64,000 nucleotides of DNA from positions 17,870 through 81,869 of the forward strand of contig JAZDFD010000028.1 of the NCBI GenBank assembly GCA_043808155.1, in the 5' to 3' direction. Each line of letters begins with the position of its first letter. Within the stretch, counting starts at the first letter, position 1. Source of the stretch: Candidatus Iainarchaeum sp. (GTDB lineage Archaea; Iainarchaeota; Iainarchaeia; Iainarchaeales; JAZDFD01). The notes under the pieces are model-generated. The model was not told the DNA's origin and did not search any database. It saw only the letters and a program-made list of their open reading frames with translations. This document shows positions 1 to 64,000 of the stretch, one piece after another. The translations under genes and the position numbers were made by a program.

Positions 1-2
1 TC

Positions 3-1100
3 TATCTGAATATTGGGGATCCTAATGTATATGATTATGAAACCCCTAAGCATATTGTAGATGCTATTTTTAAAAATGAAAAAACGCATGAAGGTTATTC
101 ACACGCATTAGGAGAATTAAGTGCAAGAGAAGCAGTTTTCAGAGAATGCGAAAGAAACGGAATTAAAAATCTGGAATTAGATGACATAGTTTTAACTGTC
201 GGCGGGAGTGAAGGGATTAATTTTGTGCTTAGTGCATTGCTGAATTCAAATGATGATATTTTGATTCCGAGTCCGGGTTATTCATTATACAATGCAGTTT
301 TGAGATTGATTGGTTGTGAGGAAAATTCATATTATTTAGATGAAGAAAACAACTGGCAAATTGATGTTGATGAATTAAAGAAAAGAAAAACAGAAAATAC
401 AAAAGCAATTGCAATTATAAATCCAAACAATCCAACTGGCGGGGTTTATTCAAAAAAAACACTGGAAGAAATAATTGATTTTGCAAATGATAATGATTTA
501 GTAATTGTGAGTGATGAAACTTATGATAAACTGATTTTTGATGGAATGAAACACAATTATTTAGGGAGTATGACAACAGATGTGCCTGTGATTACATTGG
601 GCTCACTAAGCAAAAATTATTTGATGCCTGGTTACAGAGCAGGTTGGATTGCATTTTCTGCACCTGAAAATAGATTGAGCGAAGTAAATGAAGCAGTGAA
701 AAAATTATGCAAATGCAGACTTTCAAATGTTAATCCAGTCCAGCCAGCGTATAAAGCAGCTTACGAGGGTCCCCAGGAACATCTGAAAGATTTGGTTGAA
801 AAACTGCAGAAGCGAAGAGACATAGCATATAAGAGATTAAATGAAATTGAAGGACTTTCATGCATTAAACCGCAAGGCGCATTTTATGCTTTTCCAAAAA
901 TTGAAGTCCCTGTGAAATCAGATAAAGACTTTGTTTTGGATTTGTTAAGAACAAAAGGCGTGCTTACTGTTTTTGGTGCAGGTTTTGGGCAGAAAGAAGG
1001 AACAAATCATTTCAGAATTGTTTTTTTACCGAATGAAGAAATTCTTTCAAGTGCATTTGATAAAATTGAAGAATTTATTAAAGAAAAGTATTTGAAGTGA
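3..1100 (+). CDS. Class I/II PLP aminotransferase (alanine aminotransferase-like), 5'-truncated by window edge
   Basis: Frame open from base 3 (YLNIGDP...); INPNNPTG, SDETY, SLSK PLP lysine motif. Confidence 0.9.
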   Translation, partial: YLNIGDPNVYDYETPKHIVDAIFKNEKTHEGYSHALGELSAREAVFRECERNGIKNLELDDIVLTVGGSEGINFVLSALLNSNDDILIPSPGYSLYNAVLRLIGCEENSYYLDEENNWQIDVDELKKRKTENTKAIAIINPNNPTGGVYSKKTLEEIIDFANDNDLVIVSDETYDKLIFDGMKHNYLGSMTTDVPVITLGSLSKNYLMPGYRAGWIAFSAPENRLSEVNEAVKKLCKCRLSNVNPVQPAYKAAYEGPQEHLKDLVEKLQKRRDIAYKRLNEIEGLSCIKPQGAFYAFPKIEVPVKSDKDFVLDLLRTKGVLTVFGAGFGQKEGTNHFRIVFLPNEEILSSAFDKIEEFIKEKYLK

Positions 1101-1136
1101 GTTTTGAAAAGATAGGGGCAAAAGCCAAAATGGATT

Positions 1137-2714
1137 TCAAAGATGAATTCCTGCATCTGAAATGTCTTTTGGAATGCATTTCATTTCAGTAAATCTTTTT
1201 TCAAAAAGTGCAGCTAATTTTTTTGCCTGTGAAATATATGCATCTTTATCTTTCCAGAGGTTTTCTGGATTGAGATAGTCGTCAGGTACGTTGGGGCAAT
1301 GGGTTGGCATTTCAAGATTGAATATTTTATGGGTAGTGTATTCTGCATTATTTAGTTTTCCTGATGTTGCAGCATTAACCATTGCACGCGAGTAATCAAT
1401 ATCAATTCTTGAACCAACACCAGCGGGACCATAACCCCAGCCAGTGTTAATCATAAACACAGATGTATTATGAGTGTCTAATTTCTGTTTTAATAATTCA
1501 AGATACTTTGAGTGTTTTGCAGGCATAAAAGGTTCGCCAAAGAAAACTGAAAAAGTGGGAACTGGTTCATTTATTCCTCGTTCAGTTCCTGCAAGTTTGC
1601 TTGTGTAACCAGCTGCAAAGAAATAAAGTGCCTGTTGTTTTGAAAGCTTTGAAATGAAAGGCATTACTCCAAATGCATCCGCAGTTAAAAAAATTATTGT
1701 TTTGGGATGACCTGAAACACCAGAAAGTTTCATTGAGGGAATGTGTGTTAAAGGATAAGCTGCACGTGAGTTTTCTGTGATGGAAGCATCATCATAATCA
1801 TAAGAACTGTCTTCACGCATTACTGCATTTTCAACTAATGTTCCGTGTTTTATTGCATCCCAAATTTGAGGTTCTTTTTCTTTATTTAATTTGATGCACT
1901 TTGCATAACACCCTCCTTCAAAATTAAAAACTCCAATATCACTCCATCCGTGTTCGTCGTCCCCTACTAATACACGTGAAGGGTCATTTGAAAGTGTTGT
2001 TTTTCCTGTTCCTGAAAGACCAAAGAAAAGCGCAGAGTTTCCTTCTGAATCTTCATTTGCAGAACAATGCATTGGAAGAACATCTTTAAATGTGAGAATA
2101 TAATTCATAACCGTGAAAATTGATTTTTTTATTTCACCAATGTATTTTGTGCTTCCAATAAGAACAATTTTCTTTTCAAAATTCAAAATAATAAATGCTT
2201 CTGAATTTGTTCCGTCAAGTTCTGGAACTGCTTTCAGAGAAGGTGCACTTAAAACAGTATAATCAGGAATGTGGTTTTCTAATTCTTCTTTTGATGGACG
2301 TATGAATAAATTATTGCTTGCAAGTGCCTGCGATGCTAATTCAGAAACAACTCTCAATTTCAAAGAGTAGTTTTTATCTGCACCAACTGAACCATCAAAA
2401 ATGAAAAGTTCATCTTTTTCATTTAAATGTGAAATTGTTTTTTTGTAAAGTTTATCAAAAGTTTCTGTGCTTATTGGTTTATTGGCTGAGTTCCATTCAA
2501 CATATGATTTTACAGACTCTGACTCAACAATAAATCTGTCATTCGGAGAACGGCCAGTGTAAGGTGAAGTGTTTACTGATAGAGATTTATTTTTTGCAAT
2601 CACGCCTTCTTTTCTTTCAACTGCTTTTTCAATAAGTTCTTCAACACTGAGATTTCTGTGTATTTTTCCTTTTGGGATTATTCCAATTTTTTCAAGATTA
2701 AAAGTTTCAGACAT
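1137..2714 (-). CDS. pckA: ATP-dependent phosphoenolpyruvate carboxykinase
   Basis: YTGRSP, GEIKKSIF, PMHCSAN, FGLSGTGKTTLS, GDDEHGW, NFEGGCYAK motifs. Confidence 0.95.
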   Translation of the reverse strand: MSETFNLEKIGIIPKGKIHRNLSVEELIEKAVERKEGVIAKNKSLSVNTSPYTGRSPNDRFIVESESVKSYVEWNSANKPISTETFDKLYKKTISHLNEKDELFIFDGSVGADKNYSLKLRVVSELASQALASNNLFIRPSKEELENHIPDYTVLSAPSLKAVPELDGTNSEAFIILNFEKKIVLIGSTKYIGEIKKSIFTVMNYILTFKDVLPMHCSANEDSEGNSALFFGLSGTGKTTLSNDPSRVLVGDDEHGWSDIGVFNFEGGCYAKCIKLNKEKEPQIWDAIKHGTLVENAVMREDSSYDYDDASITENSRAAYPLTHIPSMKLSGVSGHPKTIIFLTADAFGVMPFISKLSKQQALYFFAAGYTSKLAGTERGINEPVPTFSVFFGEPFMPAKHSKYLELLKQKLDTHNTSVFMINTGWGYGPAGVGSRIDIDYSRAMVNAATSGKLNNAEYTTHKIFNLEMPTHCPNVPDDYLNPENLWKDKDAYISQAKKLAALFEKRFTEMKCIPKDISDAGIHL

Positions 2715-2850
2715 TATATTTCACTCTAAATATTGATATAATGAAAATATTAAAAGCTTAAAGGGAAATGCCTTGATAATCTTTAATTGTCTAAATAGTC
2801 TCAAATCTTCTTTTGGAAATGTTTAAATATCAAAAAACCCTACTTCTGAT

Positions 2851-3633
2851 ATGAAAAAGTTATTTGTTTTAGCATCGCTCATAGCACTTCTAATTTTAGC
2901 AGGGTGTACTGAACCTTCAATTCCTAGTGAGTCTGACCCGAATTCAGATGAAAATTTAAATGCTGACTCAGATAGTGATGCAAACGAAGAAGCAGATAAT
3001 TGTGCAGAAGTAACTTGTGATGATTATTGCGATGGTAATGCACGTTATCATGATGCGTATTGTGATGATGGAGAATGTGTAATGTATGTTGCTACAGTGT
3101 GTCCTTTTGGTTGCCATCAGAATGGAAGTACTAAATGTAAAGAACCCCCTGTAGGAGTAATTTTTATCTCAAGTGAAAAGTGGTTTGGCAATTTAGACGG
3201 ACTTTCGGGAGCAGACTCAAAATGCCAGAATGCTGCAAATAATGCTGAGCATACAGGAACATGGAAAGCCTTAATCAGCACTTCAACTGTCAATGCAAAA
3301 GACAGAATTCCCGATACTGTTTTCTATTTAATTGATGGGACAATTATTGCAAACAGCAAAGCAGATTTGTTTGATGGTACGATTCAAAACCAACTAGAAT
3401 TGGATGAATATGGGTTTAGCCAATACCCTGCGCCTGTCTTTACAGGAACTGATGATGATGGTACTGTAAAGGAAGATCAAGGAATTACAAAGACTTGTGG
3501 TGATTGGACTGTTGCCTCGGGAGATGGGGGGATTGGTGTAGGTACTACTAATACTACTTCATGGATAGATTCGGGGTATTTTAATAGCTGCGGACATGAG
3601 CAACGAAGCTTGTACTGTGTCAGAACTGCTTAA
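2851..3633 (+). CDS. Cys-rich lipoprotein with C-terminal DUF1554/endostatin-like domain
   Basis: Lipobox LAGC, acidic linker, Cys-rich segment, GNLDGLSGADSKCQ...WKALIS...LYCV pattern. Confidence 0.65.
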   Translation: MKKLFVLASLIALLILAGCTEPSIPSESDPNSDENLNADSDSDANEEADNCAEVTCDDYCDGNARYHDAYCDDGECVMYVATVCPFGCHQNGSTKCKEPPVGVIFISSEKWFGNLDGLSGADSKCQNAANNAEHTGTWKALISTSTVNAKDRIPDTVFYLIDGTIIANSKADLFDGTIQNQLELDEYGFSQYPAPVFTGTDDDGTVKEDQGITKTCGDWTVASGDGGIGVGTTNTTSWIDSGYFNSCGHEQRSLYCVRTA

Positions 3634-3718
3634 TGTAAATTAGGGGATTTCCTAACTAAAAGAAACGCTTTAAAATGATTAAAAGCGTATAATTAGTATC
3701 TTGTGAGGTGAGATTTTT

Positions 3719-5836
3719 ATGAAACATGAAAAAGGATTTTCTGGGATGGATATCGCAATTATGGCTATTGCAGGTCTTTTGATTGCAGCTGGACTTATTG
3801 CAGTTGTTGCAATTCCGGGACCAATTGACAACACATTTGAGTTTTCAGATGTTCCTAAATTTGAATCATGCAGTGCAATAAAAACTGCATTTGAGGATGC
3901 GCAAGATCAGGGCTACCGCGGTTATGGCGGAGAAATGATGCTTGATATGATGGTGCCTACAATGAGTGCAACATCTGAAAAATCTTTTGCAGAAAGTGCA
4001 GACAGTGCAGGTAGTAATGGTGCAAGTGCAACTCCAAATTATTCTGAAACAAATGTTCAGGTTCAGGGAGTTGATGAAGCAGATATTGTGAAAACTGACG
4101 GAAAATATATTTACACAATTACAAGAAATAAATTAACAATTTCAAAAGCATATCCTGCAGAAGATGCAGAAGTTCTTTCAGTAACTGATTTGAAAAATTT
4201 AACACCAAATGAAATGTTCATAGAAGATGATGTTGTTCTTGTGTTTGGAAGTTACTATGACGAAGTAAGAACTTTTGAACAGGGTCAAACTGGTGTCACA
4301 TCAAAGGAGTCACAGCCAGGTGTTGCAACAAGTGAAATGGCTATTGCACCGGACATGATGCCGTATCCATATTACAACAGAAATCTTACAAGATTGCAGT
4401 TGTGGGATATTTCAGACAGAGAAAATCCTAAATTAGAAAGAACTGTTGATTTTGAAGGAAGTTATTTAACCTCAAGAAAAATAGATGACATTGCATACTT
4501 TGTAATCAATACATATCCAAGTTACTATTATGGAATGGCAGAAACAGCAGATGATGAAACAATACTTCCTGTTTTCAGAGACACTAAACAATCAGATGAA
4601 TTTACTGCAGTTTCACGATGTGTTGATGTTGGTTATTTGCAGCCAATACAACCAAACAACTTTGTAACTGTTGGTTCAATTTCAATGAAAGATTTAGATA
4701 AAGAAGTTAAGAAAGAAACTGTTGTTGCATCAGGACAGAATGTTTATGCATCAGCAAATAATCTTTACTTAGCAGAAGTTGACTATCAATATCCTGAACC
4801 AATACCACTAGTAGACGACATAATGCCAGTGCAAAGATGGGAAGTTAAACAAGTAACTAATGTTCACAAATTTGCACTAAAAAATGGTTCAATTGCATAC
4901 CAGGGAATGGGTTCAGCGCCAGGAAATATTCTGAATCAGTTCTCAATGGATGAATATGATGACCATTTCAGAATTGCAACAACAATAGGAAATGTTTCAA
5001 GAGCAGGAGGGGGTTCAGCAAACAACATATATGTGTTTGATGATGAAATGAACCGTGTAGGTGCACTGGAAGACTTAGCCCCGGGTGAAGAAATTTACTC
5101 AATGAGGTTTATGGGTAAGAAAGGATATATGGTTACATTCAAAAAAATAGATCCTTTATTTGTGATTGATTTAAGCGACCATACAAATCCCAAAGTTCTG
5201 GGAAAACTGAAGATTCCTGGTTATTCAGATTACCTGCACCCTTTTGATGAAACACACATAATTGGAGTTGGGAAAGCCGCAGTTGAAGCAGAAGGTGAGT
5301 GGGGCGACTTTGCATGGTATCAGGGCATAAAAATAGCATTATTTGACGTAAGTGATGTTGAAAACCCGAAAGAAATGTACCAGATAGTAATTGGCGACAG
5401 AGGAACAGATTCATATGCACTAAATGACCACAAAGCATTCCTATTTGACAGAGAAAAGGAACTTTTGGTTTTGCCAATCACATTAGCAGAAATAAACGAA
5501 GCACAATATGGCAATGAAATACCTGATAGTGCATACGGGGACTTTGTGTATCAGGGGGCATATGTGTATAAATTGTCACTTGAAGACGGATTTGAGTTAA
5601 TAGGCAGAATAACACACTATGATGACGAAGATATCTTCAAAAAATCAGGTTATTACTACTATGGCGAGGACTATTCTGTGAAAAGGTCATTGTATATCGG
5701 TGATGTGCTGTACACTGTTTCAGATGCCAAAATCCTTGCAAACAACCTTAGTGATTTAGATTTGATTAAAGAACTGAGACTTTTAAGTGCAGATGAATTA
5801 AACACTAATGAATACAATACTGTTTACTGGGAATAA
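3719..5836 (+). CDS. Membrane-anchored beta-propeller domain protein (Beta_propel family)
   Basis: N-terminal TM; YSETNVQVQGVDEADIVKTDG, LNQFSMDEY, VTFKKIDPLFVIDL, LKIPGYSDYLHP. Confidence 0.85.
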   Translation: MKHEKGFSGMDIAIMAIAGLLIAAGLIAVVAIPGPIDNTFEFSDVPKFESCSAIKTAFEDAQDQGYRGYGGEMMLDMMVPTMSATSEKSFAESADSAGSNGASATPNYSETNVQVQGVDEADIVKTDGKYIYTITRNKLTISKAYPAEDAEVLSVTDLKNLTPNEMFIEDDVVLVFGSYYDEVRTFEQGQTGVTSKESQPGVATSEMAIAPDMMPYPYYNRNLTRLQLWDISDRENPKLERTVDFEGSYLTSRKIDDIAYFVINTYPSYYYGMAETADDETILPVFRDTKQSDEFTAVSRCVDVGYLQPIQPNNFVTVGSISMKDLDKEVKKETVVASGQNVYASANNLYLAEVDYQYPEPIPLVDDIMPVQRWEVKQVTNVHKFALKNGSIAYQGMGSAPGNILNQFSMDEYDDHFRIATTIGNVSRAGGGSANNIYVFDDEMNRVGALEDLAPGEEIYSMRFMGKKGYMVTFKKIDPLFVIDLSDHTNPKVLGKLKIPGYSDYLHPFDETHIIGVGKAAVEAEGEWGDFAWYQGIKIALFDVSDVENPKEMYQIVIGDRGTDSYALNDHKAFLFDREKELLVLPITLAEINEAQYGNEIPDSAYGDFVYQGAYVYKLSLEDGFELIGRITHYDDEDIFKKSGYYYYGEDYSVKRSLYIGDVLYTVSDAKILANNLSDLDLIKELRLLSADELNTNEYNTVYWE

Positions 5837-5875
5837 TCCCAGTACTTTTTATTTTTTAGGCTTTTTTTTCTGTTT
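5825..5875 (+). terminator. Hairpin plus T-tract terminator overlapping the stop codon
   Basis: TACTGGGA-ATAA-TCCCAGTA followed by T runs. Confidence 0.55.
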
Positions 5876-5949
5876 TAAGCATAACGAATAAATAATATTT
5901 GTTACACAACATAGTATAATTTAAAAAGTAATTATGTTATGGTGTTAAA

Positions 5950-6192
5950 ATGGGATTAAGAGATTTTGTTCGGTCAGCAGTGAAAAATACGCCTCCAAGA
6001 ATTGTCAATACTACACAGGGTATGACAAAAATGATTGGAGATGACAATCAACCAACAGGCAGTCTGGCATCAGCTAAAAATACAAGCTGGGAAGAGTGCA
6101 AACATCTGAAAAAAACAACTAATCACAGCCTCTGTACCAAGTTCTCTGCTTTTTGCGCAAAAGAAAGATGCCCAAAAAAATACATGAGATAG
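5950..6192 (+). CDS. Small hypothetical protein with C-terminal four-Cys cluster
   Basis: GGTG SD; ECKHL...LCTKFSAFCAKERCP. Confidence 0.6.
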   Translation: MGLRDFVRSAVKNTPPRIVNTTQGMTKMIGDDNQPTGSLASAKNTSWEECKHLKKTTNHSLCTKFSAFCAKERCPKKYMR

Positions 6193-6199
6193 TGATTTT

Positions 6200-6592
6200 A
6201 TGCCTTATATTGACTCAATGATCTTCAAAAAAAAAGGTGTCAAAAGAAGCCTTAAACTTATTCTTGAGGAAAATGAAAATATTCTCACATGCATTAAGCA
6301 GGGGATGAAAGAACATAATTTGTCAGAAGTGCAAATTCTCAGTATGACTGGAAAGATAAAAGAAGGCATTATGAGTTATCTAAATGGTTCTAAATATGTG
6401 GTTTATAATTTTGATAACAATGATGTTATGCTCGCGGGGGGGCAATACAAACTTTCATTTGGGGAACTTTTTGGAAGCCTTAGAATCACTGTAAAAGAAA
6501 ACAAAATACCGATAAATGGTGTTTTCTCAAAAGGCAAGGCAGCAGAAGGTTTGGAAATAAACCTGGAATTTACAGAATTTGTTGACCAATAG
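6200..6592 (+). CDS. PPC/DUF296-like protein, divergent
   Basis: Size and LEENENILTCI...ILSMTG pattern resemble DUF296; the HxH motif is missing. Confidence 0.45.
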   Translation: MPYIDSMIFKKKGVKRSLKLILEENENILTCIKQGMKEHNLSEVQILSMTGKIKEGIMSYLNGSKYVVYNFDNNDVMLAGGQYKLSFGELFGSLRITVKENKIPINGVFSKGKAAEGLEINLEFTEFVDQ

Positions 6593-6632
6593 AACAGGCT
6601 CTTTTTTATATTAGAAAAGTATAATATTAGCG

Positions 6633-7286
6633 ATGATTGCTACAGGAATTCCGGAATTAGATGCGATTATAAATCAAATTTTTCCCTATATAGAAGCAAA
6701 TCTTTTGACAGTGGTAACACAGACAATTGCGATTGTAATTTACGGAGTTGCAATTTTTCATTTTTACAGATTTGTTGCAAGAAAAGATGTATTCGGGTTT
6801 GACATGACTGATTATCTGCAGGGTCAGAAAGCATTTCTTTCAAAAATAACAGATACTTTCGCTGGTGCAATTTCATATGGTTTGGTTTTTCCGTTATTTG
6901 TTTTCTTGTGGTTTATGGGATTTGCAATTTTATTGTTTTTTCTTACAAGAACAACAGACATACCGCAGATTCTTTTGATTTCAATTGCAATTGTTTCTGC
7001 AATTAGAATTACAGCATATTATAGTGAAGATCTTTCAAAAGATCTTGCAAAAATGCTGCCGTTTGCATTATTAGCAATTGCGATTGTTGAGCCTTCATTT
7101 TTCACAACTGCAACATCATTAGCAAATGTAATGAATTTCCAAAATCACATTCCACAAATAATTGGATTTGCAGTAATTGTGATTCTTTTAGAATGGACAC
7201 TTAGAATTTTTGTATTTGTCAAAAGAGCATTGTTTGGTGTTGAAATTAAAAAAGAAAAACTTGAAGCTGAAGGACTTGAAGCTTAA
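6633..7286 (+). CDS. Hypothetical multi-pass membrane protein
   Basis: Several hydrophobic helices; YYSEDLSKDLAKMLPFALL loop. Confidence 0.7.
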   Translation: MIATGIPELDAIINQIFPYIEANLLTVVTQTIAIVIYGVAIFHFYRFVARKDVFGFDMTDYLQGQKAFLSKITDTFAGAISYGLVFPLFVFLWFMGFAILLFFLTRTTDIPQILLISIAIVSAIRITAYYSEDLSKDLAKMLPFALLAIAIVEPSFFTTATSLANVMNFQNHIPQIIGFAVIVILLEWTLRIFVFVKRALFGVEIKKEKLEAEGLEA

Positions 7287-7321
7287 TTTAGTCTCTAATT
7301 ATATATAATGTATATAAAAGA

Positions 7322-7369
7322 AATATAACTGATGAATATAACTAATATAACTGATGAATATAACTAATA
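7322..7369. repeat. 22-bp tandem duplication with internal AATATAACT units
   Basis: AATATAACTGATGAATATAACT at 7322-7343 and 7344-7365. Confidence 0.85.
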
Positions 7370-7403
7370 GAAAATACGCTGAAATTGAGTCCGCTACCTT
7401 AAT

Positions 7404-8489
7404 TCATTTCTTCAGTTCAATTGTCTGGGTCGGGAATGCGAAACTAATTTTTGCTTTTTCAAAGCGTTCTTTGATTTCTAAATTCACATCATTAATAGTT
7501 TGTGTTATTTTGCCCCAGTCTCTTTCTTCAATCCAGTAAAATACATCAATGTTTAATGAAAAGTCTGCAAATTCTTTGAAATAAATGATGGGATTTTCTG
7601 TTATGTTTTTATGTGATGCAAGAATTTCTTTCAGAATCTTTAATGCTTCTTTTTGTTTTGCAACAGTAGTATCATAAGTTGTTCCAAGAGTCACTGTAAC
7701 TTTTCTTGCAGGTTCTGAAGAAACATTTGTAATTGCAGTTGATGCAACTTTTGCATTAGGAATTGTAATTAAGCGCCCATCTAAACTTCTGATTCTTGTG
7801 TTTCTTAAACCAACTTCTTCAACCACGCCGTCGAGACCGTCGAATTTCACGCGGTCACCTGTAACAAAAGGCTTTCCTGTGAAAATTGAAAAACCACCAA
7901 AGATATCAGATAATGTTTGCTGTGCTGCAAATGCTAATGCCAAACCACCAATACCGAGACCTGCAATTATTGCAGTAATGTCCTGGCCAACGTGGCCAAG
8001 AATTGCAAGCAGTGTTAAACCAATAATAACTATTTTCAGGACTTTTGAAATTATCGGCATTAGCTGGTCGTCAAGTTTTGAATCTGTTTTGGAAACAATT
8101 GGTTTTATTATTTGCTCAAGAAAATGGTCAACTGCTTTTACTGCAGTGTATGCAACTGCAAGCAGTATAAGAATGTAAGTTATATTATCAAAAAGTCCGA
8201 GAATTGCAACATCCGTAATTGCAAGGAATGCGAATGCAATCTGCAAACCGACAATAATGAAAATAAAAACAATTGGTTCTTCAACAATGTCTAAAATTAA
8301 ATCATCAATATTTGATTTACTTTTTGCAGTTATTTGTCGACCCACGGTCTGAGCGAGTTTGTATATTATTTTTCCGACAATGAAAAACAAAATCATTGTT
8401 CCAATGAACAATAAATATCGGGATAGAGGAATCCCATAGAACATCTGGGGGAACATTGGATCCACAATTGATGTAAATATATCGAACAT
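7404..8489 (-). CDS. mscS: MscS-family mechanosensitive channel
   Basis: AGLGIGGLALAFAAQ, PFVTGDRV, GVVEEVGLRNTRIR, IPNAKV, FAFPTQT. Confidence 0.93.
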   Translation of the reverse strand: MFDIFTSIVDPMFPQMFYGIPLSRYLLFIGTMILFFIVGKIIYKLAQTVGRQITAKSKSNIDDLILDIVEEPIVFIFIIVGLQIAFAFLAITDVAILGLFDNITYILILLAVAYTAVKAVDHFLEQIIKPIVSKTDSKLDDQLMPIISKVLKIVIIGLTLLAILGHVGQDITAIIAGLGIGGLALAFAAQQTLSDIFGGFSIFTGKPFVTGDRVKFDGLDGVVEEVGLRNTRIRSLDGRLITIPNAKVASTAITNVSSEPARKVTVTLGTTYDTTVAKQKEALKILKEILASHKNITENPIIYFKEFADFSLNIDVFYWIEERDWGKITQTINDVNLEIKERFEKAKISFAFPTQTIELKK

Positions 8490-8496
8490 AACTCAA

Positions 8497-8822
8497 ATAT
8501 ACATAAACAAAGTATTTAAAGGTAATTAATGTGTCATAGCGAACAACGTGAGCGTACCCGATTTCTGCTTTAGCAGAAATGGGCGCATTTCAGCAGAGCT
8601 GAAATAGCGTGACACCCGTACTCGCCGGACGTGACGGCGATATACATAAACAAAGTATTTAAAGCTAATCCAAAAGCGAACAAAGTGAGCAAGTACTACC
8701 GAGCCAAAGCGAAGTGTACTCAAGCTCGAGGATTGAGCCTCGCGGGCGTTCGGCGCTGGACGTAACGGCGAGCGGAGCGAGATGTGGCACCACAGTGCCA
8801 CGCGCACCAGCCTGGCGCTCGG
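8497..8822. repeat. GC-rich composite palindromic repeat hub made of two related units
   Basis: 25-bp direct repeat 8497-8521/8640-8664; hairpin modules shared with 31341-31395 and 42247-42280. Confidence 0.85.
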
Positions 8823-8823
8823 C

Positions 8824-8961
8824 TTTATAAAACTTTCCCAATTATAATATGTAAAATAAAAGAGACACATGTGTGTCGATTTTTCCAGCTACTATGAAAC
8901 CCTCGTGAATTGATGCCAAAACAAAGAATTACGCGATTTTAGAGATGTTTCCGGAAAAATC
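8824..8961 (+). promoter_or_regulatory. TATA box and structured 5' leader of the RNA polymerase operon
   Basis: TTTATAAA at 8824; GATTTTTCC(8878-86)/GGAAAAATC(8953-61) enclosing nested stems. Confidence 0.45.
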
Positions 8962-8981
8962 ATCAATATATGGTGAGCTTG

Positions 8982-9212
8982 ATGGCGTTTAAGATTGGAG
9001 ACCACTTTTTAGTTCCGGAGCATATTATTATGCCTCCTGAAAAGGCAACTGAACTTCTTGAAAAACTTGGAATTACAAAAAAAGATATGCCAAAAATCCC
9101 GAAAAACGACACAGCCTTGAAAGATCTTAAACCTGTCAAAGGCGATATTATAAAAATTATAAGAGACAGCCCTACCGCAGGAAAAAGTGTATACTATAGG
9201 GTTGTAATTTAA
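8982..9212 (+). CDS. rpoH: RNA polymerase subunit H (Rpo5)
   Basis: HFLVPEH...PKI...GDIIKIIRDSPTAGKSVYYRVV; operon position. Confidence 0.95.
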   Translation: MAFKIGDHFLVPEHIIMPPEKATELLEKLGITKKDMPKIPKNDTALKDLKPVKGDIIKIIRDSPTAGKSVYYRVVI

Positions 9213-9224
9213 CTGGTGATATTT

Positions 9225-10691
9225 TTGGATGGATGGCCGATTATAGATTCATATTTCCGTGACAGGAATCTGGCAAAAATGGAAATTGATTCATTTAATC
9301 AGTTTGTAGAAAAGAAACTTGATGAAATCATAGATGAGAACAAGGAAATTATTCCTAAAATTGAAGAAGTTAAAATTGAGCTTTCAGAAATTAAAATTGA
9401 TAAACCAAGAATTGTTGAAGCAGATGGAAGTCCCAGAACACAATTTTACCCAATGGAAGCAAGGTTGAGAAACAGAACCTATGCAGGGCCTTTATTTCTA
9501 ACAATGAAACTTCTCAGAAGAGATGTTGAACAGGATGTTAAAACTACTTATATTGGTGATCTTCCAATAATGCTTAAATCAGATATGTGCTGGTTAAACG
9601 GAAAAAACGATGAAGAACTAATGGAAATGGGCGAAGACCCAAAAGATTTCGGTGGTTACTTTATTGTAAACGGTTCTGAAAAAGCATTGATGACACAGGA
9701 AGTTCTGGCATCAGACAGAGTATTAATTTCAGAACAGGACGCAAAAGGAGTTGTATCCGAAGTAATTTCTACAAAGGGCGCATTTAAAGGAAGAATCAGA
9801 ATTTCCAGAAAACCTGACGGACTTTTGCATGTTACATTCCCTGCGTCTCCAAAAAAGCTCGGATTGTTTACATTAATGAAAGCATTGGGATTGAAAACCC
9901 AGAAAGATATAAGAGGCGCATTTGGTGAAAGCAAGGAAATTGACAATGATATTTTAATCAACTGGGAAAACTGCGAAATCCGAAATGAAGAAGAAGCACT
10001 TGACAAGATTGGAAAGTTTGTTGCACCAGGACAGGTAATTGATTACAGACTCAAAAGAGCACAGGAAGTTATTGATGCATTCTTGCTTCCGCACATTGGG
10101 CAGGAAAAAGAAGCAAGACTTGCAAAGGCATATTACCTGGGAATGATGGCAACAAAAGCAATTGAAAGAGCACACGGATTACGTGGGGAAGATGACAAAG
10201 ATCACTACGCAAACAAAAGATTAGAGTTAAGCGGAAAATTAATGGAACACTTATTCAGATATTCATTCAAATACTTTGTAAAAGATTTGAGATTCCAAAT
10301 TGACAGAACTATTACAAGAAGAAGAAAATTAAATATTGCAACAGTTGTAAGACCTGGTGCAGTAACTGAAAGAATTAAATTTGCAATGAGCACAGGAAAC
10401 TGGATTGGAAGAGCAACTGGTGTTTCTAAATTTATGGACCGTGTAAATTACTTAAGTCCATTAACGGATTTGAGAAAAGTTAAAAGTCCTTTGAATAAAA
10501 ACAGAGAATTATATGAAGCACGTGATGTGCACGGAACCCATTGGGGAAGATTAGACCCAATTGAAACTCCTGATGGTCCGCAGTGTGGTTTAGTTAAGAA
10601 TTTATGTTTAATGGCAGAAGTGACAACAGAAACAGATGAAGCGCCAATTGAAGAATTTTTGAAAAATAAGGGCGTTGCATTGAGAAAGTAG
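9225..10691 (+). CDS. rpoB2: RNA polymerase subunit B'' (Rpo2N)
   Basis: PMEARLRNRTY, GGYFIVNGSEK, DKDHYANKRL, ETPDGPQCGLVKNL; TTG start after GGTGAT. Confidence 0.95.
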   Translation: MDGWPIIDSYFRDRNLAKMEIDSFNQFVEKKLDEIIDENKEIIPKIEEVKIELSEIKIDKPRIVEADGSPRTQFYPMEARLRNRTYAGPLFLTMKLLRRDVEQDVKTTYIGDLPIMLKSDMCWLNGKNDEELMEMGEDPKDFGGYFIVNGSEKALMTQEVLASDRVLISEQDAKGVVSEVISTKGAFKGRIRISRKPDGLLHVTFPASPKKLGLFTLMKALGLKTQKDIRGAFGESKEIDNDILINWENCEIRNEEEALDKIGKFVAPGQVIDYRLKRAQEVIDAFLLPHIGQEKEARLAKAYYLGMMATKAIERAHGLRGEDDKDHYANKRLELSGKLMEHLFRYSFKYFVKDLRFQIDRTITRRRKLNIATVVRPGAVTERIKFAMSTGNWIGRATGVSKFMDRVNYLSPLTDLRKVKSPLNKNRELYEARDVHGTHWGRLDPIETPDGPQCGLVKNLCLMAEVTTETDEAPIEEFLKNKGVALRK

Positions 10692-10699
10692 GTGTTTTG

Positions 10700-12520
10700 A
10701 TGGCGAGCAGAGCAAAAGTGTATATTAACGGTCGATTAATTGGTTTCTATGATGATGGAATCAAATTGACTGAAGAACTTATCCGAGCAAGACGTGAGGG
10801 AAAATTGAGTCATCTTGCAAATATTGCACATCACAAAGACACTAATGAAATTTATATTAACACAGATGCGGGAAGAGTACAAAGACCACTTATTATTGTA
10901 GAAAAAGGAAAATCAAAAATAACACAGGACCAGTTGAACAAATTAAAAGAAGGAAAATTAGGCTGGGACGATTTAATAAAAGCAGGTGCAATTGAATATT
11001 TAGATTCTGAAGAAGAAGAAAATGCATATGTTGCAATTGACGAAGACGCATTAACAAAAGATCATACACATCTGGAAATTAACCCTGCAGGAATGTTTAG
11101 TATTATTTCATCATTAATTCCGTTCTTACCGCACAACATGGCAGGTAAGGCACTGCACGGTGCAAAAATGTTTAAACAGGCAATTGGAATTCCCGGAATT
11201 AATTATAATTTGAGAACCGATACTGAAAGCTATTTACTTTATTATCCTGAAAAAAACATTGTAAGATCAAGAACAATGGATACTATTGAAATGGATAAGC
11301 GTCCTCAGAGCCAGAACTTTGTTGTTGCAATTATGCCTTTCGAAGGTTTCAATATGTTAGATGCACTTATTCTGAACAAAGGTGCAGTTGAACGTGGGCT
11401 TGGAAGATCATGCTATTTCAGAACATATGAAGCAGCAGAAACAAGATATCCTGGTGGACAAAAAGATACATTCGGAATCCCTGATGAAGAAACAGAAGGA
11501 TACTACGAAGATGAATTCTATAAAAACTTAGGGCCTGACGGTTTGATAAGAGTTGAATCAAAAATTGATGGTAAGGAAATTATTATTGGCAGAACATCAC
11601 CTCCAAGATTTTTAGAAGAAATTTCAGATTTCGGTGTTTCAAAAGAAAAAAGAAGAGAAAGCAGTATAACTGCAAGAAAAGGAACCATTGGATCTGTTGA
11701 CAAAGTAATGATTACTGAAAATGAAGACGGAAACAAACTTGCAAAAGTTAAAATAAGAAGCGAAATGTGGCCTGAAATCGGAGATAAATTCTCAAGCAGA
11801 CATGGTCAGAAGGGAGTTATTGGTGCAATAATTCCTGAAGAAGACATGCCATACACAATAAATGGAATCAAACCAGATATGATTTTGAATCCACACTCAA
11901 TTCCTTCAAGAATGACAATAGGGCATCTTCTTGAAATGCTTGGTGGAAAAGCAGCAAGTGTATCTGGAAAGTTTATCGATGGAACTCCATTCAATTCAGT
12001 TTCAAGAAAAGATATTGAAAAGATTCTGAATGAACATGGTTTTAGAAGTGATGGAAAAGAAGTATTTTATAATGGTTTTACTGGTGAAAGAATTGAAGGC
12101 GATATTTTTACGGGTATTTGTGCTTACAGAAGATTATTCCACATGGTTTCACACAAAGTACAGGCACGTTCAAGAGGTCCTGTGCAAATCTTAACAAGAC
12201 AGCCAACTGAAGGAAAAGAAAAAGAAGGTGGATTAAGATTTGGTGAGATGGAAGGTGAAACATTAGTAGGACACGGTGCCGCAATGCTCCTTCAGGAAAA
12301 GTTTATTGATGACTCTGATAAAACAACTGAATTAGTATGTGAAAAATGCGGAGTTATTGCAGTAAACGATGTCATAAGAAACAGAAAATTCTGTCCAACA
12401 TGCGGCGGAAGCAAAGTTTACGCAGTTGAGATGAGTTATGGTTTCAAATTATTACTTGATGAATTAAAAGCATTGGGTGTATTACCGCAATTAAAATTAG
12501 CGGATAAGGCGAGTGATTAA
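10700..12520 (+). CDS. rpoB1: RNA polymerase subunit B' (Rpo2C)
   Basis: GDKFSSRHGQKG, NPHSIPSRMT, GGLRFGEME, Zn ribbon. Confidence 0.95.
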   Translation: MASRAKVYINGRLIGFYDDGIKLTEELIRARREGKLSHLANIAHHKDTNEIYINTDAGRVQRPLIIVEKGKSKITQDQLNKLKEGKLGWDDLIKAGAIEYLDSEEEENAYVAIDEDALTKDHTHLEINPAGMFSIISSLIPFLPHNMAGKALHGAKMFKQAIGIPGINYNLRTDTESYLLYYPEKNIVRSRTMDTIEMDKRPQSQNFVVAIMPFEGFNMLDALILNKGAVERGLGRSCYFRTYEAAETRYPGGQKDTFGIPDEETEGYYEDEFYKNLGPDGLIRVESKIDGKEIIIGRTSPPRFLEEISDFGVSKEKRRESSITARKGTIGSVDKVMITENEDGNKLAKVKIRSEMWPEIGDKFSSRHGQKGVIGAIIPEEDMPYTINGIKPDMILNPHSIPSRMTIGHLLEMLGGKAASVSGKFIDGTPFNSVSRKDIEKILNEHGFRSDGKEVFYNGFTGERIEGDIFTGICAYRRLFHMVSHKVQARSRGPVQILTRQPTEGKEKEGGLRFGEMEGETLVGHGAAMLLQEKFIDDSDKTTELVCEKCGVIAVNDVIRNRKFCPTCGGSKVYAVEMSYGFKLLLDELKALGVLPQLKLADKASD

Positions 12521-12521
12521 A

Positions 12522-15158
12522 ATGCTGATGAAAAAAATTTCCGCAGTTCAATTCAGAATTCTTAGTCCACAGATTATAAGAAAAATGTCAACAATGGAAG
12601 TTAAGACACCTGATACTTATGATAAAGATGGTTATCCGATGGAAGGCGGACTTATGGATCCGCACCTAGGTGTGATTAATCCTGGTTTAAGATGTAAAAC
12701 ATGCGGACAAAAAATGAAAGAATGTCCAGGTCACTTCGGAAGTCTGGAATTAATAAGACCTGTTATTCATTCAGAATTTGGAAGGAAGTTAGAAATATTA
12801 ATGCACGCAACATGCCAGACATGCGGAAGAATCACTCTCCCTGCTAAAGATTTAGAAAAATTAAGAGAAGAATCAAAAGGAAAAGCAAGAGATCTTTCAA
12901 AGAAAATTGTTCTTAAAGCAAAAAAAGTCAAAAAATGCCAGCATTGTGGTGGCATCAAAGGATTAGTTATGCTTGATAAACCAACAAACTTTTTCTTAGA
13001 CAAAGACAGAATTTATCCAACTCAGATAAGGGAATGGATTGAAAAAATACCTGACAGTGATTTAATGCTGTTTGGTTATAATACTGAACACATAAGACCT
13101 GAGTGGTTTATACTTACAGTTATGCCTGTTCCGCCAATTACAATAAGACCGTCCATTACACTGGAATCGGGAATAAAATCAGAAGATGATTTAACACACA
13201 AATTAGTTGATATTATCAGAATTAATATGCGATTGAAAGACAACATTGATGCAGGTGCACCACAATTAATTATTGAGGATTTGTGGGATTTGCTCCAGTA
13301 TCATGTTACAACTTATTATGATAATAACACCGCAGGTGTTCCACCTGCAAAGCACAGAAGTGGACGTGCATTAAGAACAATTATACAGAGACTGAAAGGT
13401 AAGAAAGGAAGATTCAGACACAATCTTACAGGTAAGAGAGTTAACTTTGCAGCACGTTCTACAATTACACCTGATCCTTTTATTTCAATTAATGAGGTCG
13501 GAATTCCGGAAATGGTTGCAAATGAATTAACAGTACCGGAACACGTAAGTGAATGGAACAAAGAAGAAATTAAAAAACTGATAAAAAATACTGACAAAGT
13601 AGTTTACATCATAAGACCAAATGGTCAGAGAAGAAAACTTAATAAGGAAAACATAGCTGAAATCTTAGAAGAATTAGATGTTGGTTACAAAATTGAGAGA
13701 GTTTTAAGTAACGGAGATATTGTTCTTTTCAACAGACAGCCATCTTTGCATAGGTTGTCCATGATGGCACATAACGTAAGAGTTTTACCAGGTAAAACAT
13801 TCAGAATTAATCCTATTGTTTGTAAACCTTACAACGCAGATTTTGATGGAGATGAAATGAACGTACATGTTCCACAGACTGAAGAGGGTAAAACAGAAGC
13901 ACGTGAATTAATGTTTGTGCAAAATCATATTTTGAGCCCAAGATATGGTGCGCCTGTTATTATTTTAGATGAAGATGGTGTTTCCGGAATTTATATTTTA
14001 ACACACAGAACAACAACTTTTTCCAAAAAAGAAATGATGAAATATCTGTATGAAATGGGAATTGAAGAATTGCCAAAACCAGACAGGGGAAAAAGATATT
14101 CAGGAAAATCTTTGTTTTCATTCCTTTTACCAAAAGATTTGAATTTGGAATATAAAACAAAGAGCTGTAAAATAATCCAAAAAGCAAATCCATGCAAAGA
14201 ATGCACAAAAGAAAGATGCCCACATGATTGCTATGTGAAAATAAAAGATGGTCAATTAGTTAACGGGGTTATTGATGATGCAAGTCTTGGTGAAGGAATG
14301 GGTAGATTAGTTGATGCACTGGCAAGAAACTATGAACCAGCAGTAATTACAAATTTTTATGATAAAATATCAAAAGTTGTAAGTGATTTAGTAACTGTGA
14401 AAGGAATGACAGTTGGTTTAGATGAATATGAAGTAAGTGACAAAATTAAGAGAGCAAAAGAACGCGCAGTTCAGGAAGAACTGGAAAAAGCAGAAGAATT
14501 AGTTGCACTTTACAAAAAAGGAAAGTTAGACTTAATCCCAGGAAGAACACTGGAAGAAAGTTTTGAAATAAGAATGATGAGACTCGGTGCACAAATCAAA
14601 GATAAAATTGAAAGAGCACTTATGGAAGAGAGACTGCAGAGACTTGAAACAAACGGAAAATTAAGATTAGACAGTATGATTATGATTTTGAGTGGTTCCA
14701 GAGGAAGCAGTATTAACCTTATGAATATTGCAGGTTTCTGGGGTCAGGCATCCGTAAGAGAGGGGAGACCAAAGAGAGGATACACAAACAGATTAATAAC
14801 ATTGAATGAACCAAATGATGTTGGTGCAATTTCAGGTGGATTCATAAAATCAAACTTTATGGATGGAATGGAACCAAAAGAATACTTCTATCACAGTATG
14901 GGTGGAAGACAGGGTGAAGTTGACACTGGTGTTTCTACAAAGGTTTCAGGTTATCTGTACAGAAGACTTGCAAACTCACTGAAAGATTTGGTAATTTACA
15001 ATGATCATACTACAAGAACAGCTGCAAAAGAAATTGTACAATATAATTATGGTGACGATGGTGTTTTCCCAATGAAAACAGTACGCGGTAAAAATATTGA
15101 TATTGAAGAAGAGCTTACAAAAATGGAAACCCGTGAAAGGTTGAGTGGTAAAAAATGA
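12522..15158 (+). CDS. rpoA1: RNA polymerase subunit A' (Rpo1N)
   Basis: [23 protein letters not shown] catalytic motif. Confidence 0.97.
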
Positions 15159-16444
15159 CTGCAAAAAAAGAAACAATTAAGAAAGCAGCTGCAACGAAGA
15201 CAGTAGTGAAGGTAACTAAAGCAATGGTAAAAACAACTGCTAAAACTGACAAAACCGAAAAGACAAAGAAAAAAACAAAAGCAGAAATAAAAGAAAATGA
15301 AATTGAATCCAGTTATAAAGAAGAACTCTGGGAAAGTTCACCAATACCAAAAATCGTGCTTGATGAAATTGCAATACTTGCAGAAAATAAAAAACTTTCA
15401 AAAGAAAAAACAGACAGACTTATTGATCAGGTTAAACACAGATGGAACTGGCTTAAGGCTGAGCCTGGTGAATGTGTTGGAATAATTGCAGCACAAAGTT
15501 TAGGTGAACCAGGAACACAGTTAACACTAAGAACAAAGCACTATGCAGGTGCTGCTGAAGTTTCCGTTGGTTCAGGAATTCAGAGAGTTGAGGAAATTGT
15601 TGATGGTAGAAGCAAAGCAAAATATCCTACAATGACAATTTACTTAAATGATGACATCAGAGGGAATGAGGCAGCTGCAACAAAGTTTGCAAAATTATTA
15701 ATTGATGTCAGAATTCAGGATGTTGTAAAATTATACGAGGATTTTGAGAAAAATAAATTTACACTTGAACTGTTAGAAGATGAAATTAAAGACAGAAATT
15801 TTGATGAAAAAGAACTTCTTGAAATAATAAAAGAAAATGTTAAAGGCGTGAAAGGAAAGCAGAGAAAAAATACTATTGAATTTGAATTCCCTTCAAAAGA
15901 ACCGCTCTTGAAAATAAGAAAAATTATTTTGAAACTTATGAAAGTGAAAGTTCACGGAATTAAAGGAATTGACAAAACAATTGTTTCTGAAAAAAACGGA
16001 GAATACAGAATTAAAACATCCGGAAGCAACCTTAAAGCAGTTCTAAAGATGAAAGAAATTGACCCCACAAGAACAATCACAAATGACATTATGGAAATAT
16101 GTAAAGTTTTGGGTTTAGAAGCAGGAAGAAGAATGGTTGTGCAGGAATTAACAAGAACACTTGATGAAAATGATATTCGTGTTGATGTAAGACACCATAT
16201 ACTTTTAGCAGATGCCATGACATTCCAGGGAGAAATCAAAGGAATTGTCAGAACAGGAATTACAAGAGGCAAAAGCAGTCCTTTCGCAAGAGCGGCATTT
16301 GAAGAAACCACAAAACATTTGCTTGATGCGGCATTCAAAGGCGAAGTGGAATATTTACAGGGTGTTGTTGAAAACATCATAGTTGGACAGCCGATTAAAG
16401 TTGGTACTGGAATCGTGGAATTAGTTATGAGAGAACAGAAATAG
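15155..16444 (+). CDS. rpoA2: RNA polymerase subunit A'' (Rpo1C) with Lys/Thr-rich N-terminal extension
   Basis: [10 protein letters not shown] trigger-loop region, [17 protein letters not shown]. Confidence 0.95.
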
Positions 16445-16454
16445 GTGAGTAAAG

Positions 16455-16757
16455 ATGAGCATAGATGCAAACAAGGAAATCAGAAGAGCAGTAGACACTG
16501 GAAAAACAATTATGGGTGTACGTGAAAGTGAAAAAAACATATTAAACGGGAAATCAAAACTTATTATTATGAGTGAAAATATTCCTCAAGATGTTTCTGA
16601 AAGAATTGAAAGTTTGTGCAAAACCTCAGAAATTGCGTTATACAAATACAAAGGAACCAGCATGTCACTAGGTTCAGTATGCGGAAAACCATTTCCAATA
16701 GCAGTAATGTCAATTGAAAGCACAGGGAAAAGCAAAGTTTCAGAATTAAGTAAGTGA
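16455..16757 (+). CDS. rpl30e: Ribosomal protein eL30
   Basis: AVDTGK, LGSVCGKPF; synteny. Confidence 0.93.
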   Translation: MSIDANKEIRRAVDTGKTIMGVRESEKNILNGKSKLIIMSENIPQDVSERIESLCKTSEIALYKYKGTSMSLGSVCGKPFPIAVMSIESTGKSKVSELSK

Positions 16758-16779
16758 CTATCAGTATAACGTGGATAAT

Positions 16780-17193
16780 ATGAAAATTAGTAACGAAGAA
16801 ATATTGTATATTAATGCGCTTTCAAATGCGTCTAATGTAACTGCAAAAGATTGTCTCATCGGAGAAGGTGTGATTTCTTTTTTGGTTAACGGGAAAGATC
16901 TTGGAAAAGCAATAGGTAAAAATGCTTCAACAGTCAAAACTTTAAGTCAGAAACTTAAAAAAAATGTTGAAATATTTGGATATTTTAAAGAAGTCAAAGA
17001 ATTCATTAAAAAGGCATTTCACAATGTTAAAATTGATGACATAGAAATAAAAGAAAATAATGAATCAAAGGAAGTTCTGCTTTCAGTTGACTTCGAAAAC
17101 AAGAGAAAACTCTTTTCAAACAGAAAAAGGATGGACAGAATCAAACAAATCTTAGAAAGGAATTATAAGGTTACAGGGATAAGGATTAAATAA
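16780..17193 (+). CDS. nusA: Archaeal NusA (KH domains)
   Basis: [10 protein letters not shown] motif; conserved position between L30e and S12. Confidence 0.88.
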
Positions 17194-17230
17194 AGTATCT
17201 GTAAAGAAAATATGTTTAAATGGTGAAATT

Positions 17231-17665
17231 ATGGCAAAAGGTGAATTTTCAGCAAAACAGCTTGAGAAAAAGCGAAAGAAGTGGAAATGGAAAAAGAAAA
17301 CCTATAGACAGGCAAAATTAAATCCTAAGAAAGCGAAAAAACAGGATTTGCTTGAGGGTTCACCACAGGCACGCGGAATTGTTATTGAAAAGCGTGGAGT
17401 TACAGCAAGACAGCCAAACTCAGGAATCAGAAAATGTGTAAGAGTTCAGCTTATCAAAAACAGCAGACAGTTAACTGCAATGGCACCCTTTGATGGTGCA
17501 ATTAAGTATATTGATGAACACGATGAAGTTTTGGTTGAAGGTATTGGCGGTTCAAAAGGAAGTGCAAAAGGAGACCTTTGGGGTGTGAAATACAAAGTTA
17601 TTAAAGTAAATAATCAAAGTTTGGAAATGCTCAGAACAGGAAAGAAAGAGAAGGTTAAGAGGTAA
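17231..17665 (+). CDS. rps12: Ribosomal protein uS12
   Basis: [21 protein letters not shown]. Confidence 0.95.
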
Positions 17666-17670
17666 TTAAA

Positions 17671-18276
17671 ATGACTACAAGGATTTTTAACAAATGGGAC
17701 ACTGTAGATGTGAAAGTGAATGATTTAGGAATCGCTAATTACATTATGCTTGACACAAAAATAATTCCTCATACTTTCGGTAAAGGCACAAGAAAAAGAT
17801 TTGCAAAGGGCAGTGTTAATGTTGTTGAAAGACTTGTAAACAAACTCATGCGTTCAGGTCAGGGAAAACGAAAGATGAGTGGTAAATACATCCGAGGACG
17901 CGGTGGATGCGGAAAAAAATTACAAGCACTGAATATTGTTGAAAATGCATTTGAAATAGTTGAAAATAAAACAAAAACAAATCCTGTTCAGGTTTTAGTA
18001 GATGCAATTGCAAACGCATCTCCAAGAGAAGACACCACAAGAATTAAGAAAGGTGGAATCAGCTATGCACAAGCAGTAGATGTTGCACCAATGAACAGAG
18101 TAGATGAAGCAATTAAAAATATTGCATTATCAGCTTTTGCTGGTTCGTTCAAAAATAAACGTTCACCTGCAGATGCATTAGCAGAAGAACTTATACTTGC
18201 ATCAAAAGGCGACGTGAAGAGTTTCTCAGTAAAAAGAAGAGACGAAATTGAAAGAATTGCAAAGAGCTCTAGATAA
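17671..18276 (+). CDS. rps7: Ribosomal protein uS7
   Basis: NPVQVLVDAI, PREDTTRI, EIERIAKSSR. Confidence 0.95.
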   Translation: MTTRIFNKWDTVDVKVNDLGIANYIMLDTKIIPHTFGKGTRKRFAKGSVNVVERLVNKLMRSGQGKRKMSGKYIRGRGGCGKKLQALNIVENAFEIVENKTKTNPVQVLVDAIANASPREDTTRIKKGGISYAQAVDVAPMNRVDEAIKNIALSAFAGSFKNKRSPADALAEELILASKGDVKSFSVKRRDEIERIAKSSR

Positions 18277-18304
18277 GTAGTGAAGTTTGTTATGGTGAGT
18301 TATA

Positions 18305-20497
18305 ATGGCTAAGAAAGAAGACGTTGTTGCAATGGCAGCAAAGCTTATGGGGAACAGACAGAACATCCGAAACCTCGGTATTGTTGCACATATTGATCAT
18401 GGAAAAACTACAATGACAGACTCATTAGTTGCATCTTCAGGATTAATTTCTGAAGAATTAGCAGGCAAACAGCTTTTCATGGATCACTATGAATTAGAGC
18501 AGGAAAGAGGAATAACAATTAATGCAGCAAATATTTCAATAACTCACAATTATAACAACCAAGAATATTTGATTAATATTATTGATACACCAGGACACAT
18601 TGACTTTGGTGGAGATGTTATCAGAGCAATGCGTGCTGTTGACGGTGTAATTGTTGTTGTTGATGCAGTTGAAGGTGTTATGCCTCAGACTGAAACTGTA
18701 ATAAGACAGGCATTGAAAGAATATGTTAAACCAGTTTTATTCATTAACAAAGTTGACAGATTAATTAATGAACTGCAGGTAACTCAGGAAGAAATGCAGC
18801 AGAGATTTGTAAAAACAATTGCCGGCGTAACAAATCTGATTAAGAAAAACATTCCAAAAGAATTTGGAAATGAATGGATCCCTAATGTTGAAAACGGATC
18901 AGTTGTATTTGGATCAGGATATTACAAATGGGCAATTTCAGTTCCGCAAATGAAAAAAAAGAATATATCATTCAAAGATATTTATGATCATTTAAAACAG
19001 GAAAAACAGAAAGAACTTAGCAAGAAAATTCCTCTTGCTGAACCAATGCTTGAGATGGTTATTAATCACTTGCCTAATCCATTAACAGCACAAAAATACA
19101 GAACACAGGCAATATGGAAAGGAGACATTGAAAGTGAAGTTGGGAAAGCTATGATGACTTGTGACCCAAATGGTCCTTTTTCAATGATGGTTACAGATGT
19201 GTCTGTTGATCAGCATGCAGGAGATGTTGCAACAGGGAGAATTTATTCAGGAACTTTAAGAAAAGGTTCAAGAGTAAAACTTATTGGTGGGCAGAAAGAA
19301 GCAGTAATTCAGCAGGTCGGTGTGTTCATGGGCCCAGAAAGAGTTCCAATGGACGAAGTATCTGCAGGAAATATTGCAGCATTAGTTGGGTTAAGAGATG
19401 TTTATACTGGTGAAACACTTTCAAGTGTTGATATGTCTGAATTTGAAAGCTTCAAATCAACAACAGAACCAGTTATTACTATTAGTGTTGAAGCAAAACA
19501 CACAAAAGATTTACCAAAACTAATTGAAGTTTTAAGACAAATTACAAAGGAAGACCCGAATGTAATAGCATCACTTAATCAGGAAACAGGCGAACATCTA
19601 ATTTCAGGAATGGGTGAACTTCACCTGGAGGTTACACAGCACAGAATAAGCCACGATCACAAAGTTGAGATTAATGTTGGTAATCCAATTGTTGTTTACA
19701 GAGAAACTATAAATAATGAATCTGATATTTTAGAAGGTAAAAGTCCTAACAAACACAACAAACTGAAAATGTATGTTGAGAGATTGCCTGATGAAATTAT
19801 TGAAAAATTAAAAGATACAAAGCTTGAAGGAAAACTAAAAGCAAAAGACAAAGAAGTTGTTGCAAAATTAGAAGAAGCAGGCTTTGGACGGGATGAAGCA
19901 AAGAAAGTGTGGGCAATACACAACAATTGTGTGTTGGTGGACATGACACGTGGTATTCAGGCATTGCACGAAATTAAAGAACTTGTTATTGAGGGATTTA
20001 TTGATGCCATGAAACAGGGGCCACTAGCAAAAGAAAAATGCTTTGGGGTAAAAGTTATACTAGATGATGCAAAATTACACGAAGATGCAATTCACAGAGG
20101 ACCTGCACAGATTCTTCCAGTAATGACAAGAACAATTTACGCATGTATGCTTTCAGCAGACCCAGTACTTCTTGAACCTAAACAAATTCTTACTTTAAGT
20201 GTTCCGGAAGATAATTTGGGTTCTGCATCAAAAGAATTGAGTTCCAGAAGAACACAAATTAATGAGATGAGAACTGAAGGTGACTCAAATATCATTATTG
20301 CAAAAGTCCCTGTAAAAGAAATGATTGGGTTTTCACAATCAATAAGAGGTGCAACCCAAGGACGTGCACTCTGGACTGCAGAATATGCTGGTTACGAAGA
20401 ATTACCAAGAGAACTTCAGCATAATGTTGTTACGGAAGTAAGAAAGAGAAAAGGAATGGACCCAACAGTAAAACCATACCATTTCTTTTTGGAATAA
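18305..20497 (+). CDS. fusA: Elongation factor aEF-2
   Basis: AHIDHGKTT, ERGITI, DTPGH, diphthamide loop HEDAIHRGPAQ. Confidence 0.97.
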   Translation: MAKKEDVVAMAAKLMGNRQNIRNLGIVAHIDHGKTTMTDSLVASSGLISEELAGKQLFMDHYELEQERGITINAANISITHNYNNQEYLINIIDTPGHIDFGGDVIRAMRAVDGVIVVVDAVEGVMPQTETVIRQALKEYVKPVLFINKVDRLINELQVTQEEMQQRFVKTIAGVTNLIKKNIPKEFGNEWIPNVENGSVVFGSGYYKWAISVPQMKKKNISFKDIYDHLKQEKQKELSKKIPLAEPMLEMVINHLPNPLTAQKYRTQAIWKGDIESEVGKAMMTCDPNGPFSMMVTDVSVDQHAGDVATGRIYSGTLRKGSRVKLIGGQKEAVIQQVGVFMGPERVPMDEVSAGNIAALVGLRDVYTGETLSSVDMSEFESFKSTTEPVITISVEAKHTKDLPKLIEVLRQITKEDPNVIASLNQETGEHLISGMGELHLEVTQHRISHDHKVEINVGNPIVVYRETINNESDILEGKSPNKHNKLKMYVERLPDEIIEKLKDTKLEGKLKAKDKEVVAKLEEAGFGRDEAKKVWAIHNNCVLVDMTRGIQALHEIKELVIEGFIDAMKQGPLAKEKCFGVKVILDDAKLHEDAIHRGPAQILPVMTRTIYACMLSADPVLLEPKQILTLSVPEDNLGSASKELSSRRTQINEMRTEGDSNIIIAKVPVKEMIGFSQSIRGATQGRALWTAEYAGYEELPRELQHNVVTEVRKRKGMDPTVKPYHFFLE

Positions 20498-20627
20498 AGT
20501 CGGAGGTATGCATATTTAAATATTGTGTTATAGATTATATATTGCGGAAATGGCTAAATGGGGGGCATATTCGGCATTTAACACAAATATTTAGAAATAA
20601 TTTGATATTTATTGGAGGGAGGAGATT

Positions 20628-21947
20628 ATGGCAGATAAACCACACATAAATCTTGTATTCATTGGTCACGTTGACCATGGTAAGAGTACATTAGTTGGTA
20701 GACTTTTATACGATGCAGGGTCATTAAGTGAACAGGAATACAGAAAGCTTGAGGCAGAAGCAAAGGAAAGAGGTAAAGGAACTTTTGCTTTCGCATATGC
20801 AATGGATAACCTCAAAGAAGAAAGAGAAAGAGGTATTACCATTGATGTTGCATACAGGAAATTTATTGCAAAAAAGAATGAATTCACAATTATTGATGCA
20901 CCTGGTCACAAAGATTTTGTAAAAAATATGATTACAGGAACAAGTCAGGCAGACGCAGCTGTTTTAGTTGTTGCAGCAAAAGAAGGAATCATGGCACAGA
21001 CAAAGGAACACGCATTCCTTTCACAGGTCATGGGAATCAAAAACATGGTTGTTGCAATAAACAAAATGGATGAAGTAGGTTACGATGAATCCAAATTTAA
21101 AGGTATTAAGGCGGATTTAGAAAAATTATTAAAGGGTGTTGGATTTAAAACAGACACATTGAAGTTCATCCCTGTTTCAGCATGGGAAGGCACCAATGTT
21201 GTTAAGAAATCTGATAAATTAGGATGGTATAAGGGTGACACATTATTAGAAACTCTTGATGCATTACCTGCACCTCAGTTACCGACAGACAAACCTTTGA
21301 GAATTCCTGTTCAGGATGTTTACACCATTAAGGGTGTTGGAACAGTTCCTGTTGGAAGAGTTGAAACCGGAATTATTAAACCAGGTGATAAAATAATTAT
21401 TGAGCCAACAGGTGCAACTGGTGAAGTAAAAACAGTTGAAATGCACCACGAAGCACTTCCAATGGCAAAACCAGGTGACAACATCGGTATTAACATCAGA
21501 GGAATTGGTAAATCTGATGTTGCAAGAGGAGACGTAATAAGTCACGCAAGTGATCCTGCAACAGTTGCAAAGGAGTTCATTGCACAGATTGTTGTATTGA
21601 ACCACCCAACTGCAATACCAGTAGGTTACACACCAGTATTCCACATGCACACAGCACAGTTAAGCTGTACATTGACGGAATTGCAGAAAAAACTCGATCC
21701 ATTAACAGGCGCAGTTAAGGAAGAAAACCCAAAGTTCCTTAAGACAGGGGACGCAGCAATTGTAAAGATTGTTCCTACAAAACCTGTTGTTTGTGAAGAG
21801 TATAAGAAATTCCCACAATTGGGAAGATTTGCAATTAGAGACATGGGTCAGACAGTTGCAGCAGGAATTATCATAAGCGTAACACCTAAAGTAAGCGTAA
21901 CGCCCAAGAGCGTAACACCTAAAGTAAGCGTAACGCCCAAGAAATGA
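20628..21947 (+). CDS. tuf: Elongation factor aEF-1alpha with SVTPK-repeat C-tail
   Basis: [39 protein letters not shown]. Confidence 0.97.
21876..21941 (+). repeat. 33-bp perfect tandem duplication encoding [11 protein letters not shown] x2
   Basis: AGCGTAACACCTAAAGTAAGCGTAACGCCCAAG at 21876-21908 and 21909-21941. Confidence 0.9.
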
Positions 21948-21975
21948 GGGCGTTAATTTTCCTTTTTTATTTTTA
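21931..21975 (+). terminator. Hairpin plus T-tract spanning the tuf stop codon
   Basis: TAACGCCC...GGGCGTTA followed by T-rich run. Confidence 0.5.
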
Positions 21976-21993
21976 TGAGACTCAGTGATTAAT

Positions 21994-22305
21994 ATGCAGA
22001 AAGCCAGAATTAAACTTACAAGTCCGGACTACGACATTCTTGAAGATATCTGTTCAAAAATACTTGAAGTTGCACAAAGAACCGGTGTGAAGCATTCTGG
22101 TGCTATTCCAATGCCAACAAAGAAATTAGTTGTCCCTGCAAGAAAGAGTCCTTGTGGCGGTGGCACTGAAACTTATGAAAAGTGGCAATTGAGAATTCAC
22201 AAAAGACTGATTGATATTGAAGCAGATGAACGAACTCTGAGACGTGTCATGAGGGTTGAAATTCCTGAAAACGTACACGTTGAGATTGAATTAAAAGAAA
22301 ACTAA
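21994..22305 (+). CDS. rps10: Ribosomal protein uS10
   Basis: MQKARIKL, RKSPCGGGTETYEKWQLRIHKRLIDI. Confidence 0.95.
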   Translation: MQKARIKLTSPDYDILEDICSKILEVAQRTGVKHSGAIPMPTKKLVVPARKSPCGGGTETYEKWQLRIHKRLIDIEADERTLRRVMRVEIPENVHVEIELKEN

Positions 22306-22358
22306 TTTTTAGACTTAGCCTCTACTTTTTTATACTATTTTGTTCTATCTATAAGAGT

Positions 22359-22781
22359 ATGTACGAATATTTTGAACACACAGCAGATATTGGGGTAAGA
22401 GGCTTTGGTATTAATTTAGCATCTGCTTTTGAGGAAATTGCCAAAGGAATGTTCAATATCATGGTGGATATTGAAAGTGTAAATGAACGTCAGGAAGTTG
22501 AAATTACTGCAGAAGCAGATACTAAAGAAAATTTACTTATTGAATGGCTTAATGCTTTGATTGCAGAAGCAGACCAGAAAGAAATGACTTTTGCCAGTTT
22601 TCAGATTCAGGAATTAAGAAATGTTGGAACAGGATATTATCTGAAGGCTATTGCTATTGGCGAAGCTTTAGATCCAAAAAGACATAATGTTAAAATCGAA
22701 GTTAAAGCTGCAACTTATTCTCAGTTAAAAGTTGAATTCCGCAGAGATAAAGTAATGGTTCAGTGCATTGTTGATGTTTAA
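22359..22781 (+). CDS. Archease
   Basis: YEYFEHTADIG, EVKAATY, C-terminal IVDV; close to rtcB. Confidence 0.93.
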   Translation: MYEYFEHTADIGVRGFGINLASAFEEIAKGMFNIMVDIESVNERQEVEITAEADTKENLLIEWLNALIAEADQKEMTFASFQIQELRNVGTGYYLKAIAIGEALDPKRHNVKIEVKAATYSQLKVEFRRDKVMVQCIVDV

Positions 22782-22784
22782 TCT

Positions 22785-23348
22785 GTGATTTTTGTGACGA
22801 ATGTTTTTGTTTTTCACGGAACTGAGGGACATCCCAAAGAAAACTGGTTTCCCTGGATTAAGAAAGAACTTGAAATTTTGGGTTGCGAAGTTATAGTGCC
22901 GCAGTTTCCAACACCGGAAAATCAGACATTAGAAAAATGGTTTGCTGTCTTTGAAAAATATAAAAAATCATATTCTGAAAATACTATTCTAATTGGACAT
23001 AGTTTGGGTGGTGCTTTTTTGTTAAGAGTTTTGGAAAAATATGATACTAAAATCAAAGCTGTGTATATTGTATCAGCACCAATAGGTGTATTGCCGATAA
23101 AAAATTATGACGGAGATAAGCTCTTTATTGGTCATGCTTTTAATTGGGAAAGAATTAGAAATCATGCAAATAAATTTTGTATATTTCAATCGGATAATGA
23201 TCCTTATGTATGTCTTGGAAACGGAGAGAAATTAGCAAAAGAGTTAGGTGTTGATTTAAACTTTGTTGCAAACGCAGGGCATTTCAATGAAGCTGCAGGA
23301 TATACTGAATTTGAATTGCTACTTGAGAAAATTAAGAAAGAACTTTGA
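22785..23348 (+). CDS. RBBP9/YdeN-family alpha/beta hydrolase
   Basis: FHG...NWFPW, GHSLG nucleophile elbow, SDNDPYV, AGHFN. Confidence 0.88.
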   Translation: MIFVTNVFVFHGTEGHPKENWFPWIKKELEILGCEVIVPQFPTPENQTLEKWFAVFEKYKKSYSENTILIGHSLGGAFLLRVLEKYDTKIKAVYIVSAPIGVLPIKNYDGDKLFIGHAFNWERIRNHANKFCIFQSDNDPYVCLGNGEKLAKELGVDLNFVANAGHFNEAAGYTEFELLLEKIKKEL

Positions 23349-23405
23349 GTTGGTTAAACTTTTTAATAGCTTCATGCTATTAATATCTGACAATTGGTGA
23401 ACTAC

Positions 23406-26360
23406 ATGACTGAAATTAATAAGATTGCTGATTTTGTGTGGGAAATACCTAAAGAAGGAGACATGCGTGTACCTGTGAAGCTTTATGCAAGTAAAACACA
23501 AATAATTGATATGAAAGAAGAGGAAAAAACAGACTGGAGTTCAATAAAACAACTTAAGAACGTGGCAACATTGCCCGGAATTGAACAAAATGTTATTGCG
23601 CTCAGTGATGTCCACGTGGGCTACGGCGCACCCATAGGCGGAGTTTCTGCTTTTGATCTGGAGACAGGCGTTATTGTTTTCGGAAATATTGGATTTGATA
23701 TAAATTGCATTTCGGGGGAGAGTAAAGTATTGCACGAACACGGATATACAAAAAATATCAAAGATTTTGAAACCGATTGGTTTGACGAGAGTATCAAGTG
23801 TTTAAATCCGACAAACAAAGTCAAAAATACAAATATTGACGCATTCTTAAAATTTAAAACCAAGAAAAAGGTTTACAAACTTGAAACAGAATCTGGAAGA
23901 AAAATAATTGCAACAGAGGATCATCCATTTTATACTTCAAAGGGAATGAAAGAACTTTCATTATTGAAAAATAATGAGAAAATATCGGTTTTTCCATTTG
24001 AGGGTGTCGGATACGAAGAGCCCTCGGATAAAATAATTATAGCTGAAAAAGATATCAAAAACTTAGGTTTTAAAAAAAATATGAAACAGACAATTGATGA
24101 ACTGAAAAAAAGAAAACTTTTACCCCTAAAAATGAATAATCCAAAAATGCCTTATTTGTTAAAAATATTTGGTTATGCATTGGGTGACGGGAATCTTACA
24201 ATAAGAAAAAATGAAACCGTACAGTTATCTTTTTATGGAAATCCTGAAGACCTTGAGACAATAATCACTGATGTCGGAAACATAGGATTTAAAGCTTCCA
24301 AAATTTATTCAAGAGAAAGAAAACACGCAATACAAACGTCATATGAGTTAGTTAAATTTGAACACACTGAAACTTGGAGCAAATGCAGCTCTAAAGCACT
24401 TAGTGCACTTTTAATGGCAATGGGGTTGCCTGACGGGAACAAAGTGAAAAAGAATTATAGTATTCCCAAATGGTTATTTAAATGCCCGCTCTGGCAAAAA
24501 CGATTGTTTTTAGCATCATTATTTGGTGCAGAACTTAGTACGCCATCCACAATTACAAATCACGGTTATAATTTTAATAATCAGCTCCTTTCAATGAATA
24601 AAAATGAGAAATTCGTTAAAAACGGGAGAAAATTCCTTAGCCAAATTTCAGATTTATTGGGAGATTTTGGAATAAAAAGTAGTCAAATTAAAGAAAGAGA
24701 CGAATACACGAACAAAAAAGGTGAACTTTCAATAAGATTGCGACTTCAAATTTTCAGCAGACCTGCCAACTTAATCAAACTGTGGAGCATCATAGGATTT
24801 GAATATAATAAGAAAAGAAGTTATCTTGCAAACGTAGCTACGCAATACCTCAAAATAAAATCCAAAATAATTAAAAGCAGAAAAAAATGCGAACAAGAAG
24901 CAAAAGAACTCAGAAAGAAAAAATTAAGTGCAAAAAAAATATATGAAAAACTTAAATCAAAGTATAACTTCATAAATTTTAGATTTATAGAAAGATCTGT
25001 TTATGGCACACGAAAAGGGATGCCGAGAATATCATCTGCCTTCTCTTCTTTTGATGAATTTTTAGCACAAAATACTAAAGGGCTTGGTTTTACAGGGCAA
25101 GTATGGGATACGATAATATCAAAAGAAAAAATTGATTTCAATAAACCAGTTTATGATTTTACTGTTTGTGATGAGAATCACAATTTTATCGCAAATAATT
25201 TTGTTGTTTCAAACTGTGGCGTGCGCACACTTAAAACTGATTTGAAACGAGAAGATGTTGAAAAAGTAAAAGATAAACTTGCTGATGCGCTTTTTCAGAA
25301 TATACCTGCGGGTTTGGGTGTTAAAGGCGATGTGGAATTGACACTGGCAGAAATTGATGATGTTATTGTTAATGGTGCAGAGTTTGCAGTTGCTAAAGGT
25401 TACGGAACAAAAGAAGACTTAGAGTTTTGCGAAGAGAACGGAAAAATTACAGGTGCAGAACCTTCAGCTGTGAGCATGAAAGCTAAGCAAAGACAGTTCA
25501 AACAAGTTGGTACTTTAGGGAGCGGAAATCATTATTTAGAAGTGCAGTATGTTGATGAAATTTATAATGAAAAAATTGCAAAAGCATTTGGTTTGAGTAA
25601 GGACCAAATAATTATTTCAATTCACTGCGGTTCGCGTGCATTAGGACATCAGATTGGTTCTGATTATTTGCAATTTTTAGATAAAGCTGCAAAAAAGCAC
25701 GGAATTAAAATAAAAGATAAGGAATTAGTTTGCGCGCCAATTCAGAGTGAAGAAGGTAAGCAGTATTTTTCTGCAGTTAAAGCAGGGATTAATGTTGCAT
25801 TTGCAAACAGACACGTAATTGGACATCTTACAAGAAAAACTTTTGCAGAAGTATTTGGAATTTCCGAAAGCACAATAAAAACATTTTACGATGTAGGACA
25901 TAACACTGCGAAAGTTGAAGAGCATGATGTTGATGGCATGAAAAAGAAATTGCTTGTTCACAGGAAAGGTTCTACCCGTGGTTTTGGTCCGGGAAGAATT
26001 GAGGTTCCTGAAGCATACAGAAGTGTTGGTCAGCCAGTGCTTGTTGGTGGCACAATGGGAACGCATTCATATATTCTTGCAGGAACTGAAAAAGGAATGC
26101 ATGAAACATTCGGTTCTACTGTGCATGGTGCAGGCAGAGTAATGTCAAGAATGAAGGCAAAAAAGCAATGGGCTGGTGAAAGTGTTTTGCAAGATTTGAA
26201 AGAGAAGGGAATCCTGGTGAAAAGCCATTCAACACAGGGTCTTGCAGAGGAAGCACCTGACGCATACAAAGACGTTACTGAAGTTGTTGACATAATGCAC
26301 AATGCTGGTGTGACTGAGAAAGTTGTGAAATTGAAACCGCTAATTGTAATTAAAGGCTAA
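23406..26360 (+). CDS. rtcB: RNA ligase RtcB precursor containing an intein
   Basis: DVHVGYG, GFDIN|C, GTLGSGNHYLE, IHCGSR, HRKG, HGAGR, EEAPDAYK. Confidence 0.96.
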   Translation: MTEINKIADFVWEIPKEGDMRVPVKLYASKTQIIDMKEEEKTDWSSIKQLKNVATLPGIEQNVIALSDVHVGYGAPIGGVSAFDLETGVIVFGNIGFDINCISGESKVLHEHGYTKNIKDFETDWFDESIKCLNPTNKVKNTNIDAFLKFKTKKKVYKLETESGRKIIATEDHPFYTSKGMKELSLLKNNEKISVFPFEGVGYEEPSDKIIIAEKDIKNLGFKKNMKQTIDELKKRKLLPLKMNNPKMPYLLKIFGYALGDGNLTIRKNETVQLSFYGNPEDLETIITDVGNIGFKASKIYSRERKHAIQTSYELVKFEHTETWSKCSSKALSALLMAMGLPDGNKVKKNYSIPKWLFKCPLWQKRLFLASLFGAELSTPSTITNHGYNFNNQLLSMNKNEKFVKNGRKFLSQISDLLGDFGIKSSQIKERDEYTNKKGELSIRLRLQIFSRPANLIKLWSIIGFEYNKKRSYLANVATQYLKIKSKIIKSRKKCEQEAKELRKKKLSAKKIYEKLKSKYNFINFRFIERSVYGTRKGMPRISSAFSSFDEFLAQNTKGLGFTGQVWDTIISKEKIDFNKPVYDFTVCDENHNFIANNFVVSNCGVRTLKTDLKREDVEKVKDKLADALFQNIPAGLGVKGDVELTLAEIDDVIVNGAEFAVAKGYGTKEDLEFCEENGKITGAEPSAVSMKAKQRQFKQVGTLGSGNHYLEVQYVDEIYNEKIAKAFGLSKDQIIISIHCGSRALGHQIGSDYLQFLDKAAKKHGIKIKDKELVCAPIQSEEGKQYFSAVKAGINVAFANRHVIGHLTRKTFAEVFGISESTIKTFYDVGHNTAKVEEHDVDGMKKKLLVHRKGSTRGFGPGRIEVPEAYRSVGQPVLVGGTMGTHSYILAGTEKGMHETFGSTVHGAGRVMSRMKAKKQWAGESVLQDLKEKGILVKSHSTQGLAEEAPDAYKDVTEVVDIMHNAGVTEKVVKLKPLIVIKG
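23706..25214 (+). mobile_element. 503-aa intein with LAGLIDADG-type homing endonuclease region in RtcB
   Basis: Starts CISGES, block B ATEDHPF, GYALGDG, FLASLFGAE, VYDFTV...HNFIANNFVVSN then +1 Cys; removal restores GFDINCGVR. Confidence 0.93.
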
Positions 26361-26622
26361 TTTTATTAAGTTTGGAAATTTAAACACGACTTACTATCTT
26401 CTACATAATAATGTAAAGACAAAGATTAAACCTTTAGGAAACAAACTTTTTCTTTTAAGGAAATACGTACAATAGAACGTACGTATCAGACAAATTGACT
26501 TATACATAATCATTTATAAACTATCGACAATTAACTTAGTTCCGTGAAAAAGGAACGTTTATAAAGAGCGGAAGCAGGGTTATATACAACACTTGGTGAG
26601 TGTGGGGAGTGATAGTTTGATT

Positions 26623-27573
26623 ATGAGAGCAATCTTTATTGTACTTGGAATCTTATTGATGGCGTACAGTACACAAGCATATGAATGTTCAAATATACAA
26701 ATTGATGTAACTGATTTTGAATTAGACGCAGGAACCACAGAATACAAGGTTTTTGAACTTTGGAATGTTTCCGGAAGTGATTTTTACATAGAATATGCAG
26801 AAGTTTATGATTATAGTTCTGATTTTAGAGCAGAAAATGTGAGATATGATTCTTTTATTGAAGCACATGGATTTGCGGAAATTAAAGTGAAAGTTAAGGC
26901 AAATGAAATTGCAGAGGATGCAAAAGGCACAGGATATGTGATTATTAGAGGATTTTTCGCAGATGAAAAGAGATGTTATACTGATGAGCTGAGGAATGAA
27001 TTTGAAGTGAGTGTGAGCGGCAATCCAAGATTCGCAATTCAGGAATATATTGAAAATGAAGAATTCAAAGTGAGAATTCCAGAGTATTTCTTAGGGAAAC
27101 TCAATGAAGAAGTGAAAATGCCGATTGAAATTTACAATAAAACCAATGAAAGAGTGGAAATTTCATTTATGGGACAAGATGCCAAAGTTACGCCTCAAAA
27201 CATCTCAGTACCAAGAAATTCTGTGATAAAGACAGATTTGACCGTGATTTTGTATTCGACCCAGGCAGAAATCAGCTATTCAAACACCTTTTTCGGTTCT
27301 GGAAATACAATTCTCTTTGCTGAAAGGGAAGAAATAGCTGTTCCTTCAGTTCCCGATGTGCAGATAATTGAGGAAATTGAAGAAAATGGGGCTGAAGAAG
27401 CTCAAGAAGTGCCTGCTGAAAAGAGCGAGGATGTGGATTTAATTTCAGAAGCATTCAACACTGGATTTGCTACTTTGAGCTCAGGATATGGCATGATTTT
27501 GATTATATTGGTTGCTTTTGCAGCACTGCTTTATTTGCTGTTTTCAGACAGAAAAGAGCAGAGTTTGATTTAA
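26623..27573 (+). CDS. Secreted, C-terminally anchored surface protein
   Basis: Signal peptide, beta-rich body, acidic linker, TGFA motif, TM helix, short tail. Confidence 0.7.
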   Translation: MRAIFIVLGILLMAYSTQAYECSNIQIDVTDFELDAGTTEYKVFELWNVSGSDFYIEYAEVYDYSSDFRAENVRYDSFIEAHGFAEIKVKVKANEIAEDAKGTGYVIIRGFFADEKRCYTDELRNEFEVSVSGNPRFAIQEYIENEEFKVRIPEYFLGKLNEEVKMPIEIYNKTNERVEISFMGQDAKVTPQNISVPRNSVIKTDLTVILYSTQAEISYSNTFFGSGNTILFAEREEIAVPSVPDVQIIEEIEENGAEEAQEVPAEKSEDVDLISEAFNTGFATLSSGYGMILIILVAFAALLYLLFSDRKEQSLI

Positions 27574-27614
27574 AAACCTTCGCACGGCAATATATTATAC
27601 TTAAAATGTAAACT

Positions 27615-27694
27615 GTACTTCTCAAGAACCTTGAGGGGTGTAAGTGCTAAAATCCTGTTTTTTCGGATTTTGCACAGAATGGTGCAACATTTTG
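27615..27694 (+). promoter_or_regulatory. Three-hairpin 5' leader of the L3 operon
   Basis: CTCAAG/CTTGAG, GTGCTAAAATCC/GGATTTTGCAC and CAGAATG/CATTTTG stems upstream of the rpl3 SD. Confidence 0.5.
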
Positions 27695-27734
27695 AATTGA
27701 AGACTAAATATAGCCATATATTTGGTGAGCATTA

Positions 27735-28793
27735 ATGGCAAAAACACACAAACCAAGAAGCGGAAGTCTTGCATTTTATCCAAAAAAGCGGGCAAAAAGA
27801 GAAATGCCTAGCTTTAAGAGTGTAAGAAATCAAGGCACAGAAGTTAGACCGCAAAACTTTTTAGGTTACAAAGTCGGAATGACACATGTAACAGGAAAAA
27901 ATGCTCACGAAAAAAGCAGAACATTTGGTCAGGAAATTGTTGTGCCAGTAACAATTTTGGAAACACCAACAATGAAAGTTTTTGGAATTAGGGCTTATGA
28001 AAAAATTGTTGGTGGCTTTAATCCGATTGGAGATGTTTATAATGAAAAATTCTCAAAACATCTTTTGAGACGTATTAAAAACTTTAAGAAAAAAACTTCA
28101 AAAAGAAAATCTGATTCTAAAAAAGACAATGAAAAAATTGCAGAAAAAAAAACTGAAGAAAAGAAAAAAACTATTTCTGATCTTGAAAAAGAACTTGAAA
28201 ATATTTATGAAATTAGATTATTGGTTCATACACAGCCTGATTTAACAACAATGGGTAAAAAGAAACCAGAAGTTTCTGAAATTTTCTTAAACGGAAGCGT
28301 AGAAGCACAATTAAAATATGCAAAAGAAAAATTAGGCAAAGAACTTTCAGTTACAGATGTTTTTGCTGAAAAAGAATTTATTGATGTTAAAGGCGTTACA
28401 ATTGGAAAAGGATTTACAGGCCCAGTTAAAAGAGCAGGTGTTAAAACACACAGACCAAAAGCAAAAACAACAAGAACTGTAGGGAGTATTGGTCCTTGGC
28501 ACCCTGCAACAGTAATGTGGACTGTTGCAAGACCAGGTCAGCTTGGTTATCAGACAAGAACAGAATACAACAAAAGAATTCTTAAAATCGGAGACAATCC
28601 AGAAGATATAAACAGAAAAGGCGGTTTTCTCCAGTATGGTCTTGTAAGAAACCAATTCGTTGTTTTAAGAGGTTCAGTTCCAGGACCCAAGAAAAGATTA
28701 ATTGGTTTAAGACACAACATCAGAAAAGTAAACCTTAACAGAGAAACACTTAATAAAATTGAATTCATTGCAACAAAAGGTGAAATTAAATGA
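27735..28793 (+). CDS. rpl3: Ribosomal protein uL3
   Basis: PRSGSLAF, GYKVGMTH, GKGFTGPVKR, GSVPGPKKR. Confidence 0.96.
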   Translation: MAKTHKPRSGSLAFYPKKRAKREMPSFKSVRNQGTEVRPQNFLGYKVGMTHVTGKNAHEKSRTFGQEIVVPVTILETPTMKVFGIRAYEKIVGGFNPIGDVYNEKFSKHLLRRIKNFKKKTSKRKSDSKKDNEKIAEKKTEEKKKTISDLEKELENIYEIRLLVHTQPDLTTMGKKKPEVSEIFLNGSVEAQLKYAKEKLGKELSVTDVFAEKEFIDVKGVTIGKGFTGPVKRAGVKTHRPKAKTTRTVGSIGPWHPATVMWTVARPGQLGYQTRTEYNKRILKIGDNPEDINRKGGFLQYGLVRNQFVVLRGSVPGPKKRLIGLRHNIRKVNLNRETLNKIEFIATKGEIK

Positions 28794-29587
28794 AAGCAGA
28801 CGTATACTCAGTAGAGGGTAAAAAAGTAAAAGAAATTTCACTTCCTAAAGTATTTGATACTGAATATGATTCCGCATTAATCAAAAGATCTGTTTTAGCT
28901 TCACAGTCTGCAAGACTTCAGCCTAAGGGCGCATATCAAAACGCAGGAATGGATAATTCAGCTGTAATGAAAGGACGAAGAAGTTTCCCTGCAAGCGGAA
29001 GAAGTATTAATGTTGGACATGCAAGGCTTCCGCGTGTTAAAAGTCACAGAGCATTATTAGCAGGACACGTAGCCAGAGTCGCACAGGCACGCGGAGGTAA
29101 ACGTGCACACCCTCCAAAAATTGAACAAAGGATAGAGGAAAAAATAAACAAAAAAGAAAAAAAGAAAGCACTTGCATCAGCAATTGCAACAACTGTGAAT
29201 TATGCATTAGTTTCAAAAAGACACAAAATAGCAGGAATTAAACTTCCAATTATTATGGAAGATAAATTCGCAGAACTGAAAAAAACCGCAGATGTTAAAA
29301 GTGTGTTAGAAAAATTGAATCTTTATACAGATGTTGAAAATGCAAAAAACAAAAAACATGTACGCGCAGGCAAAGGAAAACTACGCGGAAGAAAATACAA
29401 AAGAAAGAAAAGTTTGCTTATTGTGACAGGCAAACAGGCACCTGTTTACAGAGCTGCAAGAAATTTAGAAGGTGTTGAAATTTGCACTGTAAGAAATTTA
29501 AATGCAGAATTGTTAGCACCAGGTGCAGAAGCAGGAAGATTGACAATATGGTTAGAAAGTGCAATTAGTGCATTGGAGACTAGGTGA
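28790..29587 (+). CDS. rpl4: Ribosomal protein uL4
   Basis: RGGKRAHPPK, RAGKGKLRGRKY, LLAPGAEAGRLT. Confidence 0.95.
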   Translation: MKADVYSVEGKKVKEISLPKVFDTEYDSALIKRSVLASQSARLQPKGAYQNAGMDNSAVMKGRRSFPASGRSINVGHARLPRVKSHRALLAGHVARVAQARGGKRAHPPKIEQRIEEKINKKEKKKALASAIATTVNYALVSKRHKIAGIKLPIIMEDKFAELKKTADVKSVLEKLNLYTDVENAKNKKHVRAGKGKLRGRKYKRKKSLLIVTGKQAPVYRAARNLEGVEICTVRNLNAELLAPGAEAGRLTIWLESAISALETR

Positions 29588-29591
29588 TTAA

Positions 29592-30014
29592 ATGGCTGCA
29601 GAAAAAAAAGTGAAAAAGGAAACAAAAGAAAAGAAAGCAGTCAAAGAAACAAAGAAAGCTGGAAAAACACCAGTAAAAGAAAAGAAAGACGATAAAAAAA
29701 CTGAGAAAGTTAAACAGCTCTCAGCAAAAGAAACAACATCAAGTGAAGTTAAAGGTAAATTTTATTCAATTGTGAAACACCCTTTGATTTCAGAAAAAGC
29801 AGTTGGGATGATTGAAACACAAAACAAATTAACTTTTGTTATTGAAAAAGGTTTTACTAAAAGTGAAGTTAAAAGGGCAGTAGAACAAATGTATAATGTA
29901 AAAGTTGACCGCGTCCAAGTAGTTAATGATATGAAAGGAAGGAAAAAAGCAATTGTTAGAATAAACAAACAATACCGCGCAGATGAAATTGCAACAAAAT
30001 TAGGGATATTGTAA
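29592..30014 (+). CDS. rpl23: Ribosomal protein uL23 with K/E-rich N-extension
   Basis: PLISEKA...NKLTF...KKAIVR; synteny. Confidence 0.93.
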   Translation: MAAEKKVKKETKEKKAVKETKKAGKTPVKEKKDDKKTEKVKQLSAKETTSSEVKGKFYSIVKHPLISEKAVGMIETQNKLTFVIEKGFTKSEVKRAVEQMYNVKVDRVQVVNDMKGRKKAIVRINKQYRADEIATKLGIL

Positions 30015-30024
30015 GGTGTAAATT

Positions 30025-30102
30025 TTGAAAAACCATAATTATTACTGTGGCATTGAAAATGCCACACATAAATCGGAGTACCCGTACGAAATCGGGTTGT
30101 GA
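30025..30102 (+). repeat. Junction repeat copy A, within a 25-aa mini-ORF (TTG start)
   Basis: AATTATTAC-GTGGCATT/AATGCCAC-ACATAAATCGGAGTACCCGTACGAAATCGGGT; reads MKNHNYYCGIENATHKSEYPYEIGL*. Confidence 0.88.
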
Positions 30103-30106
30103 TAAC

Positions 30107-30838
30107 ATGCCTGGAAGACTAAAAACACAAAGAAGAGGTAGAGGGACTCCGAGATACCTGGCCTCAAATAAGGGGATTACATGTACATATATTAATTATA
30201 CAGATGAACAAAAGAAAGATGTATTATTTGGCGAAGTTATTAGTTTGATAAAAACAACTGCAAGAAACAGTATTGTTGCAATTGAGAGATTTATAATAGA
30301 CGGTAAGGAAACAGACTCACAAGTAATAGCTGCAGAAGGGTTAAGTGTTGGTCAGAAAATCCAATACGGGACTAATGCAGAACTTGCAATCGGAAATGTT
30401 TTACCACTTTCGAAGATTCCGGAGGGGTGCCCTATATTCAATATTGAAAAAGAAAGTGGGGATGGCGGAACATTTGTAAAAAGCAGCGGGATTTACGCAA
30501 TATTAGTTACAAAGGACAAGAAAAATGCTTACATTAAATTACCATCAGGAAAAACAAAACCATTCACCCTCTTGGCAAGAGCAACAATTGGATGTTCAGC
30601 ATGCGGTGGAAGAACTGAAAAACCTTTCGTCAAAGCAGGAGCCAAATATTTTGCAATGAAAAGAAAAAGGAAAATGTGGCCAGTTGTAAGAGGTGTTGCA
30701 ATGAACGCAGCATACCACCCACACGGTGGTGAACAGCACCATGTTGGTAAGAGTAAGTCTGTATCAAGACACGCTTCACCAGGAAGAAAGGTTGGTGCAA
30801 TTGCTTCGAAGAGAACAGGAAGGAAAAAGAAAAACTAG
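30107..30838 (+). CDS. rpl2: Ribosomal protein uL2
   Basis: QRRGRG N-terminus, VRGVAMNAAYHPHGG, PGRKVG. Confidence 0.95.
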   Translation: MPGRLKTQRRGRGTPRYLASNKGITCTYINYTDEQKKDVLFGEVISLIKTTARNSIVAIERFIIDGKETDSQVIAAEGLSVGQKIQYGTNAELAIGNVLPLSKIPEGCPIFNIEKESGDGGTFVKSSGIYAILVTKDKKNAYIKLPSGKTKPFTLLARATIGCSACGGRTEKPFVKAGAKYFAMKRKRKMWPVVRGVAMNAAYHPHGGEQHHVGKSKSVSRHASPGRKVGAIASKRTGRKKKN

Positions 30839-30848
30839 GGTGTGTTAG

Positions 30849-31256
30849 ATGGCAAGAGTAGAAGAAACATGGCGCGGTAAAAAGATCGAAGATCTTAAAT
30901 CAATGGATATTTCAGAATTTATGAAATTGATAGATTCAAGAGCAAGAAGAAGTATGAAAAGAGGTTTTGATAAAAAGCTCATGAAACAGATTGACAATTA
31001 TGCTGAAAAAATCAAAGATGGAAAATACCAAAAACCAATAAAAACACACCTGAGAGACACGATTGTGATTCCAAAAATGCTGGGACTTAAATTTGCAGTT
31101 TACAGAGGAAACAAGTTTGAGGATATTGACATCGTACCAAATATGCTCGGGCATTTTTTGGGTGAATTTGCACTTACAAGAAAAAGACTTCAGCATGGAA
31201 AGGCAGGAATTGGTGCAACAAGATCAAGTACTGCACTGAAGACAAAGAGAGTCTAA
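30849..31256 (+). CDS. rps19: Ribosomal protein uS19
   Basis: IKTHLRD, MLGHFLGEF, GIGATRSS. Confidence 0.95.
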   Translation: MARVEETWRGKKIEDLKSMDISEFMKLIDSRARRSMKRGFDKKLMKQIDNYAEKIKDGKYQKPIKTHLRDTIVIPKMLGLKFAVYRGNKFEDIDIVPNMLGHFLGEFALTRKRLQHGKAGIGATRSSTALKTKRV

Positions 31257-31264
31257 TGTGAAAA

Positions 31265-31403
31265 ATGATGATTAAGAAATATGAAAAAGCGGGTTATGAC
31301 AGTGCCATCGCAGATGGCACGCGGAGCACCCCGTACGCAACCCTATTTCAACTCAGGGTTGAAATGGGCGCATTTCACAAAAAAGTGAAATAGCGTCGAG
31401 TAG
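31265..31403 (+). repeat. Junction repeat copy E with inserted double-hairpin module, overlapping a 42-aa mini-ORF (31265-31393)
   Basis: GTGCCATC/GATGGCAC stem, CGGAGCACCCCGTACG core, module shared with 8557-8609. Confidence 0.82.
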
Positions 31404-31412
31404 TGATTGAAA

Positions 31413-31886
31413 ATGGCTAAAAGAGAATATCAGAAAAAAGTGAAAAATGAAGCAAAGATTGCAAAAGCGATAGCTGCGAATAAGCCAATTTCAGTTAAAT
31501 ATGCGACAGAAATGTGCAGAGAAATTAAGGGAAGACCTGTAAACAAAGTTGAGAAATTTTTAAACAGAATAATGAACAAAGAGGATTTCTTACCTCTTAA
31601 AAGATATGTGAAGAAAGTAGCACACAGAAAAGGTGACTCAAAATCAGGAACTAAAACAGGAAAATATCCAATAAGAGTTGCAAATGCATTTCTTGAACTT
31701 ATTCAAACTGCAAAAGCAAATGCAGATTTCAAAGGCATTGATACAGAATCGCTTTTGGTTTATCATGCATTTGCATCAACAGGTTTCAGAAGACACAGTG
31801 CACAGGCAAAAGGTCACATCGGCGGAAAGCGCAGAAGAAGTAAATCAACACATATTGAAATCATGCTTATAGAGGGAAAAAAATGA
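31413..31886 (+). CDS. rpl22: Ribosomal protein uL22
   Basis: ISVKYATEMCREIKG, GKYP, THIEI. Confidence 0.94.
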   Translation: MAKREYQKKVKNEAKIAKAIAANKPISVKYATEMCREIKGRPVNKVEKFLNRIMNKEDFLPLKRYVKKVAHRKGDSKSGTKTGKYPIRVANAFLELIQTAKANADFKGIDTESLLVYHAFASTGFRRHSAQAKGHIGGKRRRSKSTHIEIMLIEGKK

Positions 31887-32845
31887 TTGAAAGAACATTT
31901 ATCAAACAGGCAATGAAAAAAATAGAGCTTGAGAAGTACATGAGAACCAATCTTGACAAAGCAGGGTTTACACACTTAGACATTGTGAAAACACCGTTGG
32001 TTACAAGAATCGTGCTTAATGTTACAAAACCAGGTCTGGCAATTGGAAAAGGCGGACAGACAATAAGACAACTTACAGAAGATATTGAAACAAAATTTGG
32101 AATTAACAATCCTCAGATAGAAATTAAGGAAATTGAAAATCCAACATTAGATGCACAGGCAACAGTTGACAAAATGGTTGCATTACTTGAAAGAGGTTTC
32201 AGCTGGAGAAGTATTGCATTCAGAACTGTAAAAGACATTATGGCTGCAGGTGCGCAGGGTTGTGAACTTGTGCTTAGCGGAAAATTAACAGGAAAAGGCG
32301 GAAGAAAAAGAAAGCAGAGAATTGCAGAAGGATATATGAAAAAAGTTGGACACCAAACAGAGTTAGTTGATTATGCAAAAAAATCCGCATACCCAAAAGC
32401 AGGTGCAATTGGAATTAAATTGAGAATAATTAAACCAGGAGTACAGTTCCCAGATAAAATAAAAATCAATGACATAATCACAAAGAAAAAAGCTCCTATC
32501 GTAGAAAAAGAAAATGCAGATGCTGGAAAAACAGAAGTTACTGGTATCAAAGAAGAAGTGAAAATCGAAGTTAAAGAAAAAACTGAAAAGAAAGCAGAAG
32601 TTAAAGTTGAGAAGAAAGATAAGAAACCAGTAGCATATAAAAAAGATGCTAAAAAAGAAGTGACGAACGAAAAGAAAACAGATAAAAAGGAAGCAAAGAA
32701 ATTTGATAAACCAAAAGAAGAAAAGAAAAAATCAGATGACAAGAAAGAAACCAAAGTGAAAGAAGAAAAAGTTGACGACAAAAAAACTGAAAAGAAAGAA
32801 GTGAAAAAAGAAGATAAAAAATCAGATGAGAAAAAAGATAAGTGA
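31883..32845 (+). CDS. rps3: Ribosomal protein uS3 with long K/E/D C-tail
   Basis: KPGLAIGKGG KH motif, GAQGCELVLSGKL. Confidence 0.95.
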   Translation: MIERTFIKQAMKKIELEKYMRTNLDKAGFTHLDIVKTPLVTRIVLNVTKPGLAIGKGGQTIRQLTEDIETKFGINNPQIEIKEIENPTLDAQATVDKMVALLERGFSWRSIAFRTVKDIMAAGAQGCELVLSGKLTGKGGRKRKQRIAEGYMKKVGHQTELVDYAKKSAYPKAGAIGIKLRIIKPGVQFPDKIKINDIITKKKAPIVEKENADAGKTEVTGIKEEVKIEVKEKTEKKAEVKVEKKDKKPVAYKKDAKKEVTNEKKTDKKEAKKFDKPKEEKKKSDDKKETKVKEEKVDDKKTEKKEVKKEDKKSDEKKDK

Positions 32846-32850
32846 TATTT

Positions 32851-32937
32851 ATGAATACGGGAAAAAATTATTACCGCAGTATCGAACGAAGTGAAGATAC
32901 TGCACATAAATCGGAGCACCCGTACGAAATCGGGTAG
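32851..32937 (+). repeat. Junction repeat copy B, within a 28-aa mini-ORF
   Basis: GCAGTATC/GATACTGC stem plus conserved core; reads MNTGKNYYRSIERSEDTAHKSEHPYEIG*. Confidence 0.9.
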
Positions 32938-32945
32938 TGATAGTT

Positions 32946-33155
32946 ATGACAAATAAAGAAGCTAAATCATTCAGGGAGCTTCCAAAAGAAGAACTGAATG
33001 AAAAATTAGTGGATTTGCAAACAGAGCTTGCAAAAGAAAGAGCAACAGTTGCGTCTGGTACGCGACCTGAAAATCCTGGGAACATCAGGAAGCTCAGAAG
33101 AAATATTGCAAGACTTAAAACAATAATTAATGAAAAAAATGAGGTGACTAAGTAG
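32946..33155 (+). CDS. rpl29: Ribosomal protein uL29
   Basis: ENPGNIRKLRRNIARLKT. Confidence 0.94.
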   Translation: MTNKEAKSFRELPKEELNEKLVDLQTELAKERATVASGTRPENPGNIRKLRRNIARLKTIINEKNEVTK

Positions 33156-33157
33156 CA

Positions 33158-33460
33158 ATGGAAGATATTTGTCCTAAATGCGGTCTCCCGCAAAACCTTT
33201 GTGTTTGCCAGGAGATTGCGAAGGAAAGCCAAAAAATAAAAATAAGAACTGACAAAAGAAGATTTGGTAAATTAGTGACAATTGTTTCGGGTTTGGATGA
33301 ATCAAAAAGTGCAGATCAATTATGCAAGGAACTAAAAAGAAAACTTGCGTGTGGTGGCACTGTGAGAAACTCGGAAATTTTATTGCAAGGAAACCATAGT
33401 AAAAAAGTGAAAGCCTTTCTGCTAAAGCAGGGATATAAAGAGGAATTAATTGATGATTAA
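33158..33460 (+). CDS. Translation initiation factor aIF1 (SUI1)
   Basis: CPKCGLP..LCVC, KRRFGK, LACGGTV, LQGNH. Confidence 0.93.
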   Translation: MEDICPKCGLPQNLCVCQEIAKESQKIKIRTDKRRFGKLVTIVSGLDESKSADQLCKELKRKLACGGTVRNSEILLQGNHSKKVKAFLLKQGYKEELIDD

Positions 33461-33764
33461 GGGAAAACATTATGAAATAACACAAAAAAATCTGCCTGCA
33501 CATGAGCTTATCGGGCTTAATGCAAAGGTTGTGAAAAGTGTTGATTCAAAAAAAACCGGAGTTAAGGGAAAAGTTGTAAATGAAACAAAAAATATTCTGG
33601 AATTGGAGAACAACAGCGTTATAAAAAAAATCCCGAAAAAAGAAGTTGTGTTTGAATTTGAAATTGGAAATGAAAAAATTATAATTGACGGAAAAATGTT
33701 AAATGAAAAACCAGAGAATCGTGTAAAGGAGTTTTGGAGGAAATACCATGGAAAACTGCAATGA
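33453..33764 (+). CDS. rnp1: RNase P protein Rpp29
   Basis: HELIGL, GKVVNETKN, IPK; synteny. Confidence 0.92.
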   Translation: MIKGKHYEITQKNLPAHELIGLNAKVVKSVDSKKTGVKGKVVNETKNILELENNSVIKKIPKKEVVFEFEIGNEKIIIDGKMLNEKPENRVKEFWRKYHGKLQ

Positions 33765-34083
33765 CCCAAAGTGCCCAAAATGCGGCAATATCAAAGTAAG
33801 GGGCAATATTTTCACAGGTATTGTAACATCTGCAAAAGCAGATAAGACAGTCACTGTTGAAAGACAGTTAGTTAAAAAAGTTAGAAAATATGAAAGATAC
33901 AAAAAAATAAGATCCAAAATCCATGCACACAATTCAAAATGTGTTTCAGCAAAAGAAGGCGACACAGTAAGAATTGGAGAAACAAGAAAATTAAGCAAAA
34001 CAAAAAGTTTTGTTGTGATGGACATTCTTAACAAAGGGTCAGATGAAAAGCCAAAAACAGATAAGAAAAAGGTGAAAAAATGA
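33748..34083 (+). CDS. rps17: Ribosomal protein uS17
   Basis: CNDPKCP, KYERY, ETRKLSKTK. Confidence 0.95.
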   Translation: MENCNDPKCPKCGNIKVRGNIFTGIVTSAKADKTVTVERQLVKKVRKYERYKKIRSKIHAHNSKCVSAKEGDTVRIGETRKLSKTKSFVVMDILNKGSDEKPKTDKKKVKK

Positions 34084-34478
34084 AAGCAATCAGCGCCAGA
34101 AGGACCATGGGTTTAACACAAAAAAGCAGATGCGTTTGCGCAGACAACTCAGGCGCAAAAGAGGTTGAAATCATCACAGTTTTTGGTCACAAATCAAGAA
34201 AAAAGATGAGTCCAAAAGGCGGAATCGCAGATATGGTTAATGTTGTTGTAAAAAAAGGAAAACCCGAAATCAGAAAAAAAGTTGAGCGTGCAGTTATTGT
34301 AAGAGTGAAACAAGAATACAGAAGAGCAAATGGCATGAGAGTAAAATTCGAAGACAATGCAGTTGTTCTTGTGGATAATAAGGGAATTCCTAAAGGAAGT
34401 GAAATTAAAGGTGCAGTTGCAAAAGAAGCTGCAGAAAGATGGGTAAAAATCGGGGGCATTGCCTCAGTAGTAGTATAG
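34080..34478 (+). CDS. rpl14: Ribosomal protein uL14
   Basis: CADNSGAK, FEDNAVV. Confidence 0.95.
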   Translation: MKAISARRTMGLTQKSRCVCADNSGAKEVEIITVFGHKSRKKMSPKGGIADMVNVVVKKGKPEIRKKVERAVIVRVKQEYRRANGMRVKFEDNAVVLVDNKGIPKGSEIKGAVAKEAAERWVKIGGIASVVV

Positions 34479-34487
34479 GTGGATTAA

Positions 34488-34964
34488 ATGAAAAGCTCAA
34501 AACCAAGAAAACAAAGAAAAGCGCTTTACACAAGAACTGTTCATAAAAAACAGAATGACTTAGCAGGGCATCTGAGTAAAGAACTCAGAAAAGAGCTGAA
34601 ACAAAGATCAATTCCTCTGAGAAAAGAAGACAAAGTTAAGATTATGAGAGGGTCACACAAGGCAAGAGAAGGAAAAATAATTGATGTTAATTACACCAAG
34701 GGATTTGTGTATATTGAAAAAGTTATCAGAAAAAAGGCAGACGGAACTGAAGTGCCGGTGCCGGTAAGAGCGTCAAATGTAATGGTTGTTGGCCTTTACA
34801 GAGATGATGACAGAAGAATTAAAAGAAAAACTCTGAAAAAAGTCACAAAATCCGAAAAAAAAGACAAGAAAGAAAAAGCTTATGACAAAAAAGCATATAC
34901 AAAAGTGAAAGAAGAGAAATCTGAAAAAAAGGAAGATAATAAAGCTAAGGCGAAGGTGAAATAA
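34488..34964 (+). CDS. rpl24: Ribosomal protein uL24 with K/E C-tail
   Basis: SSKPRKQRK, LSKELR, DKVKIMRG. Confidence 0.94.
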   Translation: MKSSKPRKQRKALYTRTVHKKQNDLAGHLSKELRKELKQRSIPLRKEDKVKIMRGSHKAREGKIIDVNYTKGFVYIEKVIRKKADGTEVPVPVRASNVMVVGLYRDDDRRIKRKTLKKVTKSEKKDKKEKAYDKKAYTKVKEEKSEKKEDNKAKAKVK

Positions 34965-35683
34965 TGGCTAAAAAAGGAAGCAAAAAATCAGAAAAAAGAA
35001 TAAGCACTGATAAAGTCAGAAACATAAAGAAAAAAGAAAAAACATGGACAATAAAGGCAGAGCCAGGACCTCACAAAAAATCAACTTCCGTACCTTTAGG
35101 TTTTATTTTGAGAGACCTTCTTGAAGTAGCACAAAATTTGAGAGAAGTTAAACAGATACTTAACAGTAAAAGCGTCAAAGTAGACGGAACTTTAAGAACA
35201 AGTTACAGATTCCCTGTAGGTCTTTTCGATGTTGTTTCATTCAACAAAGATAAAAAAGGCTACAGATTAGTTTATGATTTTAAAGGCAGATTAATGGTCA
35301 AGGAAATTGAAGGCAAAGAACTTAACAAAAAAATATGTAAAATTACTAATAAAAAAACAGGGAAAACAGGAATTACTGAACTTGTAACAAATGATGGAAG
35401 AATATTCAAAGAAAAAAATGCGAAATACAAAGTTGGTGATTCATTAGAAATTGAACTTCCCGGCCAGAAAATTTCAAAGTCACTTGAATTCGCAAAAGGG
35501 AACACAGCATATGTTTCAGGCGGAACGCACATTTCAGCAATGGGAAAAATAACAGAAATTGTTGCAGGAACAATGAAAAGAAAAACACTTGTTACATTGA
35601 AGACTGCAGACAAAGAAGAGTTCAGTACAACTGAAAATAACATAATTGTTATTGGTAAAGAGAAAGGGGAAATAGATATTTAA
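34964..35683 (+). CDS. rps4e: Ribosomal protein eS4
   Basis: PGPH, VKVDG, FPVGLFDV. Confidence 0.94.
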   Translation: MAKKGSKKSEKRISTDKVRNIKKKEKTWTIKAEPGPHKKSTSVPLGFILRDLLEVAQNLREVKQILNSKSVKVDGTLRTSYRFPVGLFDVVSFNKDKKGYRLVYDFKGRLMVKEIEGKELNKKICKITNKKTGKTGITELVTNDGRIFKEKNAKYKVGDSLEIELPGQKISKSLEFAKGNTAYVSGGTHISAMGKITEIVAGTMKRKTLVTLKTADKEEFSTTENNIIVIGKEKGEIDI

Positions 35684-35699
35684 AATTAGAGTGAGTTTT

Positions 35700-36212
35700 A
35701 TGACAGAAAATACAATGCGCACAATCATTGTCGAGAAAGTTACTGTAAATATGGGTGTAGGCCAAGCTGGCGACGAACTCAAAAAATCAAAAACAGTAAT
35801 TGAGACAATTACAGGTGCAAAAGCAATTGAAACAAAGTGTAAAGTTAAACAACCAAAATGGGACATCAGACCAGGTTTACCTATTGGAATTAAAGTTACA
35901 CTTAGAAAAAAACAGGCAACTGACTTTTTGAAACGTGCGATTAATGCAAAGCAAAACATAATCAAAAAAAAGAGTTTTGATATGCAGGGTAACTTCGGAT
36001 TTGGAATCAAAGAACATATTGATCTTCCAGGAGTTAAATATGACCCTAAATTAGGAATACGGGGTCTTGATGTTTTAGTAACACTTAAAAGAAACGGACA
36101 GCGTGTTAAGAAAAGAAAAATTGCAAAAACAAAAATTGGCAAAAAGCACATAATAACAAAAAAAGACGCAATGCAATTCATGAAAGAACAATTTGGAGTT
36201 GAAGTTGAATGA
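35700..36212 (+). CDS. rpl5: Ribosomal protein uL5
   Basis: [26 protein letters not shown]. Confidence 0.95.
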
Positions 36213-36379
36213 GTTCCAAAACAAAAGGTCCAAAAAAAGATCTAAAAAAAGAAAAACAAGCAAGAGTATGCACAAATTGCGGGACTAGAAATGCAATCAT
36301 AAGAAAATACAATCTCAATGTCTGCAGAAGATGCTTTAAAGAATTAGCAGAAAAATTAGGCTTTAGGAAATATGGTTAA
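36209..36379 (+). CDS. rps14: Ribosomal protein uS14 (absent from the ORF track)
   Basis: Manual translation, 56 aa: CTNCG...[26 protein letters not shown]. Confidence 0.93.
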
Positions 36380-36395
36380 ATGAGGGGTGGTAAAA

Positions 36396-36788
36396 ATGAC
36401 ATTAGTAGATCCAATAGCAAACGCAATGATAAGCATTAAGAATAGCGACATTGCCTCAAAAAAAGAATGTATATTTCGACCTGCATCAAAACTTCTGGGA
36501 AAAATCTTAGAAGTTATGCAAAAAAAAGGATACATCGGAATTTATGAATTCATAGATGACGGACAAGAAGGTATTTACAAAATAGAACTTAAAGGAAAAA
36601 TTAATGATTGTAAAGCAATAAAGCCAAGATATGCAGTTAAGAAAGATGGATTTGAAAAATTTGAAAAAAGATATTTACCTTCAAAGGATGTTGGAATTTT
36701 GATTGTTTCAACACCAGAGGGTGTATTAACACATAAAGAAGCAAAGGAATCCAATGTCGGGGGCAGATTATTAGCTTATATTTATTAA
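36396..36788 (+). CDS. rps8: Ribosomal protein uS8
   Basis: [27 protein letters not shown]. Confidence 0.95.
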
Positions 36789-36799
36789 TGGTGTTTTGA

Positions 36800-37342
36800 A
36801 TGAAAACAGGATTTGTGGAAGAAATAATTGAAGTGCCGGAAGGCATTGAATGTGAAATTCAGAAAAAGACAGTTACTGTTAAGAAAGGAGATAAAACAAT
36901 CACAAAAACATTTGATATGATTGGAGTAGTTTTCAAAAAAGAAGGGAACAGAGTTCAGATTTCCACAAAATATCCTAAGAAAAAAACTGCAGCAATGCTG
37001 AAAACAGCAGCGGCTCATTTGAAAAATATGATTAACGGACTTCAGGAAGAATATGTGTATAAGCTCGCAATTATTTATTCACACTTTCCAATGACTGTTA
37101 CAGTTAAAGATGGATTTTTAGAAATAAACAACTTTGCAGGTGAGAAAAAAACCAGAAAAGCAAAGATTATGGCTAATACAAAAGTTGAAGTTAAGGGGAA
37201 AGAAGTTACAGTTAGATCACATAACAAGGAAAATGCAGGTCAGACTACGGCAAATATTGAATCTGCAACAAAAGTAAAAGGAAAAGATAAAAGAATTTTT
37301 CAAGATGGCATTTGGATTACTGAAAAACCAAAGAAAAGATAA
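36800..37342 (+). CDS. rpl6: Ribosomal protein uL6
   Basis: YSHFPM, NFAGEK, DKRIFQDGI. Confidence 0.95.
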   Translation: MKTGFVEEIIEVPEGIECEIQKKTVTVKKGDKTITKTFDMIGVVFKKEGNRVQISTKYPKKKTAAMLKTAAAHLKNMINGLQEEYVYKLAIIYSHFPMTVTVKDGFLEINNFAGEKKTRKAKIMANTKVEVKGKEVTVRSHNKENAGQTTANIESATKVKGKDKRIFQDGIWITEKPKKR

Positions 37343-37353
37343 TGGGTGAAAAC

Positions 37354-37905
37354 ATGGCAACTGCAGAAAAACACAAAACTGATAAAAAAGAAGTGACGAA
37401 AGCAAAGAAAACATCAGTTACAACAAAAAAAGCAGATACTAAAACAAAAACTGCAGAAAAAAAAGAAACAACTGCAAAGAAAAAAACTGCAGAAAAAAAA
37501 CCAGGTGCTAAAAAAACAATTAAAAAAAGCAGTGCTGCAAAAAAAGCACAGGCATTAATTAAAAAGAAAGTTAAGAAACCAAGTTTCAGAGGAAGATTTG
37601 GTTCGAGAAAATTCAGAAGAAAAAGTAACGCAAAATGGGACAAATGGAGAAAACCGCGTGGTATTGATATCAAAGACACCCAGGAAAACGGAACTAGTCC
37701 AAGAACAGGTTATGGTACTTGCAAACTCATAAAGACTATGCACCCTTCAGGATATTATGAAAAAATGATATTTAATCCAAGAGATTTGGACGGTATTGAT
37801 GCAGAAAGATTTGCATTGAGAATTTCAGCAGGTGTAGGAAAGAAAAAAAGGTCTGAAATTGCAAAAAAAGCAAGGGAAATGGGACTACGTATTTTAAACA
37901 GGTGA
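37354..37905 (+). CDS. rpl32e: Ribosomal protein eL32 with long K/T/A-rich N-extension
   Basis: WRKPRGID, HPSG, VGKKKR. Confidence 0.93.
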   Translation: MATAEKHKTDKKEVTKAKKTSVTTKKADTKTKTAEKKETTAKKKTAEKKPGAKKTIKKSSAAKKAQALIKKKVKKPSFRGRFGSRKFRRKSNAKWDKWRKPRGIDIKDTQENGTSPRTGYGTCKLIKTMHPSGYYEKMIFNPRDLDGIDAERFALRISAGVGKKKRSEIAKKAREMGLRILNR

Positions 37906-37909
37906 AAAA

Positions 37910-37987
37910 ATGATTTACAAAAAAAATTATTACCGTGGGATTGTAAATCCCACACATAAATCGGAGCACCCGTACGAAATCGGGTAG
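37910..37987 (+). repeat. Junction repeat copy C, within a 25-aa mini-ORF
   Basis: GTGGGATT/AATCCCAC stem plus core; reads MIYKKNYYRGIVNPTHKSEHPYEIG*. Confidence 0.9.
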
Positions 37988-37996
37988 GTGAAATGA

Positions 37997-38437
37997 ATGA
38001 AACTAGACCAAGTAAAGAGATTAGCCGCAGATGTTCTTAACGTGGGCGTAACCAGAATATGGATTGACCCTAAAGAAGTTGGGAATGTTGCAGAAGTTAT
38101 TACAAAAGATGATGTAAGAGCTTTAGTTGCAGACGGAGTAATCAAGAAAAGAAGAGTGCAGGCACAAAGCCACGGCCATGCACGTTTATTAGCTGAAAAG
38201 AAAAGTAAAGGTCTGAAAAAAGGAAAAGGTAAAAGAAAAGGAAAAGTTAATGCAAGAACACATAGAAAGAAAAAGTGGATTAAAACAGTCCGTGCACAAA
38301 GAGATGAACTTAAAAAACTTAAAACAGAAAACCCTGAAGCAGTTGCAGAAGCAAATTACCATTCTATTTACAGAAGAATAAAAGGCGGATATTACAAAGG
38401 TAGAAAATACGTGAGAAGCGCAGTACTTAAGAAGTGA
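37997..38437 (+). CDS. rpl19e: Ribosomal protein eL19
   Basis: KRLAADVL.VG..RIWIDP, GKRKG, WIKTVRAQR. Confidence 0.94.
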   Translation: MKLDQVKRLAADVLNVGVTRIWIDPKEVGNVAEVITKDDVRALVADGVIKKRRVQAQSHGHARLLAEKKSKGLKKGKGKRKGKVNARTHRKKKWIKTVRAQRDELKKLKTENPEAVAEANYHSIYRRIKGGYYKGRKYVRSAVLKK

Positions 38438-38442
38438 TGATT

Positions 38443-38547
38443 ATGAATTTAGAAGAAAATTATTACCGTGGTTTTGAGCAAAACGAAAAACCACACATAA
38501 CTCGGAGCACCCGTACGAAATCGGGTAGTGCAATACTTAAGAAGTGA
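38443..38547 (+). repeat. Junction repeat copy D, within a 34-aa mini-ORF and flanked by a duplicated rpl19e 3' end
   Basis: GTGGTTTT/AAAACCAC stem plus core; TACTTAAGAAGTGAT at 38424 and 38534. Confidence 0.9.
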
Positions 38548-38553
38548 TAAATT

Positions 38554-39141
38554 ATGGCAAACAAAGCAACATACGATGTTCAATTCAAAAGAAGAAGCAA
38601 TGGTAAAACCAATTACAAAAAAAGACTGGCATTAGTTAAATCAGGAAAGCCAAGATTAGTTGTAAGGAAAACCAACAGCAGAATAATTGTACAGATTATT
38701 GCATATGAGAGACCCGGTGACAAGGTTATTGTAAGTGCAACATCAGTACAGCTTAAAAAATATGGCTGGGCAGGAAACAAAAATATACCTTCAGCATATT
38801 TAACAGGATTACTTTGCGGAATGCGCGCAAAAGAAGCAAAAATTAATCAAGCAGTTTTAGATATTGGATTTAGAACACCTGTTCACATGTCAGTTCCATT
38901 CGCAGCACTAAAAGGTGCACTGGATGCAGGGCTTGACATTCCATTTGATGAAACCGCACTTCCAAAAGAAGACAGAATCACAGGAAAACATATTGAAAAC
39001 TATGCAAATTCATTGGATAGCGAAGAAATTAACAAAAAGTTTTCAAAAATGATTAAAAATAATGTAAATCCAAAAGAAATTACAAAAATATTCCAAAATA
39101 CTAAAGAGAAAATTGTGGGAAACAGTAATGTAAAAGAGTGA
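38554..39141 (+). CDS. rpl18: Ribosomal protein uL18
   Basis: GKTNYKKRL, RLVVRKTN, AYLTGLLCG. Confidence 0.95.
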   Translation: MANKATYDVQFKRRSNGKTNYKKRLALVKSGKPRLVVRKTNSRIIVQIIAYERPGDKVIVSATSVQLKKYGWAGNKNIPSAYLTGLLCGMRAKEAKINQAVLDIGFRTPVHMSVPFAALKGALDAGLDIPFDETALPKEDRITGKHIENYANSLDSEEINKKFSKMIKNNVNPKEITKIFQNTKEKIVGNSNVKE

Positions 39142-39145
39142 TGAT

Positions 39146-39838
39146 ATGGCAGTTAGAAGAAGACAAACCGCAGAAGAGAGAGAATCCAAAAGGCTGAAAG
39201 ATAAAGAGCAGGAACTGATTAAATGGGTGGCTAAAACAAAATTAGGCAAAATGGTACAGAATGAAGAAATCAAATCATTAGACGAAGTCTTTGCTAAAAA
39301 TATGAAAATACTTGAACCGGAAATTGTTGATACACTTTTGAGCCTTGAAGAAGAAATGGTTGACTTTAAGAAAACTTCCAGAGTTGTAAGAGCAGGAAGA
39401 AAATTTTCATTCCGTGTTACAATGCTTGTTGGTGATAAAAACAAGTATGTGGGATACGGAACTGCAAAAGATGTTGAAAGATTCCCTGCAATGAGAAAGG
39501 CAGTCAGAAAAGCAAAACTTAATCTTGTAGAAGTTAAGAAAGGCTGCGGAAGCTGGGAATGCACCTGCGGTGCCGAGCATTCAGTACCTTTTGAAGTTGA
39601 AGGGAAATGTGCATCAGTACATGTGCGATTAATACCTGCACCAAAAGGAGTTGGATTAGTTGCAGGTGACAATATTAAAAAAGTGCTTGAAATGGCAGGT
39701 CTGAAAGATGTATGGACAAAAACATCAGGCAACACAAGAACAAAATTGAATTTTGTTATTGCTGCAGTTGACGCACTTTCAAAAACAGGGAAAATGAGAA
39801 TGTCAGATGACATTGCAAAAAAGTTTGAACACAAGTGA
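39146..39838 (+). CDS. rps5: Ribosomal protein uS5
   Basis: WVAKTKLG, GCGSWECTC, PAPKGVGLVAG. Confidence 0.95.
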   Translation: MAVRRRQTAEERESKRLKDKEQELIKWVAKTKLGKMVQNEEIKSLDEVFAKNMKILEPEIVDTLLSLEEEMVDFKKTSRVVRAGRKFSFRVTMLVGDKNKYVGYGTAKDVERFPAMRKAVRKAKLNLVEVKKGCGSWECTCGAEHSVPFEVEGKCASVHVRLIPAPKGVGLVAGDNIKKVLEMAGLKDVWTKTSGNTRTKLNFVIAAVDALSKTGKMRMSDDIAKKFEHK

Positions 39839-39843
39839 TGATT

Positions 39844-40305
39844 ATGTATGTGGTTATAAGAATAAGAGGAAATGTCAGAGTAAGAGATAAATTAGAGGAT
39901 ACTCTTGGAATGCTAAGACTTAACAGAGTTAATCATGCAGTTCTTGTTCCTGAGGGAAAACAATACAAAAACATGGTGCGAAAAGTTGAGCCATTTATAA
40001 CATACGGTGAAATCAATGTAGAAATGCTTGAAAAGATGCTTGCAAAACGCGGTAAAACAGAAACAGGAAAGAAATTAACAAGTGAATTTTTGAAGGAAAT
40101 TAAATTTGCATCAATGAAGGACTTAGCAGACGCAGTTATTTCAGGAAAAACTACACTGAAAAAACTCGGAATTAAACCTGTGTTCAGATTACACCCTCCA
40201 AAAAAAGGTCACATGAGACAGGGGATAAAGAAAAATTATAGTTTAGGCGGAGCTGCAGGTTACAGAGCCTCAGATATAAATGTTTTAGTTAAGAAAATGA
40301 TTTAG
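39844..40305 (+). CDS. rpl30: Ribosomal protein uL30
   Basis: VIRIRG, TLGMLRL, FRLHPPKKG. Confidence 0.94.
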   Translation: MYVVIRIRGNVRVRDKLEDTLGMLRLNRVNHAVLVPEGKQYKNMVRKVEPFITYGEINVEMLEKMLAKRGKTETGKKLTSEFLKEIKFASMKDLADAVISGKTTLKKLGIKPVFRLHPPKKGHMRQGIKKNYSLGGAAGYRASDINVLVKKMI

Positions 40306-40313
40306 GTGTCTTT

Positions 40314-40823
40314 ATGGTTGTAAGAAAACGTAGAAAGAAAAATACTCTCAGAGGAAACAGAGTTCACGGAAAAGGTGATACCAAAAACAAGAGAGGTGCA
40401 GGTTGCAGAGGCGGCAGAGGACGCGCTGGTTCACACAAACATAAATTCACAAAATACTGGAAAACATTTGGGAAATTTGGAAAATTGAAAGTTAAGAAAA
40501 CACTTATTGGAATTAACCTTTCAGATCTTGTTGAGAAACTTCCAAAACTTGTTTTGACAAAGAAAGTTGAACAGGAAAAAGGAGCATACATTATTGACGG
40601 AAAGAAATTGAAATTTGACAAGATTTTGGGCAGAGGTAAACTCAATGAACAATTAATAGTAAAAAATCTTGAAGTAACTAAAAAGGCTGCAGAGATAATT
40701 AAAAAGGCAGGCGGAAAAATAGAGAAATTAAAAGAAGAAATAACAGACAAAGACGTTGAAGAACAAGATGAAGAATTAGCAGACGATGACTTTGAAGAAA
40801 CATCAGACATGGACGAGAAGTGA
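40314..40823 (+). CDS. rpl15: Ribosomal protein uL15 with acidic C-tail
   Basis: RGAGCRGGRGRAG, KILGRG. Confidence 0.93.
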   Translation: MVVRKRRKKNTLRGNRVHGKGDTKNKRGAGCRGGRGRAGSHKHKFTKYWKTFGKFGKLKVKKTLIGINLSDLVEKLPKLVLTKKVEQEKGAYIIDGKKLKFDKILGRGKLNEQLIVKNLEVTKKAAEIIKKAGGKIEKLKEEITDKDVEEQDEELADDDFEETSDMDEK

Positions 40824-40827
40824 TTTT

Positions 40828-42204
40828 GTGGGAATACTGGATATTTTTGAACCAATTTACAATGCGTTGCCTGAAATAAAGCAGCCTGTGAAGGAAGTTC
40901 CACTTAAGAAAAAACTTATCTGGACAGGTCTTGTTTTACTTTTGTTTTATATAATGGGAAATATTACACTTATTGGTTTAGCAGGTGTGAGAGGAGATGA
41001 ACTTACAAATCTCCAGATTATTCTTGCAAGTAATATCGGAACATTAATTACTGCAGGAATCAGCCCTATTGTTTTGTCATCAATTATTTTGCAGTTACTT
41101 GTTGGTGGAAAAATCATTGACATTGATTTGTCACAGCCAAAAGATAAAGCAAGATTTCAGGGTCTGCAAAAATTATTTGCAGTTGCACTTTGTTTATTTG
41201 AAGGTGTGATTTACGTTGCATCAGGTATGCTTGAACCATCTGAAGGGATGTTTTTAATTGTGGTTGCGCAGGTTGCACTTGGTTCAATAATTTTACTTTA
41301 CTTAGATGAATTAGTTTCAAAATACGGTATTGGTTCAGGAGTTGGATTGTTTATTGCAGGTGGAGTTACAGGCAGCTTCTTGTGGTTGGTTTTGAGACCT
41401 CCGCTTATTGCAGGAGATCCTGGCGGGGCAATTTCACAATTCATTGGAAGTCTTGCAACAGGAGTTAATTTTGTTATTTTAATTCCAATCTTGATTGCAA
41501 TTGCAATTTTCTTAATAATTGTATTTGCAGAAGGAATGCATGTGAATATTCCGATAACAATGGGCAGAAAAGGAACTGGCGGAAGATTCCCTGTTAAGCT
41601 GCTTTATGTTTCAAATATTCCTGTTATTTTAGCAGTTGCATTATTTGCAAATTTCCAGTGGTGGTCATTAATGAGTGCAGAACTTGATCTTCCACTGATT
41701 GGTAAAGGAATCGGATGGGTAATGGGTGGTTTAGCTTATTATACAACAGCACCATATGGTTTGTTCGCAGATATAATTGACAGAGTTGGTGCAGAAGGCA
41801 TGCAGGGATTGTTCTTCATGTCAGGTGATTTATTCCATGCACTCATTTACATGGTTATTTTGATTGCATCATGTATTATTTTCGGTAAATTTTGGGTTGA
41901 AATGGGCGGTCAGGGTGCAGAAGCAGTTTCAAAGCAGTTAAGCGGAAGCGGAATGTACATCCCGGGATTCAGAAGAGACAGCAGAATCATAAGGCAGGTT
42001 CTTGACAGATATATTCCACCGATTGTGATTATTGGTTCAATATTTGTTGCATTATTAGCAGGCTTCGGAGATATGACACTGAATAATTTGTCATCAGGAA
42101 CAGGAATTTTGCTGACAGTTGGTATTGTTTACAGACTTTATGAAGAGCTTGCTAAGGAGCAGCTAATGGAAACAAATCCCTTATTCAAGAGGTTTTTTGG
42201 ATGA
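40828..42204 (+). CDS. secY: Preprotein translocase SecY
   Basis: About 10 TM; GISPIV, YGIGSG, LLYVSNIP, IPGFR, GTGILL. Confidence 0.96.
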   Translation: MGILDIFEPIYNALPEIKQPVKEVPLKKKLIWTGLVLLLFYIMGNITLIGLAGVRGDELTNLQIILASNIGTLITAGISPIVLSSIILQLLVGGKIIDIDLSQPKDKARFQGLQKLFAVALCLFEGVIYVASGMLEPSEGMFLIVVAQVALGSIILLYLDELVSKYGIGSGVGLFIAGGVTGSFLWLVLRPPLIAGDPGGAISQFIGSLATGVNFVILIPILIAIAIFLIIVFAEGMHVNIPITMGRKGTGGRFPVKLLYVSNIPVILAVALFANFQWWSLMSAELDLPLIGKGIGWVMGGLAYYTTAPYGLFADIIDRVGAEGMQGLFFMSGDLFHALIYMVILIASCIIFGKFWVEMGGQGAEAVSKQLSGSGMYIPGFRRDSRIIRQVLDRYIPPIVIIGSIFVALLAGFGDMTLNNLSSGTGILLTVGIVYRLYEELAKEQLMETNPLFKRFFG

Positions 42205-42374
42205 AATACGTAAGTGATGGGAAAAACAGTGCTACCGAAAGACACACAAGCTCGAGGATTGAGCCTCGCGGGCGTTCGGCTATGGACAATATTAATAAAA
42301 CTATGGTAACCCTAAATAATACGCAAATATACCGATTTTTAACCAAATTTGGGATTTTTGGGAGTGTGTTTTAA
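42201..42374 (+). CDS. 57-aa mini-ORF overlapping secY (ATGA) and the DUF106 gene (TAATG), carrying a repeat module
   Basis: Manual translation MKYVSDGK...FGIFGSVF*; 42247-42280 is identical to 8721-8754. Confidence 0.45.
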   Translation: MKYVSDGKNSATERHTSSRIEPRGRSAMDNINKTMVTLNNTQIYRFLTKFGIFGSVF

Positions 42375-42856
42375 TGGTGTTTTTTGATGTTATGCTAGAG
42401 ATTGCCTTGGTTGCAATGTGCTTAGCAGTAGTATCGCAGATAGTAAGGAGAAAGTTTGTTGATCCAAAGAAAATGAAGGAACAGCAAAAAGTTATGAAAG
42501 AAAAACAGGCAAAAATTAAGGAGTTAGTGAGCAAAGAAGACGCGAAATCAAAAGCAGAACTGCAAAGAATCCAGACAGAAATGCTTGAAGTAACAAACGA
42601 AATGATGCAGGGTTCAATGAGAATGATGATGTTTACATTTCCTGTTTACATTGTTGCATTTTGGGGTCTTGGGTATTTGTATAGTACTGCAGTAATTGAT
42701 CTTCCGATTCAGATTCCCTGGTTTGGAGAAAATTGGTCAATAAAATTTTATGAGCAAACAAACTGGATTGGATGGTATGTTTTAATTTCGCTTATAACCG
42801 GACTGGCATTAGGATTTATATTTAATGCATTGGAAAAAATAAAAGGTGAACAATAA
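42374..42856 (+). CDS. DUF106 / EMC3-TMCO1 (Oxa1 superfamily) membrane protein
   Basis: TM, coiled coil, two TM; GWIGWY-like WY motif; conserved position after secY. Confidence 0.85.
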   Translation: MVFFDVMLEIALVAMCLAVVSQIVRRKFVDPKKMKEQQKVMKEKQAKIKELVSKEDAKSKAELQRIQTEMLEVTNEMMQGSMRMMMFTFPVYIVAFWGLGYLYSTAVIDLPIQIPWFGENWSIKFYEQTNWIGWYVLISLITGLALGFIFNALEKIKGEQ

Positions 42857-43194
42857 TGACAAAACCACATGAAATGACAATGAAAAAAAAGTTCACAAGA
42901 ACAATCAGAGGCAAAGTTAAAATTTCATATTGCAGAGAGAAATCTTCAAAACACCACTGTGCAATATGCAGGGGAATATTACACGGAACTGCACACAGCA
43001 AAGGTGTTGCAGAAGTTTCTAAATTAAGTAAAACTCAGAAAAGGCCTTCGGTTATTTTCGGTGGTGTGCTTTGCACAAAATGCAGAAAAGCAGTTATGGA
43101 AGATTCAGCAAAAGTAATTTCTGAAGTTAAGGATATTAATGATGTTAATTTAAAAAGAAAAAAATATGTGGATGTTATAGTTAATAGAAAGTGA
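42856..43194 (+). CDS. rpl34e: Ribosomal protein eL34
   Basis: CAIC..LHG, KTQKRP, GGVLCTKC. Confidence 0.92.
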   Translation: MTKPHEMTMKKKFTRTIRGKVKISYCREKSSKHHCAICRGILHGTAHSKGVAEVSKLSKTQKRPSVIFGGVLCTKCRKAVMEDSAKVISEVKDINDVNLKRKKYVDVIVNRK

Positions 43195-43198
43195 TAAT

Positions 43199-43423
43199 AT
43201 GGCGGGAATTGAAATAGGAAGAATTTGTTTGAAAACCCGCGGAAGAGAAGCAGGTAAACAAGCAGTAATTGTAAGTATTGATGAAAAAACAGGATTTGCA
43301 ATTATTGACGGTACAGACATAAAAAGGAAACAATGTAATTTAAGACATCTTTTTCCAACAAATAAAAAATTAGATATTAAAAAAGATGCTAAACATGATG
43401 AAATTATTAAACTTATGAAGTGA
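43199..43423 (+). CDS. rpl14e: Ribosomal protein eL14
   Basis: IEIGRICLKTRGREAGK, CNLRHL. Confidence 0.92.
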   Translation: MAGIEIGRICLKTRGREAGKQAVIVSIDEKTGFAIIDGTDIKRKQCNLRHLFPTNKKLDIKKDAKHDEIIKLMK

Positions 43424-43427
43424 TAAC

Positions 43428-43976
43428 ATGGGCGATAAGAAAGGCAAACCAGAGAAACCAACAGGGAAAGAAAAGAAACCTGCAGAAGACAGAAAAGCTG
43501 TTGAAGACACAAGAGAAGACATCAGATATATTGTCAGAATTGCAAATAAAGATCTGAACGGCAGATTAAAAATTGCAAGAGCATTAATAGGACTTAAGGG
43601 AATTAATCACAGATATGCAAAAATTGTGACTGAAATTTTCTTAAAAGAAGCAGGACTTAGCAATGATACAAGATTAGGAGATCTTCCTGAAGAGATGGAT
43701 TCTAAATTGGAGGACATTGTACTTAATCCTGTGAAATATAAGTTACCAGAATGGACACTTAACAGGAGAAAAGATTTTGACGACGGAATTACCAAACAGT
43801 TGGTAATGAATGAATTAGATTTTGCAAAAAGAAAAGATTTGCAGAGATTAAGCGGAATCAAATCATACCGTGGACTAAGACATGTTTGGAGACTGCCTGT
43901 AAGAGGACAGAAAACAAAATCAACACACAGAGGAAAAGGCGGAACAGTCGGAGTTCATAAAAAAGATAGAAAGTAA
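43428..43976 (+). CDS. rps13: Ribosomal protein uS13
   Basis: [22 protein letters not shown]. Confidence 0.95.
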
Positions 43977-43990
43977 AAAGAGTGATTAAC

Positions 43991-44734
43991 ATGGGCGACC
44001 CAAAGAAAACACACAAACACTATGATACACCAGCAAAACCTTGGGACAAAACCAGGTTGGATGAAGAAAGAATAATTAAAGCTAAGTACGCTCTGAAAAA
44101 CAAGCGTGAGCTTTGGAAATCTGAAACAACTCTCAGACGAAAAAGAAAAAACGCAAGAAATTTACTTGCATTACCTCTTGAAGAAAGATTAAAGAGGGAA
44201 AAGGAACTACTTGGAAGTTTAAATAAATTAGGACTTTTGAGCAGAGAAGCCGCATTAGATGATATTTTATCATTAAAAAGTGACAGTCTTCTTGAAAGAA
44301 GATTACAAACAATAGTCTGGAGAAAAGGACTGGCAGCTACACCAACGCAGGCACGTCAGTTCATTGTTCATGGACATATTTCAGTGGATGGAAAAAAACT
44401 TGACAGGCCCTCATACTTAGTAAAGAAAGATGAAGAAGGAAAAATTGCATATCACAAAAAAGAATTATTCTTTGATGATAAAAAGAAAGTAAAAACACAG
44501 GCAGAAAAGAAAATGGAATTCGGGGATGTTGCAAAAAAGATGGAAGAATCACTCCCTAAAACAAAAGAAGGCGTTGAAAAGAAAGAAGCAACTGCAAAAG
44601 GCACAGCAACAAAAGAAACTAAAGAAGGGAAAACAAAGGTAAAAGTAAAAGACGATATTGAAGAAAAGTTAGAATTAGATATTGAAGTTAAGGAAGAAAA
44701 TGAATCAGATGAAGAAACTGAGGAAGTGAAATAA
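43991..44734 (+). CDS. rps4: Ribosomal protein uS4 with K/E C-tail
   Basis: [31 protein letters not shown]. Confidence 0.95.
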
Positions 44735-45114
44735 TGGCTTTCGGAATAATACACATTTATGCATCACACAACAATACAATTATGTTGCTGACAGATGTAA
44801 CAGGTTCAGAAACAATTGCAAAATGTACCGGCGGGCAAGTTGTAAAAGCACAGCACAAAGAAGGAAGTCCTTATGCTGCAATGAAAATTGCAGAAATACT
44901 TGCAGAAAAAGCAAGAGAAAAAGGCATAACAGAAGTAGATGTTAAAGTGCGTGGTGCTGGAGGAAACAAACCTCAAAGTCCTGGACAGGGTTCGGAAGCT
45001 GCAATAAGAAGTCTTACACGAAACGGAATCAGAATAAGAAATATTGAAAATGTAACACCATCACCGCATGACGGATGCAGAAAGAAGAAAAGATACAGAG
45101 GAAAGAAAAAGTAG
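44734..45114 (+). CDS. rps11: Ribosomal protein uS11
   Basis: HIYASHNNT, SPYAAM, VTPSPHDG. Confidence 0.95.
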   Translation: MAFGIIHIYASHNNTIMLLTDVTGSETIAKCTGGQVVKAQHKEGSPYAAMKIAEILAEKAREKGITEVDVKVRGAGGNKPQSPGQGSEAAIRSLTRNGIRIRNIENVTPSPHDGCRKKKRYRGKKK

Positions 45115-45124
45115 GGGAATTTTT

Positions 45125-45868
45125 ATGAATATAAAAAAGCTTGAAGAAAAAAAAGGAGTAATAAAGTTACTTGTTAAAGGAACAAATGCTGCATTTATGA
45201 ATAGCATTCGAAGAACAATAATGAAAGATGTTCCGACTTTGGCAATTGAGAAAGTTTCGATTTATGATAATTCTTCAGTAGTGTTTGATGAATATCTTGC
45301 ACACAGACTGGGACTTTTACCAATTAAAACAGACCTTAAGATGTATAAAAAAGGTGACTCAGTAAAACTTATGCTTGATAAAGAAGGTCCGGGAATTGTT
45401 TACAGCAGAGACATAGAATCTACAGACCCAGCAATAGAAGTAGTTGCAAAAAAAGTTCCTTTGCTTAAGCTTAACAAAGGACAATCAATAAAACTTGAAA
45501 TGGACGCAGTAATGGGAACTGGTGAAGAGCATGTTAAATGGCAGCCTGCAATTGTAAGTTTTTACAATGTCCCAAAAATTGAAAACACAAAAGCTTCAGA
45601 TTATGCAGACGAAGCAGCAAAAATATGCCCAAAAAATGTTCTTGAAGTTAAATCAAAAAAAGTTATACTTAAGGATCCGTACAATTGCATATTATGCGGT
45701 GAATGCAGAGATGTCTCAAAAGACGATACATTAGTTCTGGATTATGATGATAGTTCATTCATAATGATGATAGAACCAACAGGTTCATTATCCGCAGCAG
45801 AAATAATGGATGAAGCAGCAAATATTTTATTAGAAAAAATAACGGAGTTAAAAAAAGCTGTTAAATAA
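45125..45868 (+). CDS. rpoD: RNA polymerase subunit D (Rpo3) with Fe-S-type domain
   Basis: NSIRR, LAHRLGLLP, HVKWQP, ICP...CILCGEC. Confidence 0.95.
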   Translation: MNIKKLEEKKGVIKLLVKGTNAAFMNSIRRTIMKDVPTLAIEKVSIYDNSSVVFDEYLAHRLGLLPIKTDLKMYKKGDSVKLMLDKEGPGIVYSRDIESTDPAIEVVAKKVPLLKLNKGQSIKLEMDAVMGTGEEHVKWQPAIVSFYNVPKIENTKASDYADEAAKICPKNVLEVKSKKVILKDPYNCILCGECRDVSKDDTLVLDYDDSSFIMMIEPTGSLSAAEIMDEAANILLEKITELKKAVK

Positions 45869-45871
45869 TAT

Positions 45872-45987
45872 GCAGGAGTACCAAAGTGGTTAAATGGGCG
45901 GGACTTAAGATGTTATTATGAAGTCATTAAAATCATGGGAAATCCCGTGGCTTAGTGCCTCCGCAGGTTCGAATCCTGCCTCCTGCA
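45872..45987 (+). tRNA. tRNA-Leu(TAA) with 32-nt intron at 37/38 (45910-45941)
   Basis: GCAGGAG/CTCCTGC acceptor stem, CGGGA-CTTAAG/A-TCCCG anticodon arm, long variable arm, GGTTCGAATCC; BHB with CTTA/TGGG helix; CCA not encoded. Confidence 0.93.
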
Positions 45988-46018
45988 CTAGATGATGAAA
46001 ATTAATTGGTGACGAACA

Positions 46019-46381
46019 ATGGGACGCGGAACAACAAAAATAAGCACAAAAATAATAATTGCAGAACTTGAAAAAGCTTCAAGAAAAAGGAAGCAGAAGA
46101 TTTGGTTAGAGATTGCTAAAATCATTTCAAAACCAAGAAGAATCAGACCAAGTATAAATTTATGGAGACTTGAAAAATTAGCAAAGAAAAACACAGACAA
46201 AATATTTTTAATTCCAGGAAAAGTTCTGGGTTATGGGAATATTGAAACAAAAGCAGAAGTAGCTGCATTAGAATTTAGTGAAAAAGCAAAAAATGCAATT
46301 CAGAAAAATGGAAAAACATATTCATTAATGGAACTTTTGGAGAAGGAAGTAAAGCCCTCAAAAATTATGATTGTTAAGTAA
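46019..46381 (+). CDS. rpl18e: Ribosomal protein eL18
   Basis: KPRR, IPGKVLG.G, AALEFS. Confidence 0.93.
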   Translation: MGRGTTKISTKIIIAELEKASRKRKQKIWLEIAKIISKPRRIRPSINLWRLEKLAKKNTDKIFLIPGKVLGYGNIETKAEVAALEFSEKAKNAIQKNGKTYSLMELLEKEVKPSKIMIVK

Positions 46382-46390
46382 GGTGTTATT

Positions 46391-46807
46391 ATGGAAATCG
46401 ACGCAACTAATCTTGTAATAGGACGACTTTCAACAGTTGTTGCACAAAAAGCGCTGGCAGGCGAATCAGTTACAATAGTTAATGCTGAAAAAGCAGTTAT
46501 TACTGGTACGCAACAGGCAGCACTTGAAAGATACAAAAGAAGAGACAGTATGACTGCAAAAGGAAATCCTCACAAAGGTCCGAAATTCAGCAGAATGCCT
46601 GACAGAATTTTAAGATATGCAATCAAAGGAATGCTTCCAATGAGAAGCAGCAGAGGGCGAATTGCATTAAGAAAAACAAGAGTTTACATTGGAATTCCTA
46701 AAGAACTTAAAGGTAAAAAATTCGAAACAATTGAAAATGCGAAAAACAAAAGTAGAAACTATCAATCTTTAGAAGATATTTCAAAAGCAATGGGTGCAAA
46801 ATGGTAA
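46391..46807 (+). CDS. rpl13: Ribosomal protein uL13
   Basis: IDA...IGRL, NAEKAVITG, GMLP. Confidence 0.95.
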   Translation: MEIDATNLVIGRLSTVVAQKALAGESVTIVNAEKAVITGTQQAALERYKRRDSMTAKGNPHKGPKFSRMPDRILRYAIKGMLPMRSSRGRIALRKTRVYIGIPKELKGKKFETIENAKNKSRNYQSLEDISKAMGAKW

Positions 46808-47289
46808 AAATGGTAAATGAAATGGCTGATGAACAAATAGACAATATGAAAACAGCTCCGTTTAAGAGAAAAAAAAGAAAAATCAAGAAACGCGGAGTTA
46901 TTGACACAAAAGCAAAAAAGAAAGAAGCAGTTGCAAGAGCTGTTGTGACTAAAGGCACAGGAAAAATAAAAATTAATAAAAGAGCTCTCAGTTTGGTTAC
47001 ACCCTATTATGTTAATGAATTAATATCTGAACCCGTTACTCTCGCAGGAGATGCCATGAATGATATTGACATCTCAATTAATGTCAAAGGCGGAGGATTT
47101 ATGGGGCAGGCAGTTGCTACAAGAAGTGCTATTGCAAAGGCACTTGTTGAGCACACTAAAGACAAGAAACTCAGAGAAAAATTTATGAAATATGACAGAC
47201 ATCTTCTTGTAGATGACTCAAGAAGAACAGAACCAAAGAAACCATTAGGTAAAAAGGCAAGAAAGAAAAAACAGAGCAGTAAAAGATAA
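46801..47289 (+). CDS. rps9: Ribosomal protein uS9 (start uncertain)
   Basis: [27 protein letters not shown]. Confidence 0.94.
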
Positions 47290-47299
47290 GGTGATTGTT

Positions 47300-47494
47300 G
47301 TGATTGTACCAGTAAGATGTTTTAGTTGTGGTAAAGTTCTGAGCGATGCCTACGAGGAGTTCAGTAAAAGAGTTGAAGCAGGAGAAACTCCAAAAAAGGT
47401 TCTTGATGAACTGGGAATTGAAAGATACTGCTGCAGACGAATATTATTTTCACATGCAGAACTCATAGACGACATAATGAAATATAATGTATAA
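47300..47494 (+). CDS. rpoN: RNA polymerase subunit N (Rpo10)
   Basis: [15 protein letters not shown]. Confidence 0.95.
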
Positions 47495-47504
47495 AGGCGA
47501 TAAC

Positions 47505-48209
47505 ATGGCAGAAAAAACATTGGTTCCAATAGAAAAATATTTGAAAACAGGTTGTCATATTGGCACAAAATTCAAATCAGGAGACATGAACAGATACATT
47601 TTCAAAAGCAGAAAGGACAGTCTCAAAGTGCTGGATGTTGAAACAATTGATGAGAGAATAAAATTTGTTGCAGAATTTCTTTCGAAATATGATCCTGCGA
47701 GAATTGCAGTTGTGAGCAGAAAATTATATGGCAAGACACCTGCAAATAAATTTGCAGAATTTGTTGGTGCACAATCAATTACCGGGCGATTTGTTCCCGG
47801 CACATTTACAAATCCTCAGGCAAGAATTTTTATTGAACCACAAATTATTATTGTTGCGGAACCAGATTCAGACAATCAGGCAGTTGAGGAAGCATCTGCA
47901 ATTAGAATTCCGGTTGTTGGACTTGCTTCAACAAATAATAGTCTGAAAAATGTAGATCTTATTATTCCCATAAACAATAAGGGACGAAAAAGTTTAGCAC
48001 TTGTTTTCTGGCTTCTTGCAAGAGAAATTTTAAAAGCAAGAGGCGACATAAAAACAGATGCTGAATTTGAAGACAAGTTACCTGAATTTGAATATCAAAT
48101 GAAAGAAAGTGATGAAATAAAACTTAAGGAACGCGGAACAGGCAGAGAATTCCAGAGAAGAGGCAAATTCCAAAAAAATAAAGGCGGAAAATACTCTGGG
48201 AAAAGATAA
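47505..48209 (+). CDS. rps2: Ribosomal protein uS2
   Basis: GCHIGTK, GRFVPGTFTNP, PINNKG. Confidence 0.95.
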   Translation: MAEKTLVPIEKYLKTGCHIGTKFKSGDMNRYIFKSRKDSLKVLDVETIDERIKFVAEFLSKYDPARIAVVSRKLYGKTPANKFAEFVGAQSITGRFVPGTFTNPQARIFIEPQIIIVAEPDSDNQAVEEASAIRIPVVGLASTNNSLKNVDLIIPINNKGRKSLALVFWLLAREILKARGDIKTDAEFEDKLPEFEYQMKESDEIKLKERGTGREFQRRGKFQKNKGGKYSGKR

Positions 48210-48241
48210 CTGAATAAATAAAGATACGCCCTATTTCTTTT

Positions 48242-49051
48242 ATGACTTCACGGGAAACAGTTGTTGCAGGTCAGTTTTATCCATCAAATAAGGATGAACT
48301 GTTAAAAGAGATTAATACTTTTTTTGCAAAAACAAAAAAATCTGATTTTAAAAGCAAAGTCATTATTGTGCCTCATGCAGGATATGTTTATTCCGGACAG
48401 GTGGCAGCATCGGGATTTAAAGCATTGAAAAAAAAGAAAACATATGTTCTTCTCGGACCAAATCACACAGGATTGGGAAGTGGAATTTCAATTTCTAATT
48501 CTGATTTTTGGGAAACTCCATTAGGACAAGTTAAAGTAAATGTGGAATTGAGCAGGATTATTGCAGATGAAATTGGTGAATTAGATGAATTGTCACATAT
48601 CGGGGAACATTCAATAGAGGTTCAGCTGCCTTTTTTACAGGTTTTATTTAAAAATGATTTTGATATTGTGGCTATTTCAATCGCAACAGATGATTTGAGA
48701 GAACTGAAACATCTGGGAGAAATACTTGCCAATGCTTCAAAAAAATATGATTTTGGCATGGTTGTGAGTTCGGATTTTTCGCATTTTCTAGACCAGGAAG
48801 AGACGGAAAACAGGGATTTTGAGGCAATAAAATACATTGAAACAATGGATGTTTATGGGTTTTATAATGCTGTTAAGTCAAAAAATATGAGTATTTGTGG
48901 TGCCTCACCTATTGTTTCTGCAATGCAGTATTATTATTGCCAGAGTGGCGAGAGGTGTAACAAGGGGCGGATTATTGAATATTCCACCTCTGGTAAGGTT
49001 TCAGGGGATTTTTCAAGTGTTGTGGGCTATGCTGCAATTGGATTTGAATAA
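48242..49051 (+). CDS. MEMO1-family protein (AmmeMemoRadiSam protein B)
   Basis: VAGQFYP, PHAGYVYSG, GPNH, EHSIEVQLPFLQ, SSDFSH. Confidence 0.92.
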   Translation: MTSRETVVAGQFYPSNKDELLKEINTFFAKTKKSDFKSKVIIVPHAGYVYSGQVAASGFKALKKKKTYVLLGPNHTGLGSGISISNSDFWETPLGQVKVNVELSRIIADEIGELDELSHIGEHSIEVQLPFLQVLFKNDFDIVAISIATDDLRELKHLGEILANASKKYDFGMVVSSDFSHFLDQEETENRDFEAIKYIETMDVYGFYNAVKSKNMSICGASPIVSAMQYYYCQSGERCNKGRIIEYSTSGKVSGDFSSVVGYAAIGFE

Positions 49052-49136
49052 CATTTTTAATTAAATAACTGGGTGCAGTAACTTTATATACTAAAATATA
49101 TATCATTATACTATTAAGAGTTAATTTGGTGAAATC

Positions 49137-49892
49137 ATGAGTGACCCAGTGATAAGCAAATTCTTAGAAACCTTAGGGCTGACAGAATACGAGTCAAAAA
49201 CACTGGTTACGCTGTTTAAATTTGATGAAATTGAAGCACCTGAAATAAGCAGACGTGCTCAGGTTCCGAAAACAAGAATTTACGATGTTTTAGACAGGCT
49301 TGTTAGAAGAGGCCTGGCAATTGAAATCAAGGGACGACCTAAAAGATACAGGGTTATTGACAGAGCCACTGCAATTGATACTCTTGTTGAGCGTAAAAAA
49401 GATGATTTTAAAAAAATTGAGGATAATGCACAGACAATGAAGGCTTTGATTGCAGGTATCGGAATTATAGGGGATACGCAAGGGGAAAAAATAATGAAAG
49501 TTAAGGATAGTTTTGATTTTGAAAGAATTTTAAGTCAGGAAATTGCAAATACTAAAAATAGTATTACTGGGTTTGCAGCAATTAGTGATGATCATCAGAT
49601 TTTGAAAGAGTCCATTGAGAAAGCTAAAAGCAAAAATATAGACTTGAAATTTCTGAATTCAGTAAATAAATGCCCTGCTCAGAACTGTGGGAAAGGTAAA
49701 ATGGATGTAAAACATTTCAAACACGGAATTAATGCTTTTATTCTTGATGACAAAAAAGTTGTAATGGCGCTTAGTGATTTTAACAAAACTGCTCCGGAAT
49801 ATCATTTTGTAATTTGGAACGACAATAAACCAATGGCAAATGCATTGAACCATTACTTTGAAAAATGCTGGCAGCAGGGAAAAAATCTTTAA
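49137..49892 (+). CDS. TrmB-family transcriptional regulator
   Basis: LGLTEYE, VPKTRIYDVLDRL, GRPKRY; PLD-like C-terminal domain. Confidence 0.88.
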   Translation: MSDPVISKFLETLGLTEYESKTLVTLFKFDEIEAPEISRRAQVPKTRIYDVLDRLVRRGLAIEIKGRPKRYRVIDRATAIDTLVERKKDDFKKIEDNAQTMKALIAGIGIIGDTQGEKIMKVKDSFDFERILSQEIANTKNSITGFAAISDDHQILKESIEKAKSKNIDLKFLNSVNKCPAQNCGKGKMDVKHFKHGINAFILDDKKVVMALSDFNKTAPEYHFVIWNDNKPMANALNHYFEKCWQQGKNL

Positions 49893-49923
49893 AGTAAAAT
49901 CTTGTTTTTAGAGGTGCATAACC

Positions 49924-51588
49924 ATGGAACTTGATGAAATAAAGACTGATGCTTACAGATACGCAGTTAAAAATGCGTTTTTACACAAAGGCAAGGCAGA
50001 TAAAAAAGCAGTTCTGGGAAAAGTTAAGGCACTGCATAAAGACATAGACATGGTTAAAATTATGCCAATTATTGAGAAGGTTGTTGCACAAATTAATGCA
50101 CAAAGTTTTGATGAAATTGAAGCAAAATATAATGCACTTGAAGGGAGTTATGAATTAAAACCTAAAGCAAAAGAAGAAGGCCTTCCTGAATTGGAATGGG
50201 CGCAGGAAAAAGAAGTTGTAACACGCTTTGCCCCAAATCCGAACGGGCCTTTTCATTTAGGGAGTGCAAGAGCTGCAATTCTTTCACATGAATATGCGCG
50301 AAAGTATGGCGGGAAATTTATTCTGAGATTAGATGACACAGATCCAAAAATAAAAAAGTCAATTGATGATGCAGAAAAAATTTTCAGGGAAGATTTGGAA
50401 TGGCTAGGAATTACTATTGATGAAGTTTATTTTGCGTCAGATAGATTAGATATTTATTATGATTATATGCGAAAGCTTATTGACATGGGCAAAGCATATG
50501 TGTGCGATTGCGATTCAGAAGAATGGCGTAAGAAAATCACAAAAGAGATTCCATGTTCCTGCAGAGAAAAAGAAGTGAAAGAACAGAAAGAAATGTTTGA
50601 TGAAATGATGAAACATCAGTTAAAAGAAGGGGAAGCTGTTCTGAGAATTAAAACTGATTTGCATAATAAAGATCCGAGTGTGCGTGACTGGTGGGCAGCT
50701 AAGATTGTTGATAAACCAGTACATCCACGCGTGTCAGGAAAGTATGTCTGGCCGAGTTATAATTTTGCTTCTGCAATTGATGACCATGGATTAGGAGTTA
50801 CGCTTATTATTCGCGGGCAGGAACATGAGCAGAATAAAACAAAGCAGGAGTTCATGTATGAATATTTGGAATGGGAATATCCCCATTGTTTCCATACTGG
50901 GCGCATTAGTTTGGAGGGAATTGTTTTAAGCACTTCCAAAATTTCAGAAGGAATTGCACAGGGAGAATACACTGGGTGGGACGACCCGAGAATTGGAACA
51001 ATACGTGCTTTGCGAAGACGCGGTTTTACTGCTGAAACTTTAAGAAAAATGATTTTAGAAGTTGGAATTAAAAGTTCGGATACAACTGTGAGTATGGATA
51101 CTTTAATTGCATTAAATAAAGACAGTATTGGGGAAGTCACACGATATCCATTTATCAGAGAGCCTGGATTTATGGATGTTGATTTTTGCCCTGAGACAGA
51201 AGTTGAAATCTCAGGACGGCATGTTTCATTAAAGCAGGGAACACAAAGATTCACTATTTCAATAGAAGAAACAAAAAATTTGAAACCAAATACATTAGTG
51301 AGATTGAGAAATGCGTATAATGTTAGGATTAAGGAAATTGGCGATTTTGGAATTAGTGCAGAGTATGTTAGTTCGGGTGTGATTAAAAATAAACCAATAG
51401 TTTCATGGATTTTAGATTCTGCAGATGTTGTAGTATGGCTAATTGATAATACTGAAATTCTCGGGACAACTGAAATCTCAGTTCTGGATGAGCCAGTAGA
51501 TTCACACCTTTTCTTGGACAGAACTGGTTATTGCCGCGTTGATGGAAGAGAAGGAAATCGCTTGAAGCTCAGATTTACTCATAAATAG
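49924..51588 (+). CDS. gltX: Glutamate-tRNA ligase (archaeal type)
   Basis: TRFAPNPNGPFHLG, DDTDP, IDDH, LSTS, WDDPR. Confidence 0.95.
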   Translation: MELDEIKTDAYRYAVKNAFLHKGKADKKAVLGKVKALHKDIDMVKIMPIIEKVVAQINAQSFDEIEAKYNALEGSYELKPKAKEEGLPELEWAQEKEVVTRFAPNPNGPFHLGSARAAILSHEYARKYGGKFILRLDDTDPKIKKSIDDAEKIFREDLEWLGITIDEVYFASDRLDIYYDYMRKLIDMGKAYVCDCDSEEWRKKITKEIPCSCREKEVKEQKEMFDEMMKHQLKEGEAVLRIKTDLHNKDPSVRDWWAAKIVDKPVHPRVSGKYVWPSYNFASAIDDHGLGVTLIIRGQEHEQNKTKQEFMYEYLEWEYPHCFHTGRISLEGIVLSTSKISEGIAQGEYTGWDDPRIGTIRALRRRGFTAETLRKMILEVGIKSSDTTVSMDTLIALNKDSIGEVTRYPFIREPGFMDVDFCPETEVEISGRHVSLKQGTQRFTISIEETKNLKPNTLVRLRNAYNVRIKEIGDFGISAEYVSSGVIKNKPIVSWILDSADVVVWLIDNTEILGTTEISVLDEPVDSHLFLDRTGYCRVDGREGNRLKLRFTHK

Positions 51589-51670
51589 GGGCTTCAAAGT
51601 AGTTTTATAAAGCTTAGCTCTCAGAATATATACTAATATATTATTGGCGTTTTCTTGCATTCATGCGAGG

Positions 51671-51691
51671 CCCAATGACGTAATTGGAGGG
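51671..51691 (+). promoter_or_regulatory. Kink-turn in the L7Ae 5' UTR overlapping the SD
   Basis: CCC-AAT-GA-CG-TAAT-TG-GA-GGG: C-stem, 3-nt bulge, tandem G.A/A.G pairs. Confidence 0.75.
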
Positions 51692-51697
51692 ATCGTA

Positions 51698-52063
51698 ATG
51701 GCTGAATTTGTTAAATTTTCAGTACCTAAAGAACTGGCTGAGAGACAGCTGGCTCTAGTAACTAAGCTCAAAAAAAAGGGCAAAATAAAGATGGGAATTA
51801 ATGAAATAACCAAAGCAGTGGAAAGAGGAACTGCAAAACTAGTTATTCTGGCAGAAGACATAAGTCCTGCTGAAATTGCAATGCACATTCCTTTGCTCTG
51901 TGATGAGAAAAACATCGCATACACTTATGTTCCTACAAAAAAGGACCTTGGTGTAAGTGCAGGGATTGAAGTCGGCACATCTGCAGTTGCAGTGCTTGAT
52001 GAAGGCGATGCAAAAAAGGAACTTCAGGACATTCAGAAAAAACTAAAGGAACTGAATAAGTAA
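51698..52063 (+). CDS. rpl7ae: Ribosomal protein eL8 (L7Ae)
   Basis: [24 protein letters not shown]. Confidence 0.95.
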
Positions 52064-52073
52064 GGGTGACACA

Positions 52074-52289
52074 ATGGCAGATAATGAAACAGGAACACCC
52101 GCGGAAGTTGTGAATATTGTCAGAAGAACCGGAGTTCACGGAGAAATTGTGCAAGTTATGTGCAGAATTCTTGACGGACCGGAAAAAGGCAGAGTTAAAC
52201 GAAGAAATGTAAAAGGTAATGTTCAAAAGGGAGATGTTGTAATCCTGCTGAACACTGAAAGAGAAGCAAAGGAGATAAAAGCAAAGTAG
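52074..52289 (+). CDS. rps28e: Ribosomal protein eS28
   Basis: RTGVHGE..QV, RNVKG, TEREA. Confidence 0.94.
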
Positions 52290-52297
52290 GTGTTAAA

Positions 52298-52615
52298 ATG
52301 GCGGATTGTACTTTTTGCGGAAAACCATTTCCGAAAGCAACAGGAAAGATGTATGTTAAAAAAGACGGTACAGTGTATTTTTTCTGCACTTCAAAGTGCG
52401 AGAAAAATATGCTTGTGCTTAAAAGAAAATCAAGAAGAGTCAGATGGACTGAAGAGTATCACAAAGTCAAGAAAATTGAGAGAGGCATTGATAAAGTAAA
52501 GAAAGAAGTTGTCAAAACTGAAAAGAAAACAAGAATAAAGAAAGTTGACGACAAGAAAGTTAAGAAAAAAGCAAGAAGAACTGAAAAAAGAAAAAAAGCA
52601 AAGGGAAAAAAGTAG
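52298..52615 (+). CDS. rpl24e: Ribosomal protein eL24 with basic C-tail
   Basis: CTFCG, G.MYVKKDG, FCTSKCEK, WT. Confidence 0.94.
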   Translation: MADCTFCGKPFPKATGKMYVKKDGTVYFFCTSKCEKNMLVLKRKSRRVRWTEEYHKVKKIERGIDKVKKEVVKTEKKTRIKKVDDKKVKKKARRTEKRKKAKGKK

Positions 52616-52623
52616 GTGACTAC

Positions 52624-53082
52624 GTGGGAACGCAAAGAACATTCGTCATATTAAAACCCGATTGCGTTCTTAGAGGTCTTGTTGGCAAAGTATTGCAGAA
52701 ATTTGAGGACCGGGGTCTGAAGATTGTTGCAATGAAAATGATTCAGCTGGATGATAAAATTCTGGCTGAACATTATGCACATCACAAAGACAAAAAGTTC
52801 TATCCAAAATTAACTGACTTTATGAAACTCTCACCTGTAATTACAGTTGTGTTAGAAGGCGAAAATGCAGTTGACACTGTAAGAAACATTGCGGGAAAAA
52901 CAGATGGTTCAGAAGCAGGCACAATAAGAAATGAATTTTCACCAAATGAAATTCAGGAAAACATACTTCATGCATCTGATGCTTTGGAAACAGCAAAAAC
53001 AGAAATTGAAAGATTTTTCAGGCCTGGGGAAATTTCCAGCTATGACAATAGCTGTGAAAAATTAAAATTCAGCAGAGTTTGA
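52624..53082 (+). CDS. ndk: Nucleoside diphosphate kinase
   Basis: TFVILKPD, GTIR, NILHASD. Confidence 0.95.
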   Translation: MGTQRTFVILKPDCVLRGLVGKVLQKFEDRGLKIVAMKMIQLDDKILAEHYAHHKDKKFYPKLTDFMKLSPVITVVLEGENAVDTVRNIAGKTDGSEAGTIRNEFSPNEIQENILHASDALETAKTEIERFFRPGEISSYDNSCEKLKFSRV

Positions 53083-53110
53083 TTTCTTTCGTTTATTTTT
53101 GGTGATGGCA

Positions 53111-54871
53111 ATGATTCGAAAGCCAATTATTACAGTGCTTGGTCACGTAGACCATGGTAAAACCAAATTCCTGGACAAAATAAGAGGCACTGCCATAGTC
53201 CAGAAAGAAGCGGGAAATATAACACAGCATATTGGTGCAACAGAAGTTCCAATTGAAGCAATTGAAAAAATTTCAAGTAAAATGATTGCTAAATTTGGAT
53301 TTAAACTTACAATTCCCGGTTTGCTTTTCATTGACACTCCGGGACATGAAGCATTCACAAACTTAAGAAAACGCGGGGGTTCAATTGCAGATTTGGCTGT
53401 GCTTATTATTGATGTTAATCAATTAGCACAGAAGCAGACTTTTGAATCAATTGAAATTCTTAAAGTATATAAAACACCTTTCATAGTTGCAGCAAACAAA
53501 ATTGACAAAATTCAGGGTTGGGTTTCAAGAGACGGTGAAGTTCTGAAAAATATTGAAATGCAGAATAAAGAGGTTAAAGAATTTTTGGATAAGCAGATTT
53601 ATGAAATTGTCGGACAGTTACACTCACGCGGTTTCAATAGTGAAAGATATGACAGATGCGGAGATTTGACAAAGGAAATTCCAATAGTTCCAATTTCTGC
53701 AATGACAGGAGAAGGCTTGCCGGAATTATTAATGTTTTTAGCAGGATTGAGCCAGAAATTTTTAGGGAAAAAATTAGATATTGGTGAAAACGAAATTGGA
53801 AAAGGCACAATTCTTGAAGTGAAAGATGAGAAAGGTTTGGGAACTACAATTGATGTGATTCTTTATCAGGGAAATTTAAAAGTTTCAGACAGAATTGTTC
53901 TTGTGGGAAAGAACGGAGTTATTGAAACAAAAATCAGAGCATTATTGCAACCAAAACCAATGGAAGAAATCCGTGAATCAAAAGACAAATTCAACAAAGT
54001 TGATGAAGTTTATGCTGCAGTTGGTGTTAAAATTGTTGCACCAAATTTAGACTCTGCATTAGCAGGTTCACCTGTAATGGTTGAACAGCAGGGAGATGAG
54101 AAAAATATAATTTGTGAAGAGCTTGGATGTGTTAAAATTGAATGTGAAGCATTGGGGGCAATAATCAAAACAGACGCGCTTGGTTCACTGGAAGCATTAA
54201 CAAAGTTGCTTGAAAATGAAGGTTTAACTATTAAGAGTGCAAACGTCGGGGATGTAACAAGACGTGAAATTATTGAAGCTAATGCAGTGCGTGAAAAGGA
54301 TTGTTTTAAGGGAGTTATTTTTGCATTTAATGTAAAGGTTGATGATGAGTTAATGAAAGACGCTGAAAAAACAGGCGTGAAAATATTTAAAGGGAATGTC
54401 ATCTATAAATTGATAGAAGATTATCAGGTATGGACAAAAGAGCAGCAAGAAGCGCTAAAAAAGCAAAAACTTGAAGAACTTACACTTCCCGCAAAATTCA
54501 ATATAATACCTGGCTTTATTTTCAGGAACAATAAACCTGCAGTTGTTGGAGTGAAAATAATTGCAGGCAGATTAAGACCAGGAGTTAAAGTGCTAAATAA
54601 AGGAAAAATTGTTGGTTTAGTTAAAAAAATTGAAGCAAATAATGAAAAAGTTCAGATTGCAGAAAAAAATGATGAAGTTGCAGTCTCAATAGAAAAAGGA
54701 AATGTCGGAAGAAATATTTTTGAGAAAGATGTGCTTTATGCATACATTCCAAAAAATCAGTTTTCAGAACTTGATAAGTATAAAATTTATTTAAACGCTG
54801 AAGAGCGGGAATTACTTGAAGAAATGAAAGAAATTGAATCAAAAGAGATTACAGAAGATGAAGGTGAGTAG
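53111..54871 (+). CDS. infB: Translation initiation factor aIF5B (IF-2)
   Basis: GHVDHGKT, ITQHIGA, DTPGHEAF, NKID. Confidence 0.96.
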   Translation: MIRKPIITVLGHVDHGKTKFLDKIRGTAIVQKEAGNITQHIGATEVPIEAIEKISSKMIAKFGFKLTIPGLLFIDTPGHEAFTNLRKRGGSIADLAVLIIDVNQLAQKQTFESIEILKVYKTPFIVAANKIDKIQGWVSRDGEVLKNIEMQNKEVKEFLDKQIYEIVGQLHSRGFNSERYDRCGDLTKEIPIVPISAMTGEGLPELLMFLAGLSQKFLGKKLDIGENEIGKGTILEVKDEKGLGTTIDVILYQGNLKVSDRIVLVGKNGVIETKIRALLQPKPMEEIRESKDKFNKVDEVYAAVGVKIVAPNLDSALAGSPVMVEQQGDEKNIICEELGCVKIECEALGAIIKTDALGSLEALTKLLENEGLTIKSANVGDVTRREIIEANAVREKDCFKGVIFAFNVKVDDELMKDAEKTGVKIFKGNVIYKLIEDYQVWTKEQQEALKKQKLEELTLPAKFNIIPGFIFRNNKPAVVGVKIIAGRLRPGVKVLNKGKIVGLVKKIEANNEKVQIAEKNDEVAVSIEKGNVGRNIFEKDVLYAYIPKNQFSELDKYKIYLNAEERELLEEMKEIESKEITEDEGE

Positions 54872-55378
54872 ATGAATATCGTGATTTCAAATCCAAAAAC
54901 AGGCAAAGCATACAGTAAAAAAACAGAAACCCCTGTGTTCATAGGAAGCAAAGTCGGAGACGAAGTTTCACTTGATGTTGTTGGTCTTTCAGGCTACAAA
55001 GTGAAAATTCTTGGAGGTTCAGATAAACAAGGTTTCCCAATGAAACCTACATTACCAGGAACTGGAAGAAAACGAGCTTTGCTTTCAAAAGGTACTGGCT
55101 TCAATCCCACATCAAAAGGGCAAAGGAAAAGAATCAGTGTGCGAGGTAACGAAATAAACGAAAACATCAGCCAATTGAATGTTATTATAACAAAAATGGG
55201 TGATGCGGATATTGACATGTTACTTGGAAAGAAAGAAGAAAAAGCTGAAGCAGGAACTGAAGAGAAAACAGAAGATAAAGCTGAGAAAAAAGAAGATGCT
55301 AAACCTGAAAAGAAAAAAGAAGAAAAGAAAGATGTAAAAACAGATGAAACAAAAAAAGATATGAAAAAGCAGAAGTAA
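54872..55378 (+). CDS. rps6e: Ribosomal protein eS6 with K/E C-tail
   Basis: ISNPKTG, GGSDKQGFPM, VRGN. Confidence 0.94.
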   Translation: MNIVISNPKTGKAYSKKTETPVFIGSKVGDEVSLDVVGLSGYKVKILGGSDKQGFPMKPTLPGTGRKRALLSKGTGFNPTSKGQRKRISVRGNEINENISQLNVIITKMGDADIDMLLGKKEEKAEAGTEEKTEDKAEKKEDAKPEKKKEEKKDVKTDETKKDMKKQK

Positions 55379-55422
55379 AAGAAAAAGCAGAAAAATAGTT
55401 TAAATTAAAACAGGTAAATTTC

Positions 55423-56658
55423 ATGGCAGCAAAAAAAGAAGCAAAGACAAGTGCGAAAAAAGAAAATTCTGGAGAGCAATCAGTCGTAAACATAGGCATG
55501 GTTGGACATGTTGATCATGGTAAAACATCATTAACACAACAGCTCACAGGCAAATGGACTGACACGCATTCGGAAGAACTGAAGCGTGGAATTTCTATAA
55601 GACTTGGTTATGCAGATACAACTTTTTACAAATGTCCAAAATGTAAAGATTTTGAAAAATACACAAGCAAGGAAATATGTCCAAAATGCAGTTCAAAAGC
55701 AGAAAAAATAAGAAAAGTTTCTTTTGTTGATGCACCAGGTCATGAAACATTAATGACAACAATGTTAAGCGGTGCAGCATTAATGCATGGCGCAATACTT
55801 GTAATTGCTGCAAATGAAGAATGCCCGCAACCAAGAACACGGGAGCATTTAACTGCTTTGAAAATTAGTGAAATTGAAAACATTATTGTTGCACAAAATA
55901 AAGTTGATTTAGTAAGCAAAGAAGATGCTGAAAAAAATTATAAACAAATTAAGAAATTTTTAGAAACAGAAGGATATGAAGACGTACCAATAATTCCGAT
56001 TTCAGCAAATTTTGGAGGGAATATTGATTTGCTCATTGAGGCAATAGAAAAGGTAATTAAAACTCCTGAGTTCAAGGAAAATTTACCTTTGAAAATGTAC
56101 TGCGCAAGAAGTTTTGATATTAATAAGCCAGGTACTAAACCTGGGGAATTAAAAGGCGGGGTAATTGGCGGTGCGATAATGCAGGGAATGATTAAACCTA
56201 ATGATGAAATTGAAATCACACCAGGTTTTGAATCAGGTAAAATGTCAACAAAAGTTGTAAGTGTAAGTGCAGAAAATGGACTTTTGAAAGATGCAAAAGA
56301 GGGGGGACTTATTGCAATTGGGACTTTGCTAGATCCAAGTGTTACACAAAATGACCGAATGCGCGGGCAAGTGATTGCAAAAACAGGAACAGTTCCTGAA
56401 CCAACAAAAGATATAACACTCGAGGTTCATTTCTTTGAGAGACTTATTGAAAAAGTTGATCAGGAAATTAAAATTGGTGATTTATTAGTTTTGACTGTAG
56501 GCACGCTAACTGCGGTTGGTAATGTCACTAACAAAAAAAAAGATGATATTGATATGAAATTAAAAAATTCAGTAATAATTGAAAAAAATCAGAAAGTTGC
56601 AATAAGCAAAAGAGACAAAACATTCTGGAGGTTGGTTGCTTACGGCATCAGTAAATAA
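55423..56658 (+). CDS. eif2g: Translation initiation factor aIF2 gamma
   Basis: GHVDHGKT, HSEELKRGISIRLGY, DAPGHE, RSFDINKPG. Confidence 0.96.
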   Translation: MAAKKEAKTSAKKENSGEQSVVNIGMVGHVDHGKTSLTQQLTGKWTDTHSEELKRGISIRLGYADTTFYKCPKCKDFEKYTSKEICPKCSSKAEKIRKVSFVDAPGHETLMTTMLSGAALMHGAILVIAANEECPQPRTREHLTALKISEIENIIVAQNKVDLVSKEDAEKNYKQIKKFLETEGYEDVPIIPISANFGGNIDLLIEAIEKVIKTPEFKENLPLKMYCARSFDINKPGTKPGELKGGVIGGAIMQGMIKPNDEIEITPGFESGKMSTKVVSVSAENGLLKDAKEGGLIAIGTLLDPSVTQNDRMRGQVIAKTGTVPEPTKDITLEVHFFERLIEKVDQEIKIGDLLVLTVGTLTAVGNVTNKKKDDIDMKLKNSVIIEKNQKVAISKRDKTFWRLVAYGISK

Positions 56659-57022
56659 GATTGCGCTTGACACAAGTATTTTGTTGGATGCAATTGAATT
56701 CAAAGTTGATGTTTTTACAGAAATTAAGAATAAATTGGGGGATGTTGAATTTATTGTCCCTGCACAAATAATGAAAGAATTAGATGAAATAAGTAAAAGA
56801 GATGAAAAAAAGAAAAGACAAATAATGCTGATAAAGGAGATTATGAACAAAAATGGTGTTAAAATTGTGAAATGTGAAGCTAAAAATGCGGATTTAGCAC
56901 TTGAAATGCTCTCACAGACGGCAATAATAGCTACAAATGACAAAGAGCTAAGAAAAAGGATAAAAAGCGTTAACAACAAGATAATCTTTCTGAGGAAGCA
57001 AAAATATATTGATTTGGAGTGA
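56636..57022 (+). CDS. PIN-domain protein (Fcf1/Utp24-like)
   Basis: LDTS, ELD, ATNDKELRKR; conserved position between aIF2g and rpoE. Confidence 0.85.
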   Translation: MLTASVNKIALDTSILLDAIEFKVDVFTEIKNKLGDVEFIVPAQIMKELDEISKRDEKKKRQIMLIKEIMNKNGVKIVKCEAKNADLALEMLSQTAIIATNDKELRKRIKSVNNKIIFLRKQKYIDLE

Positions 57023-57041
57023 ATATGAGGAGCTGATTTAA

Positions 57042-57644
57042 GTGTATGTGCTTTACAAAATACAAGACACTGTAAGAGTCCCCCCCAAAGAACTTGGCGG
57101 TAAACTGGACGAAGTAATCCTGAAAATGACACAGGAAGAATATGAAGGAATTGTAGATGAAGACATGGGAGTTGTAGTTGCAGTTACTGAAGTGGGTAAT
57201 GTTGGCCAAGGTCGTGTAATTCCCGGAGACGGTGCTGCATATTATGGTGCAGAAATATCAATGTTAGTTTACAAACCAGTAATGCACGAACTTGCAGAAG
57301 GAATAATAACAGAAACAACTGAATTTGGTGCTTTTGTAAGAGTGGGGCCTGTTGAAGGTTTAATTCACGTAAGCCAGATTATGGATGATTACATAAACTA
57401 TGATCCAAAGCTTCCGGGCTTTATCGGTAAGAAAACAAAAAAGAAATTAACAGTTAATGATGTTGTATTAGCAAGAGTTGTTACAATTTCATTCAAAGAC
57501 AATATTTCAAACTCAAAACTTGGTTTAACAATGAGACAGCCATTCCTGGGAAAGGATGAATGGCTTAAGATGGATGACAAAGAAAAAGCAAAGAAAAAAA
57601 CTGAAACCAAACCAAAAGATAAAAATAAAGAGGAAGAAAACTAA
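57042..57644 (+). CDS. rpoE1: RNA polymerase subunit E' (Rpo7)
   Basis: VRVPP, PGDGA, FGAFV, GLIHVSQ, LTMRQP.LG. Confidence 0.95.
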   Translation: MYVLYKIQDTVRVPPKELGGKLDEVILKMTQEEYEGIVDEDMGVVVAVTEVGNVGQGRVIPGDGAAYYGAEISMLVYKPVMHELAEGIITETTEFGAFVRVGPVEGLIHVSQIMDDYINYDPKLPGFIGKKTKKKLTVNDVVLARVVTISFKDNISNSKLGLTMRQPFLGKDEWLKMDDKEKAKKKTETKPKDKNKEEEN

Positions 57645-57655
57645 GGAGGGCTATA

Positions 57656-57850
57656 ATGGGCAAAGAAAAAGCATGCAGAACATGCAGGTTGGTTGTTGAG
57701 GACCTTAAGAAATGCCCCAACTGCGAAGGCATAACATTCACAACATTTTGGCGTGGGTATGTTGTAATTATGAACCCTGAAAATTCCGAAATTGCAAACA
57801 AAATGGGAATTACATCCAGAGGGAAATATGCATTACAGCTAAGCAGATAA
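57656..57850 (+). CDS. spt4: Transcription elongation factor Spt4 (RpoE'')
   Basis: ACRTC...CPNC, PENSEIA, GKYAL. Confidence 0.94.
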   Translation: MGKEKACRTCRLVVEDLKKCPNCEGITFTTFWRGYVVIMNPENSEIANKMGITSRGKYALQLSR

Positions 57851-57876
57851 ATGAATAGATTTTTAGGTGATACATT

Positions 57877-58311
57877 ATGAAAGTTAATATTGTTAGTAAA
57901 CAGAAGAATCCACTTCTCCACAGAGAAGAAATAGAATTTGAAATCAACAAAGCAAAAACAACTCCTTCGCGGAAAGAACTTAGAGAACAGATTGCAGCAT
58001 TATGCAATGCAGACTCAGAACTCGTGATAATTGACGATGTTAGACATAGCTTTGGAACAGATTATGTCAGAGGAAAATCCAGAGTTTATGAAAGCAAAGA
58101 AGGTTTATCCAAAAGCGAGTTAGCATACAAAGTAAAAAGACATTCTGAAAAGAAAAAAGAAGTAAAAGAGGAACCCTCAAAACCTAAAGCAGGAACTGAA
58201 AAGAAATCAGAAGAAAAGAAAGAAGATGCTAAACCTGCAGAAGATAAAAAAGAAAAGAAAGAAGATGCTAAATCAGGAAAAAAACCGGAAGCAAAACCTG
58301 AAATGAAATAA
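57877..58311 (+). CDS. rps24e: Ribosomal protein eS24 with K/E C-tail
   Basis: NPLLHREE, TPSR, FG. Confidence 0.93.
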   Translation: MKVNIVSKQKNPLLHREEIEFEINKAKTTPSRKELREQIAALCNADSELVIIDDVRHSFGTDYVRGKSRVYESKEGLSKSELAYKVKRHSEKKKEVKEEPSKPKAGTEKKSEEKKEDAKPAEDKKEKKEDAKSGKKPEAKPEMK

Positions 58312-58352
58312 AAATCAGGAGTAATTTGTAATATTAAATAAAAGGTGATTAC

Positions 58353-58568
58353 TTGGGAAAGAAGAAAAAAACTACTGTGAGAAAAGGCAAAAAAGCCCCG
58401 CGTAAGAGAATAAAAATTCAGAAAGGCAAACTCTATGACATACAAGATGACAAAGCTAAAAAGAAAAACAGGATTTGCCCTAAATGCGGAAGCGGAGTTT
58501 TCATGGCAGACCACAAGGACAGATTTTCTTGCGGAAACTGCAGTTATACTGAAATGAAAACACAATAG
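58353..58568 (+). CDS. rps27ae: Ribosomal protein eS31 (S27ae)
   Basis: CPKCGSGVFMADHKDRFSCGNCSYTE. Confidence 0.94.
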   Translation: MGKKKKTTVRKGKKAPRKRIKIQKGKLYDIQDDKAKKKNRICPKCGSGVFMADHKDRFSCGNCSYTEMKTQ

Positions 58569-58610
58569 GGGGAGTTCCAAATAGCACCATTCATACTGAT
58601 TGATGTTCTG

Positions 58611-59129
58611 TTGGTGCTGTTTCCAATTAGCTTTATTTTCTGGAGACAGAAACTTCATACAACCCGCGAGAGTCTGAAAATTGCCCTCGTAGATCTTGGT
58701 TTTTTCACAAAAGGTTTCAAAAATGATGCAAAAACCACACTAAAACTCATTCTAACAATGTTTATTGCATCAATTATAATCAGTGTTATGTTATACAATG
58801 CGGGATTCAATGACTTATCAAAAATTGAGTTAGTTATTTCACAATTTGGACTTTATAGTCTGCTTTATCTGACAATAGTACGTGCAACAGCAGAGGAAAT
58901 ATTTTTCAGGGGTTTTTTAGTTAAACGCGTAGGTGTAATTGCATCAACAATTTTCTTTGCAGCATTGCATATTGGTTATGGTTCAATTGTAGAAGTAATT
59001 GGTGCATTATATTTGGGGTTTATACTTGCATATGTTTTTTCAAAAAACAAATCAATTATTCCAAACATATTTGCACATGTGTTTTTTAACATATTATCGG
59101 TTTTTATTTTACCAGCAATATTTTATTAG
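58611..59129 (+). CDS. CPBP (Abi/CAAX) intramembrane metalloprotease, start uncertain
   Basis: EEIFFRG, FAALH, AH..FN motifs. Confidence 0.9.
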   Translation: MVLFPISFIFWRQKLHTTRESLKIALVDLGFFTKGFKNDAKTTLKLILTMFIASIIISVMLYNAGFNDLSKIELVISQFGLYSLLYLTIVRATAEEIFFRGFLVKRVGVIASTIFFAALHIGYGSIVEVIGALYLGFILAYVFSKNKSIIPNIFAHVFFNILSVFILPAIFY

Positions 59130-59137
59130 TGATATAA

Positions 59138-59761
59138 ATGACCAAAGTATTTAAACTTACAAAAAATAATTCTTCAAAAATCACGGAAGAATGTGCAGCC
59201 ATTATGAGAAAAGGCGGAGTAGTAGTTTATCCCACTGAAACTAGTTATGGTATAGGCTGCAGTGTGTCAGATACGAAAGCCATAAGACGGATTTACAGAA
59301 TAAAAAAAAGACGCTTGGGAAAACCAATGCCAATTATAGTTTCTGATTTGGAAATGGCAGAGAGATATGTGAAACTTGATAAAATAGCACTTGCACTAAT
59401 AAAGAAATTCATGCCCGGACCTTTGACAATTACTACACACAAGAAAAAACCAATTCCAAATGAATTAAGCAAAGACGGGATTGCATTCAGGATTTCACGG
59501 AATGTGTTTGCAAGAACCATGTCAAAAAAATTAGGGAAAGCAATTGTCAGTACCTCTGCAAATATTGACGAATCCGAGATTTATTCAGGGAAAAAAGTAA
59601 TTTCAAGATTTGAAAATAAAGTTGATGCAATAGTAGATGCAGGAAAACTTGAAAGAAACAAAACAAGCACTATTTACAACACATTAAATGGAAAAACAGT
59701 GAGACATGGTCCTGTGAAAGTTCGTGATATTAAGAATGTTTTGCGTGGTTTGGATAATTAA
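59138..59761 (+). CDS. sua5: L-threonylcarbamoyladenylate synthase (single-domain YrdC/TsaC type)
   Basis: YPTETSYG, IKKR, PGPLT, STSAN. Confidence 0.92.
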   Translation: MTKVFKLTKNNSSKITEECAAIMRKGGVVVYPTETSYGIGCSVSDTKAIRRIYRIKKRRLGKPMPIIVSDLEMAERYVKLDKIALALIKKFMPGPLTITTHKKKPIPNELSKDGIAFRISRNVFARTMSKKLGKAIVSTSANIDESEIYSGKKVISRFENKVDAIVDAGKLERNKTSTIYNTLNGKTVRHGPVKVRDIKNVLRGLDN

Positions 59762-59781
59762 TGCTCCCAAAAATAATTTAA

Positions 59782-60051
59782 TTAAATTTCCCCGAAAAAA
59801 TCGTTTATAATTTTTTTGATTTCCTTTGCTTTATTGTGGTTTAATGAAACATGTAATCCATAATGTGTTTGCTTTTCGAGCAGAAGATTTTCTTTTATTA
59901 AACTCTTTGCAATTATTTTCACGTTCCCGTGCTCATGCGGTTTAAATCCTTTTGTTAAGTTGTCAAAAGCAGTATGTGAATTGCCCCAGTTCCTGCGTCT
60001 TGCTAATTTGAATAGAATCTTTGCCCTGACCAACTCTCTAGCATTGTCCAT
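59782..60051 (-). CDS. Small basic hypothetical protein (winged-helix-like)
   Basis: 89-aa ORF divergent from the wHTH gene; WGNSHT...HVSLN pattern. Confidence 0.55.
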   Translation of the reverse strand: MDNARELVRAKILFKLARRRNWGNSHTAFDNLTKGFKPHEHGNVKIIAKSLIKENLLLEKQTHYGLHVSLNHNKAKEIKKIINDFFGEI

Positions 60052-60105
60052 ATTAATGGACTATGAGAGTATATATTTATATACTTAATTGCTTCTACTT
60101 TATTT

Positions 60106-60423
60106 ATGCAAACAGAATCCAACTTTATTATTTTTTTCGGAGACAGCCCATTTATAAAAATGCTAGATGTGTTCATAGACAATATTGGTTCGGATTACTC
60201 AAAGAAGGATATTCAGGAGTTGGCAGGGATAAGCAAGGGTGCACTCTTCAAACACTGGCACAAATTGGAAAAATTCGAGTTAATTAAAATTACAAGGGTT
60301 TTTGGAAATACTAAATTATACACTTTGAATAAAAATTCTCAAACAGTTAAAGATTTAATGAAACTAGAAATGAATTTAATTGAAACCACATCTCCAAAAG
60401 AAAAAGCAAAGATACTTGCCTGA
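60106..60423 (+). CDS. Winged HTH protein
   Basis: YSKKDIQELAGISKGALFKHW..L...TRVFGNTKLYTLN. Confidence 0.8.
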   Translation: MQTESNFIIFFGDSPFIKMLDVFIDNIGSDYSKKDIQELAGISKGALFKHWHKLEKFELIKITRVFGNTKLYTLNKNSQTVKDLMKLEMNLIETTSPKEKAKILA

Positions 60424-60445
60424 AAAAACAAGGGGTAATTAGAAT

Positions 60446-61432
60446 ATGATTTGTCTCGCTCTAGAAAGCACAGCACATACCTTTGGCGTAGGAATAGTTA
60501 GCGATAAAAATAACAAATGTAATATTCTTGCAAATGAAAAAATGTCAGTTGTTACTGAAACCGGGGGATTAATCCCGCGTGAATTAGCAGACCATCATTA
60601 TGAAAATTCTGCAAAAGTAATTCATAATGCACTGGAAAAAGCAAATTTGAAAATTAATGAAATTGATTTAATTAGTTTTTCACAGGGACCAGGAATCGGC
60701 AACGCATTAAAAGTTGGTGCAGTAACTGCAAGAACACTTGCTTTGAAAAATAAAATTCCAATTTTAGGAGTGAATCATTGTATTGCGCACATTGAAATTG
60801 GGAAAGCTCTCACAAATGCAAAAGACCCAATTACTGTTTATGCATCTGGTGCTAATACTCAAATCATTGGATTTGAAAATAGGAAATACAGAGTTTATGG
60901 GGAAACATTAGATATTGGAATTGGAAATTTATTGGATAGTTTTGGGCGTGCACTTGGTTTGGGTTTTCCCGCAGGTCCGAAAATTGATGAAATGTATTTC
61001 AAAAAAAAGAATTACATTGAACTTCCGTATTCTGTAAAGGGAATGGATTTGGTTTTTTCAGGGTTGCAAACTGCAGCAGAAAGAAAAATTGGGAAAGTTG
61101 ATGAAACTGATTTAGCATATAGTTTGATGCACACTGCTTTTGCAATGTTAACTGAAGTTGCCGAGCGTGCGCTTGCTCACACTGAAAAAAAAGAGATTCT
61201 TCTGACAGGGGGAGTTGCGGCTTCAAATGCATTAAGAGAGATGATGAAAACAATGTGTGAGGAAAGAGGAGCTGAGTTGTTTGTCCCCCCAAAAAGTGTT
61301 TGTGTTGACTGCGGTGCAATGATTGCATGGCAGGGAATTATTGAACACAAAGCAGGCAGGAAAATGGAAATTAAAGACACAATGATTCTTCCAAAACAAA
61401 GAACAGATGATGTTGAAGTAATCTGGATTTGA
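60446..61432 (+). CDS. kae1: KEOPS t6A synthase Kae1
   Basis: ESTAHT, SQGPG, HCIAHIE, SGANTQ, ETLD, GGVAA. Confidence 0.95.
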   Translation: MICLALESTAHTFGVGIVSDKNNKCNILANEKMSVVTETGGLIPRELADHHYENSAKVIHNALEKANLKINEIDLISFSQGPGIGNALKVGAVTARTLALKNKIPILGVNHCIAHIEIGKALTNAKDPITVYASGANTQIIGFENRKYRVYGETLDIGIGNLLDSFGRALGLGFPAGPKIDEMYFKKKNYIELPYSVKGMDLVFSGLQTAAERKIGKVDETDLAYSLMHTAFAMLTEVAERALAHTEKKEILLTGGVAASNALREMMKTMCEERGAELFVPPKSVCVDCGAMIAWQGIIEHKAGRKMEIKDTMILPKQRTDDVEVIWI

Positions 61433-61510
61433 TTAATTACCGGACCCAAAAAACAATATGTTTAAATTCTGTAATTTACAGAATTACAAACCACACAAGA
61501 GGTAGTTGAA

Positions 61511-61639
61511 ATGAAGGAGATTAAGATAAAGGGGAAAAGAGAGCCAATCACAATGGCTGAGTGGAAGGACGTAAAAGACATAGTTAAAGCGCATTTGAAG
61601 GAATACAAAGAATTTTACAAAGAGCTCGCGGAATTATAA
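61511..61639 (+). CDS. 42-aa small protein, possibly antitoxin-like
   Basis: GAGGT SD, TTTAAA box with adjacent inverted repeat; MKEIKIKGKREPITMAEWKDVKDIVKAHLKEYKEFYKELAEL*. Confidence 0.55.
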   Translation: MKEIKIKGKREPITMAEWKDVKDIVKAHLKEYKEFYKELAEL

Positions 61640-61763
61640 AATTGGCAGGATTTGCATTCTCTGCCAAAGCAAAGAACTGATGATGATGTTGAAGTTATCG
61701 GGATTTAACACCATAACAAAAGCTTTTTATAGTAGTATAGCCTATAATACTATGGTGATATAG

Positions 61764-61973
61764 TTGGCTTCTACCATCCAAGTTGAAAAAGATACAATGG
61801 AATTGCTTAAAAATCTGAAAAACACGTATAACACAAAAACCTATGATGAGCTGATTAATCAGTTAGTGAGAAAAAAGGTTTCAGGGTCAATGTTTGCAAA
61901 GCTTTCAAAAGGGAAAACGTACACGATGAAGAACATTTTAAAGGGATTGCGTGATGAGTCAGACAGGCTTTAA
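61764..61973 (+). CDS. vapB: VapB-type antitoxin
   Basis: STIQV...L..LK....TYDELI; overlaps the PIN gene; operator-like inverted repeat 61729-61753. Confidence 0.75.
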   Translation: MASTIQVEKDTMELLKNLKNTYNTKTYDELINQLVRKKVSGSMFAKLSKGKTYTMKNILKGLRDESDRL

Positions 61974-62340
61974 ACTGCTGCTGGATTCCAGCGCCTGGCT
62001 TGCATACTTTTTAGGGGCAAGCAAGGAAGTGAAGGGTTATATTGATACAGAAGCAACGCTTCTCATAAGCAGTGTTCTTTCAATTCATGAGGTAAAGAAG
62101 AAACTGCTAAAGCAGGGCGTTGCAAAAGAGGCGCAAAATGCAATAGATTTCATGAAGGAAAACAGCATAATAATAGATGTGAGCGATGAAATTGCTGAAA
62201 AGGCTGTTAATGACTGTATTGAAAAAAAGCTGCACACAGTAGACAGTTTGATATATAGGACTGCAGTTGAAAACAATGCAGTAGTGGTAACTGGGGACAG
62301 AGATTTTGAAGGACTGGAAAATGTGAAAATATTGAAATAG
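61954..62340 (+). CDS. vapC: VapC PIN-domain toxin
   Basis: LLDSSAWL, HEV, VDSLIY, VTGDRDF. Confidence 0.9.
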   Translation: MSQTGFKLLLDSSAWLAYFLGASKEVKGYIDTEATLLISSVLSIHEVKKKLLKQGVAKEAQNAIDFMKENSIIIDVSDEIAEKAVNDCIEKKLHTVDSLIYRTAVENNAVVVTGDRDFEGLENVKILK

Positions 62341-62445
62341 TGCTACAAACCTTCTTTTTAGAACAGATGATGCTGAAGTTATCTGGCTTTGAACCCTAAT
62401 ACCATAATAATATAAAATATAGAATTCTATTACTAAAGGGAAATT

Positions 62446-63927
62446 ATGGGTTTTTTAGATAAATATTATTTGTTTATAACTGTGTTTTTCACAGGTGCTG
62501 CTGTGCTGATGCTTGAAATTTTAGGCACCCGCATTCTTGCTCCATTTTTTGGCACAACTGTATTTGTCTGGAGCTCGCTTATAAGTGTTGCAATTATTGC
62601 TCTCGCGATTGGTTATTTTGCAGGGGGTAAAATTGCAGATTCACGTCCTGAATGGAAAATAATGTATTTGTTTATTTTTGTTGCTGCAATTTTAATTATA
62701 ATTTCAGTAAAAATAGATGTGCTTGTGCTTCTTGCAACTGAAAGTGCGGGAATGCAATTTGGCCCGCTTCTTTCGTCATTAATTTTGTTTGGACCCGCGT
62801 TATTTCTTCTGGGTGCAGTAACACCTTTTGCAGTTAAACTTAAAGCAGATGCTCTTGATGACATTGGTGCGACTGCGGGAAATCTTTATGCAGTTGGAAC
62901 TTTAGGAAGTTTCTTTGGCGCAATTACAACTGGTTTCTTTTTAATTCCAATAATGGGAATTGAATCTATTGCAATTTTGTTTGCAGGATTTCTTTTTATT
63001 ATTTGCGGAATCTGGTTTTTAAAAAAAGGAAATTTTGCAACAAAATCAATGCTTGTTGTTTTTTTAATTTTAATTCTTGTACCGAGATTTGGAGTTGCAC
63101 TCCCCGAAGGAACAGAAATTGTTTACAAAACTGAAAGTGCGTATTCGCAGCTCAAGGTTGTTGATATTACAGAAAAAGAAGGCACTGCCAGAATTTTGAT
63201 GTCTTATGGTTCTATGCAAACAGTAATTGAAAAAAATTCCGGAAAATCTTTGACACCATACACTTACAAAATGATTGCTTCGCTTTCAATGAATCCTGAT
63301 GCAAAAAAAGCACTTGTAATAGGTAACGGAGGGGGAACAATTTCAATGGAGCTTGCAAGACAGGGGCTTGAAACAGATGCAATAGAGCTTGATCCTGTTG
63401 TGTTGGATATTGCAGAGGAATATTTTGGATTTAAGGAAAGTGAAAAACTTCATTTATTTTTGGGAGATGGGAGAAAATTTCTTGCAGATTCAAATGAGAA
63501 ATATGATTTAATTTTGATGGATGTATATTCTTCGTATTCGCCTCCATCGCATATGTTCACAACAGAAATGTTTCAGTCAGTAAAAGATTCACTTTCAGAA
63601 GAGGGGGTTTTTGTTGTTAATAGTGTTGGGTGGGTAGAAGGAGAAAAAGCAATACTTCAGCATTCAATTTACAAAACTCTGAAAACAGTTTTTCCTAATG
63701 TTTATGTGTCATATGAAAATTCTGAAAGCGTTAACAATGTAATATTTTTTGCTTCTCAAAATAATTTTAATTCAGATGAAATAAATCTAAAGAAGTTAAT
63801 TCCTGATGAAAAAGCAGTTGTTTTTACAGATGATTTTAATCCCATTGACCAATATTCTGCAGGCATAATTGAAGAATGGAGAAATGCAAACATAGAAAAT
63901 TTTGGAGCTGAAACTCTACTGGGCTGA
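62446..63927 (+). CDS. Fused MFS-like membrane domain / spermidine synthase-like protein
   Basis: MLEILGTR..AP.FG, GNLYAVGTLGS; IGNGGG, ELDP, GDGR, DLILMD, TDDFNP. Confidence 0.88.
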   Translation: MGFLDKYYLFITVFFTGAAVLMLEILGTRILAPFFGTTVFVWSSLISVAIIALAIGYFAGGKIADSRPEWKIMYLFIFVAAILIIISVKIDVLVLLATESAGMQFGPLLSSLILFGPALFLLGAVTPFAVKLKADALDDIGATAGNLYAVGTLGSFFGAITTGFFLIPIMGIESIAILFAGFLFIICGIWFLKKGNFATKSMLVVFLILILVPRFGVALPEGTEIVYKTESAYSQLKVVDITEKEGTARILMSYGSMQTVIEKNSGKSLTPYTYKMIASLSMNPDAKKALVIGNGGGTISMELARQGLETDAIELDPVVLDIAEEYFGFKESEKLHLFLGDGRKFLADSNEKYDLILMDVYSSYSPPSHMFTTEMFQSVKDSLSEEGVFVVNSVGWVEGEKAILQHSIYKTLKTVFPNVYVSYENSESVNNVIFFASQNNFNSDEINLKKLIPDEKAVVFTDDFNPIDQYSAGIIEEWRNANIENFGAETLLG

Positions 63928-64000
63928 TGCTTATGAAAAATAAAAAAGTATTTTTGTTAGTTTTTGTTTCTTTAATGTTGTTTTTCTTAGCAGACAGTGT
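63927..64000 (+). CDS. Start of a secreted or membrane protein, truncated by window edge
   Basis: MLMKNKKVFLLVFVSLMLFFLADS, signal-peptide-like. Confidence 0.4.
   Translation, partial: MLMKNKKVFLLVFVSLMLFFLADS

Follow-up and report, generated by a model that had tools for sequence, protein, structure and literature searches.

We found that a short repeat at gene junctions of the ribosomal super-operon, in the 64,000-nt stretch of archaeal DNA analyzed here (the window), is very probably a structured, mobile, and non-autonomous element, counting only those parts of the reading that were observed directly. It would represent a small mobile element of undescribed type in a tiny archaeal genome. 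Our best explanation, in which belief and doubt are evenly balanced, is a family of non-autonomous mobile elements distributed across an archaeal order, copied from the 3′ end into staggered breaks, with tRNA ends as preferred targets. The copy-from-the-3′-end mechanism, taken as a separate claim, is somewhat more tentative.

Copies and fold of the repeat

The 24-nt core CGGAGYACCCGTACGAAATCGGGT occurred four times in the window with ≤3 mismatches, against a chance expectation of 0.00, and none of 100 shuffles reached four. The original prediction had listed five copies, four of them clear and one derived; all five positions were exact, and none was expected by chance. Every operon copy lies on the + strand, in the orientation of the operon. 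As had been stated for copies ahead of large-subunit genes, the clear copies stop directly at the SD, 9–27 nt 5′ of the start codons of uL2, uL29, eL19, and uL18 (gene names verified by Pfam). Both hairpins form in the fold of each copy (z-scores relative to shuffles, −2.0 to −3.2).

All members were shown to share one fold, about 60–90 nt in element length. Its outer helix, P0, has 4 bp; next come a conserved internal loop (UACC/AC) and helix P1, which is 8 bp long, variable, and closed by a loop rich in purines. The remainder is a compact H-type pseudoknot (PK) on a second helix (P2, 5–6 bp), in which UCG 5′ of P2 pairs with CGA inside the P2 loop. The stem-1 arms had been predicted to pair perfectly and to covary by compensation. 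Each pair was found as written in all five copies, and the covariation was confirmed, but stem 2 covaries as well, and P0 and the pseudoknot had been missed. The 20 copies compared within this genome had two-sided changes at 12 of 18 pairs, with 92.5% of cells paired, a result that 0/500 shuffles equaled. In 55 copies of relatives, compensatory changes on both sides were observed in 20 of 21 pairs, with 94.5% paired compared to 28–44% in slid controls; the search model contained neither P0 nor the pseudoknot. Pseudoknot pairs in the relatives' copies were UA (29), GC (11), and CG (3), and 20 of the 47 copies that could be scored (54 distinct rows, of which 7 had gaps) have U·G at the P0 pair 6–60. 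In P1 and P2, G·U versus A·C mismatches numbered 6 versus 2 in this genome and 11 versus 10 in relatives. Such a rarity of G·U, close to that of A·C, would not normally be expected from a constraint acting on RNA alone; it is consistent with a DNA hairpin or with a structure required on both strands. The operon copies, with their covariance-model E values, and the associated duplications are as follows.

30021..30097, + strand: copy 1, uL23/uL2 junction; A-rich 5′ leader 30021-30036, core P0-P1-PK-P2 30037-30097; E 1e-19
31293..31403, + strand: derived copy, uS19/uL22 junction; E=0.1 only
32841..32854, + strand: left target duplication of copy 2; contains the uS3 stop, SD, and ATG
32855..32935, + strand: copy 2, uS3/uL29 junction; leader 32855-32865, core 32866-32935; E 5e-22
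32936..32949, + strand: right target duplication of copy 2; working uL29 SD and start codon; offset +0
37900..37913, + strand: left target duplication of copy 3; contains the eL32 stop, SD, and ATG
37914..37985, + strand: copy 3, eL32/eL19 junction; leader 37914-37924, core 37925-37985; E 2e-20
37986..37999, + strand: right target duplication of copy 3; eL19 SD and start codon
38417..38445, + strand: left target duplication of copy 4; last eL19 codons and stop, SD, and ATG
38446..38526, + strand: copy 4, eL19/uL18 junction; leader 38446-38457, core 38458-38526; E 7e-24
38527..38556, + strand: right target duplication of copy 4; eL19 C-terminal codons as a pseudo-copy, followed by the working uL18 SD and start codon

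The leader AATTTTGA of copy 1 is common to copy 4 and to one copy in a metagenome contig. The copy at 31293..31403, described earlier as derived, does belong to the family, but as a variant type without the 3′ strand of P0. The same type recurs at C26:62610, C2:2484, and C13:8410, and the stem-2 loop of the operon copy is broken by a nested twin-hairpin module, a separate repeat, at 31344-31391.

The family extends well beyond the operon. The covariance model gave 47 matches (E≤1) in this 1.08-Mb genome and matched 27 of 60 same-order relatives (E≤1e-3) and 46 of 150 genomes of a phylum sample (E≤1e-4), with copy numbers from 0 to 21 inside one genus. Genome-wide, copies lie on both strands and are frequently antisense to adjoining genes. 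With matches across the genome and the order, the repeat is not the feature of the ribosomal super-operon that had been proposed. The same distribution, named in advance as speaking against a regulatory or processing RNA of this operon, disposes of that reading; a general RNA-processing role for the repeat is left standing by the operon test.

A check against Rfam, which had been recommended, returned no known family for the repeat. At Rfam 15 gathering scores, the only match in the whole window was a tRNA, and at E≤10 no match overlapped the copies in the region 37880-38560. Across 20 copy-bearing loci from nine genomes, no family recurred on the copies; the one weak overlap was anti-hemB (E 2.8, opposite strand, locus L256). 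The Rfam models of self-cleaving ribozymes (hammerhead, HDV-like, twister, pistol, and hatchet) also had no match on copies, and a new ribozyme class lies beyond what computation can exclude.

Empty sites and target duplications

Comparison of loci showed that the ribosomal-operon copies were inserted recently, with duplication of between 11 and about 29 nt of target. This conclusion follows from empty junctions in relatives, the near-absence of the repeat from the operons of 80 species, and the flanking duplications. Copies 3 and 4 were absent in 4/4 metagenome loci (eL19 80-92% identical), where the eL32/eL19 and eL19/uL18 junctions are empty and the target is single and unduplicated; the target sequence of copy 3 is single in the empty sites of L033-L036. 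The uL18 site was also empty, with copy 4 absent, in one contig of metagenome run X1, and another metagenome contig carries a copy between uL2 and uS19, a junction that has none in this genome. When the model was run on the operon loci of 80 other species, two weak matches were all that emerged. In up to 14 most similar loci per junction (61 searched), the upstream stop is no more than about 40 nt from the start; the stop-to-start spacing at the copy-bearing junctions here is 91-156 nt. The TATTAC motif was missing when sought in the empty sites, indicating that the 5′ motif is inserted DNA and not target.

The duplications vary in length from 7 to about 30 nt, and the right copy starts at the element 3′ end, which is the last base of P2. 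At eight loci, direct repeats were reached by only 0-1 of 200 shuffles. The right repeat was offset from the element 3′ end by +0 in seven of these strong loci and by +2 in the eighth, and the left repeat lay 3-36 nt 5′ of the core, across a variable leader. Scored repeat lengths were 8, 11, 13, 14, 16, 18, 20, 22, and 32 nt. In the operon, the duplication of copy 2 is 14 nt with one mismatch (score reached by 0/200 shuffles), that of copy 4 is 22 nt as scored and about 27-29 nt with mismatches, and that of copy 1 is weak. Because each duplication restores the upstream stop on the left and the downstream SD and start on the right, the tightly packed operon remains intact. An exact 3′ junction, a variable 5′ side, and variable-length duplications were thus found together, which is the combination that marks SINE-like retroposons.

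A double-ended insert at C2:2439-2563 has one pseudoknot domain at each end, in inverted orientation, within an exact 18-nt duplication; its two inverted 3′ domains differ in sequence. A second candidate of this kind, C12:69831-69936, was better read as a long diverged duplication and was set aside, so that the double-ended evidence comes from one locus.

tRNA ends, mobilizing enzymes, and proposed mechanism

In many genomes, no more than 3 nt separate the element 3′ end from a tRNA gene end or an intron border. In this genome, the gap between the element 3′ end and a tRNA 3′ end is 0-5 nt in 10 antisense copies (9/10 at 0-2 nt), three antisense copies lie 2 nt from ORF stops, four are inside tRNA introns, and one sense copy lies 2 nt before a tRNA. 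Among 57 copies of relatives, 10 are in tRNA introns, seven are antisense at tRNA 3′ ends, and three are sense at tRNA 5′ ends; in none of the 57 did the element 5′ end adjoin a tRNA. The tRNA-end pattern recurs in genome G156. An antisense copy occupies the tRNA-Glu(UUC) intron in all three genomes in which that intron was seen (G000, which is this genome, G049, and G156). The introns holding copies are ARAGORN calls; in the tRNA-Glu intron, a relaxed bulge-helix-bulge (BHB) motif could be drawn by hand only. The folds of the mRNA copies, computed on sequences that stop short of the flanks, showed no flank-to-flank pairing. None of the copies adjoining tRNA 3′ ends showed a duplication, and these copies may differ in origin or be old.

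Next, candidate mobilizing enzymes were considered. No reverse transcriptase (RT) of the RVT_1 family (PF00078) was detected in nine high-copy genomes (G000, G014, G015, G029, G074, G156, G073, G147, and G091). Seven of 60 relatives contain an RT, and its presence does not track the element. With no RT found, target-primed reverse transcription is left without its enzyme, unless this came from a virus, an unbinned replicon, or a host polymerase. The Y1 HUH transposase (Y1_Tnp, PF01797) was likewise absent from G000 (88% complete) and from G014, G015, and G029 (94-99% complete; 11-25 copies), and was present in G049 and G053; the four Y1-free genomes hold 11 to about 40 model matches. The earlier remark that no transposase is present in the window can thus be extended, for the Y1 type, to this genome as assembled and to three near-complete high-copy relatives. 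The flanks of the two TnpB-like ORFs in G000 are unrelated. Viral_Rep was matched in 0/5 genomes, by a search that matched no control genome either, and no copy that the model confirmed came out of three pattern scans of viral contigs.

The original prediction had offered a REP/MITE-like non-autonomous element. Lineage-specific insertions with target duplications bear out its main point, but the repeat is not a classical MITE, a REP, or an IS200/IS605 derivative. REP/BIME with RAYT and IS200/IS605-derived PATEs resemble it as short, strand-specific intergenic hairpins with compensatory stem changes, tolerated between operon genes, where they may protect mRNA 3′ ends. However, they depend on a Y1 HUH nuclease and leave no target duplication, whereas the repeat has long variable duplications, a pseudoknot, no Y1 gene, and no target motif in its empty sites, and a PATE or REP-RAYT origin was rejected on these grounds. 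Classical MITEs, as generally described (Correia, RUP, and Sulfolobus SM), share its small size, non-autonomy, multiple copies, location at gene junctions, and strain-variable presence. They have terminal inverted repeats and a fixed-length duplication set by a DDE transposase; the repeat has neither, since its 5′ A-rich leader/TATTAC and 3′ CGGGT are not complementary and its duplications vary in length. Fungal mitochondrial double-hairpin elements and the mobile hairpin elements of other mitochondria are also tiny two-hairpin structures, more conserved in structure than in sequence, lying at junctions and introns of a compact genome, with mobility inferred from relatives and no known enzyme. 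Such elements occur in rRNA spacers too. They differ from the repeat in host and sequence, and we know of none with a pseudoknot, with long target duplications of variable length, or with a preference for tRNA ends.

SINEs and other non-autonomous retroposons of eukaryotes, copied by target-primed reverse transcription, share several features with the repeat. Like it, they are short, encode no protein, and have a structured 3′ end, an exact 3′ junction, a looser 5′ side, and variable-length target duplications, and the inverted double-ended insert resembles twin priming. Some of their relatives, such as the Dictyostelium TRE elements and Ty3, insert beside tRNA genes. The repeat differs from SINEs in that no RT partner was found, there is no 3′ A-tail or sign of an internal promoter, and the host is archaeal; to our knowledge, no SINE-like element has been described in prokaryotes.

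We propose that the template would be a single-stranded + strand intermediate, most simply an RNA with its 3′ end trimmed back to the stable pseudoknot. The GNA or purine-rich P1 loops on the + strand and the frequent U·G at the P0 pair 6–60 speak for this strand. A target 3′ hydroxyl at a staggered break would then prime copying from the element 3′ end, as in SINE-type target-primed synthesis, and breaks at tRNA gene ends and tRNA intron borders would be the preferred targets. Priming at both nicks would yield inverted pseudoknot domains at both ends, as seen at C2:2439-2563. In its most specific form, this would be the first SINE-like prokaryotic element, a structured RNA, perhaps from tRNA leaders or from any element-carrying transcript, trimmed to its 3′ pseudoknot and copied into staggered breaks by a polymerase other than a canonical RT, with tRNA ends and intron borders preferred; we regard this version as speculative, with the balance clearly against it. 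If it is true, insertion would also give rise to archaeal tRNA introns or lengthen existing ones, and would introduce new spacers into operons.

Alternative explanations

Conservation of the fold across the order, in genomes without any mobilizing gene, could mean a host function instead. The repeat may be an RNA punctuation element, in which the pseudoknot-P2 unit mimics a tRNA acceptor arm or blocks exonucleases, with cutting or trimming exactly at the 3′ end. This would release a downstream tRNA or an SD-starting mRNA, or stop read-through from either side; mobility would be incidental, and copies would be kept as useful. The element 3′ end does face an adjoining functional RNA at 0-3 nt, on either side, in many genomes, and the covarying fold persists in near-complete genomes of the order that lack both transposase and RT. 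The antisense copy in all three tRNA-Glu(UUC) introns and the RNase P p29 subunit encoded in the genome (Pfam) point the same way, and the organelle tRNA punctuation or t-elements, as usually described, offer a parallel, since a compact structure at the border of a neighboring RNA could mark a putative processing site. However, 61 operon loci with Iainarchaeum-like record titles have tight junctions without the element, about half of the sampled phylum genomes have no match, and copy number ranges from 0 to 21 inside one genus. Furthermore, most tRNA-linked copies are antisense, so that a + strand RNA would require antisense transcription, and, unlike t-elements, the repeat is demonstrably inserted DNA. 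We consider the punctuation reading improbable.

A DNA-level element that travels as single-stranded DNA is distinctly less credible. A virus or plasmid would supply the HUH-type nuclease (Rep, or a Y1 or Y2 transposase), and this enzyme would recognize the hairpins and cut one strand within the conserved 5′ motif. The pairs of the repeat are almost exclusively Watson-Crick, with G·T as rare as A·C, which accords with such an element, and GNA triloops are stable in DNA hairpins as well. The 5′ motif (A/T)(A/T)TATTAC resembles the site at which small circular ssDNA viruses are nicked by their Rep proteins, and the TTAC within it resembles the IS608 target. TTAC before stem 1 and GGAG at the foot of stem 2 had been suggested as signs of an HUH-transposase substrate. 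The TTAC-containing motif is missing from the empty sites, and GGAG is unconserved in the family. The 5′ motif is itself inserted DNA, half of it paired in P0 with covariation, and HUH transposition leaves no target duplication, whereas the copies have long, variable ones. The Y1_Tnp, Viral_Rep, and viral-contig searches described above, with the stated control result, speak against this explanation too.

Slightly less likely again is movement with no dedicated enzyme, in which forks stall at folded tRNA genes or hairpins and the nascent strand switches to an element beside another tRNA, copies until it stalls again at the base of that tRNA, and returns; a stretch would sometimes be copied again and become the duplication. 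Fork switching would account for the missing mobilizing gene, for exact tRNA-end borders on both sides, for the lack of duplications at tRNA-adjoining copies, and for variable duplication lengths elsewhere. It leaves unexplained why one structured passenger, with its conserved pseudoknot and internal loop, is found across the whole order and why copies far from tRNAs end exactly at P2; junction microhomology was not evident on inspection.

Finally, a short reading frame begins at the duplicated start codon, crosses each of the four clear copies, and ends at the next SD, and in copies 1-3 this is one shared frame, open from a start codon with an SD ahead of it until the stop at the following SD. 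A small repeated protein gene in the operon (25-37 aa, ...NYYRG...HKSEHPYEIG) is nevertheless refuted, in our view, by frame differences, as the 3′ half of copy 4 and the C31 copy are in another frame. In addition, many copies are antisense to genes, in tRNA introns, or without a start codon, and the variable part keeps base pairing and not residues.

Fold of the element and its copies in the ribosomal-protein operon

The repeat analyzed here is an element of 60-90 bases, folded as an outer helix (P0), an internal loop, stem 1 (P1), a pseudoknot, and stem 2 (P2); its 3' end is the last base of stem 2. The original prediction of four clear copies and one derived copy was exact in its coordinates, and the stem-1 arms of the window copies match those it had listed. 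A 24-nt core occurs four times in the window, where shuffles expect none, and folding gave z-scores of -2.0 to -3.2 for the two-hairpin fold of each copy. The genes of the operon were checked using Pfam (uL23, uL2, uS19, uL22, uS3, uL29, RNase P p29, eL32, eL19, and uL18).

Copies in the window and the short frames that cross the clear ones (each frame has the duplicated SD and start codon at its 5' end)
30021-30097, clear copy 1, uL23/uL2 junction; frame 30025-30102
32855-32935, clear copy 2, uS3/uL29 junction; frame 32851-32937
37914-37985, clear copy 3, eL32/eL19 junction; frame 37910-37987
38446-38526, clear copy 4, eL19/uL18 junction; frame 38443-38547
31293-31403, derived copy, uS19/uL22 junction; variant type with a nested twin hairpin in the stem-2 loop

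Next, we analyzed the pairing of the copies. The covariation claimed for stem 1 was upheld, and stem 2 covaries likewise. Two further pairings had been missed: P0, in which the conserved 5' motif (W-U-A-U of ..ATATTAC) pairs with ACAUAW after stem 1, and the pseudoknot, in which the linker UCG pairs with CGA of the stem-2 loop. Among 20 copies of this genome, both-sided changes were observed in 12 of 18 pairs, with 92.5% of cells paired; for 55 copies from 24 other genomes, the values were 20 of 21 pairs and 94.5%. A control with slid partners showed 28-44% pairing, and none of 500 shuffles attained the observed covariation values. Because only stems 1 and 2 guided the alignment of the relatives' copies, P0 and the pseudoknot were tested independently. 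Counts of copies for the outer pseudoknot pair are 29 with UA, 11 with GC, and 3 with CG; those for the inner P0 pair are 21 with UA, 20 with UG, and 5 with CG. In our reading of 20 aligned rows from this genome, the outermost P0 pair is always Watson-Crick: members of the AATTATTAC subfamily have T-A, and those of the ATATTAC subfamily have A-T. On the + strand, stem 1 is closed by a GNA triloop or by a longer loop rich in purines. Unexpectedly, G.U pairs are as rare in stems 1 and 2 as A.C. A TATA-box or promoter role of the A/T-rich motifs was rejected because these motifs are base-paired with covariation and turn G/C-rich in some relatives. Many copies are followed by T-runs in the antisense orientation, inconsistently, and may have terminator activity in that orientation as a side effect.

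Five junctions of this operon measure 91-156 nt, and the remaining ones are short or overlapping. In the operons of related species, compared at the uL22, uL18, and eL19 junctions, no more than ~40 nt separate the start codon from the upstream stop (best 14 or fewer loci per junction of 61 species' loci). The operon duplications each span overlapping stop, SD, and start signals. The left duplicate retains the stop of the upstream gene, and the right duplicate retains the downstream SD and ATG. The most conserved operon of the cell was entered at five junctions and left intact, because insertion duplicated these signals. Each clear copy is crossed by a frame of 25-37 codons that opens at the left (orphan) duplicated start codon and closes 4-10 nt short of the real one (last base of the stop at 30102, 32937, 37987, and 38547). 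Translational coupling across the operon copies is, therefore, likely preserved, which bears on tolerance and not on a peptide; such read-through frames would let ribosomes unwind the element and then re-initiate. A small peptide gene in the copies was rejected because the reading frames differ between the four copies. Two operon proteins carry extensions: uS3 a C-terminal one of ~120 residues rich in K, E, and D (window 32480-32845), and eL32 a lysine-rich N-terminal one of ~85 residues outside the Pfam domain (window 37342-37600).

Distribution, empty sites, and target duplications

An nhmmer scan was employed, followed by a covariance model trained on 20 copies. In the genome (1.08 Mb, 35 contigs), 47 matches were obtained at E<=1, ~40 of them below 1e-3, spread over 16 contigs on both strands. 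The family is not specific to the operon: matches are genome-wide, on both strands, and present in relatives. With the same model, 27 of 60 same-order relatives carry the element at E<=1e-3, as do 46 of 150 genomes of a phylum sample at E<=1e-4, and copy number within a single genus ranges from 0 to 21. Of 40 copies, 28 are oriented like the coding strand around them, an effect that on contigs was inseparable from replication direction. In several genomes, units of element and spacer are arrayed in tandem (period ~87-100 nt). Families with arrays or C/D-box-like neighbours were seen at two relatives' loci, L022 (G018:C4) and L024 (G032:C2), and also in the genomes G010, G015, G018, and G074; in two families, a sequence with C/D-box-like motifs precedes the element, which duplicates ~13 nt from the end of that sequence.

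No Rfam 15 family matched the copies at its gathering score, as the original prediction had proposed to check. At E<=10, the sole contact with a copy was anti-hemB (E 2.8, opposite strand, relative's locus L256), and no family recurred. Literature searches on DPANN, Diapherotrites/Iainarchaeota, archaeal MITEs, tRNA intron transposition, and interspersed structured repeats listed no description of the element; the recombinase-bearing element of PMC3293823 is distinct from the present one.

Insertion was analyzed at empty sites, whose comparison had been suggested together with the prediction. All four metagenome contigs with eL19 at 80-92% identity showed compact eL32/eL19 and eL19/uL18 junctions from which the element is absent, and they contain a single copy of the sequence that flanks copies 3 and 4 twice in the window. 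Among 80 operon loci of other species (840 kb), the covariance model gave only two weak matches. One of them (L079:1548-1599) is a degenerate copy lacking the 5' motif at the uS3/uL29 spot of copy 2, with AGTGAT (AGTGATATTTATG) directly 3'; the site is an insertion hot spot, or else the copy stems from an old insertion once shared and since lost in closer relatives. Contigs of four DNA runs from public groundwater metagenomes were informative only where the window was covered. One joins 38444 to 38554 via 16 other letters, an empty uL18 site, and another has a copy between uL2 and uS19 (a junction empty here) flanked by ~22 duplicated bases; at one contig each and 85% likeness, both are weak hints.

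A direct-repeat scan around all matches showed eight loci with repeats attained by 0-1 of 200 shuffles. The right duplicate adjoins stem 2 directly in seven of the eight and begins two bases further on in the other, the left duplicate lies 3-36 nt upstream of the model start, and the scored lengths are 11-32 nt. Here C2:2484 and C2:2459 were counted as one locus, and C12:29556 and C23:50802 were left out, their flanking repeats being another repeat module (C numbers are contigs of this genome). Four further copies have shorter flanking repeats (7-8 nt), among which that of copy 3 was validated by the empty sites. A leader, AATTT(T/A)GA plus an A-run, is common to copies 1 and 4 and the metagenome copy, indicating that the 5' part is transcribed or copied sequence and not random filler. 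Searched against this genome, the 5' leaders gave no donor flank, save a 'tail' at C2:2457 that is an inverted 3' domain. At this locus (C2:2439-2563), an exact 18-nt duplication surrounds an 89-nt insert with an inverted pseudoknot-stem-2 domain at each end, each adjoining one repeat copy. The two domains differ in sequence type, and the left is 90% identical to the 3' domain of a copy 3 kb off. Such a product would be expected if synthesis starting from the element's 3' end were primed at both nicks of a staggered break.

Position relative to tRNAs and genes

Positions of copies in this genome
~12 copies, same strand, just upstream of ORF starts
10 copies, antisense, 3' ends of copy and tRNA 0-5 nt apart (9 at 0-2 nt)
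3 copies, antisense, 2 nt from an ORF stop
4 copies, within tRNA introns (3 antisense, 1 sense)
1 copy, sense, 2 nt upstream of tRNA-Ser

In these copies and in the tRNA-linked ones of relatives given below, the stem-2 end faces the neighbour, and the 5' end never does. One tRNA-abutting copy lies between tRNA-Ala and 23S rRNA, antisense to the pre-rRNA. Among 57 copies of relatives, 10 are in tRNA introns (9 antisense), 7 are antisense at tRNA 3' ends, and 3 are sense at tRNA 5' ends, the gaps in these last two groups being -1 to 2; for 33 of the 57, no tRNA was found in the fetched flanks. In one relative (G156), ARAGORN linked 4 of 18 copies to tRNAs, and five further tRNA neighbours that it left uncalled (L243, L247, L251, L253, and L255) were recognized by eye. 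The tRNA-Glu(UUC) intron holds an antisense copy in this genome (G000) and in two relatives (G049 and G156). The direct-repeat scan found no target duplication at tRNA-abutting copies. That the copies favour tRNA gene ends and intron borders is shown as a pattern.

ARAGORN called 45 tRNAs in this genome, 16 with introns of 16-169 nt when long introns were allowed; some calls were mis-named, a 'Pyl' call being an intron-bearing tRNA, and the window tRNA found through Rfam (45872-45987) is among those with an intron. At C4:15969-16250 and C24:19582-20799, the longest open frame has the element within its 5' end and continues through it with no stop codon. Unless translation begins at the downstream ATG, the element would add an N-terminus to the annotated protein.

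Mobilization and accompanying repeat modules

As shown by these results, the copies belong to one family of structured elements, mobile and non-autonomous, that had no counterpart in the databases searched. For its movement, we infer a + strand single-stranded intermediate ending at the last base of stem 2. Copying would begin from this 3' end, primed by a target 3' hydroxyl, and a second nick at variable distance would give the variable duplication length. The exact 3' end could arise through exonuclease trimming back to the stable pseudoknot or through an RNase P cut of the element as a tRNA leader. The odds for this copying from the 3' end are modest, since the enzyme was not found in the genomes searched, the near-absence of G.U pairs suits DNA as much as RNA, and order-wide conservation without a mobilizing gene could mean a host role. 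In the first rival, the element would be a portable RNA-processing or exonuclease-stop signal. A second rival, which the scarcity of G.U pairs fits, is single-stranded DNA mobilization by an HUH nuclease supplied in trans. The Y1 HUH transposase proposed as a search target was not found in this genome or in G014, G015, and G029, relatives that are 94-99% complete with 11-25 copies. A Viral_Rep search gave no match, and it matched no control genome either. This assembly, lacking a Y1 transposase, has two TnpB-like ORFs (C23:24585-25826 and C7:8169-9413; 413-414 aa, Cas12f1-like zinc-ribbon domain), and TnpB was rejected as partner, the flanks of both ORFs being unrelated to the element. The third rival is enzyme-free template switching at stalled forks.

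Returning to copying from the 3' end, no RVT_1 reverse transcriptase was found in nine of nine high-copy genomes, and the reverse transcriptases of seven relatives do not track the element. Viral contigs in three pattern scans gave 1, 27, and 9 stretches and no model-confirmed copy. The single stretch of the first scan (14.1 bits, E 0.0029) lacked the stems and was discounted as a chance match, the other 36 all failed to reach E<=0.01, and we estimate the number of pattern matches to be about the chance level.

The element was compared with SINEs, REPs, mitochondrial double-hairpin elements, t-elements, twin priming, and Rep nick sites. SINEs are most similar in behaviour, with the exact 3' junction, variable duplications, and tRNA-linked targeting, and REP-type and mitochondrial double-hairpin repeats are most similar in appearance. 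Unlike IS200/IS605 or REP derivatives, the element has duplications and no Y1 gene was found; unlike classical MITEs, it has neither inverted terminal repeats nor a fixed duplication length. As it thus fits neither IS200/IS605 or REP derivatives nor classical MITEs nor any Rfam family, it is classed among small non-autonomous interspersed elements. DPANN archaea with 1-Mb genomes are thought to be very poor in mobile DNA, and this one holds tens of copies. To our knowledge, a pseudoknot fold with robust covariation, target duplications of long and variable length, an exact 3' border, preferred positions at tRNA gene ends and intron borders, and the lack of a recognizable transposase or reverse transcriptase come together in no described prokaryotic element; there is a substantial chance that the mechanism is new. 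If an RNA intermediate is involved, retroposition without a canonical reverse transcriptase in archaea becomes testable, and a concrete route for archaeal tRNA intron gain is provided. If a host nuclease cuts at the border, the element would be a portable RNA-processing signal. Either way, it is a new RNA family with ~200 aligned examples for Rfam-type annotation of Iainarchaeota genomes, and it accounts for their oddly long operon spacers.

Two other repeat modules were observed.

Other repeat modules in this genome
Twin-hairpin repeat: window 31344-31391 and 8561-8606; C1:86910, C6:39275, C12:38528, C13:16454, C14:53265, C26:56531
Third module, outside the window: C1:28190-28235, C12:29520-29650, C23:50780-50900

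Upstream of several weak element matches is the third module, which consists of a GGGACTCNGTCCC hairpin with CCCTGAAA after it; this module gave false 'target duplications' of 20-39 nt in the direct-repeat scan. The second family is a quasi-palindromic twin hairpin with arms ATTTC...GAAAT, found at 9 loci by a simple pattern. It is nested in the stem-1 loop of the main element (C13 and C14), between pseudoknot and stem 2 at C1:79-192, and in the stem-2 loop of the window's derived copy; several of its copies adjoin tRNA genes.

Follow-up and report, generated by a model that had tools for sequence, protein, structure and literature searches.

Small non-coding repeats such as the MITEs and the REP/BIME, Correia, ERIC and RUP families are shorter than about 150 nt, multi-copy and hairpin-forming; they lie between genes, are co-transcribed with operons and are polymorphic between close relatives, and the element described here resembles them in all these respects. 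Rickettsia palindromic elements are found as in-frame insertions in protein genes, and MIRUs are bacterial repeats that typically occur in tandem arrays. In the sections of PMC12548453 that describe them, MIRUs are short repeats between co-oriented operon genes that seem to insert at start codons; their ORF follows the operon direction and abuts the flanking genes, a -4 overlap with the downstream gene being reported, and it is thought to permit insertion with little effect on expression. In archaea, gain of tRNA introns via mobile elements is proposed in the portion of PMC3293823 that deals with the subject.

We analysed a stretch of 64,000 nucleotides (the window), in which an archaeal ribosomal-protein operon has a repeat of about 60 nt at five of its intergenic junctions. 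The repeat core has four matches in the window and none in 100 shuffles, which is far beyond chance. All five copies lie between co-oriented genes and in the orientation of the operon, and in the ORF listing each is enclosed in a short ORF occupying almost the whole intergenic gap (flanking genes assigned by Pfam):

30025-30102, plus strand: mini-ORF 1, L23/L2 junction, TTG start, 25 aa
31265-31393, plus strand: variant mini-ORF, S19/L22 junction, 42 aa
32851-32937, plus strand: mini-ORF 2, S3/L29 junction, nested in a GTG ORF starting at 32842
37910-37987, plus strand: mini-ORF 3, L32e/L19e junction, 25 aa
38443-38547, plus strand: mini-ORF 4, L19e/L18 junction, nested in a GTG ORF starting at 38434

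An earlier, sequence-only reading of the window had proposed these five mini-ORFs, and all of them are present. Their starts lie 10, 8, 5, 4 and 5 nt past the upstream stop (in window order), in agreement with the 4-10 nt proposed, and each copy has upstream a start preceded by a Shine-Dalgarno (SD) sequence, as that reading had it; their stops lie 4, 19, 8, 9 and 6 nt before the next start, so that four are within the expected 10 nt and the 42-aa ORF is at 19 nt. An ATG five codons ahead of NYYR likewise holds in three window copies, and the start of mini-ORF 1 has to be corrected to TTG. Compared by description, the window copies are similar to MIRUs in their location between co-oriented genes, in apparent insertion at start codons and in an ORF that follows the operon direction. 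They differ in the archaeal host, in being single, and in gaps of 4-19 nt instead of a -4 overlap. Moreover, start and stop codons here derive from a target-site duplication that is long and of variable length, different copies use different frames, and there is a conserved two-hairpin pseudoknot fold that is also found at tRNA ends and in tRNA introns.

We consider it probable (roughly 0.7) that the repeat is a small non-coding mobile structured element, one copy of a dispersed family, and that the mini-ORFs are mainly a by-product of its insertion and encode no conserved peptide. In fact, insertion with duplication of the target was observed at two of the junctions. Four metagenome contigs (L050-L053), whose L19e is 80-92% identical, are without the element at both L32e/L19e and L19e/L18, and have only one copy of the junction sequence that is doubled around the window element; for example, at the empty site of L050 the left-duplicate sequence occurs once and runs straight into L19e. 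At L32e/L19e, 37908 is directly followed by 37996 in a contig of run X1, with 87 nt missing; at L19e/L18, the stretches 38444-38554 and 38437-38542 are missing from contigs of runs X1 and X5. These empty sites show that the element inserted with target-site duplications of 14-15 nt (L32e/L19e) and 29-30 nt (L19e/L18), and that the start and stop codons, which had been taken for features of the element, are duplicated pieces of the flanking genes. The leader-peptide control device that had been suggested also fails here: because the insertions are absent from all four close contigs, and from those of X1 and X5, no such conserved device exists at these junctions. The parts of each junction are as follows:

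30025-30039, plus strand: A-rich leader at L23/L2, within mini-ORF 1
30040-30097, plus strand: element core at L23/L2 (model R1 match G000:C28:47909-47966, 80.7 bits)
31254-31267, plus strand: probable left duplicate at S19/L22, with S19 stop, SD and ATG
31401-31415, plus strand: probable right duplicate at S19/L22, with SD and the L22 ATG at 31413
32841-32854, plus strand: left duplicate at S3/L29, with S3 stop (32843-32845), SD and mini-ORF 2 ATG (32851)
32855-32935, plus strand: inserted DNA at S3/L29, A-rich leader 32855-32868 and core 32869-32935 (model match G000:C28:50738-50804, 85.2 bits)
32936-32949, plus strand: right duplicate at S3/L29, with SD and the true L29 ATG at 32946 (L29 by Pfam)
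37900-37913, plus strand: left duplicate at L32e/L19e, with L32e stop (TGA in GGTGA), SD and mini-ORF 3 ATG (37910)
37914-37985, plus strand: inserted DNA at L32e/L19e, A-rich leader 37914-37927 and core 37928-37985 (model match G000:C28:55797-55854, 81.8 bits)
37986-38000, plus strand: right duplicate at L32e/L19e, with SD and the true L19e ATG at 37997; mini-ORF stop TAG at 37985-37987
38417-38445, plus strand: left duplicate (29 nt) at L19e/L18, with last L19e codons and stop, SD and mini-ORF 4 ATG (38443)
38446-38526, plus strand: inserted DNA at L19e/L18, A-rich leader 38446-38460 and core 38461-38526 (model match G000:C28:56330-56395, 87.4 bits)
38527-38556, plus strand: right duplicate (30 nt) at L19e/L18, with an orphan repeat of the last L19e codons and stop, followed by SD and true L18 ATG (38554)

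A direct-repeat scan found the S3/L29 duplicates, AGTGATATTTATGA and AGTGATAGTTATGA, identical at 13 of 14 positions, and the TAG stop of mini-ORF 2 (32935-32937) straddles the boundary between element and right duplicate. Mini-ORF 4 ends on the orphan L19e stop in the right duplicate (after ...SAILKK, at 38545-38547). The element at S19/L22 is a rearranged variant with extra hairpins and a weak model match (31295-31359, 22.6 bits, E 0.012); its probable duplicates are alike but diverged by reading of the sequence (31254-31415), and the same kind of reading recognised no clear target-site duplication around copy 1 (30025-30102). In three window insertions the duplication ends at the ATG and the leader is 15 nt long, therefore all three have the same spacing and frame, a common feature that could be due to coincidence, target choice or selection. 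Considering this and 27 other genomes, flanking direct repeats with a score of at least 10 and spanning 11-33 nt were found at 24 of 108 copies, against 0 of 108 in a reversed-flank control, and they mostly begin at the first base past the element; candidate repeats of 7-8 nt lie inside the range of the control, the 24 clear duplications score above it.

We propose that the element inserts by a staggered cut of variable length in the target, and that in this gene-dense genome the in-operon insertions that survive would be those at gene junctions. Duplication of a junction would copy the stop of the upstream gene, the SD sequence and the start of the next gene; on the right-hand side, the duplicate keeps the translation signals of the real gene intact and, in one case, also provides the stop of the mini-ORF. 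From the orphaned left-hand duplicate, with its SD and ATG, ribosomes would translate a short ORF that enters the element. Since only one of the three sense frames of the element is closed, this ORF would continue until a TAG or TGA that arises where the element meets the SD or shortly after it. We infer that the mini-ORFs are translated, and plausibly their translation is helpful, as for MIRUs: passing ribosomes may keep the next start accessible, a benefit that would let the insertions persist, as proposed for those repeats. The conserved fold would serve the propagation of the element itself or some tRNA-linked role, not the peptide.

The main idea of the sequence-only reading was instead a translation-transparent repeat. 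Developed into a selected design, it would have ribosomes enter at a start upstream, unwind hairpin 2 and the pseudoknot, terminate close to the next SD and reinitiate, the element or the persisting insertions being shaped by selection and the stoichiometry of the operon depending on the mini-ORF. The orientation of the copies, the SD-preceded starts and the ORF ends, four window stops lying 4-9 nt ahead of the next start, do make translation and delivery of ribosomes plausible; coupling, however, is not required, because the downstream genes keep their own full SD and ATG in the right-hand duplicate. Among the 37 copies of this genome, 12 are directly upstream of a co-oriented gene: nine of these have a separate mini-ORF, two are fused in frame to the gene (C4:15980 and C24:19596), and one, G000:C1:17937, which co-oriented genes flank at distances of 8 and 10 nt, has no upstream start codon. 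Thus the claim that each copy lies in a bridging mini-ORF is true of 5/5 copies in the window, but only of 9/12 gene-proximal copies in the genome. An ORF spanning the element is in itself unremarkable, since such ORFs are common on both strands (24/37 copies on the sense strand, 28/37 on the antisense strand).

A comparison of operon copies with the others had been suggested as a check. An upstream start with a sense ORF across the whole element is present in 11 of 12 gene-proximal copies and in 13 of the other 25 (Fisher p = 0.027), a post hoc contrast on a small sample of copies that are not independent. None of the 11 uses frame 2, which is closed, and together with the excess near genes this could reflect selection for read-through; the gene-proximal copies use frame 0 or frame 1, so the frame is not constant. 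Mini-ORF ends that overlap flanking genes occur only in C31:6407, C11:922 and L064, in another genome, where the stop of the bridging ORF overlaps the next start as TAATG. The excess near genes, the unused closed frame, the window stops close to the next start, the L064 ending and the precedent of MIRUs described in PMC12548453 favour the translation-transparent design, whereas across genomes SD and start are found upstream in only 12 of 31 putatively gene-proximal copies (a noisy classification). Moreover, the filled L32e/L19e site of a relative has a 4-nt insertion in loop 1, which would put the TAA of the linker in frame if its other letters match those of the window. On balance we regard such a design as doubtful.

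Frame and peptide vary. Three window copies share NYYR...HKSE(H/Y)PYEIG, as had been noticed, but the preservation of this frame does not extend to copy 4 (38443-38547), where a loop 8 nt longer leaves the HKSEHPYEIG frame and the ORF is open only to the duplicated L19e stop; frame 1 or a shifted frame is used by C31:6407, C7:18778, C4:15980, C24:19596 and this copy. Stem covariation alters peptide residues, the differences between copies being non-synonymous and compensatory in the stems. In a relative (L032), a 33-nt duplication of the SD, start and 7 codons of an opposite-strand gene created a mini-ORF that reads the element in reverse-complement orientation. Pfam gave no match for the five window peptides. 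The shared residues and the ATG five codons before NYYR had suggested a micro-protein family or a leader-peptide attenuator, with the peptide or its translation as the functional product. This reading is largely refuted, and very improbable in our view: the residues are the translation of a conserved pseudoknot module, the copies differ as the stems do and not as a peptide would be conserved, antisense ORFs are just as common, and the insertions are missing in close relatives.

The element consists, in order, of an A-rich leader, TATTAC, hairpin 1, a linker of CACATA type and hairpin 2; the loop of hairpin 1 is of the GAA/GNRA type or longer, and that of hairpin 2 pairs with the linker to give an H-type pseudoknot. 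Hairpins and pseudoknot covary. Pairing holds in 97.7% of cells over 73 copies taken from other genomes, with 14 of 16 pairs changed on both sides; the pseudoknot pair, which the search model lacks, is UA in 35 copies, GC in 15, CG in 3 and other in 1, and thirteen copies of the own genome give the same picture. The model has 46 matches in this 1.08-Mb genome (37 at E <= 1e-4); within its order, 28 of 61 genomes have matches. Tandem pairs or triplets are present only at three loci of relatives (L020, L030, L056). Rfam 15 gave no match at the gathering score in the whole window, nor any match to the element even at E <= 10 (29950-33000); known ribozyme, riboswitch and sRNA families were rejected on this basis, and the element itself looks undescribed.

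Membership in the MITEs was rejected. The ends of the element (A-rich leader and TATTAC at the 5' side, ...CGGGT at the 3' side) are unrelated and not reverse complements in alignments, so terminal inverted repeats are missing; the target duplication is variable (11-33 nt) instead of short and fixed, and no related transposase was found among Y1, Cas1 and TnpB. The own genome (G000) has no match to Y1 transposase, Cas1 or RVT_1, and its two single-copy TnpB genes are unlinked to the element; TnpB is present in 11/28 element-bearing and 15/33 element-free genomes, with no association. The variable, sometimes long duplications, the half-copies without one end, and the combination of a precise end (...CGGGT, directly followed by the duplicate) with a ragged A-rich one are reminiscent of SINE-like target-primed insertion. 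A SINE-like retroposon was nevertheless rejected: there is no poly-A tail, and RVT_1, found in 4/28 element-bearing and 4/33 element-free genomes, is missing from 24/28 element-bearing genomes, including G000 (88% complete), G015 (99%) and G029 (94%), both single-contig, and the 2-contig G014 (97%). Thus in the four families searched (Y1 transposase, Cas1, TnpB, RVT_1) no mobilising enzyme was found.

The family is also linked to tRNA genes. In 26 of 110 copies the 3' end of the element is 0-3 nt away from one end of a tRNA: 17 copies lie on the opposite strand and face its 3' end, 9 share its strand and face its 5' end, and no target duplication is seen. Predicted tRNA introns contain 10 of 110 copies, 9 in antisense orientation, and there the 5' splice site is 0-4 nt from the element 3' end. 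Two genomes belonging to different families share the intron position of the element in tRNA-Glu(UUC), and between them hairpin 1 is wholly different in sequence yet still complementary; the apparent anticodon-loop repeat in this intron can be explained by the pairing that splicing needs. Watson-Crick cells are 342/347 (98.6%) in tRNA-linked copies versus 95.6% in the rest. Because the tRNA-abutting copies combine near-perfect pairing with the absence of duplication, part of the family may be functional and not selfish. The whole element could even be an RNA or ssDNA module of the host for tRNA expression or processing (a trailer, leader or intron structure, a terminator or a processing signal), the operon copies being spill-over insertions. 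We hold this to be possible but on the unlikely side: the orientation relative to transcription varies, no match occurs in 33 of the 61 genomes of the order, and the CACATA linker is by reading unlike the TTTAAATA-like boxes upstream of element-free tRNAs. Moreover, G-U (11) and A-C (9) pairs are equally rare, which speaks against selection of the structure on just a single RNA strand, and RNase P RNA is present, so that no substitute 5'-processing device is needed.

The likeness to archaeal tRNA introns proposed to come from mobile elements lies in the location at or near the canonical 37/38 position, with an end abutting the exon boundaries; the difference is that those reports deal with intron transposition or with recombinase-bearing elements of kilobase size, and the repeat here is a pseudoknotted one of 60 nt. 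Finally, as with Rickettsia palindromic elements, two copies seem to be translated within protein genes. One is a 22-codon in-frame insertion past codon 5 of a pyruvate:ferredoxin oxidoreductase alpha-like gene, in which the part homologous to PDB 9bt4_B begins at query residue 26, against residue 8 of the chain; the other is a candidate in-frame N-terminal extension on an epimerase-like gene, for which an alternative downstream start is possible. Here, differently from the Rickettsia elements, there are only these two cases, both at the extreme N-terminus.

The plus-strand ribosomal-protein operon of the window carries, by Pfam assignment, L23, L2, S19, L22, S3, L29, L32e, L19e and L18, and its repeat-free junctions are tight: L2 and S19 are 10 nt apart, L22 and S3 overlap, and the next gene lies 2 nt past L29. 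The five repeat-bearing junctions measure 92-156 nt. A sequence-only reading had proposed that each copy lies in a mini-ORF bridging the flanking genes, and the ORF listing and translated peptides confirm all five ORFs as named:

30025-30102, + strand, mini-ORF over copy 1, between L23 and L2
32851-32937, + strand, mini-ORF over copy 2, between S3 and L29
37910-37987, + strand, mini-ORF over copy 3, between L32e and L19e
38443-38547, + strand, mini-ORF over copy 4, between L19e and L18
31265-31393, + strand, mini-ORF over copy 5, a rearranged variant, between S19 and L22

The spacing is likewise as described, the mini-ORFs starting 4-10 nt past the upstream stop, with 4, 8, 9, 6 and 19 nt between their stops and the following gene's start. 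Three details need correction: mini-ORF 1 starts with TTG and not ATG; loop lengths do not preserve a common HKSE(H/Y)PYEIG frame, as copy 4 shifts frame after a loop 8 nt longer; and copy 5 is a rearranged variant, a weak match to the family covariance model (22.6 bits, E 0.012). The 21-nt core of the repeat occurs 4 times against 0 expected.

The origin of these ORFs is revealed at two junctions by empty sites in four metagenome contigs whose L19e is 80-92% identical to that of the window. Between L32e and L19e, all four contigs have one AGGTGA...ATGA block joined straight to L19e, whereas the window has the block, an A-rich leader of 14 nt, the element, and the block once more. Between L19e and L18 the relatives have a single copy of the L19e C-terminal codons, the stop, the Shine-Dalgarno sequence (SD) and the L18 ATG; in the window, copies of 29 nt and 30 nt flank leader and element. 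Assemblies of public runs agree: X1 joins 37908 to 37996 and 38444 to 38554, and X5 joins 38437 to 38542. The filled L32e-L19e site is itself covered, with indels, by one contig of a third run, X2, which means that relatives are polymorphic for the insertion. The start codons of L19e and L18 thus have left-hand duplicates in the ATGs at 37910 and 38443, each preceded by a left copy of the real SD, and the stop that closes the peptide ...SAILKK is the right copy of the L19e stop. The S3-L29 junction has a flanking repeat of like kind (13/14 identical); on reading the sequence, a diverged 14/15-nt flanking repeat is seen between S19 and L22, and none is recognisable between L23 and L2.

As read from the canonical element, frame 0 (TAT TAC ...) is open as far as the junction, where its stop is formed by the T of CGGGT with AG or GA from the SD, or by the TGA within GGTGA; frame 1 is open where loop 1 is GAAA-like, and frame 2 is shut, both in the loop and at the TAA of CATAA. 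Given these open frames and the orphan upstream SD and ATG left by duplication, a bridging ORF is expected in about two thirds of frames. The distance of exactly five codons remarked in three copies has the same source, because in each of them the duplication ends at the ATG and is followed by a 15-nt leader. Across the family, a flanking repeat scoring at least 10 (11-33 nt) accompanies 24 of 108 copies, and none of the 108 in the reversed-flank control. The right duplicate mostly begins at the first base past ...CGGGT, and between the left one and TATTAC lie 0-40 nt of A-rich leader. Insertion points share a weak motif (W at +1, G-rich from +2 to +4, A at +5).

Twelve copies of the window's own genome lie just upstream of a co-oriented gene, and they serve the suggested test of whether copies inside operons keep start, stop and frame more often than copies elsewhere: nine have a separate spanning mini-ORF, two are fused in frame to a gene (C4:15980 and C24:19596, by contig and position), and C1:17937 has no start codon, although its neighbours are only 8 and 10 nt away. 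Among the nine, frame 0 is used by window copies 1-4, C24:25856 and C11:922, and frame 1 by C31:6407 and C7:18778, window copy 5 being the variant. A spanning sense ORF is found at 11 of these 12 copies and also at 13 of the 25 others (>50 nt), a difference (p = 0.027) that is post hoc and drawn from related copies; as evidence of selection for read-through this enrichment is a weak hint. A spanning antisense ORF occurs at 28 of 37 copies. Other genomes show the same variety: at locus L064 a bridging ORF in frame 1 terminates as TAATG; in L032 a 33-nt duplication of an opposite-strand gene start yields a mini-ORF that crosses the reverse complement of the element and stops 9 nt ahead of the second SD; in L054, 32 nt of a gene 3' end are duplicated; and in L090 the C-terminus of a gene is replaced. 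Taken with the genome-wide copies, these loci make the mini-ORF a consequence of duplication in any orientation or frame. An automated census of SD plus start across genomes was noisy, with spurious downstream ORFs in tRNA contexts, and serves as a rough count only.

The idea that ribosomes run through the element thus stands in part: the copies appear translation-tolerant, and a designed coupling device is doubtful. A micro-protein family or leader-peptide device, the other readings offered for the mini-ORFs, is rejected, since the mini-ORF follows from duplication and its frame varies. The closest described phenomenon is the MIRU; according to a 2025 review (PMC12548453), MIRUs appear to insert at start codons, with the repeat ORF coupled to the gene and the effect on expression minimised. 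The likeness lies in the insertion logic, with an ORF across the repeat. The element differs from MIRUs in its archaeal host, its own fold, the origin of its start and stop codons, its variable frame and its association with tRNAs, and no description of it was found in the literature searched. The mini-ORFs are accordingly a new instance of a known idea, an archaeal parallel for translation biology, and the element family is the more interesting, partly explained object. For annotation, the mini-ORFs should not be called genes or small proteins, and 60-130-nt 'spacers' in tightly packed operons are to be read as insertions.

One of the two fusions is in the gene at C24:19582-20799, where the element (19596-19661) is apparently a 22-codon in-frame insert after codon 5; the product is pyruvate:ferredoxin oxidoreductase alpha-like, with POR_N from residue 42 and an alignment to PDB 9bt4_B from query residue 26 and chain residue 8, and the ATG overlaps the upstream stop as ATGA. 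At C4:15969-16250 an upstream ATG is in frame through the element (15980-16046) to an NAD-epimerase-like gene (MKRVLVSGGAGFIGSH...); the insert is flanked by the 7-nt repeat ATGAAAA, and translation of the gene probably begins, in reality, at the second ATG.

The window's own genome (1.08 Mb, 35% GC, 35 contigs, 88% complete) yields 46 model matches at E <= 1, 37 of them at E <= 1e-4. Its copies share the order TATTAC, hairpin 1, a CACATA-type linker, XCGG plus four bases, and hairpin 2 with the loop (G/T)ACGX'AA(N). In 13 of them 91% of cells are paired and 9 pairs have changed on both sides, as good a result being reached by 0 of 500 shuffles. Within the order to which this genome belongs, 28 of 61 genomes have model matches, many families being represented. 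Across 27 other genomes, pairing reaches 97.7% of cells in 73 copies and all 13 hairpin pairs covary, counts biased toward the model because the alignment was fitted to the two hairpins; the model was built without the pseudoknot, so that the counts for its pair X:X' (UA 35, GC 15, CG 3, other 1) are unbiased. As read in own-genome copies, sequence-divergent variants of the 3' module retain the linker-to-loop pairing. The structure is held almost purely by Watson-Crick pairs: among 895 cells from the other genomes there are 11 G-U and 9 A-C, and in the own genome 4 and 1. The two kinds are equally rare, so these counts give no signal for the functional strand, nor does a split by tRNA context. 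Rfam gives no match to the element, either at the gathering score over the whole window or at E <= 10 over 29950-33000. At L020, L030 and L056 (in genomes G018 and G010) the element is repeated in tandem, two or three times with a period of 87-100 nt, in an arrangement that resembles VNTRs, the repeated spacer being scored as a 'duplication'.

A second feature of the family is its association with tRNA genes. ARAGORN was applied to 110 copies, 37 of the own genome and 73 of relatives, each with 260 nt on either side; its intron predictions are imperfect and the copies non-independent. A tRNA lies near 49 copies. In 26 the 3' end of the element is 0-3 nt from a tRNA end or overlaps it by 1-4 nt; 17 of these, on the opposite strand, meet the 3' end of the tRNA, and the other 9, on the same strand, its 5' end. 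Another class, 10 of the 110, lies inside predicted tRNA introns; 9 of them are antisense, with a gap of 0-4 nt between the element 3' end and the 5' splice site. In tRNA-Glu(UUC) the element occupies an equal intron position in the own genome and in G049, a member of a different family; linker and hairpin 2 are alike, and hairpin 1 is wholly different yet complementary. These introns, at position 37/38, measure 98 nt (C26:73660-74000) and 89 nt (L021), and both start one base ahead of the element's reverse complement. We do not claim the duplicated anticodon loop of the tRNA-Glu intron as the mark of an element-made intron, since it forms a palindrome, TTCGAA, such as the splicing helix requires. 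Watson-Crick pairs make up 98.6% in tRNA-abutting copies versus 95.6% in the others. No target duplication is detectable at tRNA-abutting copies, and for tail-to-tail copies none within 500 nt; the two top-scoring tail-to-tail 'duplications' adjoin other tRNA genes, the neighbouring tRNA-Pro gene in the case of the C1 hit, and paralogy between tRNAs accounts for them better than duplication does. The element-tRNA pattern may reflect target choice, survivorship or function.

That the CACATA(A/T) linker, about 25-30 nt from the 3' end, is an internal promoter was rejected: most family members have CGTATC or CATACT there, element-free tRNAs appear to bear TTTAAATA-like boxes instead, and most tRNA-abutting copies are oriented against the tRNA. 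RNase P RNA is present, which speaks against the element as its substitute; self-cleavage as a leader would be a further candidate role. Near tRNAs other features were seen. Downstream of tRNA-Arg(cct), the copy at C1:46028-46087 has on its flanks a perfect repeat of 20 nt, equal to the final 20 nt of the tRNA, so that a 3' piece of the tRNA is left orphaned. The own genome also has a second structured module, conserved and rich in GC (...AGCTCGAGGAT(A/T)(T/G)(C/A)GCCT or ...CTCAAGGTTGTGGCCTTG), which ends right at the 5' end of tRNA-Trp, Pro(tgg), Arg(gcg), Val(tac), Glu(ctc), Ile(tat) and Cys; tRNA-Trp (C1:10370-10612) has a predicted intron of 169 nt, with structured modules directly upstream. 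The window's tRNA-Ser(tga) (45872-45987; Rfam tRNA, 48.8 bits; ARAGORN) has a 32-nt, element-free intron.

The search for a mobilising enzyme gave no candidate: RVT_1, Cas1 and Y1 transposase were not found in the own genome, and viral contigs gave 0 matches to a degenerate core pattern. An IS200/IS605-type element with a TTAC target is contradicted by empty sites without TTAC, TATTAC arriving with the insertion, as well as by the absence of a Y1 transposase match, and a casposon by the lack of Cas1 in the own genome. The two own-genome TnpB genes are single-copy, unlinked and have nothing in common with the element, and across the 61 genomes TnpB occurs in 11 of 28 element-bearing and 15 of 33 element-free ones. 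Retroposition by a resident reverse transcriptase likewise shows no association, RVT_1 being present in 4 of 28 versus 4 of 33; neither RVT_1 nor TnpB occurs in G014, G015 and G029, which are nearly complete and rich in the element. With one end precise and the other ragged and A-rich, and with long variable duplications, the insertions look more like the product of copy-in or target-primed insertion than of a cut-and-paste DDE transposon. The fold covaries order-wide and its pseudoknot is conserved, the element docks 0-3 nt from tRNA ends and splice sites, the duplications are long and variable, and no enzyme is identifiable; this unusual mix points to an insertion mechanism not yet described.

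A bolder joint reading, to which we give roughly one chance in three, is that this would be the first described order-wide pseudoknotted mobile family of small-genome archaea, whose 3' end docks at tRNA exon boundaries (5' end, 3' end and splice sites), which populates and perhaps founds tRNA introns and trailers, and which spreads with 7-33-nt duplications and no recognisable transposase or reverse transcriptase. Each operon insertion would automatically build a translated bridging ORF because the duplications copy whole translation-signal blocks, and this ORF would let the insertion persist in a gene-dense genome, about 89% coding on a crude ORF call. Invasion of an essential operon would be harmless because the long duplication restores a ribosome-binding site to the downstream gene and provides a short ORF, presumably translated, across the insert. 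Archaeal tRNA-intron gain, an old question, becomes directly testable in these genomes.

Two other repetitive features were observed. An intergenic repeat of about 97 nt has three copies with 84-94% identity in the own genome (C23:26334-26430, 26973-27068 and 27562-27610), placed between consecutive co-oriented genes near a TnpB gene. Long Lys/Glu-rich low-complexity extensions, in the window at 32480-32845, 37342-37600, 55230-55390 and 58130-58310, sit on the S3 C-terminus, the L32e N-terminus and other genes, and account for most of its 'direct repeat' families.
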